Shown: positions 1-54,480 of the stretch, piece by piece
Layout: every line of letters begins with the position of its first letter
Numbering within the stretch: the stretch's first letter is position 1
Source of the DNA: a phage
Direction: 5' to 3' (one strand)
Length of the DNA: 54,480 nucleotides
Assembly (NCBI GenBank): GCA_018865545.1
Contig: GCA_018865545.1_3633.2
Position numbers and translations under genes: made by a program
The notes under the pieces: generated by a model
Told to the model about the DNA's origin: nothing
Databases searched by the model: none
Seen by the model: only the letters and a program-made list of their open reading frames with translations

Positions 1-116
1 TTTTGAATGTGTACCGGAGCATGGCGCACAGGACTGGTTCATCTGTCTGTCTCAACTGGGGCGCGGCGGGTGTCAAGGTTTAGTTTTACGTTTGTTTGGG
101 TGTGGAGGAGAGTTTT

Positions 117-434
117 ATGGCCTACGATGAAAATTCTATCCGTGTGCTGTCACCTGAGGATATCAAACAACGATTTGACTGGGTACGCATCGGGGATTTG
201 GTTCACGAATATAACTTACCTGTGGATTGGGTCAGACGTGGTTTTGAAGCGTGCTGGAGGTTAGACATCGATCCTGATTATTTTATCAACAAGTACATCC
301 TCAAGCAGGATGTTGATCCTGTACCTGATTTTGAGGCTGTTTTTAAGGAGATTGTTATGGAGTCTCGATTCAAGGATCAGGTATGCACTCGGCAGTCTCA
401 AAAACGCACCTACGAATCAGATTTGCAAATGTAG
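117..434 (+). CDS. hypothetical early protein
   Basis: ORF track 96..434; start moved to ATG117 preceded by GGAGGAG RBS; no recognisable motif. Confidence 0.5.
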   Translation: MAYDENSIRVLSPEDIKQRFDWVRIGDLVHEYNLPVDWVRRGFEACWRLDIDPDYFINKYILKQDVDPVPDFEAVFKEIVMESRFKDQVCTRQSQKRTYESDLQM

Positions 435-513
435 CCTACGGATAGGTAAAAACATCAACGAAAATCGATTCTCCGCTGGATCTACAGAGTAAATTTTCAA
501 TTTTCGGAGAAAA

Positions 514-888
514 ATGATGAAACGTACTATGCCAGACAAAGAGCGCGAAATTGCCCTCCAGTTAGCAAGAGAAAAAAGAGAGCAACAAAAGCGAGAATGG
601 ACTGCGCTGGCAGAAGCGGGAAAAATACGCCAACATTTCGCTGACGCTAATCACTGGACAAGGCTTCGTAGCAAGTATAGGATTTCGTCTCCGTACAAAT
701 TAGCTCCCGCAGAAAGTGAGCATGGAATGAAAATTCTTAGACGAACGATCAGACTGACCGGAGGATTCGAGTGGTTCAATGAGTCTTTCGGTATGGACAT
801 CAAGCAGTTTGTCAGAATGAACCGTACGTGGCCTGCATACGCCATTCAGGGGATCATCCTTGAAGAGTGGGATGATTATCAGAATTGA
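514..888 (+). CDS. hypothetical early protein (basic N-terminus)
   Basis: ORF track; GGAGA RBS before ATG; no motif recognised. Confidence 0.55.
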   Translation: MMKRTMPDKEREIALQLAREKREQQKREWTALAEAGKIRQHFADANHWTRLRSKYRISSPYKLAPAESEHGMKILRRTIRLTGGFEWFNESFGMDIKQFVRMNRTWPAYAIQGIILEEWDDYQN

Positions 889-981
889 TTTTTGTTGTAT
901 TTCTGGTAGCCAACTGGTATGTTTATTACAGGGAGTGATAAACACCCCTGTGTTACTTGTTTTATACAGGAGAGTTGATAT

Positions 982-1605
982 ATGTCTTGGCCTTTTTTGA
1001 TTTATCTTATTGATGTTCTTAGTACGGATGGGAAGTATGATGGCTGGGGATTCTTGTTGTTTCTGTGTGTTATTGTATACATGCTGATGCGTCTTCTTCC
1101 AAAGATCCTCGAAGAACCTAAGCTGGATATCTATCCAGGACAAAATCTTGTTTTAGCACAAGATTGGTCACGATTTAAAGCCGGAGATGTTCTTGTTGTG
1201 AAGGATACTGCGGGTGGTGATGTTCTTCTTCGCCACGGGGAGGAATCCCTTGGTTCTTGGGTGAGCAAGAGCATTTTACGAAAAGTGTGCAAACTTGATG
1301 AAAAACAAGAATATATCCCACAGCAAGATGCGATGGAAACACCGCGAAAGTTAACTGTTATTGCTATGGTTGTCTGTGTAATAGGTATTCTATATGCCAA
1401 CTTCATGCCGCAGAAAGAGACTTCTTACAAGATGCTTGCTGCGTATGTAGGTCAAAACATTGTAGAATCTCCAAGGACTCAACAACTTGCAGACAGCACA
1501 ATCAAGTATCTTGATGCCCAAATCAAGAAGTACACTCAAGAATTGGGTGACTCCTCAGAAGTGGCGAGTAAGGAGTCTAAGCCTGGTGAGAAGGTGAAAG
1601 AGTGA
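982..1605 (+). CDS. hypothetical membrane protein
   Basis: ORF track; AGGAGAG RBS; two hydrophobic segments (LIYLIDVL..FLLFLCVIVYML and VIAMVVCVIGILYANF). Confidence 0.55.
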   Translation: MSWPFLIYLIDVLSTDGKYDGWGFLLFLCVIVYMLMRLLPKILEEPKLDIYPGQNLVLAQDWSRFKAGDVLVVKDTAGGDVLLRHGEESLGSWVSKSILRKVCKLDEKQEYIPQQDAMETPRKLTVIAMVVCVIGILYANFMPQKETSYKMLAAYVGQNIVESPRTQQLADSTIKYLDAQIKKYTQELGDSSEVASKESKPGEKVKE

Positions 1606-1967
1606 TGGGAAAGCCATTTGAAACAAAACGCATAGCGTTGGACTTTGATGATACTTTCACGCTAGAGCCTGAGAGATGGTCACAATTTGTTGCTCTATTT
1701 GCAGCAAAGGATTCAGGTTGGTGTGTTAAATTTGTTACTTATCGCTTCGATTCAGATGATAACTCTGATATCCAGTTTTGGGCTGAAAAACTAGGTATCG
1801 AAATAATTTATTGCAATGGTATCCAGAAAGCACAAGTTTGTGCAGAACTTGGTTGGATCCCAGATGTGTGGATAGACGATTTTCCTGTTCTCATTCCTGT
1901 GAAACAACAACTACAGGGTATGCTTTTAGGAATAGAAAATAACGAAGAAAAACATAATGCTAAGTAG
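1605..1967 (+). CDS. small HAD-like phosphatase (putative)
   Basis: ATG overlaps upstream stop (TGATG); motif IALDFDDTFT matches HAD motif I DxDxT; WIDDF resembles motif IV. Confidence 0.45.
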   Translation: MGKPFETKRIALDFDDTFTLEPERWSQFVALFAAKDSGWCVKFVTYRFDSDDNSDIQFWAEKLGIEIIYCNGIQKAQVCAELGWIPDVWIDDFPVLIPVKQQLQGMLLGIENNEEKHNAK

Positions 1968-2204
1968 TTTAAGGGGGAGTGTTGAGAAGCATTGCGTATT
2001 ACAAATTCAAATGTTGGGAGAAACTCTATGATTTGAGCTACCTTATTTTTGGGAATCTCCCTGTCACTGAAGACATTAAACACAAAATGTATCTTGCATA
2101 CATGAAATACCGTCTCCACGAAAGAAAGAGTGGTTGATGAGAATGTTATGATGCCCTGTAGATACTCTCTACAGGGCTTGAATGCTTAATCACAGGACTT
2201 ACCA

Positions 2205-3029
2205 ATGACAAGTATTTTACACACGACAGGTATTTTACCACACTATCAGAAGGACTATTCTTTCCCTGATTTATCTGGGGATATGTTGCAAATATACGAC
2301 AAAGTGCAAGGCGAAGTGTCGGAGCTACAGTTTAGTTCAGACCCTGATGATGAGCAAGAGTTTGATAAACAGATTTGTCGTGTAGAAAACGAGCTTATAG
2401 AGCTACAATCATTAGCCAAATCAACAGATATCGAAGACTTAAGGCGATACGTAGAGAATCTTGAAAACTTAGTGTTCGGGCTTTCGCAAGCTATTATAAA
2501 CATTGGCGAAATTGCTAAAGTTGCGTCTGACAAGTTGCCAGACAACACAGAAGATATTGAAGAAGCGTTGCAGAATATCTGCTATGAAGGAAGCTCTGCT
2601 CTCGGTTGTGAATGTAGCTTAGGCACTGCCCTCGAAGAACGTGGGTGGAGCCTAGCCCAAAAAACTTTTGTTTATCTTGTTATTGGTGGTGAGTTCCCAC
2701 GACTCTTACAACTTAATGCCCTTTTTGGAAACAGTCAGAGCGATAATATTGCATTAGGTATTGATGGTTGGTTCTGCTTAAGAGGTAAAGAATTAACATT
2801 TTGTCGTGGCGATGATGTGTTAATTCTCAATGCTTCTAAACCTGGTGTTGGAATAACAGTAAGACTTAATGGTAAGTCCACTAATTTCCACACCACAGAA
2901 TTGACAGATATTTTTATGGACATATTCGATCCTACAGAAGACGAAATTCTTATGTATGAAATGACCAGTGGAAAAAGGTATGATATTTTGTTGTGGAGAA
3001 ATATTTTCGGTAAGAAGAAAAGTTTATAG
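2205..3029 (+). CDS. hypothetical protein
   Basis: 274-aa ORF, weak RBS; no motif recognised. Confidence 0.45.
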   Translation: MTSILHTTGILPHYQKDYSFPDLSGDMLQIYDKVQGEVSELQFSSDPDDEQEFDKQICRVENELIELQSLAKSTDIEDLRRYVENLENLVFGLSQAIINIGEIAKVASDKLPDNTEDIEEALQNICYEGSSALGCECSLGTALEERGWSLAQKTFVYLVIGGEFPRLLQLNALFGNSQSDNIALGIDGWFCLRGKELTFCRGDDVLILNASKPGVGITVRLNGKSTNFHTTELTDIFMDIFDPTEDEILMYEMTSGKRYDILLWRNIFGKKKSL

Positions 3030-3285
3030 TATGATATTTTATCGCTGATATTTGTTTTCCCTGTGATATTTTTGTCACAGGGAAAGTTTCAACAACAGAT
3101 ATTTTCTTGATACTTTAAAACTCTACCAGAATTTAAAATTCTGTAAATTTAGAAAACTATTACTTATAAGCGTTTCGACACAATTTTGTTATGAAAGCCT
3201 TGTTTTTATATAAAAACCTGTTTTAGCATGAGTGGTAGGATCACACTCCATACTACCTTTATTCCTACAGATGAGCACCTCCATG

Positions 3286-3500
3286 TCCGAAAACTCGGTT
3301 CTCGATCGAAAATTCATTTTCCAGATCGTATTTGCTCCTTACGGAGAAAATTTTTTAGGGCTACAAATTTCAGTTCTCGATCAGTTTTTCGATTTCAAAA
3401 TCGTATTTGTTTTTTCTTGCGAAAAATTTCGCACGCTCAGTTCTCGATCGAGTTTTCAAAATCGAAATCGTATTTGCTCTATAGCGCGAAAAAATTTTTA
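3286..3500. repeat. three tandem ~68-bp direct repeats (iteron-like), core GTTCTCGATCG...AAATCGTATTTG
   Basis: Direct inspection: units starting near 3286, 3361 and 3428 share GTTCTCGATC(G/A), TTTTC, AAATCGTATTTG and GCGAAAAAATTT blocks. Confidence 0.6.
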
Positions 3501-3881
3501 TGGGTATCATAATTCTATCACACACTTAAACGCAAAGCAACATAAAAATTTTTGTTGAATGATAATCATTCTCATTTGCAGAATGACAGGTAGGATCGGT
3601 GTCTTATCCTCCCCCGTTGACCATCGTCGCCGTAGTTTGAAGTTTATAGCCGTTCTCGGCTTATCTCTTTGTTAGATATAGATTAACATAATTGATAAAG
3701 AAAGCAAGCGTTAATTGTAATCTTTACGTTTCTTTACAAATTTATTTTTGACGAGTTACCGGCGATCGACCTTCCAACCAGCGCCCTGGTATGTTAGCCC
3801 CGCCTTTACGCCGTGGGGATGGCGTTTCCTCTTCTGTATGTGAAACATTATAAGCCCGACCCCCGGGCTTGTCAAACATTT

Positions 3882-4148
3882 TTATTGTTTATTTTCTTGC
3901 CAGGTTAGGACACCTAGCCAGAAATGGCAATCACCTTTCGCCCATTGTGGTATATTGCTTTCTTTCCCACCTTCCCGCGCCCAGGAATAACCGCCCGTGT
4001 AACTTTGCAATTGATAACTATCCTCGACCTTATAATCTGACAGGCTGAGAACTGTTTCTACCTTTAAGCCCGTTGCGCTCGCTACCTGGTGGATAGTTCC
4101 CCCTTGCCAGCCTAACGCGTGCATAAGGTGCAATGTGGTCGTGGTCAT
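3882..4148 (-). CDS. hypothetical protein (isolated minus-strand gene)
   Basis: 88-aa ORF; AGGA RBS 9 nt upstream; possible divergent promoter TTGCCT-16-TATAGA; hairpin GCCCGGGGGTCGGGC downstream. Confidence 0.4.
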   Translation of the reverse strand: MTTTTLHLMHALGWQGGTIHQVASATGLKVETVLSLSDYKVEDSYQLQSYTGGYSWAREGGKESNIPQWAKGDCHFWLGVLTWQENKQ

Positions 4149-4224
4149 TTTTTCTATTCCTCTGTTAGTTGGCTAGTTGTTAAAATTATATCTATAACCA
4201 GCCAGGTTAGCAAGGCAAATAAAA

Positions 4225-4280
4225 GAGAAAAATTTTTTAAAAATAGTATTGACAGCTAGGTAGTATAGATCTACTATGTA
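4225..4280 (+). promoter_or_regulatory. sigma70-like promoter TTGACA-17-TACTAT with AT-rich upstream element (repeat copy 1)
   Basis: TTGACA at 4249-4254, TACTAT at 4272-4277; identical copy at 9289-9317. Confidence 0.55.
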
Positions 4281-4332
4281 CACATCAAGGCGATACACCG
4301 CCACCAACCAACCTAAAAAGGGGTGAATTAAT

Positions 4333-4956
4333 ATGAAAACCATCGTTAACGCTGAGAATGTATCTTTCGATAAGTTGAGCGACGCACAAAAAGAAAAAGC
4401 CATTGATCTTATTCGTGAGCGTGAAAGAGAAAGTAATAATGATTTCTTTGCTGATAGTGTCATTGAAGACTATAAGAATGACATTTTGCCAGAGTACGGG
4501 ATCGATGACGCGGTTATCTATTGGTCAGGATTCTGGTCGCAAGGCGACGGCGCATCAATCAGCACTGACCGCGTGGATATTGAAAAATTTTTAAGAAAAG
4601 TTAAATCTTTAACAAAATTCAGAGGGATCCGCAAACTATTTGATCTCGGTGAATATAGTCCGTTATATGCAAGCATTGAGCGGGATAATTACAGCCGCTA
4701 CCACCATGAAAATACTGTTTCCGGTTACGTTGACACTATGTATTGCGGCGATTTAACGGCAAAGCAGGAAGATTTGACCAATCAGCTTGAAAACTTGTTA
4801 ACTGAAACGATCCGCGATCTGTCTTGTAAACTTTACAGAGATTTAGAATCAGCCTACGATGACCAGTTTACAGATGAAGCCATCACAGAATCAATCGAAG
4901 CCAATGATTATCGTTTTGATATTGATGAAGATGGAAAAGTTTACGCTATCGCTTAA
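4333..4956 (+). CDS. hypothetical acidic early protein
   Basis: ORF track; AAAGGGG RBS; shares its first 8 codons (MKTIVNAE) with the gene at 9373. Confidence 0.6.
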   Translation: MKTIVNAENVSFDKLSDAQKEKAIDLIRERERESNNDFFADSVIEDYKNDILPEYGIDDAVIYWSGFWSQGDGASISTDRVDIEKFLRKVKSLTKFRGIRKLFDLGEYSPLYASIERDNYSRYHHENTVSGYVDTMYCGDLTAKQEDLTNQLENLLTETIRDLSCKLYRDLESAYDDQFTDEAITESIEANDYRFDIDEDGKVYAIA

Positions 4957-5046
4957 AAGTACTTGCATTCAGTTTTAAAATAGTACTATACTACTACAAC
5001 AACAGGACGGGGAACCGCTCCCCGTCACATTCAGGAGATCATCAAA

Positions 5047-5265
5047 ATGGCTAATATCCGCACATTGTTAAAAAATGCAAAGCAAGTTTTATTTTCTGAC
5101 GACGAATATTTTAATTGCAATATCAAAGGCGTTCGGAACATCGAGGATGTAAAGGATTTATTTGGAATAAAAGGTAATGTATATCGTAAAGGGTTACACG
5201 GCAATCATCTTGAATATAAGTTAGCTGATAGTGATTATAATTTTACTTTGACAATTATTTCATAA
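5047..5265 (+). CDS. hypothetical protein
   Basis: ORF track; AGGAGA RBS; preceded by GC hairpin 5006-5028. Confidence 0.5.
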   Translation: MANIRTLLKNAKQVLFSDDEYFNCNIKGVRNIEDVKDLFGIKGNVYRKGLHGNHLEYKLADSDYNFTLTIIS

Positions 5266-5330
5266 AACCACTTGCAAAGTTATATAGTCCTGTTATACTA
5301 CCAACATTGACAAACGAGAGGTAAATAAAA

Positions 5331-5687
5331 ATGGCAATCCAGGCAATCATGTTAGAACTTACAGACTTCCGTAATACTGTAAAAAATTTAACCAAAAAAC
5401 AGGTTGATAATATTATCAACGGATACCGTAGCAAGATTAAAGATCTTCCGCTTAAACGCGATCAACATGCGGCTAATATGATGCTTGACGCTATGATCAA
5501 AAAGATGATTCAGTGCGATCTTACTCTGGCTTATGAATACGCTGGCGATCTCTTTGTAACGTATAATAAGCCAGTGCCAGGCATGTGCACCACGGAAGAA
5601 TTGCACGCCCTGAATCTAAAACAAGATGCATGGGATAATATGCGCCGCGTTATGGTGTGGGCAGAAAGCGGTAAAATTTATCAATAA
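5331..5687 (+). CDS. hypothetical protein
   Basis: ORF track; GAGAGG RBS; upstream TTGCAA-16-TATACT promoter-like sequence. Confidence 0.55.
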   Translation: MAIQAIMLELTDFRNTVKNLTKKQVDNIINGYRSKIKDLPLKRDQHAANMMLDAMIKKMIQCDLTLAYEYAGDLFVTYNKPVPGMCTTEELHALNLKQDAWDNMRRVMVWAESGKIYQ

Positions 5688-5689
5688 AG

Positions 5690-5735
5690 ATAGTTGTCTT
5701 TTAGTTATGCCGTGGTAGAATACACGGCATAGATA
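5690..5735 (+). promoter_or_regulatory. promoter TTGTCT-16-TAGAAT with palindrome ATGCCGTG/CACGGCAT flanking the -10
   Basis: Direct inspection; near-identical element at 10280-10325. Confidence 0.45.
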
Positions 5736-5763
5736 AGAGAAACTACTTATCAGAGTTTAAAAG

Positions 5764-5982
5764 ATGAAAAATATTACGGGTAAAACCGAGCTATTAAAGG
5801 CGCTTTCTGTCGGTGAGTCAGCTTTATGGGTATGCGAAAAAGATCGCCTACCGTCGCGTGAGATGGCCTTGTTTAAGGCTTTATCTTTGAAGCTGAAAAT
5901 TAAATTATCCCAAAAATTAGCGGTTGTTGCCGCACCTGGGGAAACTGCTTTCAGTGTCGTAATGGTTAAAAGGTTGGAGTAG
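5764..5982 (+). CDS. hypothetical protein
   Basis: 72-aa ORF downstream of the palindromic promoter; weak RBS. Confidence 0.4.
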   Translation: MKNITGKTELLKALSVGESALWVCEKDRLPSREMALFKALSLKLKIKLSQKLAVVAAPGETAFSVVMVKRLE

Positions 5983-6067
5983 AAAAAATTAAAAATTATA
6001 TTGACAAGCAAAACAGCAAAAATTAAACTTACACACAGTTAAACAAACAATATTAACGAGGTAAATC

Positions 6068-6439
6068 ATGAAACAGTTAACCGCTTCCCAAAAAGCAATG
6101 ATCCGTGAGTATGTTTTAAACTCTCTTTCTTTCGATATTGAATCGGGTAGCGAGCAAGATCAGATCAAAGAATTAAAAAACCGATTTGAATCTGAATACT
6201 GGTACGATAGCAACAAGAAACGCTATCAAAATGATAAAGTACAAGGCCTCAAAAATTGGTTGCAAGGTTTGCCGAGTGGTGTTAATATCGATTTCACTTA
6301 TTACGATATTGAGCAACGCCTTAAAGATTTTGGGGTCATCACCGAGACGACCAGAGAAAACACTATTGAAAAATATATCTCTGAGTGGTGGGATCTGGTA
6401 GCGCCGTTTTATGCTGGGCTAATCGTCAACTTAAAATAA
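6068..6439 (+). CDS. hypothetical protein
   Basis: ORF track; GAGG RBS; upstream TTGACA-17-TAAACT. Confidence 0.55.
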   Translation: MKQLTASQKAMIREYVLNSLSFDIESGSEQDQIKELKNRFESEYWYDSNKKRYQNDKVQGLKNWLQGLPSGVNIDFTYYDIEQRLKDFGVITETTRENTIEKYISEWWDLVAPFYAGLIVNLK

Positions 6440-6516
6440 TTATTGCAAACTATCTAAAACTGGTTTAAATTAAAGGGAGTGAGTTTATCACTCCCAACAT
6501 GAAAGAGGTTAATCAA

Positions 6517-6828
6517 ATGAATAGTTATTTTGCTACTCGTTCACTTGCACGCATTGCAGCGAAAGAAACAGGCGGCAAAGTTTTAGATAATGGTAAAGAT
6601 GCGCCTATCGGTAAACGTTGGCAGGTTATCCCTGGCTATGTTGTTGAAGCCGTCCAGGATACAGCAAAACAACGCGCCGAGATGGAGAATAAACCAGTAG
6701 TTACCTTGTCCATTGCTAAGCGTAGCAATGTAGCGAATCAAGCCCGTAAGGCGCTTTATTACGCCATCAATTACGCAAAAAATAATAAAATTGTTCCAGT
6801 TTATCATAAGCGTTCATTTAAGAAATAA
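6517..6828 (+). CDS. hypothetical protein
   Basis: ORF track 6499..6828; start moved to ATG6517 behind AAGAGG RBS; hairpin 6473-6493 upstream. Confidence 0.5.
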   Translation: MNSYFATRSLARIAAKETGGKVLDNGKDAPIGKRWQVIPGYVVEAVQDTAKQRAEMENKPVVTLSIAKRSNVANQARKALYYAINYAKNNKIVPVYHKRSFKK

Positions 6829-6897
6829 TTTTTAATTAGATAAAAAGCGCCCTAAGAAATGGGCGCTAAACAAAAACACTTAAAGAGGTAAATTATT

Positions 6898-7248
6898 ATG
6901 GCCAGCATTGTAGAAGTTTTCAAAAAAGCCGTAGAAAATAAAAACGCTGAATTGTCTTTAGTATCTCTGGATTTTACTGATGCTTACGGTAACACTTATT
7001 TTGTTTACGAGCTTGCTTTTACTTGTCCTGAATTGAAAACATGGGAAACATTGCATAAATCTCGCGATCTGCAATATGGATATGGCGATCACGTTTTAAC
7101 TGTTGCAATGAAAGACCTTGCAATCATTACCGGGATGGGATCGGACGCTGTATATATTACCCGTTGGGCACACGATAACGATTTAAAAATCAGTGTCAAC
7201 AAGCGCACCAATTGCCGCAAAAAAGATCTAAAACAGTTCATCGCTTAA
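6898..7248 (+). CDS. hypothetical protein
   Basis: ORF track; AAGAGGT RBS; hairpin AGCGCCC..GGGCGCT upstream. Confidence 0.55.
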
Positions 7249-7264
7249 TCATCCTGGTAGCTGT

Positions 7265-7615
7265 ATGATTCAGTTTTATATAATCATCGCGGCGCTTGCA
7301 ATTTATTTAGGATTGCATAAAAAAATATTTAGATTGATTCTCTGGTTTTACTACGAATACAGGATCAGAATGGTTTATCACTATATCGAATACTCTTTTC
7401 ACGGTGAGAGATACCACACCAGAAGATCCGGCCCATTAAATGATCTTGAGGGCAACGGTTTAATCTGTGAGGTTAAAAAGCGTGGCGGTAAAATTCTTTA
7501 CCACAAAGAGGGTACTTTTGATTATATTGATGACGTGATTAATTTTAGGCAGCAAGCCGTTGCAGATCACGCCAGCAAAATAATCAACGGCAGCTATAAA
7601 CGCAAAGCGGGGTAA
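7265..7615 (+). CDS. hypothetical protein with N-terminal transmembrane segment
   Basis: ORF track; hydrophobic N-terminus IIIAALAIYLGL; weak RBS. Confidence 0.4.
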   Translation: MIQFYIIIAALAIYLGLHKKIFRLILWFYYEYRIRMVYHYIEYSFHGERYHTRRSGPLNDLEGNGLICEVKKRGGKILYHKEGTFDYIDDVINFRQQAVADHASKIINGSYKRKAG

Positions 7616-7616
7616 T

Positions 7617-7799
7617 ATGCGGAATTTTGAAAAAATTGTTAAGGCTAATCGTCTGGAATATGGGGAAACAGACGAAAAACGGGAACGGGTAGGCAAACGT
7701 CACAAACCTAAAAAGGTTCCGAAATTGTGGTGTCCTGATAAATACGATCACAAATTAAAACAGCGTATCGCTGAAAAACAGCGACTTAACGCAAGATAG
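7617..7799 (+). CDS. small basic protein
   Basis: ORF track; Lys/Arg-rich; followed by intrinsic terminator. Confidence 0.4.
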   Translation: MRNFEKIVKANRLEYGETDEKRERVGKRHKPKKVPKLWCPDKYDHKLKQRIAEKQRLNAR

Positions 7800-7804
7800 C
7801 AGAC

Positions 7805-7830
7805 AAGGCCGGATAGTTCCGGCCTTTTTA
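7805..7830 (+). terminator. rho-independent terminator
   Basis: Hairpin AAGGCCGGA-TAGT-TCCGGCCTT followed by TTTTT. Confidence 0.6.
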
Positions 7831-8016
7831 GTGCCTGGCAGCGCCTGTAACGATTAAAAAGGCCAACGGTGGCGTGATGCACCACAAAATAAAATAGCTC
7901 GCCAGAGAGCTTTTTAGAGGCCTTAAAATCGATCCGAAAAATATTGATAAAAAATGCTTGCAATGCTTTCCAGATACTGATAGTGTTACTTCAACAAACA
8001 AAACGAGGTAACGGCA

Positions 8017-8154
8017 ATGATCGAAGTTCTTAAAAATCCTATTTTGTGTGGTATGGTTGTTTCTGTACTACTCCCGATCTCGCTGTTAGTCGTTAGCGAA
8101 ATAGATGATTTTCTTTTCAATAAAAGACTTGCCAACAAGTCAAAAACAAATTAA
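8017..8154 (+). CDS. small hydrophobic peptide (45 aa)
   Basis: Not in ORF track (under 60 aa); ACGAGGT RBS 7 nt before ATG8017; hydrophobic core ILCGMVVSVLLPISLLVV. Confidence 0.3.
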   Translation: MIEVLKNPILCGMVVSVLLPISLLVVSEIDDFLFNKRLANKSKTN

Positions 8155-8191
8155 TATAGTATCAGCATACTAACTAGCGAGGTGATTTAAT

Positions 8192-8410
8192 ATGTTTGGT
8201 TTTATTGTTCTATCTTGTTCTCTTTCTGTCACTGCTGCAAAGGTAGAATGTAACTACACTGTAAAAGAGACTTTTAATGATGAAAAGTCTTGCAATGCAT
8301 ACGAAAATAATTATAAACTAGGAGACGGGGAGCAGTTCGGGATCTGTGATGAATTAAAAGACGGGATCAAGAAAGGTGATAAGCGCCCGATCCTAGTCCT
8401 GAAAAAATAA
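8192..8410 (+). CDS. small secreted protein (putative signal peptide)
   Basis: ORF track; GCGAGGTG RBS; N-terminus MFGFIVLSCSLSVTAA resembles a signal peptide. Confidence 0.5.
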   Translation: MFGFIVLSCSLSVTAAKVECNYTVKETFNDEKSCNAYENNYKLGDGEQFGICDELKDGIKKGDKRPILVLKK

Positions 8411-8450
8411 TTTTCTAATCATGTTGATCAATTTTTAAGAGGTGAATAAA

Positions 8451-8738
8451 ATGTTTGAAGTTTTCGCGGGTATGTGTTTTTATACAGCTTTGGCAGTTCG
8501 CCAGTGTGATGATTATATCGTTGAATCATACGACGATCAGTTAACTTGCGAAATAGTCGCTAATGACTACGGCAAAAAAGATCGCTGGGTTAATCCGGCT
8601 TGTATACCATCCCCAGAGGTAGAAGCCATGCCAGAAGGGGAAGAGGTGACGGATCCAGTTGTAGCGGTATCCTCCTTTTTCGTTGACAACCTGGACGCCC
8701 AAGAATTGATCAACATGTATGTAAAAAATCAAAAATAA
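8451..8738 (+). CDS. hypothetical protein
   Basis: ORF track 8442..8738; start moved to ATG8451 behind AAGAGGTG RBS. Confidence 0.5.
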   Translation: MFEVFAGMCFYTALAVRQCDDYIVESYDDQLTCEIVANDYGKKDRWVNPACIPSPEVEAMPEGEEVTDPVVAVSSFFVDNLDAQELINMYVKNQK

Positions 8739-8780
8739 CGCTTGACGTTGATTTGTGCCACCTTATAATAGGTGGCATAG
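8738..8780 (+). promoter_or_regulatory. promoter TTGACG-16-TATAAT with palindrome TGCCACC/GGTGGCA flanking the -10
   Basis: Direct inspection of 8742-8777. Confidence 0.45.
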
Positions 8781-8828
8781 GTAAGCGAAAGCGGATCTAA
8801 ATCTTAAACAAGTTAAGAGAGGTAAATC

Positions 8829-9149
8829 ATGGAACAAGCTAATAAATTTTTCTTCCTGGCTGGGATCGTGGATAATGTGAAATGTGATTTCAAGCGTGAA
8901 AATGATAAGACGTTACTCACTTTCTGCGATATGCTTGATCATGAGAATGCCGACACGTTACGAATTGAGATCCGCACGATAACCAATATCGACAACGCAA
9001 GCCGTTTAATTTATAAAACTCATTCTATAGCCTACAGCCTAGAAACATCGACAAGCTGCCTGCAACAAGGTGAGAGCTTGCCTATTCTAAATAGTGCCGA
9101 TGTATTTGGCGCGGTTGTTGCCATTGTGAACGATGTTTTTTCCCGCTGA
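8829..9149 (+). CDS. hypothetical protein
   Basis: ORF track; AGAGAGGT RBS. Confidence 0.5.
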   Translation: MEQANKFFFLAGIVDNVKCDFKRENDKTLLTFCDMLDHENADTLRIEIRTITNIDNASRLIYKTHSIAYSLETSTSCLQQGESLPILNSADVFGAVVAIVNDVFSR

Positions 9150-9264
9150 TTGGTGTTAATCTTATGTTAGAAAATATCGTTTTTTGGTGTGGTGTCGTTC
9201 TTGCTGTTATGGTTGGCCTTCTGGCGACGATGGAGAATATTGTGATCTCAAATAACCTGGCACG

Positions 9265-9320
9265 GTAAAAAATTTTTTAAAAATAGTATTGACAGCTAGG
9301 TAGTATAGATCTACTATGTA
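9265..9320 (+). promoter_or_regulatory. sigma70-like promoter TTGACA-17-TACTAT (repeat copy 2)
   Basis: Part of the 130-bp perfect direct repeat 9268-9397 = 4228-4357. Confidence 0.55.
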
Positions 9321-9372
9321 CACATCAAGGCGATACACCGCCACCAACCAACCTAAAAAGGGGTGAATTAAT

Positions 9373-9660
9373 ATGAAAACCATCGTTAACGCTGAGATAA
9401 AAGAGGGTAACAAAATAAATATTCTAACAGTTTATGGCGAGACTGTGGAGTCAGTATCGGAGGCTATTAATAAGATTACACAAAAAATTGCAATTGAAAT
9501 ATTAGCCAGTGATCCGGCTCGTTTGTTTAATGATGTGTACCATGATGACGTATCTTTGCCGTGCTTCACTTTCAAAACAGAAAGCACGTTTGACAAAGTA
9601 AAAAAGTGTATACCTGTTCACGTCTATCTGTGCCAGGAAGATCCAGAAGATTGGATCTAA
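9373..9660 (+). CDS. hypothetical protein
   Basis: ORF track; same RBS and first 8 codons as the gene at 4333, then diverges. Confidence 0.55.
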   Translation: MKTIVNAEIKEGNKINILTVYGETVESVSEAINKITQKIAIEILASDPARLFNDVYHDDVSLPCFTFKTESTFDKVKKCIPVHVYLCQEDPEDWI

Positions 9661-9695
9661 CGGTTGACAATACGCAATGATTGCTTATAATAACC
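9660..9695 (+). promoter_or_regulatory. promoter TTGACA-16-TATAAT
   Basis: Consensus hexamers at 9664-9669 and 9686-9691. Confidence 0.5.
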
Positions 9696-9738
9696 CGCAT
9701 CAGACGGTAAGTTTTCCGCACCTAACAAAAGGCTAATA

Positions 9739-10008
9739 ATGATGAACATCTCAAAAACTACTTTCAACTTCGCTAAAAAGCGTGGGATTGAGCTTGAGCT
9801 AATCGCAGCAGATGATCGCTTGGTCCTGGCTTTTTATGAAGCTAAAAACGAATGTGAGTGGATGTTCTCTTATAATGTTAACTATGATTGCCTAACATGG
9901 CGCGGCAATATCTATCTTCCAAACGAAGTAAAAGAGGAATTACCAGCCACGATCACGACTGAGAAAAAATTACGTGAAGTTATTGACTTCATCTCTAAAA
10001 GTATCTAA
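9739..10008 (+). CDS. hypothetical protein
   Basis: ORF track; AAAGG RBS; downstream of consensus promoter. Confidence 0.5.
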   Translation: MMNISKTTFNFAKKRGIELELIAADDRLVLAFYEAKNECEWMFSYNVNYDCLTWRGNIYLPNEVKEELPATITTEKKLREVIDFISKSI

Positions 10009-10054
10009 GATTACAGGGAAAGGGGCAAAAGCCCCCTACCGCAGAAGGTATAAA

Positions 10055-10279
10055 ATGGATAAATTAACAAAGATTGAACATGAAGTTATGGATCTTGCAA
10101 GGGCTAATAGGCCATTTGACAAGATTTTCTCTAAGGAGAATAAAGAGATCTTGAAAGGTCTAACGCAAGGTCAAAAAGACGGCTTGCGCCGCTTATATCG
10201 TGAGGCGTATGACTATTTTCGCTGGTGGGAAATAGAAGAGGCTAACGCGAAAATAGAAGGCCTAGAAAATTTAGTATAA
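10055..10279 (+). CDS. hypothetical protein
   Basis: ORF track 9974..10279; start moved to ATG10055 behind GAAGGT RBS; GC hairpin 10017-10040 upstream. Confidence 0.45.
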   Translation: MDKLTKIEHEVMDLARANRPFDKIFSKENKEILKGLTQGQKDGLRRLYREAYDYFRWWEIEEANAKIEGLENLV

Positions 10280-10325
10280 AAGTAGTTGACTTTTACTTAT
10301 GCCGTGATAGAATGCACGGCATAGA
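10280..10325 (+). promoter_or_regulatory. promoter TTGACT-16-TAGAAT with palindrome GCCGTG/CACGGC flanking the -10
   Basis: Near-identical to the element at 5690-5735. Confidence 0.45.
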
Positions 10326-10374
10326 TAAGAGAGACGGCACAAGCCATTGATTAAACTTAAAGAGGTAAATTATC

Positions 10375-10776
10375 ATGAATACTTACAAAACTGTTTTTAA
10401 TTTCGACAACTTCAAAGCTATCTGTGACGATCAGATCGGTAAGTGCCGTAAAGAAAAAGGATTCTATAAGTCTTATAAATTGATTGCGGTTGTTGATGAA
10501 GAGATCACCGAAGTGGCAACGCTCAACCTGTACCACACCAACGCTACTAATTACGCTTGCCTGTGGATGCACTGGACCAATATTAAAGGTTGGGATCATG
10601 GCTATGTTGGCGGGAAAGCAAGCGGATACGGTTACGACAGGGAGGAGGCCGCGATCCATGTCGCAGCTAATAAGCTCGGTATTACTGGCAACTGGTTTAA
10701 AGGTGAACAATTGCTAGATGCGATGGCACGTCATTTTGATATGAAAGGCGCGAAGGTTATCTGCTGCAACGCGTGA
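10375..10776 (+). CDS. hypothetical protein
   Basis: ORF track; AAAGAGGT RBS. Confidence 0.55.
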   Translation: MNTYKTVFNFDNFKAICDDQIGKCRKEKGFYKSYKLIAVVDEEITEVATLNLYHTNATNYACLWMHWTNIKGWDHGYVGGKASGYGYDREEAAIHVAANKLGITGNWFKGEQLLDAMARHFDMKGAKVICCNA

Positions 10777-10823
10777 TCACTCAATAGCGGGGAATATTCC
10801 CCGCTTATAGATAGGGCATAATC

Positions 10824-11282
10824 ATGATTTACGATCTTAAATATTACGACGAATTGAGCATTGCAGCACAATTAACCGCCCGTGTCAATATTATAGCAGA
10901 CCTGGAGAATCACCACAGAAAGCGCATAGTTCAGGCTGTCGCCAGTTTTAAAAATGATCCCCATAAAGTGATTAATGACACGGAGCACATTTCACGCCTC
11001 ATAAACGGCGCAAAGGCGCTTTATAGTGTACGTCATTACGGGGATGATTACCTTATAAAGTTTATTCGTGATAATCGTTTGATCTTTACCCCTGGAGGCA
11101 GCTATATAGCCTATAGCGACGGCTTTATGATGATTATTAAGGGTAAGGAATACATCCCCACGGCCTCACAACAAAAAGCATTGAGAGCGCTTTACATCGC
11201 CATTAATGAGCGTGGCCCGTCATATCATGATTGGCTATATAGAATGCACCACAAAATAAAATTTTTTATGATTCCCGCTTGA
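10824..11282 (+). CDS. hypothetical protein
   Basis: ORF track; preceded by hairpin GCGGGGAATATTCCCCGC. Confidence 0.5.
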   Translation: MIYDLKYYDELSIAAQLTARVNIIADLENHHRKRIVQAVASFKNDPHKVINDTEHISRLINGAKALYSVRHYGDDYLIKFIRDNRLIFTPGGSYIAYSDGFMMIIKGKEYIPTASQQKALRALYIAINERGPSYHDWLYRMHHKIKFFMIPA

Positions 11283-11360
11283 CACCCTCATAAAAACGCC
11301 TTATTATCTATCTCATAAGGCGGGGAGCGGTTCCCCGCCACACTTAAGAGGTAAATAATC

Positions 11361-11750
11361 ATGCGTAACCTGGTTCATGTTTCCAACGTTGAAAAATTCC
11401 AATCTTTACAGGCTATCGTAAACGATACAGCGCCTTTTATCGTTAAAGGCTTGATCGCAAGAATGCAACAGAAAAAACCTGAAATCTGGGCTAATTATTG
11501 CCTTGATAATGATGATCAGGCCGCCGCTTTCATGGTTAGCGAACTGCTGGGAAGTGTAGGGAACATGTTACCGGAAAACATCGCAGAAGAGATCACCTAT
11601 CGTTATAATATGGCGATAACTTATCAGGAGGTTGCGCAATTTAACCTGATGGATGACGACGAACAACAGGATCAGGAAATTTACTGGGAGTATGCCGACC
11701 GTCAGGCAGCTTTTGATGAACGGTTGGAGATGTACTATAACGAATGGTAA
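11361..11750 (+). CDS. hypothetical acidic protein
   Basis: ORF track; TAAGAGGT RBS; acidic C-terminus DDDEQQDQE. Confidence 0.55.
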   Translation: MRNLVHVSNVEKFQSLQAIVNDTAPFIVKGLIARMQQKKPEIWANYCLDNDDQAAAFMVSELLGSVGNMLPENIAEEITYRYNMAITYQEVAQFNLMDDDEQQDQEIYWEYADRQAAFDERLEMYYNEW

Positions 11751-11756
11751 TAAACA

Positions 11757-11787
11757 GGCCGCATATTAGCGGCCTTTAATTTTTTCT
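11757..11787 (+). terminator. rho-independent terminator
   Basis: Hairpin AGGCCGC-ATATTA-GCGGCCT followed by TTAATTTTTT. Confidence 0.6.
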
Positions 11788-11847
11788 ATTGACAATATTA
11801 CACTAACCTTTAAAATGTTCTCTATTAAGTATCTTTAAAGGTGTAAC

Positions 11848-12027
11848 ATGCTCCAATCAATCATTGATGTTCTATCAGTCGCTAACAACGTGATGAACGT
11901 AATTACAATGATTAAACTTGTTGCGTGGTTTGTTTCCGGGGATTATCGCTATATTAAATGGCGCAAGCCAACCATAAAAGACGTAGTGAAGATCTCATTT
12001 GAAGCAATGACAGAATATTATCTATAA
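11848..12027 (+). CDS. small hypothetical protein (59 aa)
   Basis: Not in ORF track; AAAGGTG RBS before ATG11848; upstream TTGACA promoter-like. Confidence 0.3.
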   Translation: MLQSIIDVLSVANNVMNVITMIKLVAWFVSGDYRYIKWRKPTIKDVVKISFEAMTEYYL

Positions 12028-12088
12028 CGATTATTTTTTGTTGACATCCAAAAGATTTTTCAATACCATTGATCACATAAGGGCGGCA

Positions 12089-12316
12089 ATGATGCTGCCC
12101 ACAACTGAAAGAGAAATCACCATGGCGCTTAAAAAACTAACAAGTAATACACGTTGGGATGAAATCGGCGGGGAAGTATACATTTTCGCCCGTAAACCAG
12201 GTGATCAAAAATGGTCAAAGGCTTTTACTTGCCACCCTGCAACCATAGACCTGATAAAAAGGGAAGGTTTACGCGAAGCAGTAGCAAGAAATTTGCTGAT
12301 TCCTTATAAAAAATAG
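12089..12316 (+). CDS. hypothetical protein
   Basis: ORF track 12038..12316; start moved to ATG12089 behind AAGGGCGG; upstream TTGACA-17-TACCAT. Confidence 0.45.
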   Translation: MMLPTTEREITMALKKLTSNTRWDEIGGEVYIFARKPGDQKWSKAFTCHPATIDLIKREGLREAVARNLLIPYKK

Positions 12317-12382
12317 TTTGAAATTAATTTCATTATTGATAAAATCTTATATAAAACTTTAACCTAAAAGGGGTAAATTAAT

Positions 12383-12583
12383 ATGAAACGTTTTACTTAT
12401 GGTGTGGTTGGCGGTTCTGTTTCAAACCGTTTTTACAATACCGAGCGTGGTGCTAAAAATGCAGCTACCCGTGAATATGGCAATAGTGCAAATTTACAAG
12501 TTGGCTACATTAGCAAAATTAGCGGTATGTTTATTCCGGTTGCTCAACGCGGCATGTATTGCATAAACTGGATGCCAATGTAA
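12383..12583 (+). CDS. hypothetical protein
   Basis: ORF track; AAAAGGGGT RBS. Confidence 0.5.
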   Translation: MKRFTYGVVGGSVSNRFYNTERGAKNAATREYGNSANLQVGYISKISGMFIPVAQRGMYCINWMPM

Positions 12584-12598
12584 AAAGGAGTAATAAAA

Positions 12599-12790
12599 AT
12601 GGATGTACCACAAGTTAGAAAGGTATTAGCAGCGTTACGCTATCACAATCATAGCAAGGTGAAGAATGATCCTGATTATGTTGATTCCAGCTTGGAGGAA
12701 GACACCTTGCAAGCTATAAGCCATATGCAGGAATTGCTTAAGCGTATGACAGAGAAGAACAGATCTGATTATATAGGTGAAGAGATTTAA
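12599..12790 (+). CDS. hypothetical protein
   Basis: ORF track; AAAGGAG RBS. Confidence 0.5.
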   Translation: MDVPQVRKVLAALRYHNHSKVKNDPDYVDSSLEEDTLQAISHMQELLKRMTEKNRSDYIGEEI

Positions 12791-12821
12791 TCTCTTACAA
12801 CCGCACAAAGTAAAATTGTAC

Positions 12822-12850
12822 AAGGGGCGCATTAAGCGCCCTTTATTTTT
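12822..12850 (+). terminator. rho-independent terminator ending the plus-strand cluster
   Basis: Hairpin GGGGCGC-ATTA-AGCGCCC followed by TTTATTTTTG. Confidence 0.6.
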
Positions 12851-13235
12851 GCCCTAACAAGTATGATAAGTTTTATCTATCAAAACACCACACAGAAAAA
12901 AGTGAATAAAACGCGGTATCGAGCTAAACGAGGGCAGACAATACAACGGCAAGGCTGAACATTTAAGGCCGTTATAACGCGATTCAGGCCGCTTAAAATC
13001 GATCCCCACCACGAACAACCCCCACAAAATGACTAAAACGACACAACATGACCTAAATGATAACCATTATCAATAACATAAGCATTTTTATGCGTTTTTA
13101 GTGAATATCTATTTAAATGATAATGACTCTCAACAACAAACTAACACGACCGAAGCGATTTAATCGCCTACCACAAAATTAATCATTTGTAAAGAACAAT
13201 TTAAAAGCTGCGTAAGTGGCGCGACCGTAGGGAGC

Positions 13236-13460
13236 GACACAATAACGCAGTAGTAACCCCTCCCCTCACTCCTTACAGTCGCCCGGTATCGGGCTAGCGT
13301 TATTATGTCGCTACGCGCCAACGCGTTAACAATTTTGCAAAGAAGCCTGCTTTGCAGGTTAAGCGCATTGCGCTTAATCGCGTAGCGACTATGTGAAATT
13401 ATAACAGTTAAATTATTAATAAAATCTTGCAAAATTGTTAACCTACTGCGTTATTGTGTC
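13236..13460. repeat. nested and interleaved inverted repeats
   Basis: 18-bp perfect IR GACACAATAACGCAGTAG (13236-13253) / CTACTGCGTTATTGTGTC (13443-13460); 16-bp IR 13325-13340 / 13427-13442; 11-bp IR GTCGCTACGCG / CGCGTAGCGAC; palindrome TTAAGCGCATTGCGCTTAA. Confidence 0.7.
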
Positions 13461-13849
13461 CGGTACGGATTAGTTACGTATGTAACTAACAACTAACGTT
13501 GCTAAATTGTGTCCTGTATATAATTCGTTAAATTAACCAAATTAATCCCCGATTATTACGCAGTAAATCACCTGCTTTTAACCCTGTTAATGTGCCACGT
13601 AGTGATCTGCTATCTTGCCCAGGGATAACCGCATGGCATGCGGTTAAATGCTGTTAAGTGCCTGAAATGCCAGATCAATTTAGTCACTGCGTGATTATGA
13701 TTGCGACAATAATTTGCTTATGATTTGTTATGCTTTGTTATAATTTGCTATTTATTTGTTAAACACTCTTTTATCTTTCCTCTTTCATTTTTGTTATATT
13801 TGATTTGTTATCGTTTTCTTCCGTTTCATTTCGTTATTGAAAACAAGAA

Positions 13850-15250
13850 TTATTATCATTCATGTGCCTTAACAGGCTGGCAGGTCTGTTAGTGGTCTGG
13901 TTCTCTGTGTGGTCATGTGATGGCTGGCTTAGTAGCTTGGTTTTATTGTCTGGCCTGTTATTGTTAGCTTGCTTGTTGTTGTGTGGTGTATGTATCAGTT
14001 AGCTAGTGTATGATCTGGTGCGCATAACGTGTATTATGTTAAATCACTAAGCCCACAAATAAGGTGGCTTGTCAATAACAATAAGTGCTGTGTGCGGTAG
14101 TCTGGCCCATCAGTGCGCCCCTTTGTTGTGTGGTGCTCTCAGTGTGTGACCTGTCTGCTGTGTGCGCTGCGCCAAATCTCGAGCGGTTCTCGATCACAAT
14201 AGCTGTAAGATATTTTGTAAAGATTCGTAGTTTTTCTTGACACCCACAATCGTCCGTCTAACCCTTCAGAGATTTATCTGTGATTTTTACCCTTCAGAGA
14301 TAAATACAAACTATGAGCTACATCTGCCACAAGCATACCTGCCATGTCACATCACTAATCTTGCAAGGATATTTCTGTAAGTGAACCTGCACACAATGCA
14401 GCACGCGTCTTGTTGTGTGGGGAGGGTGGGGTAACAATCAGGAAGTGGTGTGGCTGTGATAACGTATTGGATAAAAACTCTGGCTGGCTTGTCGATGATA
14501 TTTGTGTGGGGAAATGCTGATGGGTAAGATATAAGACACTTGTCTCCGGCAGGGGTGGGGTGTGGAAAAGAAATGGGCCTGTCCGACCCATTGTGATATA
14601 GAAATGAAATGGCCATCTCACCATTGACCAGGTAAGCCAATATCAAGGCCAAATTCGTGGCACTCATCCCAGTCAAGACTTTGATTCCAGTTTGTAACTG
14701 TCCTCTCTGTGTGGTGGGTGTATGATGCTCTCTGTGACTGCTTTGGCATCTTTTTTGTCTGAGATTTCCCGAAAAGAGGTGTGTTGTCATTGAGTCTTCC
14801 GGCAGCCTTTTCACCCTTTTTGACTTGTCTCCCACAGGCATTCCACTGCTCCAGTGTCCTGTAACACATAAAATCATTCTCCTGTAATATCTGGTGTGAG
14901 GATAATGACAGATTGTATCAGATGCGTCAAGTCTGTTGACCAGAGTGTGTGGGGAGTGGTGTCGTTATAAAAAAAAATTTTAGGGAGCTTTCCATGACTT
15001 ATTCTGTGGCTTCAGCAAGGCCATAAACCCAGATGTGGCGGGGCTTTCAGCTATGTTGTGTGTTGATCGCAAACAAGGATAAAATAATCAATATAAATGC
15101 AGATAAATGTTGTTTTATTGTGTTTGTGTAACTGGGGTGTCGTGTCTTGATAGGTTATGACCTGTACATATTTTGTACAATTGTGTGGTGTGCAGAGTTT
15201 GGGTGGCAATTCCCCAGACGGGGCAGGGTAGGTTATGGTGGAGAGCAGGG
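13850..15250. repeat. GT-skewed non-coding region with recurring TGTGTGG(G) motifs and G-tracts
   Basis: Direct inspection: TGTGTGG-like motifs near 13975, 14125, 14412, 14446, 14503, 14556, 14707, 14945, 15181; GGGGAGGGTGGGG at 14419-14431. Confidence 0.5.
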
Positions 15251-15270
15251 GCATGGTTAGCCCCATATGA

Positions 15271-15594
15271 TCAGGGTTGTGCGTCTGTTTGTTTGAACTG
15301 GTCTTTTGAACGTATTACATAACCACAACCATATTTTCTCAGCCAGACCAGTTCCCATGGACTATCACTCAGGTTTTTCCTGTTTATCTCTTTTAGCTGG
15401 GCAACCGCATCGTCCCATGATGTGACTTCGAGATAACCGATAAGACTGTCCTCTCCAAAATCTCCGTAATCAAATGTGCATCTGACCTTGGCGATAAACT
15501 CTGTCTGTGGATTTTCAGGTTTTACAAAAGCCCAGTGAAAGATTTGTTCTGTGCAATGCTCATTAACCCACCTGATTTGTGTGGTCATAATCAC
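15271..15594 (-). CDS. hypothetical protein
   Basis: ORF track; last gene of the leftward cluster. Confidence 0.5.
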   Translation of the reverse strand: MIMTTQIRWVNEHCTEQIFHWAFVKPENPQTEFIAKVRCTFDYGDFGEDSLIGYLEVTSWDDAVAQLKEINRKNLSDSPWELVWLRKYGCGYVIRSKDQFKQTDAQP

Positions 15595-15597
15595 CTC

Positions 15598-16221
15598 TTA
15601 TCGTATAATCTCGCCTCGGAAAACTGTCTCTTGCCCCTGAAGATGCCTTGTCATGTAGTCTTTGATCCGGTCATCAACCCATTTAATACGTTCTGGGTTG
15701 GTGTGACAATTAGCGTTGGTACTTTCCAGCCAGTAAGCCGCCTGGTCTGTGGTAAATGGAAAATTCAATGGGCGACCAGCAGCTACGAATTGTGCTTGCA
15801 TCTCCCGAAGTAAGTTATCCCTTTCTCGCCATGACCAGCGCCATTCTGCATAAGCCTTCAGATTGTTTTTCAGGCCTGTTTGTTTTGAAAACTTATACCC
15901 TAAATATTCGTCAGGGTCATTGAGCCATTTCCGGTAATCCCTGTAAAACTCATATAGTTTTTCACTTGAAATTTTTATCTTTGTTGTCTGCATTGGTGGC
16001 AGAGGCAGATATGCCCAGTGTGTTGGCTCACACACAATACGTGTATCATCGTGGTAAGCATACTGGAATACACCTTGCCCAATATGAGCACCAACAAACA
16101 TTTCTTTAGTGTCTGAACAAAACACCAACACATCTACAAAATCTGGTGGTAACTTATCTGAGCACATTACCCATGTATCTGTGTGATTGGTTTTTAATTC
16201 CGCAAAAAATTTATTGTTCAT
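15598..16221 (-). CDS. hypothetical protein
   Basis: ORF track 15598..16299; start moved to ATG16221 behind AAGGGTG RBS. Confidence 0.5.
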   Translation of the reverse strand: MNNKFFAELKTNHTDTWVMCSDKLPPDFVDVLVFCSDTKEMFVGAHIGQGVFQYAYHDDTRIVCEPTHWAYLPLPPMQTTKIKISSEKLYEFYRDYRKWLNDPDEYLGYKFSKQTGLKNNLKAYAEWRWSWRERDNLLREMQAQFVAAGRPLNFPFTTDQAAYWLESTNANCHTNPERIKWVDDRIKDYMTRHLQGQETVFRGEIIR

Positions 16222-16223
16222 AC

Positions 16224-16415
16224 TTACACCCTTAAAAATAAGGAAAACAGACAGGCGACCCCACCAAATACATTGACACAACTTAGAAGAATACTCCACA
16301 ATCTTTTCCAGCCTTTAACAGCAGCACTTTCCGAGAATCCGCAGAGTGCCAACATGAAATTGGAAATTCCAAGAAAGGCCAGTAGTAAATTTAATAGTAT
16401 ATCTATCATCGGCAT
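16224..16415 (-). CDS. small membrane protein
   Basis: ORF track 16224..16469; internal ATG overlapping the upstream stop chosen as start; hydrophobic throughout. Confidence 0.35.
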   Translation of the reverse strand: MPMIDILLNLLLAFLGISNFMLALCGFSESAAVKGWKRLWSILLSCVNVFGGVACLFSLFLRV

Positions 16416-16771
16416 CACCCAAACCACATTACTATCCCTAACACTACGAAAAGAAACCCAAGTAGGCAAAAGGAGGTTATTCTCTCTTTCTTTTTAAACT
16501 CTTTTGTTGGGTTGTAATTTTCCTGTTTTAATACAAGGTTCTCATCATACCAAGTAATCCGTTGCCCGTTCAGGTTATGATACCGCTTATGAAGCTGCAC
16601 AGCTTTTTTGGCAATATCTCCTGTTGGGTATGGGTTTGAGTACATGGCCTCGCCATCATCTGAAACTACTGTTTGGTTTATCGCATCACCATCGTAGTAC
16701 ACTTTCCAGCAGGATTTAGTTATAACCCCATCAACCATGTCTTCTATGTGATATATATTGTACTTGCTCAT
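16415..16771 (-). CDS. hypothetical protein with C-terminal hydrophobic segment
   Basis: ORF track. Confidence 0.5.
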   Translation of the reverse strand: MSKYNIYHIEDMVDGVITKSCWKVYYDGDAINQTVVSDDGEAMYSNPYPTGDIAKKAVQLHKRYHNLNGQRITWYDENLVLKQENYNPTKEFKKKERITSFCLLGFLFVVLGIVMWFG

Positions 16772-17139
16772 GCGTACTCTTTTATCTCCTGGATTGCATC
16801 TTTCGATAGCCAGCTATCAACAGGAATACTACTGAAATCTTTGTGCCACCGATGGGGCTTGTGCCCCTCCCTATGGTCAAGGGGGCATATATCCTCTGGC
16901 ACTTTAAAATGATTGCCTTCGATATCGTAATAGTTTCCGTCTATAAGGGTATAGACGTGTCCTTGTATCCTGCTATAGCATATCTGTGCTTGTGGGAAAA
17001 TGTGTTTAAGTACTAATGCCACTTGATAGCACTTCCCATTCTGACCAATCCACACACTATCCACTTGTGGTGGGAAAATATCCCTGATTTTTCCTATCAG
17101 GGATGTTATATGGTTTTCTACACAACCTGCCATACTCAT
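16768..17139 (-). CDS. hypothetical protein
   Basis: ORF track; 4-nt overlap with neighbour. Confidence 0.5.
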   Translation of the reverse strand: MSMAGCVENHITSLIGKIRDIFPPQVDSVWIGQNGKCYQVALVLKHIFPQAQICYSRIQGHVYTLIDGNYYDIEGNHFKVPEDICPLDHREGHKPHRWHKDFSSIPVDSWLSKDAIQEIKEYA

Positions 17140-17414
17140 CGCCTTGCTTTTAGTAGTGCCTTGAAAAATTTTCTCGCTGCTTTTTCTGCCTGCCCTTTAC
17201 GAGAAAACTCGTTCTCTCTGAATCTCCATTTTCCCGTATCTTCATCCTTCCAGACTTCTGCGTTAAGGAAATCAAGAATATTATCTGTAATCAATTCAAT
17301 ATCCTCATCTGTAAACCAATATTTTATGGCTCCGCTATAGACCTCTCGGAGGTACTCTCTACGGTCATCACCAGAAATCATATTTTTCCCTGATGGCTGC
17401 TCCCAACCCAACAC
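17136..17414 (-). CDS. hypothetical protein
   Basis: ORF track. Confidence 0.5.
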   Translation of the reverse strand: MLGWEQPSGKNMISGDDRREYLREVYSGAIKYWFTDEDIELITDNILDFLNAEVWKDEDTGKWRFRENEFSRKGQAEKAARKFFKALLKARR

Positions 17415-17553
17415 CTATAACTAGTAGTACTGCCACGAATACCAACCAAAAGAGATAAGCATTGCCAAAAATGGTTGTTGGAAACACAACAATAAACAAA
17501 ACAATCAGTACGACAGGAACCCCGATACACAAATTCTTCAGCACTTCCTTCAT
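17368..17553 (-). CDS. small membrane protein
   Basis: ORF track; two hydrophobic stretches. Confidence 0.35.
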   Translation of the reverse strand: MKEVLKNLCIGVPVVLIVLFIVVFPTTIFGNAYLFWLVFVAVLLVIGVGLGAAIREKYDFW

Positions 17554-17555
17554 AA

Positions 17556-17876
17556 TTACAAACTAACCTCTTTCTTCGGCAATGGCTGAAAACATGGTGG
17601 TAATTCACCACCTAACGACCAACGTAGAAGATTATTATATCCTGGGAGTCTCTTGATACCACCTTCTCCTTTATACACCCACGGAACAAGCGTAGATTCA
17701 AATTTTCTCTCACCTGTCTTTGACTCGTACAATAGCCACATACCTTGGGTATTGGTTCCTGTATCCGTCCAGTTTATCTGCCAATCTGATGTTCCCACTA
17801 ATTCGAAATTGTCTGTTTCTTTCTTTTTCTTAAACCATCCAAACATTACTCTATCCTCACTGATACGTAGCGCCAT
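17556..17876 (-). CDS. hypothetical protein
   Basis: ORF track; true start may be the internal Met (MFGWFKKKKE). Confidence 0.45.
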   Translation of the reverse strand: MALRISEDRVMFGWFKKKKETDNFELVGTSDWQINWTDTGTNTQGMWLLYESKTGERKFESTLVPWVYKGEGGIKRLPGYNNLLRWSLGGELPPCFQPLPKKEVSL

Positions 17877-18003
17877 GTTCTTTTGTAATATTCCACAGTT
17901 TCCTCCAGTTTGTCAAGAGGAACTCTAGTTTTCAATACCCACCAGTTCCCTAGATATTCGGCAGAACATGCACTCATCCTGCCACATATGGTATACGTTG
18001 CCA

Positions 18004-18204
18004 CTACATCCTCCACGTTAGTTTCTGAGCGATCTCCAACAAGGCATCTATCTTATGCATATACTCTTTCCTTTTCTCACTGCCAGGAGGGAATTGGTCT
18101 CTCGTTTGCATCAAGGTTTTTATCTCTTCAGACAGATGATTAAGGATTTCAACGCGCTCACGTTTTCGACCTAGTTGCTCAATTTCTTTATCACGACAAT
18201 TCAT
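18004..18204 (-). CDS. hypothetical protein
   Basis: ORF track. Confidence 0.4.
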   Translation of the reverse strand: MNCRDKEIEQLGRKRERVEILNHLSEEIKTLMQTRDQFPPGSEKRKEYMHKIDALLEIAQKLTWRM

Positions 18205-18214
18205 AATACACCCT

Positions 18215-18252
18215 ACAGTGTTGTCAAACTATGAGAGTATGATAATATATGG
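18215..18252 (+). promoter_or_regulatory. promoter TTGTCA-16-TAATAT for the isolated plus-strand gene
   Basis: Hexamers at 18221-18226 and 18243-18248. Confidence 0.45.
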
Positions 18253-18283
18253 TGCAACAACTTACAATAGCAGGAGACGATTT

Positions 18284-18565
18284 ATGACTGTGAAAATACC
18301 TAAAGGCGGCAGATCAGATAGAAATGCATGTGACATGCGTGTAAGGGTAGGGAGAATGTGTCTAATTTATGGAATAACTTATCCACCAATGGTGCGACTT
18401 AATGGTAAAATATGTAAGGTCATCGACATACCAAAAGATAACACAACACGCTTCTTGTGCAAGGTCAAAGATGAAGAGAAGGTTTTTAACATCCCACACA
18501 AAAACCTAACAGTTTTGGATCTTAATGACAACATTGTTATCTCCAAATACCGTTGCATAAACTAA
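18284..18565 (+). CDS. hypothetical protein (plus-strand gene embedded in the minus-strand cluster)
   Basis: ORF track 18218..18565; start moved to ATG18284 behind AGGAGA RBS; own promoter and terminator. Confidence 0.45.
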   Translation: MTVKIPKGGRSDRNACDMRVRVGRMCLIYGITYPPMVRLNGKICKVIDIPKDNTTRFLCKVKDEEKVFNIPHKNLTVLDLNDNIVISKYRCIN

Positions 18566-18598
18566 AATAAAAGCCCCATGCGGGGCTTTTATGTTTAT
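18565..18598. terminator. bidirectional rho-independent terminator
   Basis: AAAATAAAAGCCCCATGCGGGGCTTTTATGTTT: 7-bp GC stem flanked by A-tract and T-tract, between convergent genes. Confidence 0.65.
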
Positions 18599-19335
18599 TC
18601 AAAATCATCAACACCGCTATCGGTAAGGTTTTCTCTGCTCGAAGGTTTTGTCGAAAGAACTTGCTCAAGCAGAGAGGAAAATTTCTGCAAATTACTTATA
18701 GAGGAAGTCTCTGTTGCCATGGCAAGCATATCCACTTCTTTTTCGGTAGGTTGCGTCCAGTCTAGAAACATCTCTTTCATGTACAACGTTGATGTCCCTA
18801 TTGGTGTGGCGAGGTCAACCCTATCAGCATAGACCCAGAAAAGAACTTCTTTCTCTATACATACACACAAAGCAGCACCCAACGAGTATCCTGTAACGAG
18901 GGATGGATATCTTGCAACGAGGATCTCGACATTCAGGTCATCCCAGTGAAATACAACACCCAAACACTTCATATCCACAATGTCTTCCACTGCGGGTTTT
19001 AGCTCCTCATGGGAAGAAAGGGAGTCATAGTTAATATTCTTTATGAATTTAAGAACGTCTTGGCGGTTGTAGGCACAATCGTTATCACCTTGCTTCCAGT
19101 AACCCCAAAATGAAGTCGATAAATTCAACCAAAAACTTGCAGTTGTCCCTAATGTCTCAGCCAGTTTTTCAGCCACATCTTCTGATACTTCTTCCATGTT
19201 ATATAGGATAGTTCTTAACTTATTTACAGGTATACCAGATCTGTCGGCAAGATCATCCACACACCAACCTAATGGATCCAGATATTCGTGGATAATAACC
19301 TCCCCTGGTGACACTGGTGCTCTTTCTTTCTGCAT
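18595..19335 (-). CDS. HigA-like HTH (antitoxin family) protein fused to a C-terminal domain of unknown function
   Basis: Start at ATG19335 behind AAGGAGAG RBS; N-terminus PVSPGEVIIHEYLDPLGWCVDDLADRSGIPVNKLRTIL..AEKLAETLGTTASFWLNL matches the HigA/VapI HTH pattern; about 150 aa follow with no recognised motif. Confidence 0.55.
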   Translation of the reverse strand: MQKERAPVSPGEVIIHEYLDPLGWCVDDLADRSGIPVNKLRTILYNMEEVSEDVAEKLAETLGTTASFWLNLSTSFWGYWKQGDNDCAYNRQDVLKFIKNINYDSLSSHEELKPAVEDIVDMKCLGVVFHWDDLNVEILVARYPSLVTGYSLGAALCVCIEKEVLFWVYADRVDLATPIGTSTLYMKEMFLDWTQPTEKEVDMLAMATETSSISNLQKFSSLLEQVLSTKPSSRENLTDSGVDDFE

Positions 19336-19388
19336 TCTCTCTCCTTTCTCTCTACCAGAAAACCCTGCAAAGCAGGGTTTTGTTACTA

Positions 19389-19592
19389 TCAGCATTTAGG
19401 CGAGCATTTATCGCACGGGCATGAAATTCCGTGGAAACACAAACCTGTTCCGTCTTTCTTGACCCCTGTTCCACCACATTGGGGACAACTATCGTGTAAG
19501 CATTTTGTTTTTGTTGTCTCCTCTTTATCTTTATTAAAGAAGTTTTTCATAATCATTTTCTGTTGTTCAATCGTAAACATTTGCGTCCCCAA
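19389..19592 (-). CDS. small Cys-rich zinc-finger protein (CxxCxGxG type)
   Basis: ORF track; CLHDSCPQCGGTGVKKDGTGLCFHGISCPCDKCSPKC. Confidence 0.45.
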   Translation of the reverse strand: MGTQMFTIEQQKMIMKNFFNKDKEETTKTKCLHDSCPQCGGTGVKKDGTGLCFHGISCPCDKCSPKC

Positions 19593-19873
19593 AATCTTTC
19601 AAGTGCTTCTACCTCTTCCATGTTTGGGAAGATACCATAGAAACAGAACTTACCTTTAGAGAAGTACGGAATAAATACCCGTGCATCAGATGTTTGAAAC
19701 ATCTTGTCAAAATTTGGTAGCTTCAGGTGGGATTTTATAGCCTCTTTAATACTTTTATCCCATTGATGCTGCCATTTGCAGGCTTTTAGGTACTCACTAA
19801 TATTATAAGAACCTACTCTCCCCAAGATACTGGTGAGAAACTTTTTGTTTTTACGAATAATCTTCTTTTTCAC
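19553..19873 (-). CDS. hypothetical protein (paralog of upstream gene)
   Basis: ORF track; N-terminus MKKKIIRKNKKFL resembles MKKKLVRRNKLFL of 19851..20156. Confidence 0.4.
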   Translation of the reverse strand: MKKKIIRKNKKFLTSILGRVGSYNISEYLKACKWQHQWDKSIKEAIKSHLKLPNFDKMFQTSDARVFIPYFSKGKFCFYGIFPNMEEVEALERFWGRKCLRLNNRK

Positions 19874-20156
19874 TCAAAAACCTCGTTTCTTCAAACTGCT
19901 CTGGTGTCAATAAACTTGTTCCTACACGACTGCCATTGCCACACATAATGGGCACGGCAATCATGTGACTATCCTTTTCTGCATTACCTAAATCAAGGTA
20001 CTGCCCATAACGTTTGATAAGTCGAAGGCTCATTTTTGAATTAGCTAAAGCCCTTGTATTATAGAGATAATCCTCAAGGTACAAATGTAGAGCGTTTGCC
20101 ACCTTTAGAGATTTTGATAAGAATAATTTATTACGCCGGACCAGTTTTTTCTTCAT
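19851..20156 (-). CDS. hypothetical protein (paralog)
   Basis: ORF track. Confidence 0.4.
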   Translation of the reverse strand: MKKKLVRRNKLFLSKSLKVANALHLYLEDYLYNTRALANSKMSLRLIKRYGQYLDLGNAEKDSHMIAVPIMCGNGSRVGTSLLTPEQFEETRFLSEKEDYS

Positions 20157-20349
20157 GCAACCCTCGCTTGTGCCTGTACATTGCTAAAGGCCATACAGAA
20201 CTCACTATAAAGCATTTCCATGCCCAACCCCATGGAGTCTTTGGTGCATAAGCTCGTTCAAGCCATTTACTCTTTTCCATCTCTGCCGTATGTACAAACC
20301 ATACGGCAATATACAGTGCAACTATAATGTAGATAAAGCCATTAATCAT
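20131..20349 (-). CDS. small membrane protein
   Basis: ORF track; hydrophobic N-terminus. Confidence 0.35.
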   Translation of the reverse strand: MINGFIYIIVALYIAVWFVHTAEMEKSKWLERAYAPKTPWGWAWKCFIVSSVWPLAMYRHKRGLHEEKTGPA

Positions 20350-21403
20350 TCATCTTATCCCAACACATTTGTTGTGCTGTCATCAAAACATCGGCAGCAA
20401 AGTTAAGATCTGTTGTCTTCGGTAAATGCGTGTTCTTGTACAGAGTGTTACGAATATAGTCATCCTTCTCTTCTGCCCAAGCCAAGAGCTTCTCCAAAGA
20501 CCATGCACCATTCCTGATTGCAAGAAGCTCCTGAGCATCAGGTCTTTTTACTAAGACTTTACCTTCTGCTAGGATCTCCTCAGCCATACGCATCAATCTT
20601 ACCAAATGGATGGCATGTTTGCAATCGTACCCGTACTTTTCTTCTAAGTCATGCCGGACCGGATTTCTGTTTTCAACCCATGTCCAGTAGTTCTTATGCT
20701 TTTCCTTTGCTTGTTTATGGTCATCTGCTAGATACTTAACGATTAAAATTGGTTTACGTTTCTTATCCTCGCCAGAGAACTGTTCGTATGGGACTTTACG
20801 AATAGAGCCGTCAGAGTTAAACAAGCCAGCATTGTCGTGTGTTCCGATCACGCCATAGATATTATCACCCATTGGTAAAAAGACACACAACTTGTTAAGG
20901 TCATCCAGCATTTTCTGGAAGTCTTTGTGTTTTGTAAGATTATCATCCATCCACGAGTGTGTCAAGCGCATGAACTCTTTTTGTGTTGGTTGCTCTTTAG
21001 GCTGCGGGTTATTAATCCATTTATTATGGCCTTTGATACGCTTCAGTTGCGCCATCGCGTACCCAGAAAAAGTAAAAGCAACTTTGCTGGATAGGAGTTT
21101 TGGCGCTTGCTCGCGTAGGTACTCGTAAACATCTGAAGTTTGCAGAATGTCACCTCTATCAACAAACATAAGCTCGATGATGTTTGGGTTCATATCAACG
21201 AACAACTTCATGTAGTTTGTTAGCTCATACAGTTTACCATCCTCTTCATCAATAAGAGTCATTTCTCTGTCAACGAAAAACGGGGTAAGAATGCTTTTAG
21301 GCTCTGCACAATAAATTCCGCGAATATCCACATCAGATGTTGGTAAGTTAGTTCCATAGGCAATACTACCACTGTAGCAGCGCATTAGTTCTAGTTTCTT
21401 CAT
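20342..21403 (-). CDS. Pol-beta superfamily nucleotidyltransferase, function unknown
   Basis: N-terminal motif GSIAYGTNLPTSDVDIRGIY fits the G[SG]..D.D NTase signature. Confidence 0.55.
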   Translation of the reverse strand: MKKLELMRCYSGSIAYGTNLPTSDVDIRGIYCAEPKSILTPFFVDREMTLIDEEDGKLYELTNYMKLFVDMNPNIIELMFVDRGDILQTSDVYEYLREQAPKLLSSKVAFTFSGYAMAQLKRIKGHNKWINNPQPKEQPTQKEFMRLTHSWMDDNLTKHKDFQKMLDDLNKLCVFLPMGDNIYGVIGTHDNAGLFNSDGSIRKVPYEQFSGEDKKRKPILIVKYLADDHKQAKEKHKNYWTWVENRNPVRHDLEEKYGYDCKHAIHLVRLMRMAEEILAEGKVLVKRPDAQELLAIRNGAWSLEKLLAWAEEKDDYIRNTLYKNTHLPKTTDLNFAADVLMTAQQMCWDKMND

Positions 21404-21780
21404 TGTTGTACCTTTTTGTCTTTTCTTGCATTATCCCAAAAATTAAGGATATTTTGGTATCGGATCTTGTCTTCCATATATTCGGCCTCATCACGAAGAT
21501 CGCGCACATGGTCTATTAAGGCACACACTTCATCATGGTATGTTGTATCACTAGTGATGTGCTTAATCATACAAGATCCTGCTTTCCACTTTGAAAGTGA
21601 GTATCTCAGATTATCATCTTTCTCTGTGGGGAACGCGTCAACTAATATTTTTGCCTTATTACCTTTTATCTTTTGTACCACCCCTCTGCGCAATTCATTA
21701 TTACCCCAATAGATAAACACAGTATCACCAACAAATAACCTGGTTCCACTTGCGTCTCTCATTTTATGCCTCCAACACAA
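21400..21780 (-). CDS. hypothetical protein
   Basis: ORF track. Confidence 0.5.
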   Translation of the reverse strand: MCWRHKMRDASGTRLFVGDTVFIYWGNNELRRGVVQKIKGNKAKILVDAFPTEKDDNLRYSLSKWKAGSCMIKHITSDTTYHDEVCALIDHVRDLRDEAEYMEDKIRYQNILNFWDNARKDKKVQQ

Positions 21781-22126
21781 AGAAATAATAAATTGTTACC
21801 GCTGTAAAGTAAAGTGTTTTGGAAATCAGCCGTAACCAACAATCCCTGTTTGTATACACTTTTCCTGCCAAGATATTACTACCTGTTACGATATGCCCCC
21901 ACACCCACACACCAAACAAGAATCCTCCTAGCAAACCCCCTGTTGGTGGTGTTAATGTGGTAATCATCGCAATACCTTCGAGGATGGTGAATATGAAGAA
22001 ATATGAGAATGCCTCTCTTACACATTTTATTCCTCTGCCAGTAACGCAGGTATTAACTAAACCTATAAGACAAAAGATCGTCCAAAGCACATACAATGTA
22101 TAAACCATAACCCACCTAACCTCCAA
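21764..22126 (-). CDS. membrane protein
   Basis: ORF track; multiple hydrophobic segments. Confidence 0.45.
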   Translation of the reverse strand: MEVRWVMVYTLYVLWTIFCLIGLVNTCVTGRGIKCVREAFSYFFIFTILEGIAMITTLTPPTGGLLGGFLFGVWVWGHIVTGSNILAGKVYTNRDCWLRLISKTLYFTAVTIYYFFVLEA

Positions 22127-22173
22127 AATGTTAACCTCTCCAACCCTATCAGAGAGGTTTCAGAAATGATCTG

Positions 22174-22671
22174 TTACTCACCTTTCAGCTTAAAACTTTT
22201 CAATGTTTTGATAAAGTTTTTCTCTGCTGGTGAGTAAGTGTGAACGAAACCTGTTTCTTCACAGGTGTAGGTATCATTAATCTCCATCGCATGTTGAGGC
22301 ATAAATGCACCTTCAGGAACAGGTTTATATTCTGGGTTGTAGATATATTCCGGTAACACAACAGCTACAGCAGTCAGTGCTCCATTCAGGGCTTCCCATT
22401 CTTCACGGAAAGCACCAACAGGGAGGTTTCCCACAGATTTAACCTGCGTAAGAAAATCTTGCAGGACGGATTGATAACCACCATTTAAAACAATAATGGT
22501 CTTATCTTTTTCTCTCCAGCATTTCAGCAAATAGTGCGCATCGAACTCTTCCGGTGTGTTTGCTGGGCGGTTATATGCCTCCATAAGTTCCACAATGGCA
22601 TGCGCTGATTGGATACCTGCATGGATACCGGAGATATATTGATTAACAATACAATACATTCTTGTTTTCAT
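22174..22671 (-). CDS. PTH2-like (peptidyl-tRNA hydrolase-like) protein, tentative
   Basis: GIQSAHA resembles the Q-x-S/A-H-A motif of PTH2 enzymes; weak. Confidence 0.35.
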   Translation of the reverse strand: MKTRMYCIVNQYISGIHAGIQSAHAIVELMEAYNRPANTPEEFDAHYLLKCWREKDKTIIVLNGGYQSVLQDFLTQVKSVGNLPVGAFREEWEALNGALTAVAVVLPEYIYNPEYKPVPEGAFMPQHAMEINDTYTCEETGFVHTYSPAEKNFIKTLKSFKLKGE

Positions 22672-22886
22672 TTTTGTTTTTTCCTCAGAATTATTCTATC
22701 TTCACTAAAAATTTCCTGTAACCCAGCAGCTATCAGTGCAAATATTGCTACCCACCATACAACTAACAGGAGTACCCCAACAAGCAAATCTCTACCTGTG
22801 ATCTGTTGCTCAATCCTGTAGGTAAAAATAAAGAAAGCTACGGATACTAAAGCACCAACAAAGAAGTAGATAAACACTTCAGTCAT
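22668..22886 (-). CDS. small membrane protein
   Basis: ORF track; two hydrophobic helices. Confidence 0.4.
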   Translation of the reverse strand: MTEVFIYFFVGALVSVAFFIFTYRIEQQITGRDLLVGVLLLVVWWVAIFALIAAGLQEIFSEDRIILRKKQK

Positions 22887-23214
22887 TATCTCTTTTCTCC
22901 AAATCCCGTTTCTCCAAGTATCCTTTTACCATAAGTGCTACAGCGTAAATTCCCACAAGACAAATACAAAATGTGAAAATAATAGGTAAAGTCATGACCG
23001 CAAACATCATAAACAGTGGTCCTACAACAGTAATGAATGCTGTTCCAAGCAACAACAAAAATACTACATATTTATCTGCCGTCTCATCCACCTTCTTAAG
23101 ATACACACCTAAACACACAGAAGACAACAGGAATGACAGAATGGACAGCAATAGATACCAATTATCAATAAAGATGATAATTGGACCAGCAACATTTTCT
23201 AGCCACCACATCAT
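22879..23214 (-). CDS. membrane protein
   Basis: ORF track; three hydrophobic segments. Confidence 0.45.
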   Translation of the reverse strand: MMWWLENVAGPIIIFIDNWYLLLSILSFLLSSVCLGVYLKKVDETADKYVVFLLLLGTAFITVVGPLFMMFAVMTLPIIFTFCICLVGIYAVALMVKGYLEKRDLEKRDND

Positions 23215-23228
23215 ATATACTTACCTCT

Positions 23229-24485
23229 TTAGAATAACATATCTCTGCTGATTGCTTTACGAATAGCATCAATACGGGCTACTCGCACAGCTTCACCAAT
23301 CTCTTTACCCTTCTTACCTTTTTCCAGAAGGGGTTTTGTTATAGCTTTAGAATCAACTTTTGTCATAGCATCGTAGGCTTCCAACAAAATATGACCCTGA
23401 GGATAAGGTTTATGTCTAAAATCACCACCTCTTCCTTTAGCATCACAATAACACGCATCTGCAAGTGTGTAAACCTTTATTTTCTGATCAGCTTGTCCAG
23501 CAGCTTCAAATATTTTCATGATGCTTTTTGGTTTCAAACCGTTGTTACCATCTCTGGGGGAGATGGCGTGCACTTTTGTGTGATTTTCCGCAACATATTT
23601 TGCCGTGTCACGATAGATATTATAAATCTTCAACCTTTCACACAAGGATTGGATAACATCTACACCAGCTTTCTCATGACCATGAAGATTACCATTGTCC
23701 TTGTAAGTTATAGCTTTGCCAAAATCATGGCACAGCACAGCAAACTTGGTCAGTGGATCAGCCCCTAATTCATCAGCAACCCGTAACGCTAGAATTGTAT
23801 GGGTGTAAGCATCCCCTTCTGGGTGATGTTCTTTAGGTTGTTGCACACGACGTAGGGCTTCCAGTTCAGGAAGTTCGCCAATACGTCCCATATTGACAGC
23901 AAAAGATCTGAAATAACCACTCTTTAAGGCTTTCAACATTTCCTTCCATTTACGCTCGGCGCTTATTTCTGCCAAAGAGTGTCGGTTGTCATAAGCCAGT
24001 TTAAAAGTTTCTGGATGGATATGCCACTCTTCCCCAAGCTGGGCTTTAAATCTAAACAGGCGTAGAATACGTAATGGATCTTCAATAAATGCCTGCGATG
24101 TATGACGTAATGTTTTAAGTCCTAAATCAACTTGACCACCAAAAGGATCAATAATCTCACCACTGTCAACATCCATCGCCATGGAGTTGATGGTTAGATC
24201 TCTACGTGCCAAATCCTCTTCCAGTGTTACATCTGGACTAAAGCATACCTCAAATCCTTTATGGCCTTCGCCTGTTTTTCTTTCTGTGCGTGCAAGAGCG
24301 TACTCTTCTCTTGTTTCTGGGTGAAGATAAACTGGAAAAGATGCGCCAACTTGTGTGAACCCTCTTTTCAACATCTCTTCATGCGTAGCGCCAACAACAA
24401 CATAATCACGGTCTGATAATTCACGACCCAGCAATTTATCTCTTACTGCACCGCCTACTAAGTATACCTTCATTTCTTCGCCCAC
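23229..24485 (-). CDS. cca: tRNA nucleotidyltransferase (CCA-adding enzyme) with HD domain
   Basis: N-terminus MKVYLVGGAVRDKLLGRELSDRDYVVVGAT..YALARTERK closely resembles bacterial Cca; HD-like region ALLHDIGK-type (LCHDFGK). Confidence 0.85.
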   Translation of the reverse strand: MGEEMKVYLVGGAVRDKLLGRELSDRDYVVVGATHEEMLKRGFTQVGASFPVYLHPETREEYALARTERKTGEGHKGFEVCFSPDVTLEEDLARRDLTINSMAMDVDSGEIIDPFGGQVDLGLKTLRHTSQAFIEDPLRILRLFRFKAQLGEEWHIHPETFKLAYDNRHSLAEISAERKWKEMLKALKSGYFRSFAVNMGRIGELPELEALRRVQQPKEHHPEGDAYTHTILALRVADELGADPLTKFAVLCHDFGKAITYKDNGNLHGHEKAGVDVIQSLCERLKIYNIYRDTAKYVAENHTKVHAISPRDGNNGLKPKSIMKIFEAAGQADQKIKVYTLADACYCDAKGRGGDFRHKPYPQGHILLEAYDAMTKVDSKAITKPLLEKGKKGKEIGEAVRVARIDAIRKAISRDMLF

Positions 24486-24796
24486 GTATTCATATAATTA
24501 ACAATATCTTTTACGGTTCTCTTTCCGTCCAGTGGATAAACCATGTCATCGCTCATCCCACCGTGTTTTAGCATTGCTACCAGTCTAGTATATACCTCTT
24601 TTGGTCTTTTGCAAGTTCTTTTCTTCCATTTATGACCGTCTGGGGAGTACTCCTTATCTTCAAGAGAGATATGAAGGATGTCCCCTATAAACTCTTTAGC
24701 CTGTGTGCTGTAAAGTGGACGGTGGAATATGTAGAATTTCATTGCTTGCTCCTTTGTTGTAATAACAATATCAGTGCAAGCCACCTGTGTCAACAC
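24470..24796 (-). CDS. hypothetical protein
   Basis: ORF track. Confidence 0.45.
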   Translation of the reverse strand: MLTQVACTDIVITTKEQAMKFYIFHRPLYSTQAKEFIGDILHISLEDKEYSPDGHKWKKRTCKRPKEVYTRLVAMLKHGGMSDDMVYPLDGKRTVKDIVNYMNTWAKK

Positions 24797-24831
24797 ATAA
24801 AGAAAAACCCGCTAAAAAGCGGGTTAATCTC

Positions 24832-25113
24832 TTACCATGTTACAAATATGTTTATAGATGTGCCTTGTTTTGTTGGTTGATAGCTAATAATATCTACCGT
24901 GAAGCCACCACCACGAAGATCGCCAACAATATGAGGCAGGTAATCACCCATTTCCTCCGGGAACTGTAGTGACATACCCATTCCAAATAGACCTTTCTTT
25001 GCACATTGGCTGATCCCGTTTACTATCTGATCGTATAGTTCCACCAGAGATTTTGGGGTGTCCTTTTTCGACTTGTTCGCTATCTCTCTCATTTTGCTGG
25101 CGACATTTGCCAT
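24832..25113 (-). CDS. hypothetical protein
   Basis: ORF track; strong TAAGAGGTAAAG RBS before ATG25113; overlaps the 3' tail of the methyltransferase ORF by 170 nt in another frame. Confidence 0.45.
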   Translation of the reverse strand: MANVASKMREIANKSKKDTPKSLVELYDQIVNGISQCAKKGLFGMGMSLQFPEEMGDYLPHIVGDLRGGGFTVDIISYQPTKQGTSINIFVTW

Positions 25114-25624
25114 CTTTACCTCTTAAAAAATAGAAAGGCTTCAAATTAAGGGTGTTCTTTTTGTCCCACACATACCATGCATACCCGCTTCCATCTGTCT
25201 TACCATCCTCTGTAAAAGATGGTCTTTGAGAAAGTACAAGCAGAGATGTTGGGGGATTATCTTGCCACCACTCCCACCTTTTCATACTTTCAAGAAAACC
25301 AAGACGTAGAAGCATGATAACGACATCAGCGTCACGTAGAGCTTTCTCAACAAATTCTTGAGCCAGTGAGTATGGAGGGTTAGAGATTATGATATCTGTG
25401 TGATTATACTCTGTTGCCAGATAATCAACACCTTGGCGTATTTCTCCCCAAGCACTTCCGATTGGTAGAAAATTATAAATCCTACCGGAAGCTCTGCACG
25501 GCTCCATATATTTCTTTTTCATATCTATGGGGATGACTTCCAACAGGGCTTCAACAGCCCATACTGGGGTTTCATACGTGTCGTATTCTCTCCGATCACC
25601 CTTCCTTTTCAGGGGTGCTACCAT
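24944..25624 (-). CDS. DNA methyltransferase-like protein (NPPY motif)
   Basis: DIIISNPPYS motif IV of amino-methyltransferases; C-terminal 60 aa low-complexity and overlapped by the next gene. Confidence 0.45.
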   Translation of the reverse strand: MVAPLKRKGDRREYDTYETPVWAVEALLEVIPIDMKKKYMEPCRASGRIYNFLPIGSAWGEIRQGVDYLATEYNHTDIIISNPPYSLAQEFVEKALRDADVVIMLLRLGFLESMKRWEWWQDNPPTSLLVLSQRPSFTEDGKTDGSGYAWYVWDKKNTLNLKPFYFLRGKDGKCRQQNERDSEQVEKGHPKISGGTIRSDSKRDQPMCKERSIWNGYVTTVPGGNG

Positions 25625-26571
25625 CAGTTACCAACCTTTTCGCTAGTTTCTTTCAGAATATCTTCGGAAACACTAAGAATTTGATTCAGTAGAATGTCTC
25701 TTTTGTGTGGTATTACTCTGGCTTCATTCTCACCATATTGCAGGTTGTTTAATTGTACAAGAATTTCTTTTAACTCGTCAACATTAAAACCATCAAAATC
25801 ACGTTCGTTCAAAGTTGACATATTGAAACTAAAATTCTCGCCACCAACCGCAATGTTCATAAACATTTCTTGTACCTCACCTTTAGGAACAGCATCTATG
25901 TTTTGGGGTGTGACATTCTTAACCACTGTTGTTTTTGTGGTTTTTGAGCCTGTTACATACTTCAGCCCTTGTTGCTCTCTTCGGATATTCTCTTTATCCA
26001 GTAAAGCGGCTTCTGTGCGTGCCAAAATATCTTCTTCTGTCAACCAAACTTCCCCACCACCTTTAATGGTTTCCATTTCTTCAGGTGTTAGCACATCTTT
26101 ATAGAAATAATCGAAGACACGATCAAAGTAGTCTTTTTGGAACACAGCTTGGCGGTAAATGTTGGATCCGTCTCCACCTATCCAACCCTGATAGTTATGG
26201 AACATAAAAATTGTCAATGGTGAAACAGTTCTACGCTCACATGCCAACCATAATACTGTTCCTGCTGAACACACTTGGCCTTCTGCATGAACAATAACCA
26301 TGGCCTGACTTTCTCGGATGGCGCTAACGTATGCCATAGCAATAGCAACATCTCCACCCAATGTATTTATAATAATGCGTACCGTATCCTCTGGATTGGC
26401 TGCACGAATTGTTTGTAACCGCTCTTGGTGATCTTCCAACCAATGCATCTCATTAACGTAAATGACATGATTATTAGCATGAGCACGATATGTAAAAACA
26501 TTAGCAGTCTCTACACGGTTAACGTTAAAATCATTACTCAGTTTTTGCATTACAACCTTCTCCGTTTTCAA
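25624..26571 (-). CDS. ClpP-like serine protease
   Basis: VIVHAEGQVCSAGTVLW (Ser in GxSxG-like context) and FMFHNYQGWIGG (His) resemble the ClpP catalytic motifs. Confidence 0.55.
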   Translation of the reverse strand: MKTEKVVMQKLSNDFNVNRVETANVFTYRAHANNHVIYVNEMHWLEDHQERLQTIRAANPEDTVRIIINTLGGDVAIAMAYVSAIRESQAMVIVHAEGQVCSAGTVLWLACERRTVSPLTIFMFHNYQGWIGGDGSNIYRQAVFQKDYFDRVFDYFYKDVLTPEEMETIKGGGEVWLTEEDILARTEAALLDKENIRREQQGLKYVTGSKTTKTTVVKNVTPQNIDAVPKGEVQEMFMNIAVGGENFSFNMSTLNERDFDGFNVDELKEILVQLNNLQYGENEARVIPHKRDILLNQILSVSEDILKETSEKVGN

Positions 26572-27031
26572 TGAGGATACCCATCAAAATATGGCTATTA
26601 CTCAAAAGCCAATCTATGTTTATGCCGCACTCCTCATCAACAATAACTTTGTCGCTATATCTGGAGCACCGGATAACTCTACGAGCATATTCAGCCGCTA
26701 TAGCTGCTTGGTGTATAATTGTAAACCTATCAAGTTCATCTTTAGTAAGATGAATGAACTTAGATTTACCATTCATACAGATGAGATGCTCCAGCAACTC
26801 AATTCTGTTAGAGAACATCAATTCGGCATCCTTCTTAGCAGCACTTTCAGAATAAAACATACTAGCTAAGAGGCTTTTATTAACAATTCTTAAAGAATTA
26901 GCCACCGTGGTCATATATCTGTTATAAAGCTCAGTAGCCATCTCTTCAAACACGTCAGGCTCTACAACACCACAATTCTGTAACTTTACCAAGGTATCGT
27001 TTGTTAAGACACTACAGACAGTATTTTTCAT
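26534..27031 (-). CDS. hypothetical protein
   Basis: ORF track. Confidence 0.45.
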   Translation of the reverse strand: MKNTVCSVLTNDTLVKLQNCGVVEPDVFEEMATELYNRYMTTVANSLRIVNKSLLASMFYSESAAKKDAELMFSNRIELLEHLICMNGKSKFIHLTKDELDRFTIIHQAAIAAEYARRVIRCSRYSDKVIVDEECGINIDWLLSNSHILMGILIENGEGCNAKTE

Positions 27032-27037
27032 TGTCCC

Positions 27038-27346
27038 CTACCTAGCAATTAGATATTGTATCTTTCCGTCATCTTCCTGATACCCAACATCTACAACATA
27101 GTATTCTCCAACATCAGGAATCAACAACTTATCCCCAACCTCGTACTCTTTTGGGGTATGGTATACCATTGATTCTGTAAAATATTTGTACTTATCCGTA
27201 TCGTTAATGTTGCATGAAATTTCCATTTCTCCGTTGTTGTTGGGTATGAGAATATCCTCACCATTCTTTTTCCCAACCACATAACCACCTACCAATGTTT
27301 TAACTAAGCACAGTGTTTTATTGAGTTTGTCTTGGAACTTTGGCAA
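27038..27346 (-). CDS. hypothetical protein
   Basis: ORF track. Confidence 0.45.
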   Translation of the reverse strand: MPKFQDKLNKTLCLVKTLVGGYVVGKKNGEDILIPNNNGEMEISCNINDTDKYKYFTESMVYHTPKEYEVGDKLLIPDVGEYYVVDVGYQEDDGKIQYLIAR

Positions 27347-27962
27347 AAGAATCCTCCATTTTGTCCAGGAATGTTTCCAGGATTTTTATTCTTTCTGGTG
27401 TGTTAAGATTAAGTGTTTTAATCCCTTTCATCTTAGCAAGATTGACAGCAGTAGCCGTGCCGCCTCTTGGATTACCATTCTTATCTTCTTTTGCGAAGTA
27501 GAGCACAAAGGAAGATGGCTTTGGGTTGTTAATATTCACTCCCAACACTTGATGCACATTCCTAGAATGTAACGCAAATGCTGCTCTGTTTCTCAACAAT
27601 GCTTGTGGGTTTGGATGCACCTTTTGCACCAACTCATCTCGGTATTCTATTTGATCGATATATAGATGGTTAATATATTGTAAGCCATAATCCCAGTTAT
27701 CGTACAAATCCACTTCTTTATCGCCAAAACCTTTCCATGGTATGTAAATTTCTGCGAGTCTGTTACCATACAATATTTTGGTTTTATCGTCAAGGCTATC
27801 GAAATATCGCTGCATCCCTCTCTGGAACGCCGCATCAGCCCCTTCTGCCTTACCGCTCCGCAATGTAAACCCTAACCCAGCCAGTCTAAAAGCAGCGTCT
27901 TCCATGACGCTGATAACTTCTGGGGGTGTTTCACGAGAACCTACCCCAGTATAATAACGCAT
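27318..27962 (-). CDS. DprA/Smf-like Rossmann-fold (SLOG) protein
   Basis: YTGVGSRETP...LRSGKAEGADAAFQRG resembles the DprA GSR...SG.A.G.D core. Confidence 0.45.
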   Translation of the reverse strand: MRYYTGVGSRETPPEVISVMEDAAFRLAGLGFTLRSGKAEGADAAFQRGMQRYFDSLDDKTKILYGNRLAEIYIPWKGFGDKEVDLYDNWDYGLQYINHLYIDQIEYRDELVQKVHPNPQALLRNRAAFALHSRNVHQVLGVNINNPKPSSFVLYFAKEDKNGNPRGGTATAVNLAKMKGIKTLNLNTPERIKILETFLDKMEDSFAKVPRQTQ

Positions 27963-27970
27963 AAACCCCC

Positions 27971-28759
27971 TTATGATGCCATTGGTGTGTAAATACCTTT
28001 ATCTCTGTCTTTCAACAATCCCTTGGCGATTTCCTTGACAACACCACCACGGACTACATCCTGTAGTTGATTAAATTGAACAATACCCACACCAGAAATA
28101 TTATGTCTGTGGAGAAAATCTTCAACCCATTCCAAACCAGAGACACCACGTATATCTTTTTGACTTTCATCCCCCATGATGACAAGAGTGCAATTATCTG
28201 AAATACGAGTTACAATACTCAGCATTTCTTCTGGAGTGCTTTGTTGTGCCTCGTCAATCAGTAGAAAGCTGTTTTCATCAAACGATCTTCCTCTAATACT
28301 CTCCAACTCTTGCACCTCGATACGTCCATGCAGTCCATCTTTCAATGAATTATAATACGCCCCATCACCCATTCTTTTACGAATTGTATCGAGCATATTC
28401 CTTACGTAAGGATATAGTTTCTCCAGAGTAGAACCAGGTTTGAATCCAGAGGTCTTTCCCGTTTGCACATATGGCCTTGCCACAATGATTTTATCTATCT
28501 CGTTTTTCCTGAGAAGATCTGCTGCATATGCAGAGGCGAGATATGTTTTTCCTGTTCCAAAAATCCCTTTGGCTATAATGATGTTACATGTCTTAAGTTT
28601 TTGGAGATAATCTTGTTGTTTTTTATTCATAGCAACAAGTGCTGGGGCGCTGTTTCTATCTTCCTCAAACTTAGGGTTGTATTTCATCTTTCTTTCAGCA
28701 CGTTCTTTCTTCCTTGCTGCAAGTTTTAAAGCACGCGTCTCTTTACTTCTTCCCATCAA
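27971..28759 (-). CDS. phoH: PhoH-like ATPase
   Basis: Walker A GIFGTGKTYLA, LLIDEAQQ and IMGDESQKD motifs typical of PhoH. Confidence 0.8.
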   Translation of the reverse strand: MMGRSKETRALKLAARKKERAERKMKYNPKFEEDRNSAPALVAMNKKQQDYLQKLKTCNIIIAKGIFGTGKTYLASAYAADLLRKNEIDKIIVARPYVQTGKTSGFKPGSTLEKLYPYVRNMLDTIRKRMGDGAYYNSLKDGLHGRIEVQELESIRGRSFDENSFLLIDEAQQSTPEEMLSIVTRISDNCTLVIMGDESQKDIRGVSGLEWVEDFLHRHNISGVGIVQFNQLQDVVRGGVVKEIAKGLLKDRDKGIYTPMAS

Positions 28760-28768
28760 AGGATCTCC

Positions 28769-29473
28769 TTAAGAGTTCAGAACAGATTTAGCTTTATTAT
28801 AGTATGCAGTTCTTTCAGACAGATGATTTGTCCCACCATTCACAAGTTTTGTTATTTTTACAATATCGTCAGCATCGCAGGCTGCATTAATATTCCGAGA
28901 TTGCCAGTACCAACCAGCACTTAATACAGCATATTCCGGCTGCTCAAGAAGCTCTGGGTGATTAATCAAATCTATACCTAGAGCTTTGCCACAATCTCTA
29001 TAATTGGCATAACCTGTAATCTGGATAAGGCCCCTTCCTTTATACTTTGCCCCATCGCCATCTTTTTCCGGTGTATTGCCAAGTTTTTTTGCCAAATTGC
29101 CTGTGTCATACTTATCAAAGTATGCATCATTACCAAGCTCTCTGACATATTTAAACTCAGCAGACTCAACACCTATCTGGGATAGAAAACCAGCTATCCT
29201 GTTTGTGGTGTTAATATCTGTTTTCAAGAAAAGATTGTTTAGAGGTTCAAGAAATTTAGAATTTCTGTTTGCTTTTGCTCCGATAGGAAATATCTTGTCC
29301 AATTGCGCTTGTGTAAGTAGTGTATTCCCCCCGTTTGTCGAGTTAGCTTTTTGTATGCATTTTTCCAATGCGGATTTAGTGGCGGGGCCATAGATACCAT
29401 CAGCCCCAGATTTTCCTACACTAAAACCACCATTTATCAGCATACGTTGAATTTCGGCTATCGCAGAGTTCAT
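28769..29473 (-). CDS. endolysin (GH19 lysozyme/chitinase-like with N-terminal peptidoglycan-binding domain)
   Basis: YKGRGLIQITGYANY signature of family 19; N-terminal IYGPATKSALEKCIQ PG-binding-like repeat. Confidence 0.7.
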   Translation of the reverse strand: MNSAIAEIQRMLINGGFSVGKSGADGIYGPATKSALEKCIQKANSTNGGNTLLTQAQLDKIFPIGAKANRNSKFLEPLNNLFLKTDINTTNRIAGFLSQIGVESAEFKYVRELGNDAYFDKYDTGNLAKKLGNTPEKDGDGAKYKGRGLIQITGYANYRDCGKALGIDLINHPELLEQPEYAVLSAGWYWQSRNINAACDADDIVKITKLVNGGTNHLSERTAYYNKAKSVLNS

Positions 29474-29488
29474 TTTCCCTCTTCTGTG

Positions 29489-29914
29489 TTAGCCCTCTCC
29501 AATTGCCTCACTAAAAGCTGTTTGAAAACTGGAAGCAACTCCAGCAAGTTTAATCGTAATTCTTTCTTGATAAATTGCATACGCTAGCTCATCTGGTGAA
29601 AGAGCTTCTTTCAGATGACCAGCCATTACACCCATTACTTTCTCAAGTGTATCTTCAGATAACATCTTCTTGAGCCGTTTCTGGGCTGTGTTTAACTCTT
29701 TCTCAAGGGTTGGGTTAGAGTCTTTCTTGGCTTGCGCTTTCATCCTCTTCATGGAATCAATCATTAACTGAGTGTCCTCAGTTACCTGATTAATCAACCT
29801 TGGGAAGATCAATTCTGCAAAGATATAGGCCAACTCTTCATGAGTTTTAAGAAGTAAGCTATCAATCGTTAATTTTGGTGCGTACAAGTTTTCTTCATTA
29901 ATGATATCTGCCAT
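29489..29914 (-). CDS. hypothetical protein
   Basis: ORF track 29489..29947; start moved to ATG29914 behind AGAGGA RBS. Confidence 0.45.
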   Translation of the reverse strand: MADIINEENLYAPKLTIDSLLLKTHEELAYIFAELIFPRLINQVTEDTQLMIDSMKRMKAQAKKDSNPTLEKELNTAQKRLKKMLSEDTLEKVMGVMAGHLKEALSPDELAYAIYQERITIKLAGVASSFQTAFSEAIGEG

Positions 29915-29918
29915 GATA

Positions 29919-30065
29919 TTATCCTCTACGGGTTGCTCGTGCCGCATTATCTGCCATTACCTGAAACAATTCCTCTTCGGTAATCTTTCTTTTCTTGCGT
30001 TTTCCACTACGCAGCGCCAGCGCAAGCTCTTTTTCATATGCCTTTCGTAGAGTTTTCTTACTCAT
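29919..30065 (-). CDS. small basic protein (48 aa)
   Basis: Not in ORF track; ATG directly after the nrdG stop (TAAATG) with AGGAGA RBS inside the nrdG 3' end. Confidence 0.35.
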   Translation of the reverse strand: MSKKTLRKAYEKELALALRSGKRKKRKITEEELFQVMADNAARATRRG

Positions 30066-30539
30066 TTAAATCTCCTCTTTCCACAAACCATCTTTTTTAA
30101 CCCACATTCTTTGGTTATCAGAACCCCTGAACCTTTTGGTTGTGGGCTTAGACATATCATACTTACCATCTATAACAATGTCAACAAGATTCTTAATTCT
30201 TTCAGGTATTTCTTCAAATAAATACCCTGTCCACAGCCAAATGTTTTTATCATCTCCGTAAACTGACCGTACCTTTAAAATAATCTTTATAACACCATCA
30301 ATATTTTGCGGATCAAGTGGTTCCCCACCTAAAATTGAGAGTCCTTTTATTTGCTTACGTGCCAAATCCTTTATAATTCTATCTAAGTGCTCATCTGTAA
30401 ACACTTCGCCATAGCTGTATGACCAGGCTCTTTGGTTAAAGCAGCCGCGACAACCATGACCACAACCGCTAACCCAGAGGGAGCATCGCACTCCCTCCCC
30501 GTTGATCATATCTGTTGGTTCATAACCGCAGAAATTCAT
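30066..30539 (-). CDS. nrdG: anaerobic ribonucleotide reductase activating protein
   Basis: Radical-SAM cluster motif CGHGCRGCFN; adjacent to nrdD exons. Confidence 0.8.
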   Translation of the reverse strand: MNFCGYEPTDMINGEGVRCSLWVSGCGHGCRGCFNQRAWSYSYGEVFTDEHLDRIIKDLARKQIKGLSILGGEPLDPQNIDGVIKIILKVRSVYGDDKNIWLWTGYLFEEIPERIKNLVDIVIDGKYDMSKPTTKRFRGSDNQRMWVKKDGLWKEEI

Positions 30540-30940
30540 GTATGTTTCACTCTCTCCACAACTTCTTGCATCTTACCCTTGTTATAAGGACGGCTGTTTG
30601 GAGCAGACAAATATCCAGACACACGTCTAATCACACTTATTGTTTCTTCATCATGATTGCCACAAGAAGGACACTCGAACCCCTTAGCTGTGGCCTTAAA
30701 TTCACCAGAGAAACCACACTCGTGACACCTATCTACAGGTTGATTTATACCAAAATAAGGGATGTATTCATATCCATAATCCACTAAGGCTTCCAATGCT
30801 TGCATGTTGTTTTTTAGATTAGGAACTTCCACATAACCTATGTTGCCACCATTACTTATCTCAGCAAACCCACATTCATAATCCCATTTGAAGAATGGAT
30901 CAGACGTTTTCCACACTGGTTGATGGAACGAGTTTGTCAA
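30536..30940 (-). CDS. nrdD: anaerobic ribonucleoside-triphosphate reductase, exon 3 (glycyl-radical C-terminus)
   Basis: Zn-ribbon CHECGFSGEF..CPSCGN and glycyl radical motif RRVSGYL; 5' boundary approximate (frame open upstream to about 30955). Confidence 0.75.
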   Translation of the reverse strand: MTNSFHQPVWKTSDPFFKWDYECGFAEISNGGNIGYVEVPNLKNNMQALEALVDYGYEYIPYFGINQPVDRCHECGFSGEFKATAKGFECPSCGNHDEETISVIRRVSGYLSAPNSRPYNKGKMQEVVERVKHT

Positions 30941-31300
30941 ATAATCTCTTTCAATTAACCCAGGATATGCTTCTTTAAGTTTTGTGGCAAATTTATAACA
31001 CAGAGATTCTGCCGATGTACCGCTGCTTTCGCAGTATTTTTACGGACTAGACTATATCACGATCTTGTGACCACTCACAAGACCCTCCACATTTCGCCAT
31101 TCAAGGCTACTCTACTCGCTTCTTCACATCAGGTGAGGCTGATGCTATGCTTTCGATAGTCGTTAGAGACAATTTCTTGCCTACGGGGTTAGCTCTGCCC
31201 CAACAGGGTTTAGCCTTTCTTAACAGCTTATTGTTTATTCAGCTATGCCCGTTTAGTGGAGTTATTCGACAACCATCACTGGTTGAAGGCCCAATTGTGT
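30941..31300 (-). ncRNA. group I intron (ORF-less) in nrdD, boundaries approximate
   Basis: Separates exon 2 from exon 3; on the coding strand contains AACGACTATCGAAAG (P7 5'-like) and AAGATCGTGATATAGTCTAGTCC (P7 3'/P9.0-like). Confidence 0.55.
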
Positions 31301-32391
31301 CTAGGCGTGCCATATAAGCTAAATGCTAAACCACTTCGCTCTTTAAAATCAGCACAAATATCCTTCATGTATTTCAAGATATTCATTGCCATCTCTTTAC
31401 GAACTGGTTCGCCATACAAAATTTCAACTGCTTCATAAAGACCCACATAGCCAATACTGATTGATGCGTAGCCATTAAAGAAGAGTTTACTAATCTTTTC
31501 ATCAGGTCCAAGTCGTGCAATAGCCCCTTCCATAAACATTGTAGGGTTCTGGGAGGCTTTTACATCCATCAATCTACCGACTCTAACCATATGCGCTTTA
31601 TATGCCATTTCCATGTGCTTTTCAAGCAATTCGGTAAACAGAGTTTTCTTAGATTTTGCTTCTGCTGCAATCATAGGCAAGTTTAGAGAGACAACACCAA
31701 GATTGAATCTACCGTCATATTTCTCACCATGTTCTGTTGCATAATAAGATAAGAAACTTCTACAGCCCATGCTTGTAACACGCCCGTCTGAAGAACCTGT
31801 TACCTTTTTATTCAACGGGACAGATATGAAATCTGGATAAATCCTTTCAACACAACACTCCATAGCTAATTGCTTTAAGTCGTAGTTTGGATCGCCAGGC
31901 TTCATGTTTACCCCATCTTCCAAGAAGAAGATAACTTTTGGAAAAACAGGTGTGACTTTATCTTTGCCAAGTCCGTTCTTGTGAACAAGAAGATAATTCT
32001 TTGTAATCATTCTCCCAAAATAGGAAGTATCAAGCCCAAGGCTCAAGGTAATAAATGGGCATTGACCGTTAGCACTCATCAAGGTATTTACCTGATAAAG
32101 CAATGTCTGCATAGCATCGTAAACATCTTTTTCCGTCATCTGCATAGCTACACCTTCTGGGTCTGGCAGCCATTGCTCCTGACAAAATTTTAGATTTTTA
32201 TCGTAACTTGCCTTGGCATATTGTTTTAATCCTTCGTCAATATGAGTGTATGACTGACCACCATACTGTGCCGAAGAAACTGCTTGGGATATCTGGCTAA
32301 GAATCGTACAGGCGACACCTATTGATTTTGGTTTTTCTATTTTTGCGTTGCCAATTTTAAAACCGTTCTCCAACATACCCCTGTAATCCAC
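31276..32391 (-). CDS. nrdD: anaerobic ribonucleoside-triphosphate reductase, exon 2
   Basis: Central NrdD-like body ending near FSLYGTP; the last 8 codons and stop (RHNWAFNQ*) are probably intron read-through. Confidence 0.8.
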   Translation of the reverse strand: MDYRGMLENGFKIGNAKIEKPKSIGVACTILSQISQAVSSAQYGGQSYTHIDEGLKQYAKASYDKNLKFCQEQWLPDPEGVAMQMTEKDVYDAMQTLLYQVNTLMSANGQCPFITLSLGLDTSYFGRMITKNYLLVHKNGLGKDKVTPVFPKVIFFLEDGVNMKPGDPNYDLKQLAMECCVERIYPDFISVPLNKKVTGSSDGRVTSMGCRSFLSYYATEHGEKYDGRFNLGVVSLNLPMIAAEAKSKKTLFTELLEKHMEMAYKAHMVRVGRLMDVKASQNPTMFMEGAIARLGPDEKISKLFFNGYASISIGYVGLYEAVEILYGEPVRKEMAMNILKYMKDICADFKERSGLAFSLYGTPRHNWAFNQ

Positions 32392-32757
32392 AAGACTACA
32401 GTTGAAGAGCGGACTTATTAGGTAATCTAAATCCTTGATTTTCCTACATTTTTGCAGGCAATGACTATATCATAATCTCGAAAGAGATTCTCTGCTTTTC
32501 AACTGGTAGCGTCTCCAGCTTACTCCCGAAGGATAGTCGATACACATAACGAAGTCTCACTCAGAATTATTATCTTCACGGAATGATACTTCGTCTTAGC
32601 ACGGTATTACCTTGCCCCTTAGCCGAAGGGTTTAGGCTCCCTTACTCATAATGCAGTCACCTGCTTCTGAACCGTTAGCACAGTTTTTACTGCACACCGC
32701 TTTGCAATCAGCGTTAACAGAGTTATTCAATACTGATCACTCAGTAAGGCCACGATG
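32392..32757 (-). ncRNA. group I intron (ORF-less) in nrdD, boundaries approximate
   Basis: Separates ATP-cone exon from exon 2; coding strand contains GTATCGACTATCC and GATTATGATATAGTC, the same GATATAGTC block as the second intron. Confidence 0.55.
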
Positions 32758-33261
32758 TTATTCATGGATATGACCATACCCATTTGTATGCCATTCAGCT
32801 AATTCTTTTGGTAGAATTTGAGTTAGTGAAACGTGCTTGCTAAGGATACCAGCGAGAAGATCACGATGGCTACTAACCACCCCACTTGGTTTATTAGCGT
32901 TTTCTTTAGTAAATTCATCGGCAGTTTGTTCTAAGAATCCCGTAATATCTGCAAACAGCTTCCCTTTACATTCCCTAACGTTATCACGCGTTTTACGATA
33001 TTCAATATAAACCCGTGCTGCATTTTTGAGGTCAAGATCCATTAGTGAATCTTCCACAATGCGGTGAATATCACAAACAGCCACTTTCTCTTGTGGTGGT
33101 TCTGATTTTTCCAGAGTTCCCCAGACTTGCTCGCCAACTGCACATGCCAGAGGATATGATTTCTCACCATAACCAGCAGCAATCAGAGCAGCTTCTGCCG
33201 CTCTAATAACTTTCACACCATCATAATCTTCTTCACGCCCATCACGTTTAACAACTTTCAT
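32758..33261 (-). CDS. nrdD: anaerobic ribonucleoside-triphosphate reductase, exon 1 (ATP-cone)
   Basis: MKVVKRDGREEDYDGVKVIRA ATP-cone start; ends GYGHIHE just before the intron. Confidence 0.75.
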   Translation of the reverse strand: MKVVKRDGREEDYDGVKVIRAAEAALIAAGYGEKSYPLACAVGEQVWGTLEKSEPPQEKVAVCDIHRIVEDSLMDLDLKNAARVYIEYRKTRDNVRECKGKLFADITGFLEQTADEFTKENANKPSGVVSSHRDLLAGILSKHVSLTQILPKELAEWHTNGYGHIHE

Positions 33262-33264
33262 TGT

Positions 33265-33567
33265 TTATTCCCCCAGTTCAGTATTAATAAACGCAATAAA
33301 TTCATCTGCCGTACCAACATACACAGTATCGACACCGCACTCATAGAAAATCCGTGGGACTGTTTTTGGGATAACAGGGGAACATTTTAAGACCAATTCC
33401 TCTTTGGTGAAGTCTTCTCCTAATTTCTTATAGATAAAGTTAAGTCCTTTTTGTTTTGCAAACTCTTTTGCTCTTACACAATGAGGGCAATTATCTTTTC
33501 CATAAATTAAAAACGTGCATTCTTTAAAGTTCATCTTAAAAATCCCAGATTTCTTCTTCTGCATCAT
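33265..33567 (-). CDS. glutaredoxin/thioredoxin-like protein (CPHC)
   Basis: YGKDNCPHCVRAKEF active-site motif; located between nrdB and nrdD. Confidence 0.7.
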   Translation of the reverse strand: MMQKKKSGIFKMNFKECTFLIYGKDNCPHCVRAKEFAKQKGLNFIYKKLGEDFTKEELVLKCSPVIPKTVPRIFYECGVDTVYVGTADEFIAFINTELGE

Positions 33568-34624
33568 TCACTGTGGTGTTAACACGATAATCTGTGTTAG
33601 ACATTTCTTGGTTAGCCGTCTGCTGTAGCGCAGGATTCATCCATACTTGCATAAACGGTAAAGGGTCTTTGGAAGGAGGGTTGAAGTCCCTATCAAATCC
33701 AAAGTGGTCATAAATAGGAGCACAATTATAATCAACCCACTCTTTCAGCAATGGTTCGTTAAGGCCAATGATTGCTCTACCATCACTGAAAATATAGTGA
33801 CTCCAACTATACTCTTTTAATCTAACTTCGTCAAGAATTTCTTTCAATTCATGTTTGATGGCATTAAAGCTGTTCAACCATACAGGGTCTTCTAACAGAA
33901 TTTCAATAATTGCCAAGTCGTTCTTTGTGTGGAGAATCTCATCAAGCATTATTTTTTGCACAAGTTGTGCCACTTGAACAAAGATCCCTTGTTCAGCCAA
34001 GGCAAATGTGCACGCAAAACTGGATATGAACTCTATAGCTTCTAGGCCAAGCAGGGCAAACATAGCTCTCAGAATGCCTCTACGGGCCTCTTCTTTATCT
34101 ATAGAAGCAGGATCCAGTCTGTATTTAGCACCAAGAACTTCCAGTTCGCGCATATATTTGACAATGACACCAGATCTGTTTAAAACTTCTTGGTTGTTTT
34201 GTACTTCCTCAATAATTTCTCGTGCATTTGGCAAACACTGTCTGACAATTTCTGAGTATGTCAAAGCATGAAGCACTTCGATTTCTGCCTGTTTCATCAT
34301 CAAAGCGTATAATTCACTGTTTGTGATGAATGGGGCAAATAAACAGATAATTGATTGCGCTGCAACACTATCAGCTTCCCATTGCCACATCAAAGTTTGC
34401 ACCATAACATCATAGGTTGATTTACTGCATGTGGCAAAATCTGAAATTGATTGTACTAAATCAACTTCGTCTTCTGACCAGTCTTGCTCTTTTTGTTTTT
34501 TATATAAATCGAAAAGTTTTGGGTATTTTTTATTAATGGAGTCATACATCCCCATCTGCTGACCAAGAAACAGAGGGTAATCCCCAGTTTTATGTGCTGT
34601 GTTTTCTGTATTGAATAATGCCAT
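33536..34624 (-). CDS. nrdB: ribonucleotide reductase class Ia beta subunit
   Basis: 362 aa; ferritin-like region with conserved E/H pairs (EIVRQCLPNA, EFISSFACTFALAEQG); adjacent to nrdA. Confidence 0.85.
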   Translation of the reverse strand: MALFNTENTAHKTGDYPLFLGQQMGMYDSINKKYPKLFDLYKKQKEQDWSEDEVDLVQSISDFATCSKSTYDVMVQTLMWQWEADSVAAQSIICLFAPFITNSELYALMMKQAEIEVLHALTYSEIVRQCLPNAREIIEEVQNNQEVLNRSGVIVKYMRELEVLGAKYRLDPASIDKEEARRGILRAMFALLGLEAIEFISSFACTFALAEQGIFVQVAQLVQKIMLDEILHTKNDLAIIEILLEDPVWLNSFNAIKHELKEILDEVRLKEYSWSHYIFSDGRAIIGLNEPLLKEWVDYNCAPIYDHFGFDRDFNPPSKDPLPFMQVWMNPALQQTANQEMSNTDYRVNTTVNDAEEEIWDF

Positions 34625-34664
34625 TTAGACCTCGATGAAAAAGGGGCTTTCGCCCCTTAATAAA

Positions 34665-36980
34665 TTACAATGCACAACTCTCGCAGTACGGATCTTCAAC
34701 TGAACTGTCTGCAATCAAAGGATAGTTCTTTTTAGTTTCTTCCTCAGCTTGTTTCTTCGCGTGAAGTTCCGCTGTCAAAGAATCACCAGCACCAACCTTA
34801 GAGTTTAGATAGTACCATGTTTTCATACCCACTTTTGTTGCCTTGATAAGATATCCTAGCTGTTCTTTCATAGAAATCTTACCATCTTTGTGTTTGGTGT
34901 AATCAAGATAGAGATCTGCACTGATCGCCTGTCCAGTAAATTTCTGGAACAGGGCATAAATATCTATCAGATCATTTGTTGGTGTATCCCAAGCAGATGT
35001 GTAGTAATCTTTTAATTTTTCATAATCAGGAACGATAAAAAGAACCTGACCTTGAGGTGATTTTTTAAAGATCACATGATCACGAACAGGGTATATACCA
35101 TTTGTGGTGTTTGTTGCCAAAGACGAACTCTCGTTCGGCATGTAGGCTTCCAGAACACTGTTCCTGATCCCACCAAAATCAACAATCTCCTTGCGTAAGG
35201 ACTCCCAATCCTGTTTGAGTGTAGGATCCTTCACCACACTATCAATCGTTTTGTTGTAAGTATCAATCGGTAGCCAACCAGATGGGTATTTTGTTTTACC
35301 AATCCACTCACAAACACCACGTTCTTTAGCTAACCGCAGACTTGCCTTATGAAGGCTGTAGCTGTGCAATTCAGCTAAATCATGTACCAACTGTTTGCTC
35401 TCAGGAGAACCATAAGGAACTCTATGTGTCGCAATATAATGTGCCACGTTTGTGATGCCAACACCAATAGACCTACGTTTTTTAACTGTGCTCTCCATAT
35501 TTTCATACGGATAGGTCATGATATCCATCACGTTGTCAATCATGAGTACGGTATAGTATGCCACATCTTCATACTCTTCTTGTTTAACTCTGCCAGCAAC
35601 CAACGATGCTAGGAAGCATAAAGCAACCTCACCATCTTCAGCATCATACTCGAAGAGGTTACGCATATCTGAATAACCTTTTGTTGGTAGTGATATCTCA
35701 CAACACAAATTGCTTGAATAAATAATTTCCTTAAATGGGGTGTGTCTATTCATCTCGTCAGTCCAGTAAACATAAAGTCTACCAGTTTCTGTACGCTGAG
35801 TAATTATCTCTATTGCCAAATCTCTCGCTTTAATCCAAGTTTTTGGAATAGAAGCATCCTTGGCAATTTTATCAACTTCAGAGTCAAACTCCTCCATTGT
35901 CATAGTGAACATCCCATCATGGAGTTGTGGGGCATCTTTATAAGATACCAGCATCCAATCCAGGTTTTTCGCAACACGATTGACAAAAGATTTGTTAATA
36001 CCAACGGAATAATCCATTGTGTTAATCCGCTTAGATGTCACAGTCATAGGGTTACGTAAGCGAATTAATTCATCAATTTGTGGATCAAGAGCTAAGAAAG
36101 AAATTGTTGCTGAACCACCTCTGGACTGTTGCCTATTTTCTTTTACCCCAGCATCAATACCACGATAATAAGGTAGTTTACCCATATGCTTGATTGTGTT
36201 TCCTCTAACACCATCACCAATAGAGCGAGATGCTAGATAATAACCGATACCAGCTTGATTAACAGTCATCGTATATGCAACTTCTCGTGCAACACCGATA
36301 GATTTAGCTGTATCGTCTGCCTTAATTACACAACACGAAGCATATCCTGTTTTTCCGGTACGAAGCCCGTTAAGGTATGGTGTCGGGGCGTTGATTTTAA
36401 GATCAGACAAATATGTGTACAATTTTGTCACATCTTTAATACGACGATCCTTAGGCATATTCTTCATAACTGCCATCGCCATCCCCATAAACATCATCTG
36501 TGGGGATTCAAAAAGGATGTCATTAACAGCGTCCTTAATACCGTACTTATCACGGAACTGTTTCAATACAGCATACCCATAAGACAGATCTTTACTATGG
36601 TCGATGACAGCTTCTAATGCTGTTAACTCCAAGCCTGTGTATTTCATATCTTCCCAATAGCCTGAATCAACCATACGGTGATAGAAATTTGGCAAACTTG
36701 GGATTTTTGTGAACCCACCAAAGGCTTCTTTATAAATCTGCCCGACTAAAACTCTACCAGCCATCCGTGCATGTGCTTCATCTTTACGGCTAATACATGC
36801 ATCTATAATAGCTTGGTTCACTTCTTTGGTTGTGCAACCATCATATAGTCTTTTATATGCGTCAAGAGCAATGTGTGACCAGTTGCCGTTGCCATCATCA
36901 CCAAAAATGGCAGCTTTGTTAAGGCGTTCAGGGTCGAATACTACCTCTGACCCATCGCTTTTAATAACTTTAGTAATCAA
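34665..36980 (-). CDS. nrdA: ribonucleotide reductase class Ia alpha subunit
   Basis: 771 aa; N-terminal ATP-cone; active-site SNLCCEISLPT; C-terminal CESCAL tail. Confidence 0.9.
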   Translation of the reverse strand: MITKVIKSDGSEVVFDPERLNKAAIFGDDGNGNWSHIALDAYKRLYDGCTTKEVNQAIIDACISRKDEAHARMAGRVLVGQIYKEAFGGFTKIPSLPNFYHRMVDSGYWEDMKYTGLELTALEAVIDHSKDLSYGYAVLKQFRDKYGIKDAVNDILFESPQMMFMGMAMAVMKNMPKDRRIKDVTKLYTYLSDLKINAPTPYLNGLRTGKTGYASCCVIKADDTAKSIGVAREVAYTMTVNQAGIGYYLASRSIGDGVRGNTIKHMGKLPYYRGIDAGVKENRQQSRGGSATISFLALDPQIDELIRLRNPMTVTSKRINTMDYSVGINKSFVNRVAKNLDWMLVSYKDAPQLHDGMFTMTMEEFDSEVDKIAKDASIPKTWIKARDLAIEIITQRTETGRLYVYWTDEMNRHTPFKEIIYSSNLCCEISLPTKGYSDMRNLFEYDAEDGEVALCFLASLVAGRVKQEEYEDVAYYTVLMIDNVMDIMTYPYENMESTVKKRRSIGVGITNVAHYIATHRVPYGSPESKQLVHDLAELHSYSLHKASLRLAKERGVCEWIGKTKYPSGWLPIDTYNKTIDSVVKDPTLKQDWESLRKEIVDFGGIRNSVLEAYMPNESSSLATNTTNGIYPVRDHVIFKKSPQGQVLFIVPDYEKLKDYYTSAWDTPTNDLIDIYALFQKFTGQAISADLYLDYTKHKDGKISMKEQLGYLIKATKVGMKTWYYLNSKVGAGDSLTAELHAKKQAEEETKKNYPLIADSSVEDPYCESCAL

Positions 36981-37255
36981 ACATTCTCCTTCTCTTCTAC
37001 ATCATATTTAGCCAAAAATAAAGCAGCTTCATCATTAAGATCCTCTTTTAAAGAGTCTCTATCATCTGCAAGGATATTAATTACTTTTCCTGTGTATGCG
37101 TCATAATAAACATCATCATACATCTTGCTATCATCTGTAAGATCATTAAAATATAACCACCCAGCATAATGATATTTATCATCAAAACCGCGATCTTTCC
37201 ATTTGGTCTTTTCTCGCGCCATTATGCCCCCAGACCAAACATATCGCCAAGCCAT
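36977..37255 (-). CDS. hypothetical protein
   Basis: ORF track. Confidence 0.45.
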   Translation of the reverse strand: MAWRYVWSGGIMAREKTKWKDRGFDDKYHYAGWLYFNDLTDDSKMYDDVYYDAYTGKVINILADDRDSLKEDLNDEAALFLAKYDVEEKENV

Positions 37256-37698
37256 GATTCATCTTTAGAATCAAAGTTAATATCTAAACTTTGCTTTCTT
37301 TCTCCACGCTTTGTGTATTTTCTGACATTGACTTTTTCTGCCACAGGAAGATCGTATGGAAGATCAATAACAAATTCCATATCCTTTTCTGAATACATTT
37401 CTACATCAAGAATATCTATACCATTATAAATTCCTGCGTATGGATAATCGTTCCGCATATCACCTACAAAAATTGTTGTTTTTCTATAGGTTGATGGGAA
37501 ATTGGCACAACGAACATTCTTGTTGTGTAGCATTGTAATATGTTTAGGAAGTCCATCAGCATCACTGACTTGGAATCCAATAGCATACAACGCAGCACGA
37601 AGTTGATTTTCTTCTTTAATATTAAAACCGGGGATTGTGCGAAGAAAGTCCAGCGTCACAGAAATATGCTGTGTAGGTTTACGTTTTGTTTTTTTCAT
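37222..37698 (-). CDS. hypothetical protein
   Basis: ORF track. Confidence 0.5.
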   Translation of the reverse strand: MKKTKRKPTQHISVTLDFLRTIPGFNIKEENQLRAALYAIGFQVSDADGLPKHITMLHNKNVRCANFPSTYRKTTIFVGDMRNDYPYAGIYNGIDILDVEMYSEKDMEFVIDLPYDLPVAEKVNVRKYTKRGERKQSLDINFDSKDESWLGDMFGLGA

Positions 37699-37782
37699 AT
37701 ATTCTCCACCACATTTGCAAACTAGGGGACAAATAGCCCCCTATACATCATGCAAACATAATATGTATTTTTATTAAATTTG

Positions 37783-39669
37783 TCAACCTGCCACAACATT
37801 GTTGGGAACTAGTTGGCGGTATTGTACCCACCCACGTAGATTTCCTGACCACATATTTCCTTTTCTATCCATATGTGTCACGCCGTCACTTGCCTGTCCA
37901 TCCCACCACAATGAAGCCTCATTCTCCAACATAGGTGTTGCAACATGCTCAAAAGGAGATGCGTGTACCTTATCACCACTTGTTAGCTTTTTATAGATAT
38001 CAAGGGCTTTATCCTTAGTGTTGTTAAGCACGCGATACGAGACTTGTGCACAACAAGACACAGAAATAGCAATTGCCTCATCAACACGTAGCATCACAGG
38101 CTCGTTGTTCTCATCTAAAACACAATACCCATGAAATTCTCCAACATCCTCACCAACCTCAACTGTGTAGAGGTGCTCTACATATGGGGTGTGCCACTGA
38201 CCAGGTTCTAATAGCTCAGGTACAGACTCATCCACAGCTTGTTTCATGAGAGATGCTAGTTTATGGATCGTCGGGTCTGCATCTCCATCTGCACGAAGAT
38301 GGAAAAAATTATTCCAATCCGTAGCAGTAACAACAGTTTTCATCCTCTGGAACGGTTCCAGTAAGCGATTTGCCACCTGCTTGTGGTATCCCGCTTGTGA
38401 GTATGCTTCGGCAAAACGTGATGCACTTAAAGCCGCCAATTTCCACCAATCCTCTGGGGAATATCCAGCATCTATTTCAGCATTGTGATTACCATCATCT
38501 TGCATACCAGGTTTATTCTTACCAAATTGAACAGGCATGGCAGGATTTTTTCGTACTTGCTCAATCATCTTAGAGATTGGAATTGCTCTGCTGCTCATAG
38601 CATTCCTGCTAAACAGTCTATGCGTCATAAGTTCACAGTTCCCACTGATAAATACGACACCTTCCCTTCGAACAACCACGTAGGAGGTGTCTACACTTAC
38701 ACAATACACCTTCCCTACATAGTCCTCATACTCGAAGATATCTTTATCCTGCCTTAGACTAATGTAGTTCGTAACTTTAAATGAGCATTTATACAGAGAG
38801 CCATACTTACGAATATTCACAGAGTCACCATTCAGGTGAGCTAACACCTGAATTTGGTTAATCAGTGTTTTGGATGTGGTGTTATACTCCATGTTGTCAA
38901 TATTGCCGTCTGAGAGTAGCAATGCTCTCTTAAATAAGCGGTACTGCTCCTTATTTAACCCTCTGATATATTTTGGTAATTTTTTCTCCCCTTCTCCAGT
39001 GTAACATGCTTCTGTTAATGGGTTTTTATTAAAACTGATAACTATATCGTCCCCATATATAGAGGTGCTATATTCGTATCCACACTCTTCAAGGATACGT
39101 GTAACTTCCTGTACCTTCCGAGACTTTTTAAAATGGAAGTTTGCCTTATTCCCCTTTTCTGGGGTATGTCCATCAGCAGCAAACCAAACACAAAATTCAA
39201 TCTCCGCATCAGAAAGGTCACACTTTGCATTCATTACCCCAGACTGCTCGATACGTAATGTTCCATAGTCTCCTACAAGTTCCTCAGCAAGAATCGTCTT
39301 ACTTACAAATTTACCCCCAGTAGTCCTTTTTTTCGTAAGGACTCGATGCTTGTCTGTAACAAGCATGGGGAACTTCTTCTTGTTCAGAGATACCATCCGA
39401 TGACGACCTTCGTTCTCTATGTGTGCGGATGGGGTTACAAAGCTAATAGCTCCTGTTGTATCATCATACTGTGCTACCTTAGCATTGAGTGCAAATACTT
39501 CCCTGAAAGATCTGAACTCTGGCAATTCCGAGTTAATCTGACTGAGTATTTCTGTCTTCTCGTCAAAGCAGTGAATAATGCGGGGGTATTCCAACTCAAA
39601 AGTGGTAATTCTGATACCTTGTGGGGAAATACTGTCAGCTACGATATGTACAGAGATCTGATTATTCAT
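37783..39669 (-). CDS. thyX: ThyX-like flavin-dependent thymidylate synthase interrupted by a LAGLIDADG intein
   Basis: ThyX signature HRLFSRNAMS (RHR-x7-S with T for the first R), NFFHLRADGDAD and HASPFEH; insertion CFDEKTEIL...VVFISGN with LAGLIDADG-like CVWFAADGHT and LLLSDGNI. Confidence 0.55.
   Translation of the reverse strand: MNNQISVHIVADSISPQGIRITTFELEYPRIIHCFDEKTEILSQINSELPEFRSFREVFALNAKVAQYDDTTGAISFVTPSAHIENEGRHRMVSLNKKKFPMLVTDKHRVLTKKRTTGGKFVSKTILAEELVGDYGTLRIEQSGVMNAKCDLSDAEIEFCVWFAADGHTPEKGNKANFHFKKSRKVQEVTRILEECGYEYSTSIYGDDIVISFNKNPLTEACYTGEGEKKLPKYIRGLNKEQYRLFKRALLLSDGNIDNMEYNTTSKTLINQIQVLAHLNGDSVNIRKYGSLYKCSFKVTNYISLRQDKDIFEYEDYVGKVYCVSVDTSYVVVRREGVVFISGNCELMTHRLFSRNAMSSRAIPISKMIEQVRKNPAMPVQFGKNKPGMQDDGNHNAEIDAGYSPEDWWKLAALSASRFAEAYSQAGYHKQVANRLLEPFQRMKTVVTATDWNNFFHLRADGDADPTIHKLASLMKQAVDESVPELLEPGQWHTPYVEHLYTVEVGEDVGEFHGYCVLDENNEPVMLRVDEAIAISVSCCAQVSYRVLNNTKDKALDIYKKLTSGDKVHASPFEHVATPMLENEASLWWDGQASDGVTHMDRKGNMWSGNLRGWVQYRQLVPNNVVAG
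38638..39570 (-). mobile_element. intein with LAGLIDADG homing-endonuclease domain (about 311 aa, boundaries approximate)
   Basis: Starts with Cys in block-A-like CFDEKTEIL, ends ...SGN immediately before Cys; inserted 5 residues before the ThyX catalytic motif. Confidence 0.5.
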
Positions 39670-39989
39670 TATAAAGCCCCTTCCAGTTTCTTTAGAAAGT
39701 CATCTTTAAAACTATCTACCAGTTTCATATATTCTTCTGCAATCATATCCTCAATAATCCCACGGCGTTCAGAATATTTTTTATCGAAGGAGATCATTTC
39801 TTCGATTTCTTCTGCGGTGAAGATTTTTAAGTGCATATCGTTAATAATTTTAGTAACAAATTCCTCTGTGATACCCAGATCTTCAATTGTGATCCCTGTT
39901 CCTTCAAGGCCAAGGATAGGGATGATTTTCCCTGCACGAGCAATCATTTCATTCTTAAGGTATTCAAAAGATTCTTTTTTCAACATCAT
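39669..39989 (-). CDS. hypothetical protein
   Basis: ORF track. Confidence 0.45.
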   Translation of the reverse strand: MMLKKESFEYLKNEMIARAGKIIPILGLEGTGITIEDLGITEEFVTKIINDMHLKIFTAEEIEEMISFDKKYSERRGIIEDMIAEEYMKLVDSFKDDFLKKLEGAL

Positions 39990-40183
39990 CTTCCTCTCTT
40001 TTTTATCTTAAACTTTGTTTGCGGATCCATACCCGCTTTAAAAACAAGATATCTTGTAAGAATATCATTACACATATCACTGGTAGCTTTAAAAGAGATT
40101 AAGAAGTCCTCATCCTCTGTGAAAACTTCCACCCAATCTCCATATTTTACTACAAAATCACCTTTTGTGCATCGTCTAATCAT
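39986..40183 (-). CDS. hypothetical protein
   Basis: ORF track. Confidence 0.4.
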   Translation of the reverse strand: MIRRCTKGDFVVKYGDWVEVFTEDEDFLISFKATSDMCNDILTRYLVFKAGMDPQTKFKIKKRGR

Positions 40184-40785
40184 GCTATGTCTAAAACAAA
40201 ATCACGTATTGTATACCAATCATCTGTTTCAAGGTCTAGGGATGTTTTTAATTCTTCAGACTGATCATAAGGTGTTTTAAATTTAATTTTAATAACCTCT
40301 GGACCAAACTGATTAAGGAACTCATTCCTATCATCAATAATAACATCAACATCTACCCCAGCTTTATGCTTTGTTGCATAGAAAGCATGACCGGAACCAG
40401 GCTCTAAGCTGAAAAACTCTTCTGTTTCTCTTTTTAGAAAGCGCACTTTAGATGAAAAATGACCTTTCATACAATAAGAAACAAAATGATTAAAATGACC
40501 AGCTTTAGCCCATGCAGCTACTGCTTCCACTGCACCGGGGAGAGGCTTCAACTTATCGTAAAGATAAGGATCCTCCCAAAACTCATAAGGACTAAGCTGA
40601 TGCACCTTCGCAGGTGGGAAATACTTAGAAACATTGTAATACAGCATACCTTGTGGATTTGGTGGTGGTAATGATAAATCCATTTTAACACCATAAACCT
40701 TTTCCAACCACTCAATCCAAGGTGTCCCAGAATCAACAAATGTCAAATCTACATCAATTCCGATCTTAAGCGTATTCACCTTCAA
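40180..40785 (-). CDS. HAD-like hydrolase (putative 5'-deoxyribonucleotidase)
   Basis: IGIDVDLTFVD fits HAD motif I (DxDxT); C-terminal DVDVIIDDR resembles motif IV. Confidence 0.4.
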   Translation of the reverse strand: MKVNTLKIGIDVDLTFVDSGTPWIEWLEKVYGVKMDLSLPPPNPQGMLYYNVSKYFPPAKVHQLSPYEFWEDPYLYDKLKPLPGAVEAVAAWAKAGHFNHFVSYCMKGHFSSKVRFLKRETEEFFSLEPGSGHAFYATKHKAGVDVDVIIDDRNEFLNQFGPEVIKIKFKTPYDQSEELKTSLDLETDDWYTIRDFVLDIA

Positions 40786-41392
40786 AGACTCCCCCTGTTG
40801 CCAAAACGTTTTTTAAGAAATCCAATTTTTCAACAGCATTGTCATAAACCTTCCTATTGTAATACTTATTTGTTGGACGGTAATTATTAAGTTTCCGCTC
40901 ACATTCAGAAATTATGTAACGTAACCATGCATGATGGGCTTCTAGTTCAGAATCGAAAGTCCCTATATGGATAAAGCTAGGAAAATTACGACAATGTACT
41001 GCTTTCCATCTTTCTCTATTTTTAATTTTACATGTCCCAAGAAGACCACCAGATTTCGTTACCGTTTTCTCTGGGAATGGAAAACAATAGAGGATATCCT
41101 TTGGTGTGAATATGCATGTTTCTGGACTGTACAGTTGACTTTTCCTAATTAAGTAGATATCTAAGCTGTGATCTGGTTTTTTATTCTTCAGATACCATTC
41201 TTTGTAATTACTAAACACCAACCACTCATCACATACATTAAAATCGGTGTCGCCCGTCATATAGCAAAACAGAATCATTGATCGCCACGTTTTATGAGCC
41301 ATTTTAACTTTCCATACCGTTTCGCCAGGGTCATGATTATCTGTGGCGACACCACAAAACAAACCATCAACCTCAAAAGAAAAATTTTTCAT
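40766..41392 (-). CDS. AP2-domain homing endonuclease-like protein
   Basis: WKAVHCRNFPSFIHIGTFDSELEAHHAWLRYI resembles the AP2 DNA-binding domain of phage HNH/AP2 endonucleases. Confidence 0.4.
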   Translation of the reverse strand: MKNFSFEVDGLFCGVATDNHDPGETVWKVKMAHKTWRSMILFCYMTGDTDFNVCDEWLVFSNYKEWYLKNKKPDHSLDIYLIRKSQLYSPETCIFTPKDILYCFPFPEKTVTKSGGLLGTCKIKNRERWKAVHCRNFPSFIHIGTFDSELEAHHAWLRYIISECERKLNNYRPTNKYYNRKVYDNAVEKLDFLKNVLATGGVFEGEYA

Positions 41393-41991
41393 TATTCAAC
41401 CCCAGCAGCAGTAAAGACGAACCACTTATGGATTGACTTGGCACAGTCTTCCATTTTACCATCAATATTCTCGAAATCTCTTTCGTACCCTCGGATCCCG
41501 TCTAAATAGAGCCAATTACGACTATCATTGCCCCAGTCACAACCTTCTCTGTGAATACGTGCCAAGAAGAATTTACCACCAGTTTCATAAGCATAGTTGG
41601 AAAGCTCAAGGATCTCTTCCTTAAAACCACCATCTGAAAAAACAACCAACCATGCCTCTTGATGGTTTTTCTTTAAATTCTCTACAGCAGCTTTGCCAAA
41701 AGCATTCTGTCCGAAAATTGGTTTAATCACATTCTCTGAACAATGGATCATCCATTCTCGTGGGGAGACATGTTCTCCATCAATTTGCAGGTAAGGACAA
41801 GGTTTTTCTTTGTATCTACGGTCATAAAGACTGTTCCACAAATCTTTTGAGACTCCAGCAGATCTGATAGCAACTTCAAAAAGTAGTTTCTTCACTTCTT
41901 CATGAAACACACCAGAGATGTTCTCACTCAAATAAGAACAAATAGCGTCTTTTCCAGCACCTGGTGGTGCATTTAAAACAAGAATATGCAT
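41392..41991 (-). CDS. deoxynucleoside monophosphate kinase (P-loop)
   Basis: MHILVLNAPPGAGKDAICSYL P-loop resembling phage dNMP kinases. Confidence 0.55.
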   Translation of the reverse strand: MHILVLNAPPGAGKDAICSYLSENISGVFHEEVKKLLFEVAIRSAGVSKDLWNSLYDRRYKEKPCPYLQIDGEHVSPREWMIHCSENVIKPIFGQNAFGKAAVENLKKNHQEAWLVVFSDGGFKEEILELSNYAYETGGKFFLARIHREGCDWGNDSRNWLYLDGIRGYERDFENIDGKMEDCAKSIHKWFVFTAAGVE

Positions 41992-42005
41992 TCAATCTCC
42001 CACAA

Positions 42006-42980
42006 TCAGATGATATTAACAAGGGTATTAGCCATCTCTTCTTTGGTGCGGATATTACGTCTGTCACGCATAACAGATCCACAACATTCGCAACGGTAAG
42101 CCTGAAATTTTGATAGATATGTTGTTCCTACCTTACCATCCATAACTGACAAATTATCAGAATTGCATCTTACGCAACGAAGTTCAACATTATCATCCGG
42201 CTCATTAAAAAGTGTAACGTTAGGATGTTTTTTCATAAAAGGCCTTACTTTAAGGTAAATACCTTCCAGTGTTGGAATATCACCAATGTTATAATATTCC
42301 ATTTCCTCAAATGCCTTAACATCTCCGTGGCAGCATCGTTTCCACAAAGAGATTCCTTCGTGGTGTCTTTTACGAGCCTCTAGTTGAAAGTAGTTACACG
42401 CAGCCTCTAAAGAGTTAGAAGGTAACGAAAAAGCATTCTTTAACTCTGCAAGAGTATCAATAACAATATATGGCGAGGGGGGGTTCATACCATGAAAAGC
42501 AAATCTTTGGTTTGCCCATCCTTTATCAAATTTAGCATTGTGTGCAATGAAAATATCACACTCATCCAAAATGTGCCACAAATCTTCCACAAGCTCTCTG
42601 TCATCATGGATATCTGTTTTAAATGTTTCGTAGTCAGGTAATTTACGACTTAATATTGCTGGATTGTCTAACCACTTCCCTGCCCATGTCAACATATATG
42701 GCTCGCTCTCTACGTGAGACGGAGAGATGTTTTCTTTAATTCTTCTAAATACCCAAGCCAACGTTGGTGCTACTTCCACATCACCCAGAAAAATTTTTGC
42801 CCCCGGCTTTTTAGTGAGGGTCTCCACAATCTGTTTTGATGCCTCTGTATTCTGAGCGTGAGCTTTAAGAACTAACCTGATATGTGACTCTTTACTTTCT
42901 TTTCCCAGATACCGACGAGCTATTTCTCTGTTGCTCAAACCTTTAGACTTTAACTCTAGAATTTCTTCTGCACTAAGCAT
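42006..42980 (-). CDS. DnaQ-like 3'-5' exonuclease with N-terminal HTH and C-terminal zinc ribbon
   Basis: FLGDVEV (Exo I-like), FIAHNAKFD (Exo II), CVRCNS..CECCGS zinc ribbon; N-terminal LSNREIARRY HTH-like. Confidence 0.45.
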   Translation of the reverse strand: MLSAEEILELKSKGLSNREIARRYLGKESKESHIRLVLKAHAQNTEASKQIVETLTKKPGAKIFLGDVEVAPTLAWVFRRIKENISPSHVESEPYMLTWAGKWLDNPAILSRKLPDYETFKTDIHDDRELVEDLWHILDECDIFIAHNAKFDKGWANQRFAFHGMNPPSPYIVIDTLAELKNAFSLPSNSLEAACNYFQLEARKRHHEGISLWKRCCHGDVKAFEEMEYYNIGDIPTLEGIYLKVRPFMKKHPNVTLFNEPDDNVELRCVRCNSDNLSVMDGKVGTTYLSKFQAYRCECCGSVMRDRRNIRTKEEMANTLVNII

Positions 42981-43192
42981 TACACCTCTCTAACAAACTC
43001 GATGATATCGTTAACAGCAAAATCACGGACATCACCCTTGTCGATATCGTATGCCCTCATTAGCCATTGAGGTTTTTTGTGATAAGGGGTCGTTCCAAAC
43101 CACAATTTTGGGTCTAAAACATTTCTGTAGCCACACTTACCTTTCCAGTTTTTATAATAAAAACGTAGAGGGTTATTCAAATCTCCAGCCAA
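42980..43192 (-). CDS. hypothetical protein
   Basis: ORF track. Confidence 0.4.
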   Translation of the reverse strand: MAGDLNNPLRFYYKNWKGKCGYRNVLDPKLWFGTTPYHKKPQWLMRAYDIDKGDVRDFAVNDIIEFVREV

Positions 43193-43472
43193 AATTCTCC
43201 TCCGTCTGCCTCACAAATTCCTTCAAATACAAGATAATACTATCCTGTTTCTTAGTTGTTGAAGGAATGTCTAATCCAAGGTCTTGTTTTGCTCTTTCGA
43301 TGATCTTTTCATTAGAGCATCTTCTTAAGAACTTTAGCATGTCATCCTTATATGAGGGATGTAAGGGGTAACTGCTAAAATCCCTCTCAAGATAATCTGC
43401 AAGGTTTCTTAATGCTGTGGACAAAGATGTTTCTGTGTGAAGTGACACATACTTCATCCAAGCCTTCAACAC
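43173..43472 (-). CDS. hypothetical protein; frame is open a further 276 nt upstream with an HNH-like motif but no canonical start
   Basis: ORF track start is GTG43472; upstream in-frame translation reads ...NPCLDHDHFEGKCRGVLSQCVNTFEGY with no ATG/GTG/TTG until the stop at 43749-43751. Confidence 0.35.
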   Translation of the reverse strand: MLKAWMKYVSLHTETSLSTALRNLADYLERDFSSYPLHPSYKDDMLKFLRRCSNEKIIERAKQDLGLDIPSTTKKQDSIILYLKEFVRQTEENFGWRFE

Positions 43473-43696
43473 GTACCCTTCGAAAGTGTTAACACACTGA
43501 CTAAGGACTCCACGGCATTTCCCTTCAAAATGGTCATGATCAAGACAAGGGTTGCGAAGTGGCTCACCTAAAACAGGATCAAGACCATTCTGGTCTAAGA
43601 TTAGATATTCTCTAAACTCAGCTATTTGCTTAGGATTTTTTAACCAGAGACTATTGTTGAGAGGGACGCTTACTGCTTTCTTCCTTGGTTTACGTT

Positions 43697-44326
43697 TTAC
43701 TTTCTGTTGTTTTTGTCTCTTTCTTGGGATAATTCCTCCAAGAATTTTTTACCTATTAAGTAAGCATCAGCATAATCTGATTTACCAGCAGCCAATGTAA
43801 TACCATCTAACCAACCAGGACAAACACAATCAACAGCCCGTATCATGTGTGATTTTTCCATCTTTACTTTACGAGATGAGTATACCTTTTTCCCAGTCTT
43901 TTTGTCAAGTCTTTCTTTAACTATTTCTCTATCTTTTTCTGGGAGTAAGTTTCTGGCAAAAGACTTTAGAGAAGTTGGTGGTATTTTATGTATATTATCA
44001 AGCCACTCAGGTGATTTATCACATAAGGCATAGACAATGCAATGGAACAAACCTGCCAAATCACGCGTCGCATTCCCTACAGATCCGAAACTCAAATCCT
44101 CCATCACATACTTATCTATCTTGTACTTATCAACTAATTCCAAGATCTTTTGAACTATGTGTCTGATTTGTTCGTAGACTGTATCGTAATAAACGACATC
44201 TTTATTTTTCTTAGACCTGCTGGAGTTAGATCCTGTTCTAATCATCTCTCTATATATGGGAACACCATGCTCCCATATAACAACAGCGCAGTGGGAGATT
44301 GACTGGTCAACCGACATCAGTCGCAT
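43697..44326 (-). CDS. RuvC-like Holliday junction resolvase (tentative)
   Basis: N-terminus MRLMSVDQSISHCAVVIWE resembles the RuvC/YqgF first strand with catalytic Asp. Confidence 0.35.
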   Translation of the reverse strand: MRLMSVDQSISHCAVVIWEHGVPIYREMIRTGSNSSRSKKNKDVVYYDTVYEQIRHIVQKILELVDKYKIDKYVMEDLSFGSVGNATRDLAGLFHCIVYALCDKSPEWLDNIHKIPPTSLKSFARNLLPEKDREIVKERLDKKTGKKVYSSRKVKMEKSHMIRAVDCVCPGWLDGITLAAGKSDYADAYLIGKKFLEELSQERDKNNRK

Positions 44327-44636
44327 CTAAACCCCCGCCAAAATCTTCAACAGCCTGATCTTTAAATAAAACTAAACCACATTCTAAATCACCATGCAAC
44401 ACACTTGTCAGAAGAACTAGTCTTTCTCCTTCTACCAACTCACAATCTTCTAAAATCTGTGCAGCAAATATTTTATCCTTGTTTATAAAATCATCCTTAA
44501 AAAGGATATGATCACCATTCTCATCTTCTACTAATTTCCACTGCCCTGTACCAACCAAGAACTTCGGTTTCAAAGACGATACAGAAAGTGCTTGGGAGTC
44601 CCTCATCACAGCTTCTATAATCATCACATCTATCAT
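44307..44636 (-). CDS. hypothetical protein
   Basis: ORF track. Confidence 0.4.
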   Translation of the reverse strand: MIDVMIIEAVMRDSQALSVSSLKPKFLVGTGQWKLVEDENGDHILFKDDFINKDKIFAAQILEDCELVEGERLVLLTSVLHGDLECGLVLFKDQAVEDFGGGLDATDVG

Positions 44637-45766
44637 AGTACCCCTACCCTTTTCAATTCTGTTGCTAGTGTTGTTTTATCATTGGGGTGTCTTTTCATGT
44701 AAACCATCTGGAAAATTACAGATGCCCATTGACCAGCACTCATCTTTTTAAGGCTTCCATCCCAAGATGTAAATTCAACCCCGTTTGGAAACCATGCCTT
44801 ATACTGGTCAACAATTGCTTCCCACATCTCTTTTTCTGTTCCAAGATGCCCGATCAAATTGAAAGCCGCAGTATCCCCAAATCTTCCGTTTATATCAAAG
44901 CACTGGTATGGTTTAATATTGTCAGAAATATCACCACAAAGCATCTGATAACCGAAGAACTTTTTGCCCCAGCCTTTAACCTTATTACCTTCCATCCATA
45001 TTTCACCCATTGAGTCATCAATCAGCATTGGGGTTGGATGTTTCCACTGCTTCTCTCCGTTATCGCGCATCGTATCAAATAGCAGACCTGGTGTTCCTTT
45101 CTGATCCTTATCGAAGGATGCTATCAGGAAATTAAACTTACCTGTCTTCTTATAATTTTCCCACCCTGTGTACATTAGTACGGATAAGTAATCATCTGCT
45201 TCAACACCATTGATGACTTTTGCATTGTACTTCTTCTTAACGTAATCTCGCGTTTCCTGTAAAAGCAACGGCCTGAGTAGATCTTCCCTATTACCTTTAT
45301 ATCTCTCTGGGGCAGGAAGCATAAGACGGAAATTATTCTCGCCACCAAGAACACCAACACCTTGCTTGCTACTAATTTCAAGATGATCAAAAATAGCATT
45401 GATCTTCATTTTGAGAAGATGAAGGCAATTCTCAACAGGCTCCGGTGTTTGGATATCCTCAACAAGGAAGTCTTCCCTCGTCCAAGGTGTAAATGATTTT
45501 CCTGCGGCCTTTGCTTTCATTTCCATATTGGCATTTTGGTCTTTTAGCCAACCGCCTACAACTTTTTTGGTTGATCCCCAAAACTCTGTGCGATTACGAA
45601 ACTCTTTAGATTTCCCAGATTTAATATGCGTCGCTCGGATGGTTCTTTTTTCAGAACCAGCAGCCGATACGTAACATGTTTGATCTAAATCTAAGACAAT
45701 TACACAATCATTTGTGATTTTATCTTTCCAGTTTTTATCGTATGGATACCCCACAACACCTCTCAA
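44633..45766 (-). CDS. 5'-3' exonuclease / flap endonuclease (FEN family)
   Basis: VINGVEADDYLSVL (GxEADD motif) and LCGDISDNIKPY (H3TH GDxSDNI motif). Confidence 0.6.
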   Translation of the reverse strand: MRGVVGYPYDKNWKDKITNDCVIVLDLDQTCYVSAAGSEKRTIRATHIKSGKSKEFRNRTEFWGSTKKVVGGWLKDQNANMEMKAKAAGKSFTPWTREDFLVEDIQTPEPVENCLHLLKMKINAIFDHLEISSKQGVGVLGGENNFRLMLPAPERYKGNREDLLRPLLLQETRDYVKKKYNAKVINGVEADDYLSVLMYTGWENYKKTGKFNFLIASFDKDQKGTPGLLFDTMRDNGEKQWKHPTPMLIDDSMGEIWMEGNKVKGWGKKFFGYQMLCGDISDNIKPYQCFDINGRFGDTAAFNLIGHLGTEKEMWEAIVDQYKAWFPNGVEFTSWDGSLKKMSAGQWASVIFQMVYMKRHPNDKTTLATELKRVGVL

Positions 45767-46200
45767 GTATTACCTAAATAATCTTTCAAATAGCTAACGT
45801 CAAGTTCCCATTCCTGACGCTTACTTCTCTCACGATACAGAGCAAACGCCTCTTCAACATATTTTTCGGCTACATGTTGAGGGATGTTGTTAACTTTCAT
45901 GAAATGCCTCAAAGCTATATGCCCTCTACCTCGTAAACTAGCCAAACCAATATGTTTAACTTCGTGACACGATGGGCATAGTGCAATAAGACCTTTCAGG
46001 GTGATCTTACCATCTTCAAAATCCCATACCTCGTGGCATTCAACAGGGTGTTTATGTCCTTTGCCACCGCAGATTTCACATTTATAACCTGCTTCTGCAT
46101 AACATTTCTTTCTTACCTTGTCCCATTCTGATTTTGATAAGTAAGAACGTAAATTGTTGAACCATGCCGTTTTAGGTACTAGTTCAATAGTTAATCTCAT
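45763..46200 (-). CDS. HNH endonuclease
   Basis: CEICGGKGHKHPVECHEVWDFEDGKITLKGLIALCPSCHEVKH HNH zinc-finger motif. Confidence 0.7.
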   Translation of the reverse strand: MRLTIELVPKTAWFNNLRSYLSKSEWDKVRKKCYAEAGYKCEICGGKGHKHPVECHEVWDFEDGKITLKGLIALCPSCHEVKHIGLASLRGRGHIALRHFMKVNNIPQHVAEKYVEEAFALYRERSKRQEWELDVSYLKDYLGNT

Positions 46201-46378
46201 TCCGATTTCTCCCGAAGTACATATGCAAAATTCTCATCCAACTGGGCATTGGTAAAAGAGCCAGCAGAGAACATATCATTAGTGCCTTCAAATCATAATC
46301 TTGACAAACAAGCCATCCAATGCTTACCAAACATAAAGACAGGATAAAACTTAACAACACTATTAACATATTTTTCAT
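46184..46378 (-). CDS. small membrane protein
   Basis: ORF track; hydrophobic. Confidence 0.35.
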   Translation of the reverse strand: MKNMLIVLLSFILSLCLVSIGWLVCQDYDLKALMICSLLALLPMPSWMRILHMYFGRNRNEINY

Positions 46379-46398
46379 AACAATCTATGTTCTATGTT

Positions 46399-46596
46399 TT
46401 AATGAAATATTCTTTTTGATGGGCAGCTTCCAGCACCTTCTTTAACCACTGTTTCTGTACTATGCCCATCGCTATAAATACAGACTTTGGAATCACCATC
46501 ACGATATTCTGCCTCAAGGCTCAAGGTGTTTGTGGTAGAAATTGCTAGAGGACTAAACAGAAGTGAGGACAGGAGGATAATGTTTTTAAATTTCAT
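46399..46596 (-). CDS. small secreted protein (signal peptide)
   Basis: ORF track 46399..46632; start moved to ATG46596 behind AGGTGG RBS; MKFKNIILLSSLLFSPLAIS signal-like. Confidence 0.4.
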   Translation of the reverse strand: MKFKNIILLSSLLFSPLAISTTNTLSLEAEYRDGDSKVCIYSDGHSTETVVKEGAGSCPSKRIFH

Positions 46597-46605
46597 TTTT
46601 ACCAC

Positions 46606-46637
46606 CTTTGAAAAAGCCCGATGAAAGCTCATCGGGC
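46606..46637 (-). terminator. rho-independent terminator
   Basis: On the minus strand, hairpin GCCCGATGAGCTTTCATCGGGC followed by TTTTT. Confidence 0.55.
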
Positions 46638-46647
46638 ATACGGTATA

Positions 46648-47538
46648 TTATTTACCTGTAGGTAATGTTACAAACGGGGCTTGTGCTCCACTAGTCATAT
46701 ACACAGGTGTTACACCATTCCATTTATTAATTGCTTCAAGCTGCATAATCTCTGGATTTTTACGCAGAGCAGCACCACGTAGTTCAATAGATTCTGCATC
46801 ACCTTTGGCAATCAAGATTTTAGCATCTGCTTCGCCTTGTGCTTGGAGTCGTTTAGACTCAGCCTCGCCACGAGCCGCCTCAATACGTTTCTGGGCTTCA
46901 GCTTTCACTTGCTGAATTTCGTTTTCACGAAGCAGTGCTTTTTGTGTCGCTTCGATTTTATCATTAATGGAAGCAGTCACCTTTGGCGGATACACAAGAT
47001 CGTCAGTATAAGAAAGTTTCACAAGCACAATACCAACAGGATCAAGTTTTTGTTTCAGATGCTTGGTTACGCTCTCAAGCAGTTGTGTTTTTCCATCACC
47101 AGTCAGTGTACCGATATCCATTGAACCAGCTTCTTTGATCAAAGCATCAGAGATATTCTGGCGAATGTTTACCTCTGTAATTTCTTGTACACCTTTACGG
47201 TACGTCTGGAAAATAGTCGTTACTTTAGAACGATCAACATAATATTCAACACCAATTTTCGCAGAAACTGTCATAGAGTCTTTTGTCTGGAAATTGAATG
47301 GTTGGTCATAGTTATGCAACTGGTTAAAAGTCGGGAACTGATAAATCTCTTCGTTCCAAGTCAGCCAGTACTTACCTACCCCAACCTCTTGTTGCTGGAC
47401 ACCTTTTTCATCACCGTACAGATCAACTTTAACGCCAACGTAACCTGCTGGAACGGTTGCACGCTCACAACCTGTGAGACCAATTGCAGAGACTGCAAGA
47501 ATACCTGCAAAAATAACTCGTTTAATAGATTTAAACAT
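46648..47538 (-). CDS. SPFH/band-7 (prohibitin-like) lipoprotein
   Basis: Lipobox-like LTGC near the N-terminus; C-terminal coiled coil EIQQVKAEAQKRIEAARGEAESKRLQAQGEADAKILIAKGDAES typical of band-7 proteins. Confidence 0.7.
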   Translation of the reverse strand: MFKSIKRVIFAGILAVSAIGLTGCERATVPAGYVGVKVDLYGDEKGVQQQEVGVGKYWLTWNEEIYQFPTFNQLHNYDQPFNFQTKDSMTVSAKIGVEYYVDRSKVTTIFQTYRKGVQEITEVNIRQNISDALIKEAGSMDIGTLTGDGKTQLLESVTKHLKQKLDPVGIVLVKLSYTDDLVYPPKVTASINDKIEATQKALLRENEIQQVKAEAQKRIEAARGEAESKRLQAQGEADAKILIAKGDAESIELRGAALRKNPEIMQLEAINKWNGVTPVYMTSGAQAPFVTLPTGK

Positions 47539-47551
47539 TAAACCAATCTCC

Positions 47552-47764
47552 TTACTTTTTACGTTTTCCAGTTTTCTTCTTAGAAGACTTGCCTAAGAAG
47601 ACCTTACGCCCCCAGACAAAAACAATCATCGGAGACACAAACAACATTGCAAAACCACACATTACCATCAGTGTGTCTTTTGCAGACAGCATTGTTGGTA
47701 CTACAAATCCAATGATGACACAGATAAAAACAAGAATACCAACGCAATTTAAATACGTCTTCAC
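47552..47764 (-). CDS. small membrane protein (possible NfeD-like partner of the SPFH protein)
   Basis: ORF track; two hydrophobic helices and a Lys-rich tail; immediately upstream of the SPFH gene. Confidence 0.4.
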   Translation of the reverse strand: MKTYLNCVGILVFICVIIGFVVPTMLSAKDTLMVMCGFAMLFVSPMIVFVWGRKVFLGKSSKKKTGKRKK

Positions 47765-47766
47765 AA

Positions 47767-48084
47767 TTATCCCTCACGACCAAACAGAATATCCACCTCA
47801 GCCATTTGCTCAACCTTTTCCTCAAGGTCTTTTCGCTTCTTACCCGCTTGGTATTGTCGGTCAAATTCTGCATTTATCATTGCATTGATAAATTTAGGGT
47901 CGTATCCGTGGCTTTCTTTTTCTACGGATACGATATCTTTAAGCATGTCACTTGCGTCTTTTTTCATGATGCGAGCTTCAACACCTTCCAAGATGACTTT
48001 TTTCAGTCGATCGCGCTCAACAGGATCAGAAGGTAAAGTATTTTTCAGTTCAATTTTTGTTTTAGGCATACGTGGCATTTTCAT
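47767..48084 (-). CDS. hypothetical protein
   Basis: ORF track. Confidence 0.45.
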   Translation of the reverse strand: MKMPRMPKTKIELKNTLPSDPVERDRLKKVILEGVEARIMKKDASDMLKDIVSVEKESHGYDPKFINAMINAEFDRQYQAGKKRKDLEEKVEQMAEVDILFGREG

Positions 48085-48142
48085 CTCCTCTGTCTACGTA
48101 TAAATTTAATTATAAAAATTTTATATGGTTTGTCAAGGGGTA

Positions 48143-48349
48143 TTAAATAAAATCTACACCAATTAAATCACCATCACAACGAGCAATATTATCTGCCACA
48201 CTGCTAAGTTCATAGACATAGCAAGTATGAGCATATTTCTTAGCGCCACCCCAACGGCGCTTTACAACAAAGCGTACAACACACTTCTGAAACAGTGTTT
48301 CTGTACCACCGCGTTGTTCGATCTTCTTGATAAGGTCTTCGATATTCAC
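48143..48349 (-). CDS. hypothetical protein
   Basis: ORF track. Confidence 0.4.
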   Translation of the reverse strand: MNIEDLIKKIEQRGGTETLFQKCVVRFVVKRRWGGAKKYAHTCYVYELSSVADNIARCDGDLIGVDFI

Positions 48350-48361
48350 TTTTTACCACAC

Positions 48362-48389
48362 TTCCAAAACAAGCCCCTTATAAGGGGCT
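48362..48389 (-). terminator. rho-independent terminator
   Basis: On the minus strand, hairpin AGCCCCTTA/TAAGGGGCT followed by TTGTTTT. Confidence 0.5.
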
Positions 48390-48404
48390 ATTGTTATATA
48401 TTGA

Positions 48405-49094
48405 TTACACTTTAATAATCGGTTCAACAAAGGTAATTGGTTTCATAATTTTACCATTACCATCCATAAAGGCAACACGTTCACCGACCTGAACATGGAT
48501 TACAGAATTATAGCGTCCTTTTGAACGGCGTTCAATCTCTTTGCATTCAAACTCCAACATCTCCAGTTCTTTATCCTTGTAGTCAGGATATTTAACAAGT
48601 AGTTGTGTGATTGTTGGGAACTTAGAGTCGTTAGAATTAAGAACCTCTTCCATATTATACCCAAGATTGATATCCAATTTATAGCATAAAGCCACAACTT
48701 GTTTCAAAATCTCAGCATAATCAGAGATTTTCAACTTATCTTTATGTACCAAGTCAAGCAAACTACCGATTTGCAACTCAACCGTGTCTGAGGGAACCAT
48801 GCATGACTCCCATTTTTCAGTGTCCCACTGCACCAAACGCAAAGCGTAAGAGCTTACGACAAAAAGATCACAGGCTGCATCAATAACCGCTGCCTTGTCG
48901 GATGATGATAAGGCTTCAATAAGCTCAGAAAGCTCCTCTTTAATAAGATTTGTTTGTAGTTTAATATCTGTTGACATTCCTCCACGACCAATCCTTGCTA
49001 CCTCATTCCATTTGGCAACACGATGACCATATGCAATCATGTTATCAGGCTTGCTCATGGTTTCAAGTGTGGAATACATATTTTTTAAATTCAT
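48405..49094 (-). CDS. MazG-like nucleotide pyrophosphohydrolase (tentative)
   Basis: IKEELSELIEAL...DAACDL resembles the MazG EExxE...ExxD motif. Confidence 0.4.
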   Translation of the reverse strand: MNLKNMYSTLETMSKPDNMIAYGHRVAKWNEVARIGRGGMSTDIKLQTNLIKEELSELIEALSSSDKAAVIDAACDLFVVSSYALRLVQWDTEKWESCMVPSDTVELQIGSLLDLVHKDKLKISDYAEILKQVVALCYKLDINLGYNMEEVLNSNDSKFPTITQLLVKYPDYKDKELEMLEFECKEIERRSKGRYNSVIHVQVGERVAFMDGNGKIMKPITFVEPIIKV

Positions 49095-49103
49095 CTCTTC
49101 TCC

Positions 49104-49475
49104 TTAATTTACTGCATCTGGTATATGATCACCATCTGGTTGATCACGAATTATTCTTAGAGGTAACAAAGCACCATTTTTTCCTGTGAACAGACATTTA
49201 TCTGCATAGCTACCATTCTTGTACCAAGAGTATGATGTATTAACTTTATAAGTCATACCATCAAACTGGCAAGCAACAGTGTTAATTATTGGCCTAATAA
49301 GACAAAATGTAAGGATACCAATAACAACAAACCATGCGATAATAATCTTGCGAATATTTGGTTTTACCCAATCAATAAAATCATCTAATTTATCCCGTCT
49401 GAACCTATATGCCAGATACACACATACAGAGAACAGTATAGTAGTCAGTAGAACGAACACCCAATACCAAATCAT
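49104..49475 (-). CDS. membrane protein
   Basis: ORF track; N-terminal and internal hydrophobic helices. Confidence 0.45.
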   Translation of the reverse strand: MIWYWVFVLLTTILFSVCVYLAYRFRRDKLDDFIDWVKPNIRKIIIAWFVVIGILTFCLIRPIINTVACQFDGMTYKVNTSYSWYKNGSYADKCLFTGKNGALLPLRIIRDQPDGDHIPDAVN

Positions 49476-49487
49476 AATTATTAACCT

Positions 49488-50777
49488 TTAATATATAGGA
49501 TCCCACGTCAAAGAATCTACCTCACGAACACATTTGCCAACAGGAAATTGCGGAACACCGTCATCGGTCCTTGCTTGGTATGTAAAAGTTATATACTTGC
49601 CGATAAGTTTTTTCATATTCTCTTGTGAGCGTTCTTCGTGTGTGCCTCTCATCTTACAGTTAAATTGTGTACCATCCTTCTCAGCACACAACAGGACACC
49701 TTCTCCATTCTTATCCTCAAAGGAATCAAGAACTCTGGCCTCACCATCCTGAAACAATTTCCACTTTTGAAGATCAGACGATCTTTGTCCAAACTCATAC
49801 TTTCCGTGAAAGTTCCTTATTACAACACCCTCATAACCTGCTTCCATAAACTCCTTGATGAGCATTTTAACACGATCCTCACCAGACACTATTGCTCCGT
49901 GCACCACTTTAATCAGGTTATAAGGCCATGTATATTCAGAGACTTTCTGTAAATTATTAAACCTACACTTGTTTGTGTCAGAAGACATCCATGGTGTGTC
50001 ATCTTCCGAAGGGATATCGAAAATATGATATTCTAAGTCTAAACTTGAATAACCACAATACTTATTAATATTTTTCTCTGGTTTCTTTGTGATAGGATGT
50101 TCTAACCCTTCGGAGTCTTTCCAAAATTCATCACCATTGTTAATTGCTTTTTCAAATCGCTTTATGTCTGATTGATAGTCTTTTTCTATCTCACACTCTA
50201 TCTCTTCTGGTGTTCTCCATTTCTTAGCCAAAGAGACTATTTTCTGGAGACTTAACCCATGAATATACAACTCACCATCAAACATTTTCAACCCTGTCTT
50301 TTTGGCTAGCTTAGACATCTGATCAAGCAATTGGCCTTGTACAGGATATGTTTTATTGCCACGACTATTAAACACAGGTACACCATCATCACCAACAAGA
50401 ACAAGTGCTCTGACACCATCGAGTTTTGGTTGAACATGCACAGGGTACACTAAAGAGCTTTTCCTTTTAATAGCATCATGTGCAAGCATTGGTGAGAAAT
50501 CTTGTGTTTTTGTAAGATCATCCTTTGATACACGATACCCAAGGCGTACTTGTTTTTCCCACTTAGATTTTGCCTCCAAAACAGCTTGTTCTGTATCAGT
50601 TGTCTCATTTTTCTTACCGATGTTTTTGGCAAAGCATTTTGTGCGTTTATACTGCATTTTACCGTTTTCTTTACCAAACTCAACAACAGTTTCTGATCCA
50701 TCTACCCACACATTCCACACTTGATATGTACCATCCCTGTTTATGGCGTACAGTGTTGGGAGGTTATTTTCAAGCAT
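49488..50777 (-). CDS. ATP-dependent DNA ligase
   Basis: Motif I KLDGVR, motif III FDGELYIHG, motif IV EGVVIRN, motif V DLQKWKLF; start set to ATG50777 behind GCGAGGT RBS. Confidence 0.7.
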   Translation of the reverse strand: MLENNLPTLYAINRDGTYQVWNVWVDGSETVVEFGKENGKMQYKRTKCFAKNIGKKNETTDTEQAVLEAKSKWEKQVRLGYRVSKDDLTKTQDFSPMLAHDAIKRKSSLVYPVHVQPKLDGVRALVLVGDDGVPVFNSRGNKTYPVQGQLLDQMSKLAKKTGLKMFDGELYIHGLSLQKIVSLAKKWRTPEEIECEIEKDYQSDIKRFEKAINNGDEFWKDSEGLEHPITKKPEKNINKYCGYSSLDLEYHIFDIPSEDDTPWMSSDTNKCRFNNLQKVSEYTWPYNLIKVVHGAIVSGEDRVKMLIKEFMEAGYEGVVIRNFHGKYEFGQRSSDLQKWKLFQDGEARVLDSFEDKNGEGVLLCAEKDGTQFNCKMRGTHEERSQENMKKLIGKYITFTYQARTDDGVPQFPVGKCVREVDSLTWDPIY

Positions 50778-51555
50778 TAAATACCTCGCTTGTGACAACA
50801 GATTTTCCTTCAAGGTGATTCTCTACCAACTCGATAAGTTTTTGGTTGCTGAATGCTTCAACTGCTCCACAGCGCATTTGGTACACACCATATTTATCAT
50901 ACTGCTCTTGTTCAAAGTAATTAATCGCTGGGTTTATTACAACGAGTTTAATACCTCGTTTTGCGATTGCATGTAGCAATTCCCAGTTAAAGTCGATAAC
51001 TTGGTTAGAGCAGCCAACCAGAAGTACAAGGTCTTGAGTATTCAAGTCATCAAGCATGGTAAACATGTCCTGATAAAGTGGTGCATTCTCACCGAAAAAT
51101 ACCACATTTGGCTTGCACCACCAGTAATCATCAGGATCAACAGCCGTATACCCAACATCAATCACACGCTTAGGAAACTCTTCACCATTCTGTACAACAA
51201 GCTCTTTTAGAAAACCATGCACATGGAGAATATCTTTCTTTTCAATGCCAGCGCGTTCAAGCAGATCGTCAACATTTGTTGTAAGATTACGTACTTGACC
51301 AGGATAACGCTTATACCATTCTGCAACACGCAGATGTGCCATGTTGGGATGGACAGTCTTCAATTCCTCACGACGTTTGTTATAAAATTCGTGTGTTTTG
51401 TGATAGAAATTGCCACGAAATGCATGAATATTACATACTTCTTCAAGATCATATTCGTCCCAGAGGGCTTTACCTGAAGAAGTATCTGTACGGAATGTAC
51501 GAATACCGCTTTCTGTTGACATACCTGCACCACTAATCACAAGTAATCGACGCAT
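50770..51555 (-). CDS. Sir2-family NAD-dependent deacetylase / ADP-ribosyltransferase
   Basis: LVISGAGMSTESGIRTFR matches the Sir2 GAGxSxxSGIPxFR motif. Confidence 0.75.
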   Translation of the reverse strand: MRRLLVISGAGMSTESGIRTFRTDTSSGKALWDEYDLEEVCNIHAFRGNFYHKTHEFYNKRREELKTVHPNMAHLRVAEWYKRYPGQVRNLTTNVDDLLERAGIEKKDILHVHGFLKELVVQNGEEFPKRVIDVGYTAVDPDDYWWCKPNVVFFGENAPLYQDMFTMLDDLNTQDLVLLVGCSNQVIDFNWELLHAIAKRGIKLVVINPAINYFEQEQYDKYGVYQMRCGAVEAFSNQKLIELVENHLEGKSVVTSEVFNA

Positions 51556-51563
51556 ATAACCAC

Positions 51564-51971
51564 CTATTGTAATTTTAAAGAGTTACGTAAACGTGCTTCT
51601 TGACGATCACGAATAAACTGCGGGACATCATGAATGCTTTCGTTACCATGATAATTTTCCACAACTACAGATGTTACATCATAGCAGTAGTTTTCTGCTA
51701 AGTCAAGATAAGGTTTCAACTCTTTCGCAGAAGTTGTTGTGTTTGAAACAATAATCTTTTCAACTTCATTCTGCATGTGGAGTTCTACTTTGTCACGACA
51801 CCATTGATGAGCTTTGTGGACATTTTCTTCTTTCCACTCATACACACCGTCTTCGGTGTAATGAAATTGGTCAGCTTCACACACAGGCCAACGACCATCA
51901 TCAGACAACTCTTTAGCAAGAGTTGATTTTCCTGACCCAGAGACACCACGTAAAATAAATAACTTTTTCAT
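51564..51971 (-). CDS. P-loop polynucleotide 5'-kinase-like protein
   Basis: MKKLFILRGVSGSGKSTLAKEL resembles the N-terminus of the T4 Pnk kinase domain. Confidence 0.55.
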   Translation of the reverse strand: MKKLFILRGVSGSGKSTLAKELSDDGRWPVCEADQFHYTEDGVYEWKEENVHKAHQWCRDKVELHMQNEVEKIIVSNTTTSAKELKPYLDLAENYCYDVTSVVVENYHGNESIHDVPQFIRDRQEARLRNSLKLQ

Positions 51972-51981
51972 CAGTTTTCCT

Positions 51982-52314
51982 TTAGTATTGGTGGCGGTAT
52001 AATTTTATACCAAGAATATTTTCAAAATATTCTTTCGCCAACATGAATTTGTTCACAGCAGATGGGTTAGAGCTATGTACGTGAATTTCTTTAAGATTCA
52101 TAAACTTACCATCATGAAGCTCACGTTCAACATAGAGGAAAGCATCGTAACCTTCCTCATCAGAACCCAAATCATTATCAAAATGAATTGAATCAATGTC
52201 ACTATCACTCATAAATTTTAGTAATGAGTAAAAGCTAGAGAGATTCTTACACCATAAAGCATTAGGGTAGCCATAATCTACTGGATTTCGTAGATCATCC
52301 AACCATAGTTTCAA
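51982..52314 (-). CDS. hypothetical protein
   Basis: ORF track; between the kinase and RNA ligase genes. Confidence 0.45.
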   Translation of the reverse strand: MKLWLDDLRNPVDYGYPNALWCKNLSSFYSLLKFMSDSDIDSIHFDNDLGSDEEGYDAFLYVERELHDGKFMNLKEIHVHSSNPSAVNKFMLAKEYFENILGIKLYRHQY

Positions 52315-53243
52315 ATTGTGCCTCCGAAAAAATCCTCGATGATTTCACGACGGAATTGTTCATGCAAACATTCCCAATGTTCTTTAGAATAGTTATCACG
52401 CAAGTAGTTTAAAAGGTTATAATACTCTTCGTCAACTTTCTTCTTAGCTTCTTCTGGGTTTCCCCAAATCATATCCCACTTGTTCTTACCGCCACGCATC
52501 AAAAATTTCTTCGCCAAATAGTGTGGTGATTTTATCTTCAAGAGAAGATCTTGCTGTCCTGTAGCATCACGTACAACAAACCCTTCATGTTTGCATTCTT
52601 TAGACATTTTCAGGATGTCTGAAAAGTGCATATTTATGTAAATCTCTGGTCGTTTAAAACCGAACTCTTTTGCGATAAGATCCAGAGCTTTTTCACTAAG
52701 CATAGAAGTTAATTTGTTTTTATGAAATCGGACACCAATCAAATACACACCTGCCTTTTCTGGTACAATGTGTGGGTCTGAAGGAGCGCAAATCTCAAAG
52801 ATAAATGTTGTCTTTGGTTCTTCCACACATGATAACAACATTGGCAAATTAGTACATTCTTCCATGATCATACCTTTTGCAAGTTTTGCAAAATCGGAAT
52901 CTAAAGTTCCTGTTGTTGAAACAATTAGCTCACCATTGTATGAGCTTACTGCTGCCATGAAGCCATTAACTTTACGTGCTGCATTCACAACCATATCTTT
53001 TGGAAGATCAGTACCGTTCTCTAAATGATTGAAAATCTTTGTAAAAGGCCAAACAATAATGTTGTCATCACTGTCCACAACCATACCACGGCAATCAAGT
53101 AAGCGACTGTCTTGATCCCACAAGTTTTCCCAGAAAACTTTGTTACTGTATTTCAAAACAGACAAACCTTTAAACTCACCACTGGTATAAGTCTTCTTTT
53201 TGACAAGGCCTTTTGCTACTAAATCTTCAACATTAAATTTCAT
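52311..53243 (-). CDS. RNA ligase (covalent nucleotidyltransferase, KxNG type)
   Basis: Motif I KVNGF, motif III IFEIC, motif IV EGFVVRD, motif V LLLKIKSPHY; KxNG rather than KxDG favours an RNA ligase. Confidence 0.55.
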   Translation of the reverse strand: MKFNVEDLVAKGLVKKKTYTSGEFKGLSVLKYSNKVFWENLWDQDSRLLDCRGMVVDSDDNIIVWPFTKIFNHLENGTDLPKDMVVNAARKVNGFMAAVSSYNGELIVSTTGTLDSDFAKLAKGMIMEECTNLPMLLSCVEEPKTTFIFEICAPSDPHIVPEKAGVYLIGVRFHKNKLTSMLSEKALDLIAKEFGFKRPEIYINMHFSDILKMSKECKHEGFVVRDATGQQDLLLKIKSPHYLAKKFLMRGGKNKWDMIWGNPEEAKKKVDEEYYNLLNYLRDNYSKEHWECLHEQFRREIIEDFFGGTI

Positions 53244-53440
53244 TTGTCTTCACCGTCACTATTGTATGATTGTTTATTAAATGACTCAATTATACATGTT
53301 GATCGTCTTGCGTCAACAGATTGGCTTGTTAAATCTTTAGCAACAACCAGCTTTTCCACATCATCTTTTTTGATGGATCCGTAAGCACCAGAATCCATCA
53401 TGAAGAATATTTTATCTTCTGTTATCTTGTGTATTTTCAT
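53240..53440 (-). CDS. hypothetical protein
   Basis: ORF track. Confidence 0.35.
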   Translation of the reverse strand: MKIHKITEDKIFFMMDSGAYGSIKKDDVEKLVVAKDLTSQSVDARRSTCIIESFNKQSYNSDGEDK

Positions 53441-53461
53441 TCATAAAATCTCAATGATTAT

Positions 53462-54040
53462 TCAATGCCCATCAGCAGTGAAAACGTCTTTTTCCATACA
53501 CATTTGGTATGCTTCTGGCAAACCCAAAATTCTCCCATGTACATCCCAACCAACATCAAGAATCCGTCCTTTCGCACTGTAAGATCCGTGGCAATGACCA
53601 TGCAAGAACACAGACCCATAGTGAGATTTATTCCACGCTGCAAACGGGTAATGGCTCATACAAATTTTTTGTTCATAATCGTTAAATTCGTAATAATCGC
53701 ACACATCATGACCACGTTTTTTGAATGTTTTAATCGCATCAAAATTGTCATGATTACCTTTGACAAGGACGATATGCCCAACAAGCTCATCAAGAATTTC
53801 TTCAAGTCTTTTAATAACTTGCTTGCCATGACCGAAACAGAAATCACCAAGCACAAAAGTCACAGTATCGGCATCTGCGCCGTGGTTAAATTTCACTGTG
53901 AGGTCTTGGTTCATTTGTTCAACGGTTTTGTACAAATCACCACGAAAACGTTTTGAACTCTCAAAGTTAAGGATGTTTTTATGCCAGTAATGTAAATCAG
54001 ATGTTACACGGTATTTGGTTCCCATTTCTCTCTCCCACAC
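53462..54040 (-). CDS. calcineurin-like metallophosphoesterase (Ser/Thr phosphatase family)
   Basis: Motifs SDLHY (DxH), LGDFCFGHG (GD), VKGNHD (GNHD), LHGHCH. Confidence 0.75.
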   Translation of the reverse strand: MWEREMGTKYRVTSDLHYWHKNILNFESSKRFRGDLYKTVEQMNQDLTVKFNHGADADTVTFVLGDFCFGHGKQVIKRLEEILDELVGHIVLVKGNHDNFDAIKTFKKRGHDVCDYYEFNDYEQKICMSHYPFAAWNKSHYGSVFLHGHCHGSYSAKGRILDVGWDVHGRILGLPEAYQMCMEKDVFTADGH

Positions 54041-54050
54041 ACAACAAAAA

Positions 54051-54446
54051 TCACTGTCGCTCTAACAAATCTTCTGCTGGATAAGCATACAGCATGTATT
54101 CCCAACCACGATGATAGTGTCTGTGCTGCCAGTTGATTAATTTTAGGCACACAATGTTCACCACGTTCCTGTCCCCATGGATAAAAACACAAGTCTCAAG
54201 GATTGACTTTCCAAACTCAACATGACTGTCAAGATACAGTTTTGTGTTGTATCTTTTTTCAGCATCTAGCATGATCTGTTTCAGAGCCAGAAATGCCTCA
54301 CGACACACAGATTTTTCATCAGAAATCATTTTGATATTCAAGCATTTCCCCCACACAGGCAACCACGTAAATCGTGTCTGATCACCACAACACAATCGGT
54401 TTGAAACAAACCTGTTTGACACACAACTGAATCGTCGTAGTGTCAT
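54051..54446 (-). CDS. hypothetical protein
   Basis: ORF track. Confidence 0.45.
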   Translation of the reverse strand: MTLRRFSCVSNRFVSNRLCCGDQTRFTWLPVWGKCLNIKMISDEKSVCREAFLALKQIMLDAEKRYNTKLYLDSHVEFGKSILETCVFIHGDRNVVNIVCLKLINWQHRHYHRGWEYMLYAYPAEDLLERQ

Positions 54447-54480
54447 GCCAAAACACAGACAGACATGATACGACGAAGAT

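Follow-up and report, generated by a model that had tools for sequence, protein, structure and literature searches.

A gene encoding a HigA-type helix-turn-helix (HTH) domain fused to a second, C-terminal domain faces a conserved inverted small gene in the phage DNA analysed here (54,480 nucleotides, hereafter the window), which derives from an Avunavirus-like member of the Vequintavirinae with ~95% identity to Escherichia phages Av-05 and TH18. There seems to be no earlier description of the two domains joined in one protein. Our best explanation, which we put forward tentatively, is that the protein is a lineage-specific domain fusion resembling AcrIIA1, in which a regulatory or DNA-binding HTH is attached to an accessory effector domain, rather than a classical antitoxin. 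Coordinates are collected in Table 1.

Table 1. Features of the convergent locus (window positions).
Feature	Position	Strand	Description or basis
HTH and C-terminal domain fusion gene	18595..19335, stop codon included	-	246 aa; RBS and annotation in relatives
HigA/VapI/YbaQ/GraA-type HTH domain, residues 1-84	19084..19335	-	TIGR02607 and PDB sequence matches
Short linker and Vequintavirinae-restricted C-terminal domain, residues 85-246	18598..19083	-	phrog_19128, standalone homologues
Conserved inverted gene, 93-aa basic protein (pI 9.6)	18284..18565	+	Orthologues in at least four Vequintavirinae genera
Sigma-70-like promoter of inverted gene	18221..18248	+	TTGTCA, 16 nt, TG-n-TAATAT (TG extended -10)
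Candidate restart promoter for leftward genes after terminator	18239..18267	-	TTGTAA, 17 nt, TATCAT; consensus match only
Bidirectional intrinsic terminator	18567..18592	both	11-bp stem, T-runs either side
Perfect 10-bp inverted repeat, 3-nt loop	19359..19381	-	AAAACCCTGC-TTT-GCAGGGTTTT, then TTTTCT

The convergent gene pair and its surroundings

The preliminary description had placed a minus-strand gene here with its start at 19395, the limit of the longest open reading frame (18595..19395, 266 aa). The gene itself stands, with translation most likely starting at ATG 19335, where AGGAG is found 5 nt upstream (19341-19345), and the fusion protein is annotated at 246 aa in both TH18 and 18-1-2. 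ATG 19395 falls in the upstream gene's stop region, 5' of a hairpin, and the extension to it is probably unused. The strongly acidic product (pI 4.4, net charge -21) was matched over its whole length by the phrog_1381 profile (E = 7.4e-88) and over residues 116-241 of the 266-aa reading frame by phrog_19128 (E = 7.3e-09), and its AF2 model was of moderate confidence (mean pLDDT 64.6).

The flanking genes encode proteins of 67 and 66 aa from PHROG families without assigned function, the upstream one being the Cys-rich 67-aa protein (phrog_17149). RNA-repair-type enzymes, an RlaP nucleotidyltransferase and a CCA-adding enzyme, are encoded in the neighbourhood. No Rfam family reached its gathering score in the window, with nothing significant in 17900-19700, and no tRNAs were found in the window. 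A scan of IMG/VR matched known isolates alone. A 362-bp insert of Av-05 and L008 was tested as a relative of two nrdD intervening sequences and proved unrelated.

The facing gene, with AGGAG at 18272-18276, 7 nt 5' of its ATG, had been noted as the only plus-strand gene of a ~39-kb leftward block, and this agrees with the annotated phage 18-1-2, where the only other plus-strand CDS of the block is a 126-bp call of little credibility. Its description as isolated did not hold, as it is a conserved inverted gene, with its syntenic position unchanged in all loci examined, and it occurs also in phages which carry neither the C-terminal domain nor the HTH (Mydovirus KpS8, Henunavirus Hena1 and L019). 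The 93-aa protein has a disordered N-terminal motif, KGGR(P/S)DRN..D.RV, followed by a predicted five-stranded KOW/Tudor/SH3-like barrel similar to the KOW domains of Spt5/NusG. Among 17 members of the small-protein family there was no match to the KOW sequence motif or to Pfam KOW, the lone Pfam match being to the unrelated DUF5641 in one member, and a PDB sequence profile search with the 93-aa protein gave no match. A RelE-like or MazF-like toxin was considered for this protein but found no support in the fold search, which gave the KOW/SH3-like barrel.

Convergence of the two genes and a shared bidirectional terminator, both previously proposed, were confirmed. The terminator fills the 29-nt gap between the two stop codons and is strong on both strands (-19.2 and -19.3 kcal/mol; z = -5.5 and -4.5), and PVP-SE1 has an annotated terminator pair equivalent to it. 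The plus-strand gene had further been credited with its own consensus promoter; the promoter is present, but with 9 of 12 consensus positions it is near-consensus, in a window where the promoter scan was not above chance (9 found vs. 8.3 expected). Av-05 and TH18 carry it unchanged and L008 has it conserved, and sigma-70-like promoters precede the orthologous gene in PVP-SE1 (annotated; TTGACT-17-TATGAT) and KpS8 (TTGATT-17-TATACT). The -10 box of the minus-strand candidate overlaps that of the plus-strand promoter, and the PVP-SE1 annotation has divergent promoters at the equivalent place. The sequence AGTATGRTAWAMT was tried as an extended promoter motif seemingly present in the Av-05/L008 insert as well, and was discarded as not enriched in the window (3 vs. 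0.87 expected). The inverted repeat at 19359-19381 lies 3' of the upstream gene's stop codon (19389) and 5' of the fusion gene RBS. Fully conserved in Av-05 and L008, it may act as an attenuating terminator or as a hairpin in the 5'-UTR.

Origin of the two domains and selection

Standalone C-terminal domain proteins of 164-172 aa occupy the same syntenic position in Seunavirus phages and in uncultured lineages. The HTH-fused form was confined to the Avunavirus group, and every fused form (243-246 aa) has 88% identity or more to the window protein. Since the domain stands alone at this locus in sister lineages and the fused forms are so closely related, the HTH is the more recent part. On these sequence comparisons the C-terminal domain is the older, ancestral conserved part and the HTH a lineage-specific addition. 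No HigA-like gene was found elsewhere in the genomes of sister genera with the standalone domain.

In Seunavirus phages 4MG, GAP31, SPLA5a and PVP-SE1 the standalone domain is convergent with the same small gene. PVP-SE1 gp172, 4MG gp179 and GAP31_104 (PHROG 19128) are orthologous to the C-terminal domain, and gp173, gp178 and GAP31_103 (PHROG 13562) to the inverted small gene, and none of these products has an annotation beyond hypothetical. These pairs share with the window the convergent orientation, the terminator and promoter layout and the location downstream of the RlaP nucleotidyltransferase, but they lack the HTH, their charges differ, and identity is 26-32% for the C-terminal domain and 38-40% for the small protein.

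The preliminary description had reported an unrecognised domain after the HTH, and indeed residues 85-246 gave no match to Pfam or to PDB sequences and no convincing fold match. AF2 predicted three helices, a six-stranded antiparallel sheet, two helices and one strand, with pLDDT mostly 70-87 across the domain, and the conserved residues belong for the most part to the hydrophobic core, with no catalytic motif. Structure searching of BFVD returned orthologues alone (Av-05 and the SSE121 homologue), and an exhaustive phmmer search of 1.84 billion representative proteins gave no credible relative beyond the domain's own cluster. No homology to an anti-defence protein was detected with PADLOC, which gave only a weak chance-level match, or in the Pfam, PDB and BFVD searches. 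Two long repeat proteins (P0005 and P0006) were rejected as relatives because their matches were repeat-inflated; they are secreted proteases with T/G-rich repeats of ~80 aa. KpS8 gp176, considered as a divergent C-terminal domain, was likewise rejected (hhalign probability 0.2%) and corresponds to the HNH/endonuclease VII-like upstream gene.

Both the fusion gene and the plus-strand gene are under purifying selection. For the fusion gene pN/pS was 0.12-0.20 in four genomes, and the HTH was its most strongly constrained part (0.03-0.16 vs. 0.11-0.48 for the C-terminal domain, same four genomes). A 190-aa truncated variant (P0004), in-frame losses of 7 aa in Av-05 and 3 aa in P0003 within a loop modelled at low confidence, and a frameshift in the Av-05 copy of the small gene could be taken as signs of a functionless or decaying accessory gene arising from an accidental fusion. 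The selection analysis (pN/pS 0.03-0.48 over both domains) disfavours this, as does a fusion reading frame which was intact in all six phage records and in metagenomic clusters, and we consider it very improbable.

The HTH domain as a possible antitoxin or regulator

Assignment of the N-terminus to the HigA/VapI type, as initially made, was borne out by alignment with the HigA family. The HTH scored 57.4 bits against TIGR02607, the HigA antitoxin model, above the curated equivalog cutoff of 47.7, and matched the PDB sequences of YbaQ (6e-12), VapI (8e-09) and GraA (1e-08). Its predicted fold, of moderate model confidence, resembles solved HigA/VapI structures, and the PGE and TT..FWLNL motifs of the family are kept, as are the recognition-helix residues N38, K39 and R41. 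The domain is unusually acidic (net charge ~-7; YbaQ and VapI have -3 and 0 in the aligned region), and a basic residue after helix 3, present in all compared relatives, is replaced by Met-Glu-Glu; these features could weaken DNA binding.

Residues 1-84 thus belong with the type II antitoxins HigA, VapI, GraA and YbaQ (TIGR02607, COG3093; PDB 2eby, 3trb, 6f8s, 6chv). The phage protein differs from these in its length (246 aa vs. ~95-140 aa for single-domain HigA), its unrelated 162-aa C-terminal domain, its greater acidity, the Glu in place of the basic residue after helix 3, its location in a virulent phage operon and the lack of an upstream HigB/RelE gene. The last point had been anticipated, and we found no HigB/RelE toxin gene near the fusion gene and no two-gene HigBA operon; the neighbours are the 67-aa and 66-aa proteins, and the convergent product is predicted to have the barrel fold and not that of RelE. 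The nearest true HigA antitoxins, from plasmids, are ~38% identical to the phage HTH (E. coli YbaQ ~30%, or 33% when the aligned residues are counted by hand), and each of the two plasmid relatives examined directly follows a RelE/ParE toxin gene. PHROG 1381, "plasmid antitoxin with HTH domain", which the window protein matches and under which name the Av-05 orthologue already stands in RefSeq, includes HigA-like genes that stand alone in jumbo and temperate phages (phiR1-37 g309, D6, FBKp24). Its other phage matches cover the HTH alone (query residues 1-88), and within this PHROG the C-terminal domain is confined to the Avunavirus group.

The protein might nevertheless act as an orphan antitoxin or decoy, in which the HigA-type domain would neutralise a host or plasmid mRNA interferase of the HigB/RelE family and so block toxin-antitoxin-based abortive infection, with stability or a further activity coming from the C-terminal domain. 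Antitoxins of the GraA/VapI subfamily are fully folded HTHs, and their toxins dock on the HTH domain itself, on the side away from the DNA (PMC6393540), so an orphan HTH could in principle still bind a toxin with its surface kept. The score above the HigA cutoff, an acidity shared with many antitoxins and decoys, the nearby RNA-repair-type genes and the existence of phage orphan antitoxins against other toxin-antitoxin systems, such as the DarG-like AdfN (PMC11825919), all favour this. Set against it are the absence of a nearby toxin gene, a fusion partner which derives from an older phage protein and has a function of its own, and the distance to the closest genuine HigA; a DNA-level search of E. 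coli genomes with the HTH segment gave no match, and no cognate toxin can be named. Type II antitoxins usually recognise their toxins with high specificity, and this also counts against such a role. A true orphan antitoxin is possible but unsupported, and we hold it to be unlikely.

Equally, the protein could be a plain phage transcription factor whose HTH represses or activates phage promoters, for example the overlapping divergent pair at 18221-18267 behind the inverted KOW-like gene and the restart of the leftward operon, the C-terminal part being merely an oligomerisation or sensor domain. Repressors most commonly combine an XRE-type N-terminal HTH with a C-terminal domain for oligomerisation or sensing, and within the fusion gene it is the HTH that is under the tightest constraint. 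The gene also adjoins a compact region in which two promoters apparently share -10 boxes. That region, however, contains no inverted repeat of 5 nt or more, and the same promoter and terminator layout works without an HTH in Seuna-, Mydo- and Henunavirus. Moreover, the C-terminal domain stands without the HTH in sister genera, in genomes with no HigA-like gene, and it is thus not merely a dimerisation module. HigA-type HTHs self-dimerise (PMC6393540). A search of all inverted repeats in the window and in two control regions, and of the hairpin half-sites, found no recurring palindromic operator; near the gene, only the palindrome at 19359-19381 could serve as one, and it has the look of an ordinary terminator. 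This explanation, too, we judge improbable.

A proposed AcrIIA1-like fusion and its implications

The reading we favour finds a parallel in AcrIIA1, a bifunctional anti-CRISPR in which a GraA-like HTH is combined with an effector domain and which represses its own promoter. The AcrIIA1 HTH has been reported as most similar to GraA 6F8S (PMC9410906), the structure matched in sequence by the phage HTH, and the phage protein has the same arrangement of an N-terminal GraA/HigA-like HTH and a C-terminal non-HTH domain. In contrast to AcrIIA1 and Aca-Acr fusions, its C-terminal domain is unrelated to that of AcrIIA1 or to any known anti-defence family. The C-terminal domain derives from an older Vequintavirinae accessory protein, always encoded by the last gene of the leftward early/middle operon and directly convergent with the KOW-like gene, which in the Avunavirus lineage gained an N-terminal HigA/GraA-type HTH. 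The domain would keep its ancestral activity; as conserved catalytic motifs are absent, this is most likely the binding of some macromolecule of host or phage, and we infer an effector or counter-defence role. The HTH may dimerise, bind DNA and tune transcription of its own locus, candidate sites being the palindrome just upstream of the RBS (19359-19381) and the overlapping divergent promoters (18221-18267). Purifying selection on both domains, the retained recognition-helix residues and the lack of a nearby toxin gene fit this reading. Against it stand the acidity of the HTH and its loss of the basic residue after helix 3, the failure to find a recurring palindromic operator, the terminator-like look of the one palindrome, and the moderate confidence of the AF2 model.

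The constancy of the small neighbour raises the question of a two-gene module, in which the acidic fusion protein and the basic KOW-like protein would interact in a toxin/antitoxin-like or partner-switch manner, with convergence causing transcriptional interference. The C-terminal domain gene, wherever it occurs, is immediately convergent with its small neighbour, across four to five lineages and at identities down to 20-30%, with one terminator common to both, and in Avunavirus the charges are complementary (pI 4.4, net -21 vs. pI 9.6, net +8.5). Yet the small gene persists without the C-terminal domain in KpS8, Hena1 and L019, and charge complementarity is seen in Avunavirus alone, the small protein being acidic elsewhere and sampled standalone C-terminal domain proteins ranging from mildly acidic to near neutral (pI 5.6-7.8). 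The subfamily is wholly collinear, so adjacency may be simple inheritance, and the strong terminator speaks against extensive antisense overlap. We regard such a module as quite unlikely. A similarly low probability is given to the more far-reaching proposal that the fusion protein and the KOW-like protein make up a two-component phage module not recognised before, or that the fusion protein is a dual counter-defence factor, which would combine a HigA-type decoy against HigB/RelE abortive-infection toxins with a Vequintavirinae-specific domain blocking a second host target.

At present the locus is a well-delimited, experimentally tractable conserved gene pair which would not surprise specialists. 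Were HigB-type toxins found to be neutralised by the protein, this would show clearly that a phage has captured a type II antitoxin domain; if the dual counter-defence role were true, the protein would be the first known HigA-family orphan antitoxin used by a virulent phage. If instead the HTH is an autoregulator fused to an effector, the rule that an HTH marks an anti-defence gene, so far one of temperate phages and plasmids, would apply to large virulent rV5-like phages as well, and PHROG 19128 would become a new candidate host-interaction family, with PHROG 13562 as its constant neighbour.

Organization of the convergent locus

The region 17500-20500 was 94.8% identical to Escherichia phages Av-05 (Vequintavirinae, Avunavirus), TH18, 18-1-2, 19-1-2 and 24-2-1. 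In the annotated relatives plus-strand genes reach about 13 kb, and a leftward block of about 39 kb begins near 15 kb and continues to the end, with genes for nucleotide metabolism, a CCA-adding enzyme, PhoH, a ligase and a Sir2-like protein. The orthologue of the small gene was the only credible plus-strand CDS within this block, as the preliminary description had claimed. The convergent locus lies just downstream of genes for an RlaP-type nucleotidyltransferase and a CCA tRNA nucleotidyltransferase. The Cys-rich protein encoded directly upstream of the fusion gene is probably a zinc ribbon; in Seunavirus an HNH/endonuclease VII-like gene occupies its position.

The minus-strand open reading frame does run from 18595 to 19395 as first described, but the start codon most likely has to be moved to ATG 19335. 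With its stop at 19389, the upstream gene runs over ATG 19395, and a hairpin follows this codon. ATG 19335 has an AGGAG 5 nt upstream and yields a product of 246 aa, the length annotated in TH18 and 18-1-2. The simplest reading of this hairpin, a perfect palindrome, is an attenuating terminator or a 5'-UTR hairpin. As an operator it is the sole candidate, and enumeration of inverted repeats revealed none recurring elsewhere and none in the divergent promoter region.

Features of the window at the convergent locus and elsewhere
Feature	Position	Strand	Remarks
Small gene	18284..18565	plus	93 aa
Fusion gene	18595..19335	minus	246 aa
Small-gene promoter	18221-18248	plus	TTGTCA-16-TG-n-TAATAT-like
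Candidate leftward restart promoter	18267-18239	minus	-10 box overlaps that of the plus-strand promoter
Shared terminator	18567-18592		11-bp stem, flanking A and T runs
Palindrome	19359-19381	minus	perfect 10+3+10, then TTTTCT; between upstream stop codon and RBS
Cys-rich protein (phrog_17149)	19389-19592	minus	67 aa; CPQCGG...C..C.CDKC
RlaP-type nucleotidyltransferase (PF10127, RNA-repair-associated family) / CCA tRNA nucleotidyltransferase	20342-21403 and 23229-24485	minus	
nrdD	30536-33261	minus	three ORFs, Pfam NRDD positions 1-46, 62-415, 440-562
nrdD intervening sequences	32392-32757; 30941-31275	minus	366 bp; 335 bp; no ORF
Near-identical hairpins	5706-5740; 10298-10332; 10787; 11320		between plus-strand genes; half-sites TATGCCGTG and GCGGGGA

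The small gene has a good RBS and a promoter-like site of its own, although this site is near-consensus (9/12 plus an extended -10) and not the consensus promoter proposed. The shared terminator was found as expected, in the 29-nt gap between the stop codons, where the hairpin reaches about -19 kcal/mol on both strands (z -5.5 and -4.5). In TH18 (L002, about 4066-4095) the stem is identical and the 4-nt loop is GCAT versus ATGC in the window; the entire hairpin is flipped, which amounts to a small inversion of the loop between two nearly identical phages. In Av-05 (L001, about 5000-5430) and a metagenomic relative (L008, 4733-5094) an insert of about 360 bp replaces the terminator and alters the final codons of the small gene. 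The insert contains stops in all six frames, a promoter-like TTGCAT-17-TATACT and its own strong terminator (GGCCAAGA...TCTTGGCC-T6); it gave no Rfam match, was unrelated to anything in the window, and may represent a gene for a small non-coding RNA or a mobile element.

Elsewhere in the window, the recurring hairpins of the plus-strand block are probably a repeated intrinsic terminator family. Two intervening sequences, which may be small self-splicing introns, interrupt nrdD, the gene for anaerobic ribonucleotide reductase; the first matched the group I intron model RF00028 weakly over its full length (17.6 bits, E 0.17, 32442-32773).

Origin of the fusion protein

The HigA-type HTH assigned earlier to the N-terminus was borne out by a match to NCBIfam TIGR02607, 'HigA family addiction module antitoxin' (57.4 bits, cutoff 47.7); Pfam HTH_3 and HTH_26 matched under their cutoffs. 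This identification already exists in databases, both in PHROG 1381 and in the name that RefSeq gives the Av-05 orthologue. No support was found for the name 'putative pirin' given to the same gene in GenBank KM190144. The remaining stretch of about 162 residues, described as lacking a recognised motif, indeed matched nothing in Pfam or PDB sequences. Its AF2 model (pLDDT mostly 70-87) consists of three helices, a six-stranded antiparallel sheet, two helices and one strand, and superposes on an independently predicted SSE121 homologue (TM 0.67); no convincing relative was found among the solved structures searched.

In tblastn searches of phage genomes the complete architecture was confined to six records, every one Avunavirus-like. 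A match limited to residues ~82-228 was to a hypothetical protein of Seunavirus phages (4MG, GAP31, PVP-SE1, SPLA5a and others), which is a complete standalone protein of 164 aa. A profile search of 5.8 billion proteins gave 25 C-domain clusters whose members, short fragments aside, were either standalone (160-172 aa, on 140-160-kb phage contigs) or fused (243-246 aa, sharing 88% or more identity with the protein of the window). Exhaustive phmmer against 1.84 billion representatives added nothing credible. In alignment the entire standalone protein is present in the fusion after a linker of about 10 residues. The whole standalone protein in sister phages and the restricted fused forms indicate that the C-domain is the ancestral part and that the HTH was added in one lineage, at the N-terminus of an accessory protein restricted to Vequintavirinae.

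The pN/pS ratio from Nei-Gojobori counts over four genomes was 0.03-0.16 in the HTH, the most constrained of the three, 0.11-0.48 in the C-domain and 0.11-0.17 in the small gene, and all three are functional coding sequences. These values disfavour a decaying gene, which we hold to be very improbable. Truncated or frameshifted variants of the fusion gene in metagenomic assemblies, P0004 (190 aa, 13-kb contig) and P0027 (95 aa), may reflect dispensability of this gene in some hosts or assembly errors.

The small inverted gene, a conserved convergent neighbour

The small protein is a clear homologue of 4MG gp178, GAP31_103 and PVP-SE1 gp173 (38-40% identity), with a common KGGRPDRN..D.RV motif. 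These counterparts are likewise inverted and convergent with the C-domain gene, with a terminator between, and the PVP-SE1 annotation gives the inverted gene its own promoter and a divergent restart promoter. The family is represented in 70 phage records from Seuna-, Avuna-, Mydo- and Henunavirus; at every locus examined, the gene for the RlaP-type nucleotidyltransferase lies a few genes upstream of it. In Av-05 (L001, 4785-4991) one extra G in a G-run shifts the frame to a 68-aa annotated product, reflecting a sequencing error or else a genuine pseudogene.

Local HMM searches placed the C-domain gene directly convergent with the small gene in Seunavirus, Avunavirus and two uncultured lineages (L020 and, only weakly, L017), and found none in KpS8, Hena1 or L019. 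Retention of the small gene in the latter three shows that it does not depend on the C-domain gene, which, where present, always has the small gene as convergent neighbour. This constant adjacency could mean that the fusion protein and the KOW-like small protein interact, as could their complementary charges (pI 4.4 versus 9.6), a hint limited to Avunavirus; we consider such a pair rather improbable. The charge flip is itself Avunavirus-specific: small proteins of all other lineages are acidic (pI 4.5-6.2), with an acidic loop of about 10 residues missing in Avunavirus, and standalone C-domain proteins have pI 5.6-7.8.

Possible function of the fusion protein

The nearest genuine HigA genes, at about 38% identity, are on small enterobacterial plasmids; E. 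coli genomes contained no DNA-level relative. Both plasmid relatives examined lie directly behind a RelE/ParE toxin gene, whereas the phage gene has no such partner, in agreement with the preliminary description. In GraA the toxin contacts the folded HTH on the side opposite the DNA-binding face (PMC6393540). The phage protein might be an orphan antitoxin or decoy, which we regard as unlikely; the RlaP/CCA-enzyme neighbourhood is compatible with countering of RNA-damaging host toxins.

GraA contacts DNA via Pro39, Asn42 and Arg46 (PMC6393540), which align with N38, R41 and Y45 of the fusion HTH. The recognition helix retains N38, K39 and R41, but the basic residue after helix 3 of all compared relatives is replaced by Met-Glu-Glu and the net charge is about -7 (YbaQ -3, VapI 0), making DNA binding plausible but not assured. 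A plain transcription factor is another reading that we regard as unlikely.

We tentatively favour a bifunctional fusion of an ancestral accessory domain with a HigA/GraA-type HTH. Since the C-domain alignment contained no conserved catalytic motif, this domain would probably act by binding a target of host or phage origin, and the gained HTH would bind DNA and tune expression of the locus. Such a fusion would resemble AcrIIA1, whose HTH is reported to be GraA-like (PMC9410906). The literature searched held no description of the fusion history, of the restricted C-domain family (PHROG 19128) or of PHROG 13562 as its constant convergent partner with a predicted KOW-like fold. The locus is a clean experimental target rather than a surprise.

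Follow-up and report, generated by a model that had tools for sequence, protein, structure and literature searches.

Why would a phage keep genes for a CCA-adding enzyme, a PTH2-like protein and a Pol-beta nucleotidyltransferase close together among small membrane proteins? The window, by which we mean the whole stretch of 54,480 nucleotides analyzed, belongs to an E. coli phage of the Vequintavirinae with 91-93% DNA identity to Escherichia phages Av-05 and TH18 and a size of ~134 kb, below the jumbo-phage class. The three genes all lie on the minus strand within 20342-24485, where gene calling recovered them as originally placed. The original prediction had read them as an investment of the phage in keeping tRNA functional, possibly against host toxins. 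According to our sequence analysis, the three catalytic proteins are members of families acting on tRNA or RNA 3' ends.

The gene at 23229-24485 (minus strand) encodes a class II CCA-adding/repair enzyme with a C-terminal HD phosphohydrolase domain, as assigned by Pfam, NCBIfam and PHROG. Its ORF opens at GTG 24485, while the likely real start is ATG 24473, which shares the sequence ATGA with the stop codon of the preceding gene. The protein matches the Pfam models PolyA_pol (77.2 bits), PolyA_pol_RNAbd (28.5 bits) and HD (34.6 bits, over residues 227-348) as well as phrog_2244 (1e-143), and aligns over residues 5-412 with positions 1-404 of 409 in NCBIfam NF008137, "multifunctional CCA addition/repair protein." This last score, 417.8 bits, is slightly under the equivalog cut-off of 451 bits and compares with 81.3 bits for the PcnB model and 43.9 bits for the A-adding one. 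The head motifs GGAVRD (11-16), D25-R-D27, RRD (94-96) and EDPLR (135-139) align with the same motifs of the Bacillus stearothermophilus CCA enzyme (1miv), and the HD domain carries the metal-ligand motifs HHPEG at 220 and HD at 253. The end-to-end architecture is that of Escherichia coli Cca (head with GGxVRD, DxD, RRD and EDxxR, neck/body, and at the C terminus an HD domain carrying HHPEG and HD), from which this enzyme differs in being phage-encoded and in scoring under the equivalog cut-off. The HD domain of E. coli Cca reportedly has phosphatase and cyclic phosphodiesterase activity.

The nucleotidyltransferase (20342-21403, minus strand, 353 aa) is assigned by our domain search to the RlaP family (Pfam RlaP, PF10127), with 48.7 bits against a cut-off of 23 and a match limited to residues 7-123; its homologues carry the same precomputed PF10127 assignment. 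The signature G12-S13...D24-x-D26 is invariant in 35 homologues, as is the acidic pair E54/D55, one of which is presumably the third metal ligand. The catalytic motifs thus read as intact in this protein and in the CCA enzyme. An N-terminal nucleotidyltransferase domain is followed by a beta-rich insert (~145-224) and a predicted helical C-terminal domain. RlaP proteins, described in a 2025 preprint, add one or two NMPs to the 3'-OH of damaged tRNA in vitro, prefer a mimic of cleaved tRNA, namely, the anticodon-side fragment, and include T4 NrdC.11 (PMC12776372); nucleotide addition to an RNA 3'-OH has been demonstrated for the Pseudomonas RlaPs only (PMC12776372). Like the RlaPs of P. fluorescens and P. 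aeruginosa and T4 NrdC.11, the phage protein belongs to PF10127 above threshold and has the G-S...D-x-D signature, here with E54-D55, and its nucleotidyltransferase and helical C-terminal domains may resemble those that form a cleft in the PfRlaP crystal structure. In contrast to the known RlaPs, only its N-terminal third fits the Pfam model, it has the extra beta-rich insert, and the neighbors of its gene are those for the CCA enzyme and the PTH2-like protein instead of RtcB/RtcA.

The third enzyme, encoded at 22174-22671 (minus strand, 165 aa), is a predicted PTH2-fold hydrolase. Its score against Pfam PTH2 (PF01981) is 17.5 bits, below the gathering score of 23; a search of its sequence against the PDB returned nothing meaningful (E 1.6 to an acetyltransferase), and a profile of its family reached the PDB Pth2 sequences at E ~1 only. 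The fold search, instead, returned the Pth2 alpha/beta fold, and Pfam PTH2 is matched by 19 of 61 family members (E<=0.01, best 6.6e-7), with no other family matched. We therefore regard all three enzyme assignments of the original prediction as sound: the CCA-adding enzyme with its HD domain, the Pol-beta nucleotidyltransferase, now placed in a family that extends damaged tRNA, and the PTH2-like protein, which had been proposed tentatively.

The PTH2-like protein departs from archaeal and eukaryotic Pth2 (PDB 1wn2, 1xty, 2zv3 and 3erj; human PTRH2/Bit1, 1q7s), in addition to its score below the Pfam threshold, by an extra C-terminal extension of ~55 residues (112-165) after the core (~1-111) and by its active site. 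Q21, H24 and T100 are invariant in the family and common to canonical Pth2, whereas Lys18 and Asp86, which are said to be the catalytic residues of Sulfolobus solfataricus Pth2, are both replaced. At the Asp position of the Pth2 "DAG" motif, numbered Asp86 of S. solfataricus Pth2 in the alignment, the phage protein has Glu90, and Glu is found in 252 of 252 relatives. The Lys18 position, four residues before the conserved Gln in a register inferred from the helix without structural superposition, is occupied by His17 here; among the 252 relatives, 165 have His and 84 have Gln. Since the canonical Lys and Asp are replaced, the substrate of this protein may differ from that of Pth2, peptidyl-tRNA. 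The clade comprises 2487 cluster representatives, and we know of no biochemically characterized member.

Apart from the PTH2-like gene, four small ORFs lie between the genes for the CCA enzyme and RlaP, all on the minus strand. The claim that several small membrane proteins separate the enzymes holds for three of them, predicted membrane proteins with hydrophobic segments: a multispan protein of 111 aa (22879-23214; phrog_29214), a two-span protein of 72 aa (22668-22886; phrog_14512, "membrane protein") and a protein of 120 aa from a TTG start (21764-22126; phrog_16835), annotated with 114 aa in Av-05. It does not hold for the fourth (21400-21780, 126 aa), which encodes a soluble DUF7205 protein (PF23835, 123.2 bits; phrog_2112) and whose end shares 4 nt with the start of RlaP. 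Downstream, the gene at 20131-20349 (minus strand) encodes 72 aa with a single hydrophobic segment near the N terminus; it overlaps the RlaP stop by 8 nt and is kept downstream of RlaP in close relatives. With junctions of -4 to -40 nt, plus +14 and +47 nt, these overlapping or nearly abutting genes appear to form one transcription unit. Its putative first gene (24470-24796, minus strand; phrog_7526) probably starts at ATG 24742, with an AAGGAG ribosome-binding site ahead, and is annotated in Av-05 in a 90-aa version. The unit may begin at a sigma-70-like site (24793-24765, minus strand; TTGACA, 17 nt spacer, TG-TATTGT) located directly after a terminator-like hairpin (24825-24806, minus strand; AACCCGC/GCGGGTT followed by a T-run); the site is a consensus match, and such matches are not enriched over shuffled sequence (26 observed versus 26.2). 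A strong, bidirectional terminator-like hairpin with an 11-bp stem (18567-18592), also recognized by consensus, probably marks the end of the unit. PADLOC found no defense-system relative among ten proteins of the unit, nor did any other tie to a defense system emerge, and an Rfam scan of the whole window gave no match.

Twelve close relatives retain the whole region. The comparison also took in 67 more distant viral loci that possess the PTH2-like gene. At least one tRNA-related partner lies within 8 kb of this gene in 53 of the 67, a count that includes many phylogenetically related loci, has no formal background and is to be read beside our rough estimate that, in a genome like that of TH18, 16 kb picked at random would touch one of three tRNA-related islands ~45% of the time. 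The partners are CCA enzymes (14 loci), RlaP (12), Rnl1 (11), PNK (15), Thg1 (2) and tRNA genes (21), with many loci having one partner only. In three of them (L037, L043 and L050), the genes for the CCA enzyme, the PTH2-like protein and RlaP are directly adjacent and overlapping, while all else around them is different; in two others (L036 and L047), the PTH2-like gene begins a few nucleotides past a tRNA gene, within a tRNA array. Vibrio phage D148 has CCA enzyme, PTH2-like protein, RlaP, Thg1, Rnl1 and PNK inside 10 kb. Because the linkage of the trio persists in distant phages, at 30-45% protein identity, where the other neighbors have changed, we consider that its clustering is more than chance. 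The methyltransferase, g108, DUF7205 and membrane protein genes, on the other hand, had no match in the 67 distant loci, although the membrane protein genes at 22879-23214, 22668-22886 and 21764-22126 and the DUF7205 gene are present in 8, 7, 4 and 10 of the 12 close loci, respectively. Their absence from the distant cassettes argues that the membrane proteins and the DUF7205 protein are lineage-specific passengers, and we rejected the membrane proteins as members of the module.

ARAGORN detected no tRNA in the window, and the state of the tRNA 3' ends was therefore addressed in the closest complete relatives, whose tRNAs map just outside the equivalent of the window; TH18 served as the genome-scale reference since the RefSeq relative Av-05 is rearranged with respect to the window. 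All tRNAs of both phages (16 of 16 in TH18, 14 of 14 in Av-05) encode their CCA ends. This comparison is discriminating because other phage arrays largely lack encoded CCA (0 of 15 tRNAs in L080, 5 of 14 in L036). E. coli tRNAs encode CCA, too, so that the tRNAs to be served by the phage enzyme resemble those served by E. coli Cca in this respect. A role in maturing CCA-less phage tRNAs is thus rejected for this lineage, and the encoded ends, as the original prediction had proposed to ascertain, point to repair over maturation.

A set for the repair of RNA breaks, anticipated in the original prediction as an RNA repair module, lies 27 kb from the cassette, at 51564-54040 on the minus strand. 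It consists of a P-loop (PNK-like) kinase (51564-51971), a phrog_1479 protein (51982-52314), a T4 Rnl1-like RNA ligase (52311-53243; Pfam RNA_lig_T4_1, 65.6 bits) and a metallophosphoesterase (53462-54040); phrog_2071/505, phrog 562 and phrog 547 are among the families matched in the set, which also gave a weak match to the 2',3'-cyclic phosphodiesterase SpdA. In contrast to the PNK-Rnl1 repair of phage T4, the healing kinase and the phosphoesterase are separate proteins here. In large phages, RlaP, CCA enzyme, PTH2 and RNA ligases have been described as an RNA-repair toolkit against host tRNA nucleases (Iyer et al. 2021, PMC7824862). The cast found here (ligase, kinase/phosphatase, RlaP, CCA enzyme and PTH2) is alike, the difference from T4 and the jumbo phages being that the acceptor-end trio forms a tight cassette of its own, away from the ligase set. 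RlaP thus neighbors RNA repair genes at 27 kb in this genome and within 10 kb in phage D148. Since the demonstrated preference of RlaP is for an anticodon-loop break and not for the acceptor end, it may partner with the distant Rnl1 instead of its neighbors.

On this evidence we favor, as the probable reading, that the three enzymes are co-transcribed and keep the tRNA acceptor (3') end usable during infection. The PTH2-fold hydrolase would act at A76, stripping off a peptidyl or N-blocked aminoacyl group bound there as an ester and so releasing tRNAs that stalled or aborted translation, or modification by a toxin, had trapped. Where ribonucleases have left 2',3'-cyclic or 3'-phosphate groups, the CCA enzyme's HD domain would clear them. 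RlaP could then extend a shortened 3'-OH by one or two untemplated nucleotides, either at the discriminator position or at an anticodon-loop break that had been trimmed too far and that the phage Rnl1 would then ligate, and the CCA-adding head domain would restore C74-C75-A76. The likely selective pressure is tRNA-end damage from host defense or toxin systems or from infection-induced RNA decay. The linkage of the PTH2-like gene with CCA enzymes, RlaP, RNA ligase, PNK, Thg1 and tRNA arrays bears out the view of a phage investing in tRNA upkeep, and the suggestion that it counters host tRNA-targeting toxins is plausible. We hold only tentatively to a narrower version, possible but not expected, where the trio would be an acceptor-end repair pathway apart from the anticodon-loop repair by PNK and ligase, undoing the action of host 3'-end toxins, with the His/Gln...Glu site tuned to a toxin-made adduct. 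Candidate toxins are HepT-type nucleases, which clip the last four nucleotides, CapRel/FaRel2-type enzymes, which pyrophosphorylate the CCA end, TacT/AtaT-type enzymes, which acetylate aminoacyl-tRNA, and MenT-type enzymes, which add nucleotides. The tRNA-dependent DNA hypermodification that we also considered (PMC13219725) has no bearing on the cassette.

Rather unlikely, in our judgment, is that the cassette has no role in conflict and simply raises translation capacity: additional copies of housekeeping functions, CCA repair as by host Cca and peptidyl-tRNA recycling as by host Pth, would support intense late translation and the 14-16 tRNAs of the phage itself under host shut-off. The near full-length match of the CCA enzyme to the housekeeping Cca model, the large tRNA sets of the relatives, the frequent location of the PTH2-like gene inside tRNA arrays and the lack of a defense-related signature in PADLOC would all fit; however, E. 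coli already possesses Cca and Pth, the recurrent company of RlaP, Rnl1, PNK and Thg1 points to the repair of broken or truncated RNA, and these families have been described as counter-RNase systems (PMC7824862, PMC12776372).

That no single pathway exists is improbable. RlaP would then refill anticodon loops for the Rnl1 set, the CCA enzyme would act alone and the PTH2-fold protein would have a substrate that is not tRNA or not peptidyl, for instance another ester or a modified 3' end, their adjacency reflecting a shared early "RNA" neighborhood. The tested preference of RlaP, the noncanonical active site of the PTH2-like protein and the many distant loci with a single partner nearby agree with it, but not the direct adjacency of the trio in the three loci whose surroundings otherwise differ, nor the conserved residues in common with canonical Pth2. 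It is hardly credible that unrelated accessory genes simply ended up side by side by chance in an early region that is poorly conserved and rich in membrane proteins: four unrelated small ORFs do interrupt the trio, and phage early regions are mosaics, but the linkage survives across loci where all other neighbors are gone.

The trio is thus a real and largely already recognized kind of phage tRNA-repair toolkit, and the main value of the window is in annotation, since the reference "hydrolase" becomes a PTH2-fold hydrolase and the "nucleotidyltransferase" an RlaP. tRNA is a frequent target of bacterial antiphage and toxin systems, and the well-studied countermeasure, T4 PNK plus RNA ligase, mends anticodon-loop cuts only. 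If our reading is true, the acceptor-end cassette would offer concrete, testable candidates for genes that make phages resistant to toxins directed at the 3' end and would provide a functional context for the PTH2-like clade (~2500 clusters) and for the newly characterized RlaP family.

According to our analysis, the tRNA-maintenance gene set that the original prediction placed at positions 20342 to 24485 is real. Over a 5-kb region around its three enzyme genes, which encode a CCA-adding enzyme, a PTH2-like protein, and RlaP, the DNA is 91.7 to 93.5% identical to that of the Escherichia phages Av-05 and vB_EcoM_TH18 (here TH18) and of three partial records, all of them Vequintavirinae myoviruses of E. 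coli. An RNA-repair repertoire comprising RlaP, CCA-adding enzyme, PTH2, Thg1, and RNA ligases has been described in jumbo and related phages, where it was read as the phages' answer to RNases of the host (Iyer et al. 2021, PMC7824862). In RefSeq, the Av-05 orthologues go by the names "tRNA nucleotidyltransferase," "hydrolase," and "nucleotidyltransferase." To this we add that the Av-05-type "nucleotidyltransferase" is RlaP, that the "hydrolase" has a Pth2 fold with an altered active site and is part of a large clade, that the trio is a cassette surviving in distant phages, and that the tRNAs of this lineage (TH18 and Av-05) encode CCA.

The ORF listing and profile searches identify the gene at 23229 to 24485 (minus strand) as a class II CCA-adding enzyme (418 aa) with the expected HD domain. 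Its Pfam scores are 77.2 bits for PolyA_pol, 28.5 bits for the RNA-binding neck, and 34.6 bits for HD; the HD ligands are in place, as are motifs A, B, and D. It matches NF008137, the E. coli-type "multifunctional CCA addition/repair protein," end to end (positions 1 to 404 of 409) with 417.8 bits, slightly below the 451-bit equivalog cutoff, while the competing models are far weaker (PcnB, 81 bits; A-adding, 44 bits). Translation probably starts at the ATG at 24473, which overlaps the stop codon of the upstream gene as ATGA. In E. coli Cca, the HD domain has phosphatase and 2',3'-cyclic phosphodiesterase activities.

By domain search, the predicted Pol-beta nucleotidyltransferase at 20342 to 21403 (minus strand) is RlaP (PF10127; 48.7 bits against a cutoff of 23), a family named for its association with RNA ligases. 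It carries the Pol-beta signature (G12-S13...D24-x-D26), and E54-D55 forms a further acidic pair that is invariant. According to a December 2025 preprint (PMC12776372), two Pseudomonas RlaPs extend the 3'-OH of RNA, but not of DNA, by one or two NMPs, favor the 5' fragment when given a cleaved-tRNA mimic, and can restore aminoacylation of a tRNA short of one nucleotide before ligation; T4 NrdC.11 is a member of the same family (PMC12776372). In two comparison phages the RlaP gene is interrupted: in L050 (8396 to 10241) a GIY-YIG-like ORF lies between two RlaP halves, and in phiTE (L011, 5920 to 7044) RlaP is annotated as three consecutive pieces.

The PTH2-like protein (165 aa) is encoded at 22174 to 22671 (minus strand) and scores 17.5 bits with Pfam PTH2, below threshold. 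A homologue search retrieved 186 relatives, almost exclusively unnamed proteins from phages or metagenomes, and 61 of them formed the alignment for an AlphaFold model with a mean pLDDT of 93.9. In Foldseek, archaeal Pth2 or human PTRH2/Bit1 took all ten top places for this model (probability 1.0 for every one), and Pfam PTH2 was matched by 19 of the 61 relatives (E ≤ 0.01), among which no other Pfam family was matched; the tentative PTH2 assignment is thereby borne out at the level of the fold. In a profile alignment to S. solfataricus Pth2 (1xty), Gln21 and His24 align with the Q-x-x-H-A motif and the invariant Glu90 with Asp86 of the DAG motif, while the position four before the conserved Gln, Lys18 in Pth2, is occupied by His in 165 of 252 relatives and by Gln in 84. 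The protein thus misses both the Pfam threshold and the Lys18/Asp86 combination, which we take to be the canonical Lys/Asp pair of the S. solfataricus enzyme. We regard it as having a Pth2 fold with a partial signature and a non-canonical active site. The family has a C-terminal extension of approximately 55 residues and counts 2,487 representatives (E ≤ 0.001) among 1.84 billion 50%-identity clusters. The protein likely acts on the 3' end of tRNA in the manner of a Pth2-type esterase. Other ribosome-rescue parts occur near the PTH2-like gene in some phages, namely, a tmRNA inside a 21-tRNA array (L065, 3464 to 3887) and, at a distance of 6 kb, an SmpB homologue (L009, 14184 to 14618).

Four ORFs lie between the trio genes. 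The original prediction described several small membrane proteins here, which holds for three strongly hydrophobic ones, whereas the fourth ORF (21400 to 21780, minus strand) encodes a soluble DUF7205 protein (123 bits) and overlaps RlaP by 4 nt, which couples the two in translation. The gene junctions along the unit are -16, +14, -8, -4, +47, -17, -4, and -8 nt. Upstream of its first gene lies a terminator-like hairpin (24825 to 24806), directly followed by a promoter-like TTGACA-17-TG-TATTGT (about 24793 to 24765) and an AAGGAG ribosome-binding site, and the next strong terminator-like element on the minus strand is a bidirectional hairpin with an 11-bp stem at 18567 to 18592; all of these are consensus matches only, and promoter-like sites in the window showed no enrichment over shuffles. 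The putative transcription unit closes, ahead of the latter hairpin, with a 266-aa protein with a weak N-terminal HTH (18567 to 19395), labeled "plasmid antitoxin with HTH domain" in Av-05.

Scanning IMG/VR with the PTH2-like profile yielded 79 loci, which were taken with 8-kb flanks and whose six-frame ORFs were searched with the proteins of the window, iterated once. Twelve close loci keep the region, with ClpP, the methylase, phrog_7526, the CCA enzyme, membrane proteins, the PTH2-like protein, DUF7205 (10 of 12), and RlaP. Within the flanks of the 67 distant loci there were no matches to the methylase, phrog_7526, DUF7205, or the three membrane proteins; these loci do contain the CCA enzyme (14), RlaP (12), an Rnl1-type ligase (11), a PNK-type kinase (15), Thg1 (2), or tRNA genes (21). 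At least one such partner is present in 53 of the 67, a count over non-independent loci with no formal background; as a rough estimate, a random 16-kb window in a TH18-like genome has an approximately 45% chance of touching one of three tRNA-related islands. The direct adjacency of the trio in otherwise unrelated contexts is a stronger argument than these neighborhood counts. In three loci (L037, L043, and L050), the CCA, PTH2-like, and RlaP genes follow in order, overlapping or abutting, with nothing between them, and in L042 the CCA and PTH2-like genes abut. In L036 and L047, the PTH2-like gene starts a few nucleotides from a tRNA gene, within arrays of 14 and 9 tRNAs, and RlaP is 1 to 2 kb away. 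Vibrio phage D148 has the CCA enzyme, the PTH2-like "hydrolase," RlaP, Thg1, Rnl1, and PNK all within 10 kb. The CCA enzyme and RlaP are retained in phiTE, where the PTH2-like gene was not detected.

No tRNA genes were found in the window. TH18 has a cluster of 16, located 4 to 10 kb ahead of the window's starting point, and there are 14 in Av-05. The original prediction had asked whether the phage tRNAs lack encoded CCA; in these relatives, every tRNA gene ends with it (16/16 and 14/14), and E. coli tRNA genes likewise encode CCA. The test discriminates, since the same script found encoded CCA in 0 of 15 and 5 of 14 genes of two other phage arrays (L080 and L036, respectively). As the tRNAs of this lineage encode CCA, the CCA enzyme is unneeded for their maturation, which points to repair: by analogy with E. 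coli, it would restore eroded or clipped tRNA ends.

The RNA repair module is also present, at 51564 to 54040 (minus strand), and consists of a PNK-like P-loop kinase (135 aa), phrog_1479, a T4 Rnl1-like ligase (PF09511, 65.6 bits), and a separate metallophosphoesterase. T4 PNK is bifunctional, whereas here end-healing is split over two proteins. At 49488 to 51555 (minus strand), a SIR2-family gene (PF02146, 92.9 bits) and the 5' end of an ATP-dependent DNA ligase gene overlap. Genes for nicotinamide phosphoribosyltransferase and PRPP synthetase sit just ahead of the window's start point in TH18 and Av-05; together with the SIR2-family gene, they suggest an NAD-metabolism theme.

Regarding the overall layout, the minus strand carries nearly every gene from approximately 15 kb onward. 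Plus-strand genes give way to minus-strand genes in an ORF-poor stretch of approximately 1.5 kb (about 12830 to 14347), close to where the GC skew turns. Within this stretch, perfect inverted repeats lie nested in each other (13236 to 13253/13443 to 13460, 18 nt; 13325 to 13340/13427 to 13442, 16 nt). It gave no match in an Rfam and tRNA search and is possibly a regulatory or origin region. From position 27000 of the window onward, Av-05 (NC_025830.1) has a rearranged gene order compared with the window and TH18: the DprA-like gene is followed by tail-fiber genes in Av-05 but by PhoH, endolysin, and ribonucleotide reductases in the other two. A difference in assembly or permutation may account for this. 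TH18 annotates the anaerobic ribonucleotide reductase large subunit as three separate pieces (L002, 31496 to 34143), which are matched by separate ORFs at 31276 to 34624 (minus strand) of the window; introns, inteins, or frameshifts are possible causes.

The analysis establishes the family or fold of each protein, the close packing and conserved linkage of the genes, and, for RlaP and the CCA enzyme, that the catalytic motifs are intact. A division of labor among the proteins is proposed. The PTH2-fold hydrolase would release the 3' end of tRNAs from peptidyl or N-blocked aminoacyl groups. Phosphorylated ends would be healed by the HD domain of the CCA enzyme, RlaP would put back one or two missing nucleotides, and CCA itself would be rebuilt by the head domain of the CCA enzyme. 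Anticodon-loop breaks would be left to the Rnl1/kinase/phosphoesterase set at 51.5 to 54.0 kb, and RlaP may serve both routes. The trigger may be host toxins or routine wear; a PADLOC scan of ten proteins of the unit returned no defense-system relative. That the trio is a dedicated acceptor-end repair pathway countering 3'-end-directed defense toxins is, in our view, less likely than not. The broader reading, that the phage invests in keeping tRNA functional, is supported by the tRNA-end families, their conserved linkage, and the CCA-encoding tRNAs of the lineage.

Follow-up and report, generated by a model that had tools for sequence, protein, structure and literature searches.

The question raised by this locus is what a phage nucleotidyltransferase (NTase), placed by an earlier note in the Pol-beta fold with unknown specificity, transfers its nucleotides to. 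The gene lies on the minus strand at 20342..21403 of the window, by which we mean the whole 54,480-nt stretch of DNA analysed, and belongs to a large E. coli phage of the Vequintavirinae that is Avunavirus-like. The reading frame is real and intact, exactly as had been proposed: it starts with ATG and encodes 353 aa followed by a stop. The start codon shares nucleotides with the stop of the ORF upstream (ATGA), and an overlap of 8 nt joins the 3' end of the gene to the beginning of the ORF downstream. An NCBI protein (P0001) was 97% identical to the NTase, and tblastn found 98.9% identity in phage Av-05, the orthologue of which, Av05_0062, is annotated as 'nucleotidyltransferase'. Searching with the NTase protein returned 3154 homologues at E<=1e-3 in a word-indexed search and 5452 in an exhaustive search of representatives, numbers that are far beyond chance.

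The AF2 model of the protein reached a mean pLDDT of 95.7. Its N-terminal Pol-beta NTase domain, delimited by hhalign and by DSSP of the model, comprises aa 1-135 (20999..21403, minus strand), in which strands and helices alternate. The N-terminus contains YSGSIAYGTNLPTSDVDIRG, as read from the translation, and the catalytic signature G12-S13-x10-D24-x-D26 (21326..21370, minus strand) was found by direct reading and in the alignments; the signature noted previously as GS-x9-DxD is thus present, with ten residues rather than nine separating G12-S13 from D24-V-D26. D55 (21239..21241, minus strand), located immediately ahead of strand 56-60 of the model, would be the third metal-binding carboxylate, judging from its conservation and the Pol-beta NTase pattern. 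G12, S13, D24 and D26 were invariant across 44 aligned sequences, and in a wider set of 269 homologues they were retained in 262 of 262, 262 of 262, 261 of 262 and 263 of 263 cases, respectively, while residue 55 was acidic in all 265 (253 D and 12 E). Hence the signature of RlaP enzymes (G-S, D-x-D and a third acidic residue) is kept at 99-100% in this set, and the loss of catalytic aspartates among homologs, which had been named as the sign of an inactive fold, was not observed. Since these five residues are conserved in essentially all 269 homologues, the enzyme is probably active, and the original call of a Pol-beta-fold nucleotidyltransferase is correct.

The protein is laid out as an NTase domain, an insert of ~100 aa and a helical domain, which is the architecture of the phage T4-type NrdC.11 proteins. 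The insert (aa about 136-225; 20729..20998, minus strand), defined from the alignment and the model, is variable and beta-rich with strands at 145-150, 173-179, 182-187 and 220-224; it is the least conserved block of the alignment of the NTase subfamily and is missing from 262-aa relatives in Herelleviridae. The C-terminal domain (aa 226-353; 20345..20728, minus strand) is helical and closes with a long helix, 333-352, in the model. Within this domain, conservation counts revealed a motif, W242-x3-R246-N247-x2-R250-x3-E254-x5-D260-x-K262-x3-H266-x2-R269 (20597..20680, minus strand), of which the pattern W-x3-RN-x2-R...D-x-K-x3-H-x2-R was essentially invariant among the 269 homologues, and which is the probable substrate- or NTP-binding helix. 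Inteins were present in 13 representatives, in each case exactly between D260 and residue 261. The impression that the signature is followed by about 250 aa with no recognised motif is accordingly right for Pfam, which aligns only aa 7-123, but it does not hold for phrog_388, which covers aa 5-351, nor in view of the invariant C-terminal motif.

The family searches placed the NTase in a known family, RlaP, so its target is not entirely obscure. The match to Pfam RlaP (PF10127) scored 48.7 bits against a gathering cutoff of 23 (E=1e-12), with an alignment spanning only profile positions 22-140 of 249, and the match to phrog_388 was essentially full length (E=8.5e-77). PF10127 was precomputed on all 120 homologues among the matches listed, except one chimeric entry; hhalign of the subfamily alignment (A1) against a canonical RlaP profile (A2) gave a probability of 97.3% (E=2.2e-11) over aa 5-158, and Foldseek comparison with phage RlaP-type models yielded TM scores of 0.5-0.78 of target length. 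In a bacterium, an NrdC.11-type protein is fused to a canonical RlaP (P0253). By its sequence, nevertheless, the NTase itself does not appear to be a canonical RlaP, as hhalign of the C-terminal half (sub-alignments aa 226-353 and aa 140-353) against canonical RlaP reached ~1% probability. To the eye, KHAxHLVRLL of the NTase is similar to the canonical RlaP helix KKYFYVLRPLL, a likeness from which we draw no conclusion of homology.

The name RlaP derives from a genomic association with RNA ligase, and the family is said to have been named by Burroughs and Aravind. Two members from Pseudomonas, PfRlaP and PaRlaP, are encoded in rtcB-rlaP-rtcA operons and add 1-2 NMPs onto an RNA 3'-OH in vitro, with neither DNA nor protein serving as acceptor (Carruthers, Fatma & Huang, 2025, preprint; PMC12776372). 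Both enzymes prefer Mn2+ and restore aminoacylation of a tRNA missing one anticodon-loop nucleotide, whereas E. coli proteins are not substrates; PfRlaP has 'three strictly conserved aspartic acids' and takes dATP as donor (PMC12776372). In the same preprint, T4 NrdC.11 was assigned to PF10127 (PMC12776372). Like PfRlaP and PaRlaP, the NTase has an N-terminal NTase domain with GSxAYG...DxD and NPNxxE-type motifs, followed in the AF2 model by a helical C-domain as in PfRlaP (PMC12776372), and its gene is found in genomes that encode RNA ligases. In contrast to the Pseudomonas enzymes, it contains a beta-rich insert and is longer by ~90 aa; it also bears an invariant W/RN/R/E/D-K-H-R motif of its own, and its gene is not part of an rtcBA operon. 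Because the similarity to the assayed enzymes is limited to ~150 aa at the N-terminus of the NTase, its acceptor specificity could differ from theirs.

Among phage relatives, NrdC.11 of RB16 (328 aa) is, like the NTase, the product of a large lytic myovirus and matched the subfamily profile in an N block of 65 bits and a C block of 29 bits, the latter including the W...R...D-x-K helix, while the canonical bacterial RlaP profile gave no match to it. However, NrdC.11 shares only ~26-27% identity with the NTase in a tblastn alignment limited to aa 6-125, and its neighbours differ, being those of the nrdC-mobD region, where a CCA-adding enzyme is absent. Laboratory deletion of the T4 segment nrdC.11-mobD.3 is possible (PMC9825161). 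This is as expected for an accessory counter-defence gene. A second relative, the 262-aa 'RlaP RNA repair protein' of the Herelleviridae member Bacillus phage 0524phi7-1 (XRM24449.1), matched with an N block of 85 bits and a C block of 78 bits, the C block showing 35% identity over aa 230-341 of the NTase. The matches cover profile positions 9-131 and 249-346 only, without the ~115 aa insert between the blocks, and XRM24449.1 is the minimal form of the subfamily; its gene is situated among RNR, thioredoxin and DNA polymerase genes.

The gene neighbourhood provided further evidence on the acceptor. A class II CCA-adding tRNA nucleotidyltransferase with an HD domain (23229..24485, minus strand; PF01743 E=1.9e-21, HD E=2.6e-8, PF12627 E=1.3e-6, phrog_2244 E=1e-143) is encoded 1.8 kb upstream of the NTase. 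It resembles the NTase in belonging to the Pol-beta superfamily and, under the function proposed below, in extending RNA 3' ends without a template and in contributing to tRNA repair. That the NTase is itself a second CCA-adding enzyme was rejected, as it had no match to PF01743, PF12627 or HD, belongs to a separate family and lies in a genome where a genuine CCA enzyme is already present. Between the two genes, a PTH2-like hydrolase (phrog_3668; 22174..22671, minus strand) matched PF01981 at E=0.005, under the cutoff, and gave no match in a profile search of the PDB; PF01981 was matched by 10 of 26 members of the phrog_3668 family, with a best E=6.6e-7. The remaining gene of this block encodes a DUF7205 protein (21400..21780, minus strand; PF23835 E=7e-36), and its stop overlaps the NTase start. 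Thirteen related loci and Vibrio phage D181 likewise have the PTH2-like gene upstream of the NTase, and 10 related loci have the DUF7205 gene at the same position. Of 39 large related loci, 17 encode a CCA-adding enzyme upstream at a distance of no more than 10 kb. The four genes are tightly packed on one strand, their order is kept in KpS8, D181 and 13-17 IMG/VR loci, and the pair of CCA-adding enzyme and NTase is syntenic across Vequintavirinae and D181.

A promoter-like site (TTGACA-17-TATTGT with TG; 24765..24793, minus strand), obtained by a consensus scan only and preceded directly by a terminator-like hairpin at 24806-24825, is a possible start of a transcription unit running from the CCA gene to the NTase, and a strong bidirectional terminator-like hairpin (18567..18592; 11 bp stem and T run) possibly marks its end. 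Since promoter-like sites were no more numerous here than in shuffles, this unit is only a suggestion. tRNA genes were found neither in the window nor in 32 related loci; Av-05 has 14.

The window also encodes a T4 Rnl1-type RNA ligase (52311..53243, minus strand; PF09511 E=7.4e-18, 65.6 bits against a cutoff of 28.3), which is ~31 kb from the NTase and outside its operon, and orthologues of which are annotated as RNA ligase 1 across Vequintavirinae. This ligase is likely the sealing partner of the NTase. Beside it are a metallophosphoesterase-like gene (53462..54040, minus strand), with motifs GDFCFGH, GNHD and GHCHG and a match to PDB 1xm7 (E=7.7e-7), which is a candidate 3'-end healing enzyme, and a gene for a 135-aa P-loop kinase-like protein (51564..51971, minus strand), which carries the P-loop GVSGSGKST, showed weak PDB matches only, to gluconokinase-type kinases, and is a candidate 5'-kinase. 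Close relatives of this phage have an Rnl2-type ligase and a Macro-domain gene; from these relatives we infer an Rnl2-type ligase in this phage as well, the Av-05 Rnl2-type ligase having given no tblastn match within the window. In Vibrio phage D181, the orthologue is accompanied by Thg1, Rnl1 and Pnk/Pnkp within 6 kb. The metagenomic contexts of five further relatives (P0131, P0146, P0177, P0144 and P0253), being short contigs or unannotated small ORFs, were not informative.

We propose, with a probability of about 60%, that the NTase is an RlaP-family enzyme which extends damaged RNA, chiefly tRNA, at its 3'-OH by one or a few NMPs. It would act as a template-independent nucleotidyltransferase moving an NMP from an NTP to the 3'-OH of an RNA, its physiological target being mainly tRNA that was cut by a host ribotoxin or exonuclease and then trimmed, so that the lost nucleotide is put back before the phage's own enzymes complete the repair. 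D24, D26 and D55 may coordinate a pair of divalent metal ions, which would probably be Mn2+, the ion preferred by PfRlaP, and the basic residues R246, R250, K262, H266 and R269 of the invariant C-terminal motif helix may grip both the NTP and the end of the RNA within the interdomain cleft. Completion could then fall to the Rnl1- and Rnl2-type ligases together with healing by the phosphoesterase and the kinase, or to the CCA-adding enzyme. The context points to tRNA because CCA/HD and PTH2-like genes lie upstream of the NTase, Rnl1 is found with healing-like genes in the same window, and D181 carries the cluster described above. To speak of unknown specificity was an overstatement in light of the PF10127 match, the extension of RNA 3'-OH ends by the assayed RlaPs and the location of the gene in a tRNA-end block of a phage equipped with RNA ligases; the specificity has been narrowed, and the earlier note retains its point with regard to the exact substrate.

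Alternatively, the NTase might act on DNA ends or primers together with a 3'-5' proofreading exonuclease, in phage replication or recombination. In 58 of 80 IMG/VR loci, orthologues with 46-51% identity to the NTase occupy a conserved block that runs gp32, UvsX/RecA, NTase, two small ORFs, the UvsW helicase and a PolIII-alpha fragment. However, phages pass on gene blocks as a whole, so these 58 loci might represent a single lineage, and two loci of this very lineage (L083 and L058) have a gene for an Rnl1-like RNA ligase 2.6 kb downstream of the NTase. Six representatives are fused to a DEDDh exonuclease above the TIGR00573 DnaQ-family cutoff, closest to DnaQ, the DNA proofreading subunit, whereas one of these DnaQ-like fusions (P0232, locus L099) has genes for an RNA ligase, a MYG1 exonuclease and an AAA_33 kinase less than 10 kb away, and another adjoins Nmad3 and NADAR. 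Inteins, which typify enzymes of DNA metabolism, occur commonly in the family, and Herelleviridae and T4-like phages carry the gene among nrd, thioredoxin and polymerase genes, while the immediate neighbours in the window are tRNA enzymes and not replication genes. Finally, acceptance of dATP as donor by PfRlaP would fit a DNA enzyme, but PfRlaP and PaRlaP did not extend DNA acceptors at all (PMC12776372). On this evidence, we consider an activity on DNA unlikely.

Even less probable, and at most a slight chance, is that the NTase transfers nucleotides to a protein or small molecule or synthesises a signalling nucleotide, such as by MntA-, GlnE- or DrrA-like AMPylation, antibiotic modification, or an oligonucleotide decoy or signal against host defence. 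The PDB entries structurally nearest to the NTase were MntA, ANT(4'), LinB and HalB, which likewise combine a Pol-beta core fold with a helical partner domain, but the similarity is generic to the fold, with TM 0.2-0.3, identity <=17% and no Foldseek match at E<1e-3. The matches to the NTP_transf_2 (PF01909; 16.9 against 21 bits, aa 12-27 only) and MntA (NF047752; 12.7 against 60 bits) models were weak and below the cutoffs, Foldseek against KNTase gave E=0.02 and TM 0.2-0.26, and PDB searches with the single sequence and with a 44-sequence profile returned nothing beyond noise from troponin T and a match to MntA (E=0.044). We therefore rejected assignment to the aminoglycoside nucleotidyltransferases or MntA-type antitoxins, and likewise to CD-NTase-like signalling or defence enzymes (CD-NTase, HalB and similar), as the PADLOC defence models gave no match to the NTase. 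Moreover, the gene context has no sign of a toxin partner or effector, and E. coli proteins were not RlaP substrates (PMC12776372). Of the targets initially listed for this fold, RNA ends have thus gained support, while antibiotics, proteins and signalling nucleotides found none in the HMM, Foldseek and PADLOC comparisons. That the NTase is an inactive structural or regulatory remnant has a negligible chance, as we found no evidence in favour of it, and the catalytic G/S/D/D/D residues are kept in >99% of the 269 homologues down to ~32% identity, the fold is predicted with confidence and inteins are retained at a conserved site.

Bacteria commonly attack phages by tRNA cleavage and tRNA 3'-end modification, and large phages respond by encoding tRNAs and enzymes for RNA repair. 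Nucleotides are removed by 'smart' ribotoxins such as RloC, and replacing these nucleotides is the step of the phage answer, carried out by RlaP-type enzymes, that is least understood. Going beyond the repair of RNA 3' ends proposed above, we tentatively speculate that the NrdC.11-type clade is a distinct enzyme, whose C-terminal domain and insert aim it at the tRNA acceptor end, and that it could act with the CCA/HD enzyme and the PTH2-like hydrolase as a conserved module of three genes which strips and rebuilds tRNA 3' ends blocked, over-trimmed or modified by host toxins, the DnaQ-like fusions being trim-and-refill versions. To our knowledge, CCA enzymes cannot act on ends over-trimmed beyond the discriminator base. 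If true, this acceptor-end module would amount to a previously undescribed pathway of phage counter-defence. The NTase offers a tractable E. coli-phage example of the phage NrdC.11-type clade, and because the same genome encodes the likely partners, the pathway could be reconstituted and knockouts tried on defined defence systems. In conclusion, the annotation 'nucleotidyltransferase' can become 'RlaP-family RNA 3'-end nucleotidyltransferase (NrdC.11-like), putative'.

The 353-aa product of the ORF at 20342-21403 (minus strand, ATG start) is a real, intact nucleotidyltransferase of the Pol-beta fold, belonging to the RlaP family and to its phage NrdC.11 type. The fold assignment of the earlier note was borne out by the predicted structure and the conserved catalytic residues, and the enzyme, whose specificity it had left as unknown, is placed in a known family by matches to PF10127, PHROG 388 and family profiles. 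The signature reported at the N-terminus is likewise present, although its spacing is GS-x10-DxD (G12-S13-IAYGTNLPTS-D24-V-D26) and not GS-x9-DxD. The upstream ORF on the same strand ends in CAA CAA TGA, the TGA sharing bases with the target ATG (ATGA), and the final 8 nt of the target extend over the start codon (ATG) of the ORF that follows, indicating that the gene is packed in an operon-like array.

The window is a portion of a Vequintavirinae genome, showing 91.6-93.6% nucleotide identity to Escherichia phages Av-05 (genus Avunavirus), TH18, 18-1-2, 19-1-2, and 24-2-1. The Av-05 orthologue of the target, Av05_0062, is annotated "nucleotidyltransferase", and an NCBI protein with 97% identity is named "DNA polymerase beta superfamily protein". 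In content the window corresponds to the 54-kb records that GenBank lists separately for phages 18-1-2, 19-1-2, and 24-2-1; the remaining genome of 24-2-1 is a second record of 79.5 kb, and TH18 is one 133.9-kb record. Genes lie on the plus strand up to ~13 kb and on the minus strand from ~14 kb on, a switch mirrored by a change of sign in the GC skew near 13-16 kb.

Homologues of the target numbered 3154 in a word-indexed search and 5452 at E<=1e-3 in a search of 50%-identity representatives. Conservation was assessed on a 44-sequence alignment of the target subfamily (A1) and on a profile alignment of 269 homologues. In the latter, G12 and S13 were kept in 262/262 sequences, D55 was Asp in 253 and Glu in 12 of 265, and N72-P73-N74-x2-E77 was nearly invariant. 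The earlier note had reasoned that loss of the catalytic Asp residues in homologues would indicate an inactive fold; since D24 (261/262) and D26 (263/263) are conserved, the target is almost certainly an active enzyme.

Pfam RlaP (PF10127) matched the target with 48.7 bits against a cutoff of 23, aligning aa 7-123 only, and PHROG 388 ("nucleotidyltransferase") matched aa 5-351 (E=8.5e-77). The NCBIfam search returned only a sub-threshold match to MntA, and comparison with defence-system models found no similarity to defence-system nucleotidyltransferases. An AlphaFold2 model built with A1 (mean pLDDT 95.7, pTM 0.86) predicts an alpha/beta nucleotidyltransferase domain with long helices (aa 1 to ~135), a poorly conserved beta-rich insert (aa ~140-225) and a C-terminal helical domain (aa 226-352). 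Among predicted viral structures it matched many phage "nucleotidyltransferases", including those of Bacillus phages BCD7 and Mater and the T4-like Shigella phage pSs-1.

When A1 was compared by hhalign with a profile of canonical bacterial RlaPs of ~260 aa (A2), the match (97.3% probability, E=2e-11) was limited to aa 5-158, and the C-terminal half of the target alone reached ~1% probability against canonical RlaP. A 262-aa Herelleviridae "RlaP RNA repair protein" matched A1 at positions 9-131 and again at 249-346, lacking the middle part of the profile, and both the N- and C-terminal blocks of A1 matched RB16 NrdC.11 (328 aa), which A2 did not. Judged by these two-block matches, the target is a member of the phage NrdC.11-type clade of the RlaP family. 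The C-terminal motif of this clade (W242, R246, N247, R250, E254, D260, K262, H266, and R269) was essentially invariant in the 269-homologue set. Inteins of ~325-355 aa occur in 13 of 150 representatives, all exactly between D260 and residue 261 within the invariant D-x-K motif (GYD/C...[HQ]GN/[TCS]KHAMH, slashes marking the junctions), and this fixed site marks the C-terminal motif as a functional core. The carriers include P0121, P0122, P0124, P0127, P0132, P0159, P0191, P0199, P0201, P0219, P0252, and P0263, one homologue intein has a LAGLIDADG domain, and the site maps to codons D260/C261 of the window (about 20621-20626).

According to a December 2025 preprint, PfRlaP and PaRlaP, two Pseudomonas enzymes whose genes lie between rtcB and rtcA, label no E. 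coli macromolecule other than RNA (PMC12776372). They add 1 or 2 NMPs or dNMPs to an RNA 3'-OH, with a preference for a cleaved-tRNA mimic and for Mn2+, never extend DNA acceptors, and restore aminoacylation of tRNA-Asp lacking one anticodon-loop nucleotide (PMC12776372). PF10127 includes T4 NrdC.11 (PMC12776372). The target shares the nucleotidyltransferase domain with these assayed enzymes; its C-terminal domain, which carries the invariant motif, is its own, and it has an extra insert. Since its clade thus departs from them across more than half its length, several candidate substrates remain, namely an anticodon-loop gap or the acceptor end, with DNA being less likely. It is in this setting that we infer the acceptor, metal dependence and physiological target of the enzyme, and the roles of its C-terminal motif and insert.

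Upstream of the target, the same strand encodes first a class II CCA-adding enzyme that includes an HD domain (23229-24485), then small membrane proteins, the PTH2-like hydrolase of phrog_3668 (22174-22671) and, next to the nucleotidyltransferase, a DUF7205 protein (phrog_2112, 21400-21780). The hydrolase assignment is a weak match for the window protein itself; 10 of 26 phrog_3668 members matched PF01981 (best E=6.6e-7). It is a divergent PTH2-like protein (a peptidyl- or aminoacyl-tRNA hydrolase fold), one family member being named "aminoacyl-tRNA hydrolase" in UniRef, and its gene is syntenic with those of the CCA enzyme and the nucleotidyltransferase in Vequintavirinae and Vibrio phage D181. 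Through the ATGA overlap the DUF7205 gene appears translationally coupled to the target, and its product is a possible partner subunit; 10 related loci also have the gene at this position. Consensus scans weakly suggest a transcription unit from a promoter-like site (24793-24765, minus strand) to a strong bidirectional terminator-like hairpin (18592-18567). Just downstream of the target, two overlapping minus-strand ORFs of 106 aa (19553-19873) and 101 aa (19851-20156), both phrog_12809, share an MKKK..RKNK/RRNK..FL N-terminus and look like a tandem gene duplication. The array closes, within 18567-19395, with a 266-aa HigA-like HTH protein (phrog_1381, "plasmid antitoxin with HTH domain"), which is followed by the hairpin.

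Gene context in relatives provides the strongest contextual support for a putative role in tRNA repair. Klebsiella phage KpS8 has the same order of CCA enzyme, hydrolase and nucleotidyltransferase, as does Vibrio phage D181 (47% identity), in which Thg1, an Rnl1-type ligase and Pnkp follow within 6 kb. Among 39 large IMG/VR loci, with nucleotidyltransferase identity down to 46%, a CCA gene lay upstream in 17 and a PTH2-like gene in 13; the CCA gene is immediately upstream in locus L025, and CCA and hydrolase genes are directly adjacent in L065. This conserved context agrees with comparative genomics of jumbo phages, where RlaP distribution mirrors that of RNA ligases (PMC7824862).

It is less likely that the enzyme acts on DNA ends, as might be read from a different block conserved in 58 of 80 IMG/VR loci (46-51% identity), consisting of gp32, UvsX/RecA, the nucleotidyltransferase, two small ORFs, UvsW helicase and a PolIII-alpha fragment. 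However, two loci of this lineage (L083 and L058) carry an Rnl1-like ligase 2.6 kb downstream of the nucleotidyltransferase. The loci with this block (L030-L096) derive from environmental, partly jumbo-sized phages, a replication/recombination setting unlike that of the window. Also pointing to DNA, six representatives with 32-41% identity to the target (P0144, P0163, P0165, P0179, P0196, and P0232; loci L008, L097, L098, and L099) carry, as a C-terminal fusion, a DEDDh exonuclease passing the DnaQ-family model TIGR00573 (DnaQ/PolIII-epsilon family), a trim-and-add architecture. Yet one such fusion has genes for an RNA ligase, a MYG1 exonuclease and an AAA_33 kinase no more than 10 kb away, and another adjoins Nmad3 and NADAR genes. 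Moreover, a bacterial protein of 631 aa (P0253; loci L006 and L007) joins a canonical RlaP (Pfam E=1e-94) in tandem to an NrdC.11-type nucleotidyltransferase with 35% identity to the target; its chromosomal gene stands alone, RNA-repair neighbours being absent.

The window also encodes a T4 Rnl1-type RNA ligase (52311-53243, minus strand; PF09511, 65.6 bits against a cutoff of 28.3) on the same strand as the nucleotidyltransferase and ~31 kb from it, listed only as "hypothetical protein" in the related record OK136181. On either side of it lie a metallophosphoesterase-like gene (53462-54040, minus strand; PDB 1xm7, E=7.7e-7) and a gene for a small P-loop kinase-like protein (51564-51971, minus strand, 135 aa), and with their presumed healing roles 51564-54040 is a probable RNA heal-and-seal cassette. 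A 110-aa minus-strand ORF lies in it too, and a Sir2-family gene (50770-51555, minus strand) directly adjoins it. The latter belongs to a minus-strand auxiliary cluster (46648-51555) with SPFH/Band-7 (46648-47538), MazG-like pyrophosphohydrolase (48405-49094) and ATP-dependent DNA ligase (49488-50813) genes. Elsewhere are an NT5C-type nucleotidase gene (40180-40785) and a 628-aa ORF (37783-39669, minus strand), the counterpart of the TH18 "putative thymidylate synthase", which, at more than twice the ordinary ThyA length, may represent a fusion or some other enzyme.

Close relatives of the window phage additionally carry an Rnl2-type ligase (PF09414) adjoining a Macro-domain gene; that of phage 24-2-1, 96% identical to the Av-05 ligase, sits on the second, 79.5-kb record, the 54-kb record being the one matching the window. 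Av-05 has 14 tRNA genes. We propose that the nucleotidyltransferase would work together with the phage CCA/HD enzyme, PTH2-like hydrolase and RNA ligases, and that these enzymes would counter host toxins that target tRNA.

Follow-up and report, generated by a model that had tools for sequence, protein, structure and literature searches.

The window analysed here is a stretch of 54,480 nucleotides of phage DNA (NCBI GenBank assembly GCA_018865545.1, contig GCA_018865545.1_3633.2), in which two neighboring genes on the minus strand share a long segment in different frames (Table 1). The upstream gene is a methyltransferase-like ORF of 226 codons, and the downstream gene encodes a protein of 93 residues homologous to gp119 of phage rV5. 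The original prediction had described a 170-nt overlap between the tail of the methyltransferase ORF and a downstream gene in another frame, together with a strong AAGAGGT ribosome-binding site for the latter; both are present as described. This Shine-Dalgarno sequence sits within methyltransferase codons L167-R168-G169. In the other genera discussed below, the sequence is GGAGGG, written by the codons L-E-G; in every genus, the gp119 Shine-Dalgarno sequence is inside methyltransferase codons. Since the ATG of the 93-aa gene starts on the second base of a methyltransferase codon, position 3 of each gp119 codon is position 1 of a codon in the methyltransferase tail.

Table 1. Features of the methyltransferase/gp119-like locus in the window
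Feature	Position	Strand	Basis
Methyltransferase-like ORF, 226 aa plus stop	24944..25624	-	ORF reading
Catalytic core, residues 1-167, ending ...KPFYFL	25124..25624	-	pLDDT, Foldseek, homologue C-termini
Candidate overprinted C-terminal tail, residues 168-226 (~59 aa)	24947..25123	-	pLDDT, GRAVY, stop-free frame
Tail stop TGA	24946..24944	-	
93-aa gene, rV5 gp119 homologue	24832..25113	-	tblastn, phrog_12158, substitution pattern, AF2
Dual-coding stretch, 170 nt, codons 1-56 of the 93-aa gene	24944..25113	-	
Shine-Dalgarno AAGAGGT, 4-nt spacer to the ATG of the 93-aa gene	25118..25124	-	
Intrinsic-terminator-like hairpin plus T run, 6 nt past the stop of the 93-aa gene	24806..24825	-	

The methyltransferase and the 93-aa gene are the final two genes of a tightly packed string. 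Upstream, the stop codon of a ClpP-like gene overlaps the methyltransferase ATG by 1 nt (TGATG). Downstream, the terminator-like hairpin, which is unchanged in phages 18-1-2 and Av-05, closes the string of ClpP-like, methyltransferase, and gp119-like genes. A promoter-like sequence, TTGACA-17-TATTGT, is seen past the hairpin (24793..24765).

This region of the window shares 96% identity with Escherichia phages 18-1-2, 19-1-2, 24-2-1, and TH18, and 93% with Av-05, all members of the genus Avunavirus of the subfamily Vequintavirinae. The window is likewise an Avunavirus and represents an rV5-like phage of E. coli. All of these Avunavirus records annotate the 681-nt methyltransferase gene, and the relatives' annotation names its product a DNA N-6-adenine methyltransferase. 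None of them annotates the full 93-aa ORF, and the Av-05 annotation calls only its last 39 codons. Similarly, gp153 of PVP-SE1 is annotated as a 49-aa C-terminal fragment of a gp119-like protein, and most records either omit the gene or call just its final 39-49 codons. The same division is seen in PHROGs, which splits the gp119 family into phrog_15143 (49 aa), matching residues 45-93 alone of the 93-aa protein, and phrog_12158 (94 aa).

The N-terminal 167 residues of the methyltransferase ORF make up its core. The sole strong profile match of the ORF is to phrog_799, 'DNA methyltransferase' (E 3.3e-80), and the Pfam methyltransferase models fall below their curated cut-offs (Dam, 14.7 vs 28.1; EcoRI_methylase, 15.3 vs 26.4). 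Motif IV, NPPY, is found at residues 82-85; N82, P83, and P84 are invariant in an alignment of 76 sequences, and Y85 is invariant among eight phage sequences. The sequence EPCRASG (residues 41-47), which lies ahead of motif IV, is taken as the SAM-binding motif I. In the AF2 model, the mean pLDDT per block of 10 residues is 88-98 for residues 21-170 and 70 for residues 11-20, and Foldseek matches the core model to type I M subunits, PacII, CamA, and M.BseCI, with E values of 1.7e-5 to 1e-3. Motif IV, together with motif I and a Rossmann-like fold in the model, identifies the product as a predicted class I SAM-dependent N6-adenine DNA methyltransferase. No obvious target-recognition domain is present within the 167-residue core. 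The end of the core, ...KPFYFL, is approximately where gp118 of rV5 and most other homologues terminate.

Multiple lines of evidence support the 93-aa gene. A tblastn search finds the protein (example N-terminal peptide, SLVELYDQIVNGISQCAK) essentially at full length in 190 phage records, with identity down to 41% in rV5-like phages; in rV5 itself, residues 7-93 are covered at 41% identity. The profile phrog_12158 spans residues 6-93 (E 7e-19). Thus, the protein resembles the gp119 family along its full length, and its gene has the family's place right after the methyltransferase. The N-terminal half of the protein, which is the overlapped part in the window, aligns with the non-overlapped N-terminal half of rV5 gp119, and this half is also present without the 170-nt overlap in L030 and L032, two relatives with a short methyltransferase. 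The gene is not an invariable follower of this methyltransferase family, a possibility ruled out by Salmonella phage SSBI34 (L031), in which an unrelated 112-aa gene comes after the methyltransferase.

Substitutions within the overlap also follow the gp119 frame. All seven overlap substitutions that separate the window, 18-1-2, and Av-05 are at codon position 3 of the 93-aa gene, and in a comparison of eleven divergent lineages, the columns of the overlap have their highest entropy at position 3 of the gp119 codons (1.15), a lower one at position 1 (0.86), and the lowest at position 2 (0.64). This is the normal coding signature of the gp119 frame, and the least variable position of the tail frame is its own third position. 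Together, the homology and the substitution pattern indicate that the 93-aa gene is a real gene and the older of the two reading frames, evolving as an ordinary protein-coding gene. An AF2 model of its product is compact, with the order alpha-alpha-beta-alpha-beta-beta and a mean pLDDT of 77.7; the overlap encodes helix 21-40 and strand 45-52. The model is based on a shallow alignment, since a protein search with the 93-aa sequence returns only 8 clusters, probably because gene callers seldom predict the overlapped ORF at full length, a habit visible in the genome annotations. A fold search of the PDB with this model gave nothing significant (best E, 0.037), and Pfam has no matches for the 93-aa protein or for the next gene.

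Homologues reveal how far the methyltransferase tail extends beyond this phage. The rV5 methyltransferase, gp118, has 177 aa and ends with a TGA inside the 4-nt ATGA at which gp119 (94 aa) starts. When the C-termini of 107 methyltransferase homologue clusters from a large protein collection were compared, most proved to be 166-180 aa, including members at 60-75% core identity; these short homologues end 15-20 residues past a WDKKN motif (…PFYW[VI]sp*). About 22 of the 107 clusters are 219-227 aa with a tail as in the window, and 4 more, at 194-205 aa, have the first 27-38 tail residues followed by a stop. The long form, an ORF of 681-684 nt with an overlap of 167-170 nt, occurs in six Avunavirus records, in the Seunavirus phages PVP-SE1, GAP31, and 4MG, in the Mydovirus phages Mydo and KB57, in the Henunavirus phage of Erwinia pEa_SNUABM_56, and in metagenomic relatives. 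An IMG/VR scan with the gp119 alignment yielded 11 loci, nearly all of them copies of isolate genomes already included.

The position at which the tail ends is fixed. In all 15 of the full-tail sequences analysed, the tail stop lies at gp119 codon 56, where the conserved TGA is written as xxT-GAY across codons 56 and 57. At the other end of the overlap, the long-form genomes keep the rV5-type ATGA/TGA at the gp119 start, one base off the methyltransferase frame. Overlaps of other sizes exist in the wider family, which contains overlaps of 4, 22, about 80-115, and 170 nt; the junction in L030 is TGATG, and in L032 the methyltransferase overlaps its gp119 homologue by 22 nt, in the other frame. 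From the distribution of these forms, the tail is a subclade-specific gain, the ancestral type of enzyme ending about 50 residues earlier. The simplest history is that the ancestor of Avuna-, Seuna-, Mydo-, and Henunavirus underwent a ±1 change close to the 3' end of its methyltransferase gene. As is looked for in overlapping genes, a number of divergent genomes keep both frames open, and it can be told which frame is the older. The original prediction had offered two alternatives, a frameshifted or truncated methyltransferase or a genuine overlap. The second stands; a sequencing or pseudogene defect does not fit an identical structure across four genera, and the comparison of homologue lengths, with the same long tail in ~22 clusters and several genera, speaks against any defect of the methyltransferase. 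The long tail is shared by homologues, but its residues are not conserved, and it is the product of an old evolutionary frame change.

Sequencing or assembly error, or a decaying pseudogene, would also lengthen the ORF, and the tail does resemble out-of-frame translation in a family whose members are mostly 166-180 aa; nevertheless, the chance of such an artefact is negligible given the same ORF structure in independently sequenced genomes of four genera plus metagenomes and a tail frame that is actively kept open, as described next.

Each tail codon consists of position 3 of one gp119 codon and positions 1-2 of the next. Because the tail codon straddles gp119 codons in this way, a T at position 3 creates a tail stop whenever the following codon begins with AA, AG, or GA, and such codons are common in the gp119 protein, which is rich in K, E, D, and N. 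When the 93-aa protein is re-encoded synonymously with the window's own codon usage, its first 56 codons contain on average 5.4 stops in the tail frame, and only 0.08% of the re-encodings contain none (P ~8e-4). Relatives with a short methyltransferase serve as natural controls and have 5 (rV5), 6 (L020, an rV5-like contig), 7 (L030), and 3 (L032) stops in that frame. Of the 17 extended-clade sequences, 15 have no stop before the conserved TGA.

The avoidance is seen at the individual sites. At the sites at risk of forming a stop, T is present in 3 of 198 cases in the overlap vs 26 of 78 in the rest of the gp119 gene and 5 of 10 in rV5, and all three of the Ts in the overlap are the truncating stops of two lineages, L022 and L023. 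These natural truncations are at gp119 codons 27 and 35; in L022, codon 27 has changed from TAC to TAT, and L023 accumulated a second stop, at codon 49, after its truncation. The 25 at-risk columns have undergone at least 28 changes, none of them to T. Overall, T makes up 10% of position 3 in codons 2-55 vs 41% in codons 57-93, and in a table of the individual codons, the T-rich run starts at codon 56, with the tail stop.

How many sequences would stay open without selection was estimated by a neutral simulation. A neighbor-joining tree was built from the synonymous third positions of the methyltransferase core; the tree has a star-like shape and branches that sum to 5.76 substitutions per site. 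Along it, position 3 of the overlap was evolved neutrally from an open ancestor, and open tips were counted. The model is simple, with the gp119 protein fixed and F81-like substitution, and was run 3000 times in each of nine settings, with the T frequency set to 0.41, to 0.30, or, on purpose, as low as 0.20. Depending on this frequency, 0.6-4.6 of the 17 tips are expected to be open vs the 15 observed, and 15 was not reached in any run of any setting. These comparisons of sequences indicate that stops in the tail frame have been removed by selection, with a margin that is large despite the simplicity of the model. Selection against stops in this frame, in turn, implies that the tail is translated.

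Selection beyond openness is seen less clearly. At sites that are unable to form a stop, T at position 3 is also depleted in the overlap (22.6% vs 49.7%). Tail codons beginning with T encode F, L, S, Y, C, and W, and a depletion of such mostly hydrophobic or aromatic codons is less clearly marked than that of stops; there may be selection against tail codons with a hydrophobic-type initial T. Avoidance of hydrophobic tail residues would fit the depletion, as may, alternatively, a particular base composition near the 5' end of a gene.

The sequence of the tail is otherwise free to change. The original prediction had spoken of a 60-residue low-complexity tail, and the ~59 residues found are indeed 78% D/E/K/R/G/S/N/Q/P/T, with a GRAVY of -1.43 (peptides DSEQVEK, ISGGTIR, and the C-terminal SIWNGYVTTVPGGNG). 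Across lineages, GRAVY is -1.2 to -2.0, and 72-87% of the residues belong to the same, disorder-promoting set. The AF2 pLDDT of the tail is 30-49 vs 88-98 for the core; a hydrophilic segment modelled with such low confidence is consistent with disorder. Between lineages, sequences are pairwise 33% identical when read in the tail frame vs 45% in the gp119 frame. No extra constraint was found on the gp119-synonymous third positions in the overlap, whose divergence is 0.41 vs 0.33 outside, or on four-fold sites (0.47 vs 0.43). Since synonymous divergence is no lower in the overlap, no selection on individual tail residues is claimed; a specific binding function would usually be expected to leave such constraint on residues. 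Thus, the residues of the tail are not conserved, whereas its length and composition are, and the signature of selection on the younger frame lies in stop avoidance, with no constraint at the level of amino acids.

One recurrent element is a basic cluster (such as …RDRKQRRK… and …NRRKRTKK…) within the first 20 tail residues, which is present in most lineages. All four of the naturally truncated forms retain this cluster and lose the rest; truncation in four clusters indicates that some lineages can do without the distal half. The lineage of the window has lost most of the basic patch and has only a weak cluster, NERDSEQVEKGH, with a net charge of +1 over tail residues 169-188. The same 20-residue stretch is net +2 to +6 in 8 of the 10 other lineages and -1 in L025. 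Some unrelated short members of the methyltransferase family (P0038, P0042, P0044, and P0068) have basic C-terminal tails of their own.

The reading that we consider very probable is that two real genes overlap out of frame and that the tail is a translated, overprinted C-terminal extension of the methyltransferase. By this account, the 3' end of a minimal N6-adenine methyltransferase gene would have shifted by one base in the common ancestor of the four genera. The shifted frame would miss the ancestral stop on the gp119 ATGA and be read for ~57 more codons to the conserved TGA. Ribosomes translating the methyltransferase would pass over the Shine-Dalgarno sequence, start, and first 56 codons of gp119 and be released at that TGA, and initiation of gp119 would be independent, relying on the strong Shine-Dalgarno sequence ahead of it and not on rV5-type coupling through termination and reinitiation. 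In infected cells, the tail would then be made as a flexible, hydrophilic appendage. The enzyme has no recognisable target-recognition domain, and the proximal RxRRKRRK-like patch of the tail probably helps this domain-poor enzyme to hold DNA, non-specifically, or a partner in most lineages, and does so weakly in that of the window, where the weak patch weakens the idea of DNA affinity for this particular phage. A more ambitious version of the proposal is offered tentatively, with low confidence. It holds that the tail represents a datable and naturally replicated birth of a disordered segment, kept open over the time of genus divergence by selection on openness and hydrophilicity alone, that the 167-residue enzyme, lacking its own recognition domain, works with the tail and/or the co-transcribed 93-aa protein as its partner for DNA binding or specificity, and that the overlap locks the coding and expression of the partners together.

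The main rival accepts that the tail is translated and supposes that selection protects the passage of ribosomes in the methyltransferase frame through gp119 codons 1-56 rather than the peptide. Passage might, for example, set how often the Shine-Dalgarno sequence and start of gp119 are free, and termination inside the gene would be harmful. This would account for a tail whose openness is strongly kept even as its sequence is unconstrained, and it is in keeping with the location of the gp119 Shine-Dalgarno sequence noted above and with the ancestral junctions, ATGA in rV5 and TGATG in L030, whose translational coupling would have linked expression of the two genes from the outset. It is nevertheless unlikely. 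It leaves unexplained why T is depleted about two-fold at sites where it forms no stop, lineages exist whose tails are cut at gp119 codons 27 and 35, and no established mechanism is known to us that would make termination in another frame harmful within a gene.

Less likely still is the idea that the tail is made as a useless relic of an old frameshift, open through shared ancestry and chance. The lack of conservation at the level of residues, the natural truncated variants, and the range of overlap sizes in the wider family would all be consistent with neutral read-through. This idea is strongly disfavored by the simulation, which fails to produce 15 open tips of 17 even at an equilibrium T of 0.20, by the absence of any change to T among those at the at-risk sites, by the sharp contrast in position-3 T on the two sides of the tail stop, and by L023, which gained its second stop once truncated.

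Recoding in this lineage was also considered and is highly improbable. A -1 slip at T_TTT_TTA (25130..25124) would give a short, rV5-like enzyme ending at a TAA 2 nt before the gp119 ATG, and a prfB-like +1 slip at GGAGGA-AAT-GGG-TGA (24958..24944) would join the methyltransferase to the C-terminal 37 residues of gp119. The window contains the two motifs, neither of which varies in 18-1-2 or Av-05, and their frames are consistent with such products. However, the heptamer is not kept in PVP-SE1 (TAT TTC CTG), GAP31 (TAC TTC CTG), 4MG (TAT TTC TTG), or the Erwinia phage (TAT CAT TTG); Mydovirus has a near-match, T TTT TTG. The codon before the tail stop is GAA or GAG in PVP-SE1, GAP31, and 4MG and a GCx or GGx codon for Ala or Gly in Mydo/KB57 and the Erwinia phage. 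The RNA past the heptamer is no more structured than shuffled sequences (z -0.69), and the encoded amino acids (FYFL and PEEMGD) account for both motifs. A programmed frameshift site was thus rejected as a conserved mechanism, both motifs being confined to Avunavirus among the genera examined, with no stimulatory structure evident in the RNA downstream.

An out-of-frame extension of this kind, as favored here, can be set beside several known systems. In viral overprinting, an existing gene gives rise, in an alternative frame, to a new coding region (PMC8227390; PMC3494269). As in those cases, the locus combines an older, widespread frame (gp119) with a younger one limited to a subclade, and the young frame is less constrained and specifies a hydrophilic product that is modelled as unstructured. 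Here, however, the new frame has no start of its own and is a C-terminal extension of an upstream enzyme, the genome is that of a dsDNA phage of ~120-145 kb with weak pressure on genome size, and the only detectable selection acts on openness and composition. The pangenome of E. coli contains gene families remodelled out of frame (PMC8788219), in which, as here, frameshifting close to a gene's end has given the protein a replaced or lengthened C-terminus in a new frame, and the variant form has survived. Unlike those, the new frame in the phage crosses a functional neighboring gene, so that the same bases serve two proteins, and the state has outlasted divergence at the level of genera (gp119 identity of 45-80%), with natural controls alongside.

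Another comparison is with gp118/gp119 of rV5 (Vequintavirus), which are members of the same two families in the same order, between a ClpP-like protease and a CCA-adding enzyme. They differ in that the rV5 enzyme is 177 aa, the genes share just the 4 nt of TGA/ATG, and the frame that is open in the window has five stops. Short overlaps of 1-4 nt, of the form ATGA or TGATG, serve translational coupling in phage and bacterial operons. They likewise join same-strand neighbors of one operon, and the window has one such TGATG at the ClpP-like/methyltransferase junction. In contrast, the overlap described here is 170 nt, and coupling by termination and reinitiation is impossible, since the gp119 start is far upstream of the methyltransferase stop. 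Literature searches found no paper on this locus, nor any proteomic or ribosome-profiling data for its products. From its sequence features, the locus appears to be a clean but not unprecedented case of one DNA stretch coding for two proteins, rather than a new kind of biological system.

Long same-strand overlaps in phages and bacteria are commonly dismissed as annotation errors, and this locus has misled annotators in practice. The full 226-aa and the full 93-aa models both merit annotation in Avuna-, Seuna-, Mydo-, and Henunavirus. The case is tidy and statistically strong, and would help both annotators and those who study how sequences are born de novo. It offers a natural experiment with built-in controls: relatives with overlaps of 4 nt and 22 nt, in which the alternative frame is unconstrained, and lineages whose tails have been secondarily shortened. 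Comparisons among them show how an out-of-frame extension can become fixed and then be maintained, and suggest the form that selection on such a segment may take, which is to keep it open and hydrophilic and otherwise free to vary.

The methyltransferase gene and the downstream gp119-like gene, which encodes the 93-aa protein, lie within a conserved block. On the minus strand of the window, at 22174-27962, the order begins with a DprA-like gene and two small ORFs; a ClpP-like protease gene, the minimal methyltransferase gene, and the gp119-like gene come next. Between the gp119-like gene and the gene for the CCA-adding tRNA nucleotidyltransferase stand small genes that vary and are often GmrSD_N or HNH. 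Across the window and the related loci L003-L032, this order from DprA-like to nucleotidyltransferase is kept from rV5 to the metagenomic contig L030; one source gives the L030 methyltransferase the name of a hypothetical protein from Burkholderia pseudomallei. The ClpP-like gene annotated in relatives is 927 nt long (308 aa), compared with the 315 aa obtained from the listed TTG in the window. Some relatives carry insertions of HNH endonuclease genes at the methyltransferase/gp119-like junction (Table).

Downstream of the 93-aa gene, the sequence from the terminator-like hairpin to the -35 hexamer is the same, with no changes, in the window and in its Avunavirus relatives 18-1-2 and Av-05; the -10 region falls outside the alignment.

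Table. Features at and around the methyltransferase/gp119-like junction
Feature	Location	Strand	Remarks
ClpP-like ORF	window 25624-26571	-	listed with TTG start, 315 aa
T_TTT_TTA	window 25124-25130	-	canonical -1 slippery heptamer; at methyltransferase core end
93-aa gene	window 24832-25113	-	gp119-like
GGAGGA-AAT-GGG-TGA	window 24944-24958	-	prfB +1 frameshift site look-alike; at tail stop
Terminator-like hairpin	window 24825..24806	-	immediately upstream of promoter-like element
Promoter-like TTGACA-17-TATTGT	window 24793..24765	-	sequence motif with extended TG
phrog_7526	window 24796..24470	-	next gene; preceded by the promoter-like motif
HNH endonuclease gene	L021 2006-2512		between short methyltransferase gene and gp119-like gene
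HNH endonuclease gene	L029 2180-2668		directly 3' of gp119-like gene
HNH annotation	phage KP12 (H38)		spans the match

Two PHROGs cover the 93-aa family: phrog_12158, a 94-aa profile matching residues 6-93, and phrog_15143, a 49-aa profile whose match is confined to residues 45-93. The latter corresponds to shortened gene calls such as gp153 of the Seunavirus PVP-SE1, which arise because annotators avoid an overlap with the methyltransferase. Matches to gp119 also occur in 18 records labelled "Campylobacter phage" (A138, A142, A147, A112b, and others; phage-collection hits H85, H102, H103, H105), with identity and score equal to those of E. coli rV5-like phages. A138 is 35 kb long, and the other three of those listed are 135-143 kb. 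These records may carry wrong host labels or be contaminants.

Two motifs bear on recoding. The tail stop carries one that looks like the prfB +1 site: a Shine-Dalgarno-like element is followed, after a short spacer, by a slippery codon and UGA, and the gp119 frame is exactly where a +1 slip would lead. Among the relatives compared, this motif is not kept in other genera, and it is probably a side effect of encoding P-E-E-M-G-D. As for the heptamer, its exact form is limited to Avunavirus among the relatives compared, with a near-match, T TTT TTG, in Mydovirus; the RNA fold downstream of it has a z of -0.69 relative to shuffled sequence. The -1 frame runs for three codons to a TAA located 2 nt upstream of the ATG of the 93-aa gene, and a -1 slip at the heptamer would yield a methyltransferase of rV5 length.

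Follow-up and report, generated by a model that had tools for sequence, protein, structure and literature searches.

Two ORF-less group I introns very probably interrupt the class III ribonucleotide reductase gene nrdD of an rV5-like coliphage

Introduction

The group IA2 introns of phage T4 lie in the nucleotide-metabolism genes td, nrdB and nrdD (sunY), sharing the layout P7 - P7.1 - AGUAGG - P7.2 - GAAA - P3' - P8 - P7' (GACUAUCC...GAUAUAGUC) with a stop codon shortly past the 5' splice site. Several group I introns may occupy a single phage gene, some of them ORF-less, as in nrdE of Twort (two introns), nrdE of Brochothrix A9 and terL of rV5 (PMC3653736; PMC3606486). Among phages related to that described here, nrdD of phi92, TH18 and other Stephanstirmvirinae/Vequintavirinae contains group I introns ('spliced variant', NC_023693) that are either ORF-less or endonuclease-carrying. 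The trans, or collaborative, homing of ORF-less introns has been reviewed (PMC3984707).

The window analysed here, the whole 54,480-nt stretch of phage DNA, contains an nrdD gene in three pieces. As an earlier note on the sequence had proposed, two ORF-less group I introns very probably split a single nrdD gene in this rV5-like (Vequintavirinae-like) coliphage; they would be of the phage IA2 type, and support comes from colinearity with uninterrupted proteins, intron-less alleles in relatives and group I features. The introns resemble those of T4 in host gene, T4 nrdD included, in core layout and in the early stop codon. Unlike the T4 nrdD intron, which is at about residues 276-279 (window NrdD numbering) and carries I-TevII, they are inserted at 166/167 and 543/544 with no ORF, and the pair of hairpins that intron 1 adds between P3 and P4 is missing from the T4 introns. 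The phi92/TH18 intron likewise differs in its site, between SMG and CRSF (389/390), which is empty in the window allele, and in having T4 nrdD intron-like sequence, while the Twort, A9 and rV5 examples are in class Ib nrdE or terL, mostly from Gram-positive hosts, rather than in class III nrdD of a coliphage.

The nrdD gene and its restored reading frame

Three uninterrupted ORFs follow one another on the minus strand (33261-32758, 167 aa; 32391-31276, 371 aa; 30940-30536, 134 aa), in which the earlier note had recognised the ATP-cone, catalytic body and glycyl-radical C-terminus of the enzyme. This assignment is upheld by the ORF coordinates and by Pfam matches of the spliced protein to ATP-cone (residues 1-93, exon 1, 47 bits), NRDD (residues 120-700, spanning all three exons, 548 bits) and Gly_radical (residues 579-681, exon 3, 80 bits). 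The adjacent nrdG product matches Fer4_12 and Radical_SAM, and the nrdD stop overlaps the nrdG start in an ATGA at 30539-30536 (Table 1). The host gene is the class III ribonucleotide reductase gene nrdD. The ORFs are 366 and 335 nt apart (about 360 nt in the earlier note), and the real inserts (330 and 290 nt) are shorter than either gap because the exons extend past the mechanical ORF starts.

Deletion of 32763-32434 and 31302-31013 in silico gave a 2106-nt frame encoding a 701-aa NrdD. This protein aligned without gaps across both junctions with the uninterrupted NrdD of Salmonella phage NINP13076 (equal in length, 79% identical) and phage PaulScherrer. The junctions fall between GYGHIH and DLDYL (site 1) and between SLYGTP and AESLCY (site 2), with predicted spliced RNA junctions (slash) of ...CAUAUCCAU/GAUUUAGAU... 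and ...GGCACGCCU/GCAGAAUCU..., respectively.

Table 1. Features of the nrdD locus and predicted intron helices (in P1, the slash after U marks the splice site; elsewhere slashes separate paired strands)
Feature	Position	Strand	Description
nrdD	33261-30536	-	whole gene, three pieces
nrdD exon 1	32764..33261	-	498 nt, residues 1-166; ATP-cone and start of NRDD domain
nrdD exon 2	31303..32433	-	1131 nt, residues 167-543; begins DLDYLISPLFNC, MGCRSF motif inside
nrdD exon 3	30536..31012	-	477 nt, residues 544-701; glycyl-radical domain and Zn-ribbon
nrdG	30066..30539	-	radical-SAM activating enzyme of class III reductase, directly downstream of nrdD
Intron 1	32434..32763	-	group I (IA2-like), 330 nt, no ORF
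Intron 1 P1	32750..32767	-	CCAU/GA (32767-32762) with guide UCGUGG (32755-32750); U.G at splice site
Intron 1 P3	32490..32722	-	CUCUGUU (32722-32716) with AGCAGAG (32496-32490)
Intron 1 twin hairpins	32678..32713	-	between P3 and P4; a, CGCU/AGCG (32713-32710 with 32701-32698); b, GUGCAGU/ACUGUGC (32695-32689 with 32684-32678), then UAA and P4
Intron 1 P4	32675-32671 with 32605-32601	-	
Intron 1 P6	32594-32583 with 32560-32549	-	
Intron 1 core 3' domain	32463..32538	-	P7-P8
Intron 1 P7	32538-32533 with 32468-32463	-	GACUAU with AUAGUC
Intron 1 P7.1	32532-32525	-	CC-UUCG-GG
Intron 1 P7.2	32518-32515 with 32506-32503	-	CUGG/CCAG
Intron 1 P8	32489-32484 with 32479-32474	-	AAUCUC/GAGAUU
Intron 1 P9	32458-32443	-	CCUGC/GUAGG
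Intron 2	31013..31302	-	group I (IA2-like), 290 nt, no ORF
Intron 2 P1	31289..31306	-	GCCU/A (31306-31302) with UGGGC (31293-31289); U.G at splice site
Intron 2 P3	31085..31261	-	CUCCAC (31261-31256) with GUGGAG (31090-31085)
Intron 2 P4	31251-31248 with 31187-31184	-	CGGG/CCCG
Intron 2 P6	31181-31168	-	GGCAA-GAAA-UUGUC; 5-bp stem and GAAA loop
Intron 2 P7	31050..31161	-	GACUAU (31161-31156) with AUAGUC (31055-31050)
Intron 2 P7.1	31144-31127	-	
Intron 2 P7.2	31107-31096	-	
Intron 2 P8	31082-31063	-	UCUUGUGA/UCACAAGA
Intron 2 P9/P9a	31045-31020	-	GAAA loop

Group I features of the two inserts

Both inserts contain the conserved R/S core for P7, the guanosine-binding helix, as GACUAUC and GAUAUAGUC. 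The two blocks that the earlier note had picked out are present in each in the expected order, 5'-GACTATC...GATATAGTC-3', with GACTATC at 32538-32532 and 31161-31155 and GATATAGTC at 32471-32463 and 31058-31050 on the minus strand. These are the only two copies of GATATAGTC in the window (0.26 expected), a count reached in 1 of 100 shuffles, and GACTATC alone is not unusual (6 against 4.3 expected). Each insert also has a U.G pair in P1 at the 5' splice site, a terminal G, the P3/P7 pseudoknot topology, P4-P6, P8 and P9. P7.1 and P7.2, which mark subgroup IA2, lie between the 5' strand of P7 and the 3' strand of P3 in both introns, and the 3' domains of both align block by block with the cores of the T4 td, nrdB and nrdD introns. 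The P3 strands of each intron enclose P4, P5, P5a/b, P6, the 5' strand of P7, P7.1 and P7.2. The predicted 5' splice sites follow U32764 and U31303, the terminal G residues are G32434 and G31013, and in-frame stops occur 2 codons inside intron 1 and after 8 codons of intron 2. A possible P10 in intron 1 would pair the guide AUC with nucleotides 1-3 of exon 2 (GAU); no clear P10 was found in intron 2. The longest ORF on either strand of the inserts is 32 aa, in keeping with the earlier statement that neither intron has a homing endonuclease ORF.

The prediction that both gaps form P1-P9 helices was borne out and is supported by covariation in homologues. Compared with shuffled sequences the folding energies gave z = -2.55 for intron 1 and -2.49 for intron 2, with the unconstrained minimum free energy structures recovering P2, P3, P4, P5, P6, P7.1, P7.2 and P8 in both and P9 in intron 1. 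P7 and P4 contribute no covariation evidence because they are invariant in the sets used.

For intron 2 the comparison comprised 8 homologues sharing one codon junction, in which 91% of pair cells were paired, against at most 44% with the partners slid, and 32 of 69 pairs showed double changes, against 6-11 with the partners slid; the observed values were reached in none of 500 shuffles. In P3, 5 of 6 pairs had changed on both sides with 100% of cells paired. In P1 the guide changes in step with the exon codon (GCCU/GGGC, ACACCU/GGGUGU, GCCCU/GGGGC) while the splice-site U.G is invariant in all 8. The intron 2 lineage occupies the YGTP/AE codon junction of distant NrdD genes and some of its members carry an HNH endonuclease ORF in P6. 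Four IMG/VR introns at the YxTP/AE junction (L051, L063 and L077, which carry an endonuclease, and the ORF-less L037) share the intron 2 ribozyme, with covarying P1-P9, and its 21-nt P7/P7.1 motif; L051, L063 and L077 differ in having a 201-aa HNH_3 + NUMOD1 ORF in the P6 loop where the window has the 5-bp stem and GAAA loop. The 5' half of intron 2 also resembles sequences interrupting DNA polymerase and large-terminase genes in Herelleviridae phages.

Intron 1 is rarer than intron 2, with only three close homologues; a BLAST search against 50,697 phage records found no full-length homologue and core matches of 38-90 nt only. It belongs to a large phage intron family (the GTGTATCGACTATCC family), with at least 80 matches in IMG/VR, characterised by two additional hairpins between P3 and P4. 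In a table of 6 sequences all the helices form, with differing sequences, in the window, metagenome contig L087, L012, Vibrio phage phi 3 and the nepoznato terL intron. In L012 a U-A pair of the twin hairpins is replaced by C-G, a compensatory change. Hairpins of different sequence occupy equal positions in Vibrio phage phi 3, L088 and IMG/VR family members, and the module GAAC-hairpin-GGUGU-hairpin-C-UAACGG precedes a short J3/4 in every ORF-less family member examined. A literature search for a named 'P3.1/P3.2' element returned nothing relevant apart from the aI5beta insertion. Across the wider family P3 was paired in 96% of cases against 50-61% with the partners slid, using positional definitions written by the author as a script in place of a structure-aware alignment, since MAFFT alignments misregistered the 3' strand of P3, P3.2 and P4. 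When the best 7-mer complement to the 5' strand of P3 was sought without constraint, the result was unspecific, shuffled strands equalling the match in 25-95% of trials, and an alternative P3 (AACUG/CAGUU) was ruled out by the substitutions in L012.

A covariance-model search, which the earlier note had put forward as a check, went against the inserts. No Rfam match was obtained anywhere in the window at gathering thresholds; in E-value mode RF00028 (gathering score 50) matched intron 1 with 17.6 bits (E 0.24 in 3 kb), its P7 strands aligned with those of the model, and gave no match to intron 2. The sensitivity of RF00028 for phage IA2 introns is uneven, since in a control it scored T4 nrdD at 105 bits, phi92 nrdD at 70.6 and T4 nrdB at 35.7 (below threshold) and missed T4 td. 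Matches to mir-147 and TCL6 in E-value mode were attributed to chance.

Intron-less alleles and alternative explanations

Close relatives carry alleles without each insert. TH18 (96% identical) is without the 330-nt intron 1, placing that boundary within 2 nt, and L087 (97% identical) is without the 290-nt intron 2, with an empty site of ...GGCACGCCA/GCAGAATC... that defines the boundary exactly, a flanking exon base being different. The window, TH18 and L087 alleles all yield the 2106-nt frame once their respective inserts are removed. Intron 1 is shared at the matching site by L087 (98.5%) and L012 (about 90%) and intron 2 by TH18 (98.6%). A divergent exon tract adjoins site 1. At least four intron sites exist in nrdD, and phages that are 96-97% identical differ in which of them are occupied.

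The inserts could be decayed relics that have lost splicing, leaving nrdD a pseudogene, and in keeping with this the Rfam scores are low and a homing endonuclease gene was lost from, or never in, both introns. Such decay is very improbable, as every core helix is intact, the introns share 98.5-98.6% identity with their counterparts in relatives whereas the exons differ by about 4%, the exons are free of frameshifts and stop codons with synonymous codon differences about four-fold in excess of non-synonymous ones (71:15 and 56:17 over all exons), and nrdG is still translationally coupled.

Less probable again is a split gene whose three ORFs yield separate polypeptides that together form an active reductase, even though the nrdA gene of Aeromonas phage Aeh1, split by mobE, is reported to work without splicing (PMC3653736) and the annotators of related GenBank records listed three separate CDS, 'class III reductase large subunit'. 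A GGGGGAA resembling a ribosome-binding site precedes the ATG of exon 1 at 33261, but there is neither such a site nor a start codon at the true starts of exons 2 and 3. For the second and third pieces the sole available starts are GTG 32391 and TTG 30940, each without a ribosome-binding site, and their use would cost 14 and 24 conserved residues, respectively, DLDYLISPLFNC and AESLCY among them; moreover the inserts have covarying group I cores and are precisely missing in close relatives. Other intervening elements have a negligible probability, for although phage reductase genes can contain inteins (PMC3653736), in-frame stops 2 and 8 codons in reject an intein, the size of 290-330 nt with neither a reverse transcriptase ORF nor a group II Rfam match rejects a group II intron, and the inserts far exceed the 50 nt of a T4 gene 60-like translational bypass, a small transposon being the last of this class.

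Discussion

Both nrdD introns are predicted from their structure to be self-splicing. Exons and introns would be transcribed as one pre-mRNA, each intron folding into a P3-P8/P4-P6/P7 core with exogenous guanosine bound in P7. Cleavage would then follow the U of the P1 U.G pair (U32764; U31303) and exon ligation would follow the terminal G (G32434; G31013), such that the resulting mRNA would encode the 701-aa NrdD.

The pattern of presence and absence among relatives suggests that the introns are mobile, the most likely route of arrival being homing into the conserved nrdD by endonucleases acting in trans or since lost. Trans homing systems are similar in having ORF-less introns polymorphic among close relatives, and in the divergent exon tract by site 1, and differ in that no endonuclease encoded in the window could be assigned to site 1 or site 2. 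A bolder proposal, that intron 1 represents an undescribed structural subclass of phage IA2 introns with a two-hairpin module before J3/4 and that introns at four to six sites in nrdD are being shuffled among near-identical coliphages though they carry no endonuclease, is speculative and rather unlikely to hold in full.

Small ORF-less group I introns are a well-known phage element and knowledge of group I introns is unchanged by these findings. For annotation, the three separately listed reductase CDS in related GenBank records should become one 701-aa NrdD. Intron-bearing and intron-less alleles are known for both window sites, forming a clean natural series, and the lineage is a convenient system for the spread of ORF-less introns because near-identical phages carry different subsets of nrdD introns. 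If introns are indeed shuffled without endonucleases of their own, trans-acting endonucleases or plain recombination in co-infection would drive an active intron mosaic in these phages.

The split nrdD gene

The window region shares 96% identity with Escherichia phage vB_EcoM_TH18 (Vequintavirinae) and likewise with three 54-kb partial records of this phage group. On the minus strand nrdA is followed by nrdB, a glutaredoxin-like gene, nrdD and nrdG, and the nrdD stop and nrdG start overlap at 30536-30539 (ATGA), which suggests that reductase and activase are translationally coupled. Elsewhere, a 2.6-kb stretch (11751-14346) with no ORF of at least 100 aa and no tRNA genes probably represents clustered small early genes.

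As described in the earlier note, NrdD lies in three consecutive minus-strand ORFs, and the gaps between them (366 and 335 nt) contain no ORF longer than 32 aa and hence no endonuclease ORF. Both gaps also carry the P7 blocks reported there, GACTATC followed on the same strand by GATATAGTC, of which the whole 54,480-base window holds two copies, one per gap, against 0.26 expected. Extending the reading past the mechanical ORF starts gives exons that join into 2106 nt (701 aa), such that the proposal of two introns stands with their coordinates corrected to 32763-32434 and 31302-31013. With P1-P9 helices and a terminal G assigned in each, as the group I reading of the gaps had anticipated, both inserts are very probably group I introns competent to splice.

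Salmonella phage NINP13076 has an uninterrupted NrdD of equal length (79% identity), with which the joined product aligns without gaps across GYGHIH↓DLDYL and SLYGTP↓AESLCY; its alignment to NrdD of phage PaulScherrer is likewise gapless at both junctions. Pfam places an ATP-cone at residues 1-93, NRDD at 120-700 and Gly_radical at 579-681. Most of the codon changes that separate the alleles are synonymous (synonymous to nonsynonymous 71:15 and 56:17), and therefore point to purifying selection on the spliced protein. Translation of the ORFs as three separate polypeptides is argued against by the ribosome-binding-like site, which is found at exon 1 only and is missing from the mechanical starts of the other two pieces, and by the conserved residues, DLDYLISPLFNC among them, that these starts would delete. 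The GenBank records of the relatives ON075799, OK136181, OK181860 and OK181862 divide nrdD into two to four separate CDS, labelled 'large subunit', with no join. Exon 2 is 1131 nt long, a multiple of three, so that its skipping would fuse the ATP-cone and glycyl-radical domain in frame; that such skipping occurs between the two introns is pure speculation.

Features of nrdD and its two introns (arrow, junction; slash, paired strands)
Feature	Position	Strand	Sequence or basis
NrdD ORF piece 1	33261-32758	minus	ORF listing (mechanical)
NrdD ORF piece 2	32391-31276	minus	ORF listing (mechanical)
NrdD ORF piece 3	30940-30536	minus	ORF listing (mechanical)
Exon 1	33261-32764	minus	extended reading
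Exon 2	32433-31303	minus	extended reading
Exon 3	31012-30536	minus	extended reading
Mismatch patch, site 1	about 32781-32386	minus	window vs TH18; spliced CDS nt 481-540
Intron 1 P1			CCAU↓GA/UCGUGG
Intron 1 P10 (possible)			guide AUC with GAU opening exon 2
Intron 1 P2			present
Intron 1 P3			CUCUGUU/AGCAGAG
Intron 1 twin hairpins, P3 to P4	32713-32678	minus	
Intron 1 P4			ACGGU/ACCGU, preceded by UAA
Intron 1 P5			GNRA loop; P5a/P5b beside
Intron 1 P6			long
Intron 1 P7			GACUAU/AUAGUC
Intron 1 P7.1			CC-UUCG-GG
Intron 1 P7.2, P8, P9			present; terminal G at end
Intron 2 P1			GCCU↓A/UGGGC
Intron 2 P2			CAACCA-GUGA-UGGUUG
Intron 2 P3			CUCCAC/GUGGAG
Intron 2 P4			CGGG/CCCG
Intron 2 P5			hairpin, plus P5a/P5b arm
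Intron 2 P6			GGCAA-GAAA-UUGUC
Intron 2 P7			GACUAU/AUAGUC
Intron 2 P7.1, P7.2, P8			each present
Intron 2 P9/P9a			GAAA loop; terminal G at end

Intron structure and relatives

That phage RNR genes can contain group I introns is textbook knowledge. Among these genes nrdD is the one that phages most frequently have in split form (PMC3653736), and rV5 has introns in terL (PMC3606486). The T4 nrdD intron lies at about residue 276-279 and carries I-TevII, while phi92 nrdD has an annotated spliced variant at 389/390, both sites differing from those of the window (166/167 for intron 1 and 543/544 for intron 2).

The covariance-model check suggested in the earlier note failed, with intron 1 scoring 17.6 bits against Rfam RF00028 and intron 2 giving no match (gathering score 50). 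As a control, the model gave 105 bits for T4 nrdD, 70.6 for phi92 nrdD and only 35.7 for T4 nrdB, and did not detect T4 td. T4 nrdB and td being proven self-splicing introns, the Rfam failure was therefore put down to the model, although neither insert attains the gathering score.

The 21-nt P7 and P7.1 motif of intron 2 matched 68 IMG/VR stretches, nearly all with ATATAGTC 106-162 nt downstream. Eight motif-bearing introns or their close relatives occupy the identical NrdD junction, YxTP↓AE, in NrdD proteins with identity to that of the window down to 28-45%, three of the eight (L051, L063, L077) having a 201-aa HNH_3/NUMOD1 ORF in the P6 loop. When these eight were aligned with GAAA standing in for the long P6 insertions (three HNH ORFs, and about 80 non-coding nt in L010), 91% of pair cells were paired, compared with 32-44% when partners were slid, and 32 of 69 pairs showed double-sided changes (6-11 when slid), including 5/6 in P3 and 5/6 in P2 as covarying pairs. 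For four of five measures the observed value was matched by none of 500 shuffles; for the remaining one, further standard pair types, 50 were observed against 53.6 in shuffles and 460/500 reached the observed value. The P1 guide and the exon codon vary together, the U.G pair staying constant. The 5' half of intron 2 resembles sequences found interrupting Herelleviridae phage genes for DNA polymerase and terminase. The L010 insertion (about 4700-4830) has GGAGG, then ATG and seven codons to a stop, and may be what is left of an endonuclease ORF since lost; in the three relatives the HNH ORF occupies that place.

No full-length match to intron 1 was found among 50,697 phage records, its close homologues being only metagenome contig L087 (OVXI01000030.1) and IMG/VR contig 3300045988_157310, both at the identical codon junction. 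Their few substitutions preserve pairing (U-A to C-G in the second hairpin; G.U to G-C and to A-U/U.G in P9), and P8 is longer. The helices recur with other sequences in more distant introns, those of Vibrio phage phi 3, nepoznato terL and metagenome contig L088 (5' half only), and the 3' domain of intron 1 is superposable block by block on the T4 td, nrdD and nrdB cores. The J6/7-P7 word GTGTATCGACTATCC had 121 IMG/VR matches, 80 with the downstream P7 3' motif. With P3 set by position alone (7 nt before AAC, 7 nt after YYGRAR), 96% was paired against 50-61% when slid (22 sequences, 10 variants). In ORF-less members two hairpins of differing sequence recur before UAACGG, unconstrained folds giving the second in 14/14 and the first in 10/14. 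This P3-P4 hairpin pair, common to intron 1, Vibrio phage phi 3, L088 and the ORF-less members, is not a canonical group I feature, the sole precedent found being the 'noncanonical insertion between P3 and P4' of yeast aI5beta (PMC2396411). Many family members (IMG/VR loci L089, L095, L108, L123, L130, L143, L148, L203 and others) interrupt ..MG↓CR(S/A/T).., which with 3' exon CRSFL is the NrdD catalytic-cysteine site, the catalytic site thus being a recurrent target.

Intron mosaic among related phages

Insert 1 (330 nt) is cleanly absent from TH18, with a boundary ambiguity of 2 nt, while insert 2 is common to both (98.6% identity) and TH18 carries a separate 252-nt insert at 389/390 (L001 4306-4557). 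L087 shows 97% identity to the window across 11.9 kb; it contains insert 1 (98.5%) together with inserts at 289/290 and 389/390 and is without insert 2, the empty junction reading ...GGCACGCCA↓GCAGAATC... Removal of its own inserts leaves each of the three alleles with a 2106-nt frame. The Pro codon before intron 2 (31303) is CCU in all intron-bearing alleles, its U being that required for the P1 U.G pair, and CCA in L087.

Five insertion sites are present in the group (166/167, 224, 289/290, 389/390 and 543/544), with 389/390 (..SMG↓CRSF..) just before the catalytic Cys codon and a 1.2-kb insertion at 224 in L012 only. The subset differs from genome to genome (TH18, L087, L011-L013), L012 having five insertions (800-5286). 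Around site 1, a 60-nt stretch has 15 mismatches between the window and TH18, which is intron-less there, the rest of nrdD showing about 2-3 per 60 nt; this is a patch that looks like an exon co-conversion tract; no comparable patch was seen at 543/544 between the window and L087.

Proposed splicing and origin

It is likely that nrdD is transcribed as one pre-mRNA, on which ribosomes would halt at the in-frame stops two codons into intron 1 and eight into intron 2. Each ribozyme would perform two guanosine-initiated transesterifications, with the resulting mRNA encoding the 701-aa NrdD to be activated by nrdG. The site mosaic in 96-97% identical phages, the site 1 patch and the HNH relatives at 543/544 fit arrival of the introns by homing with co-conversion, after which the endonuclease would have been lost or supplied in trans, a pathway reviewed previously (PMC3984707).
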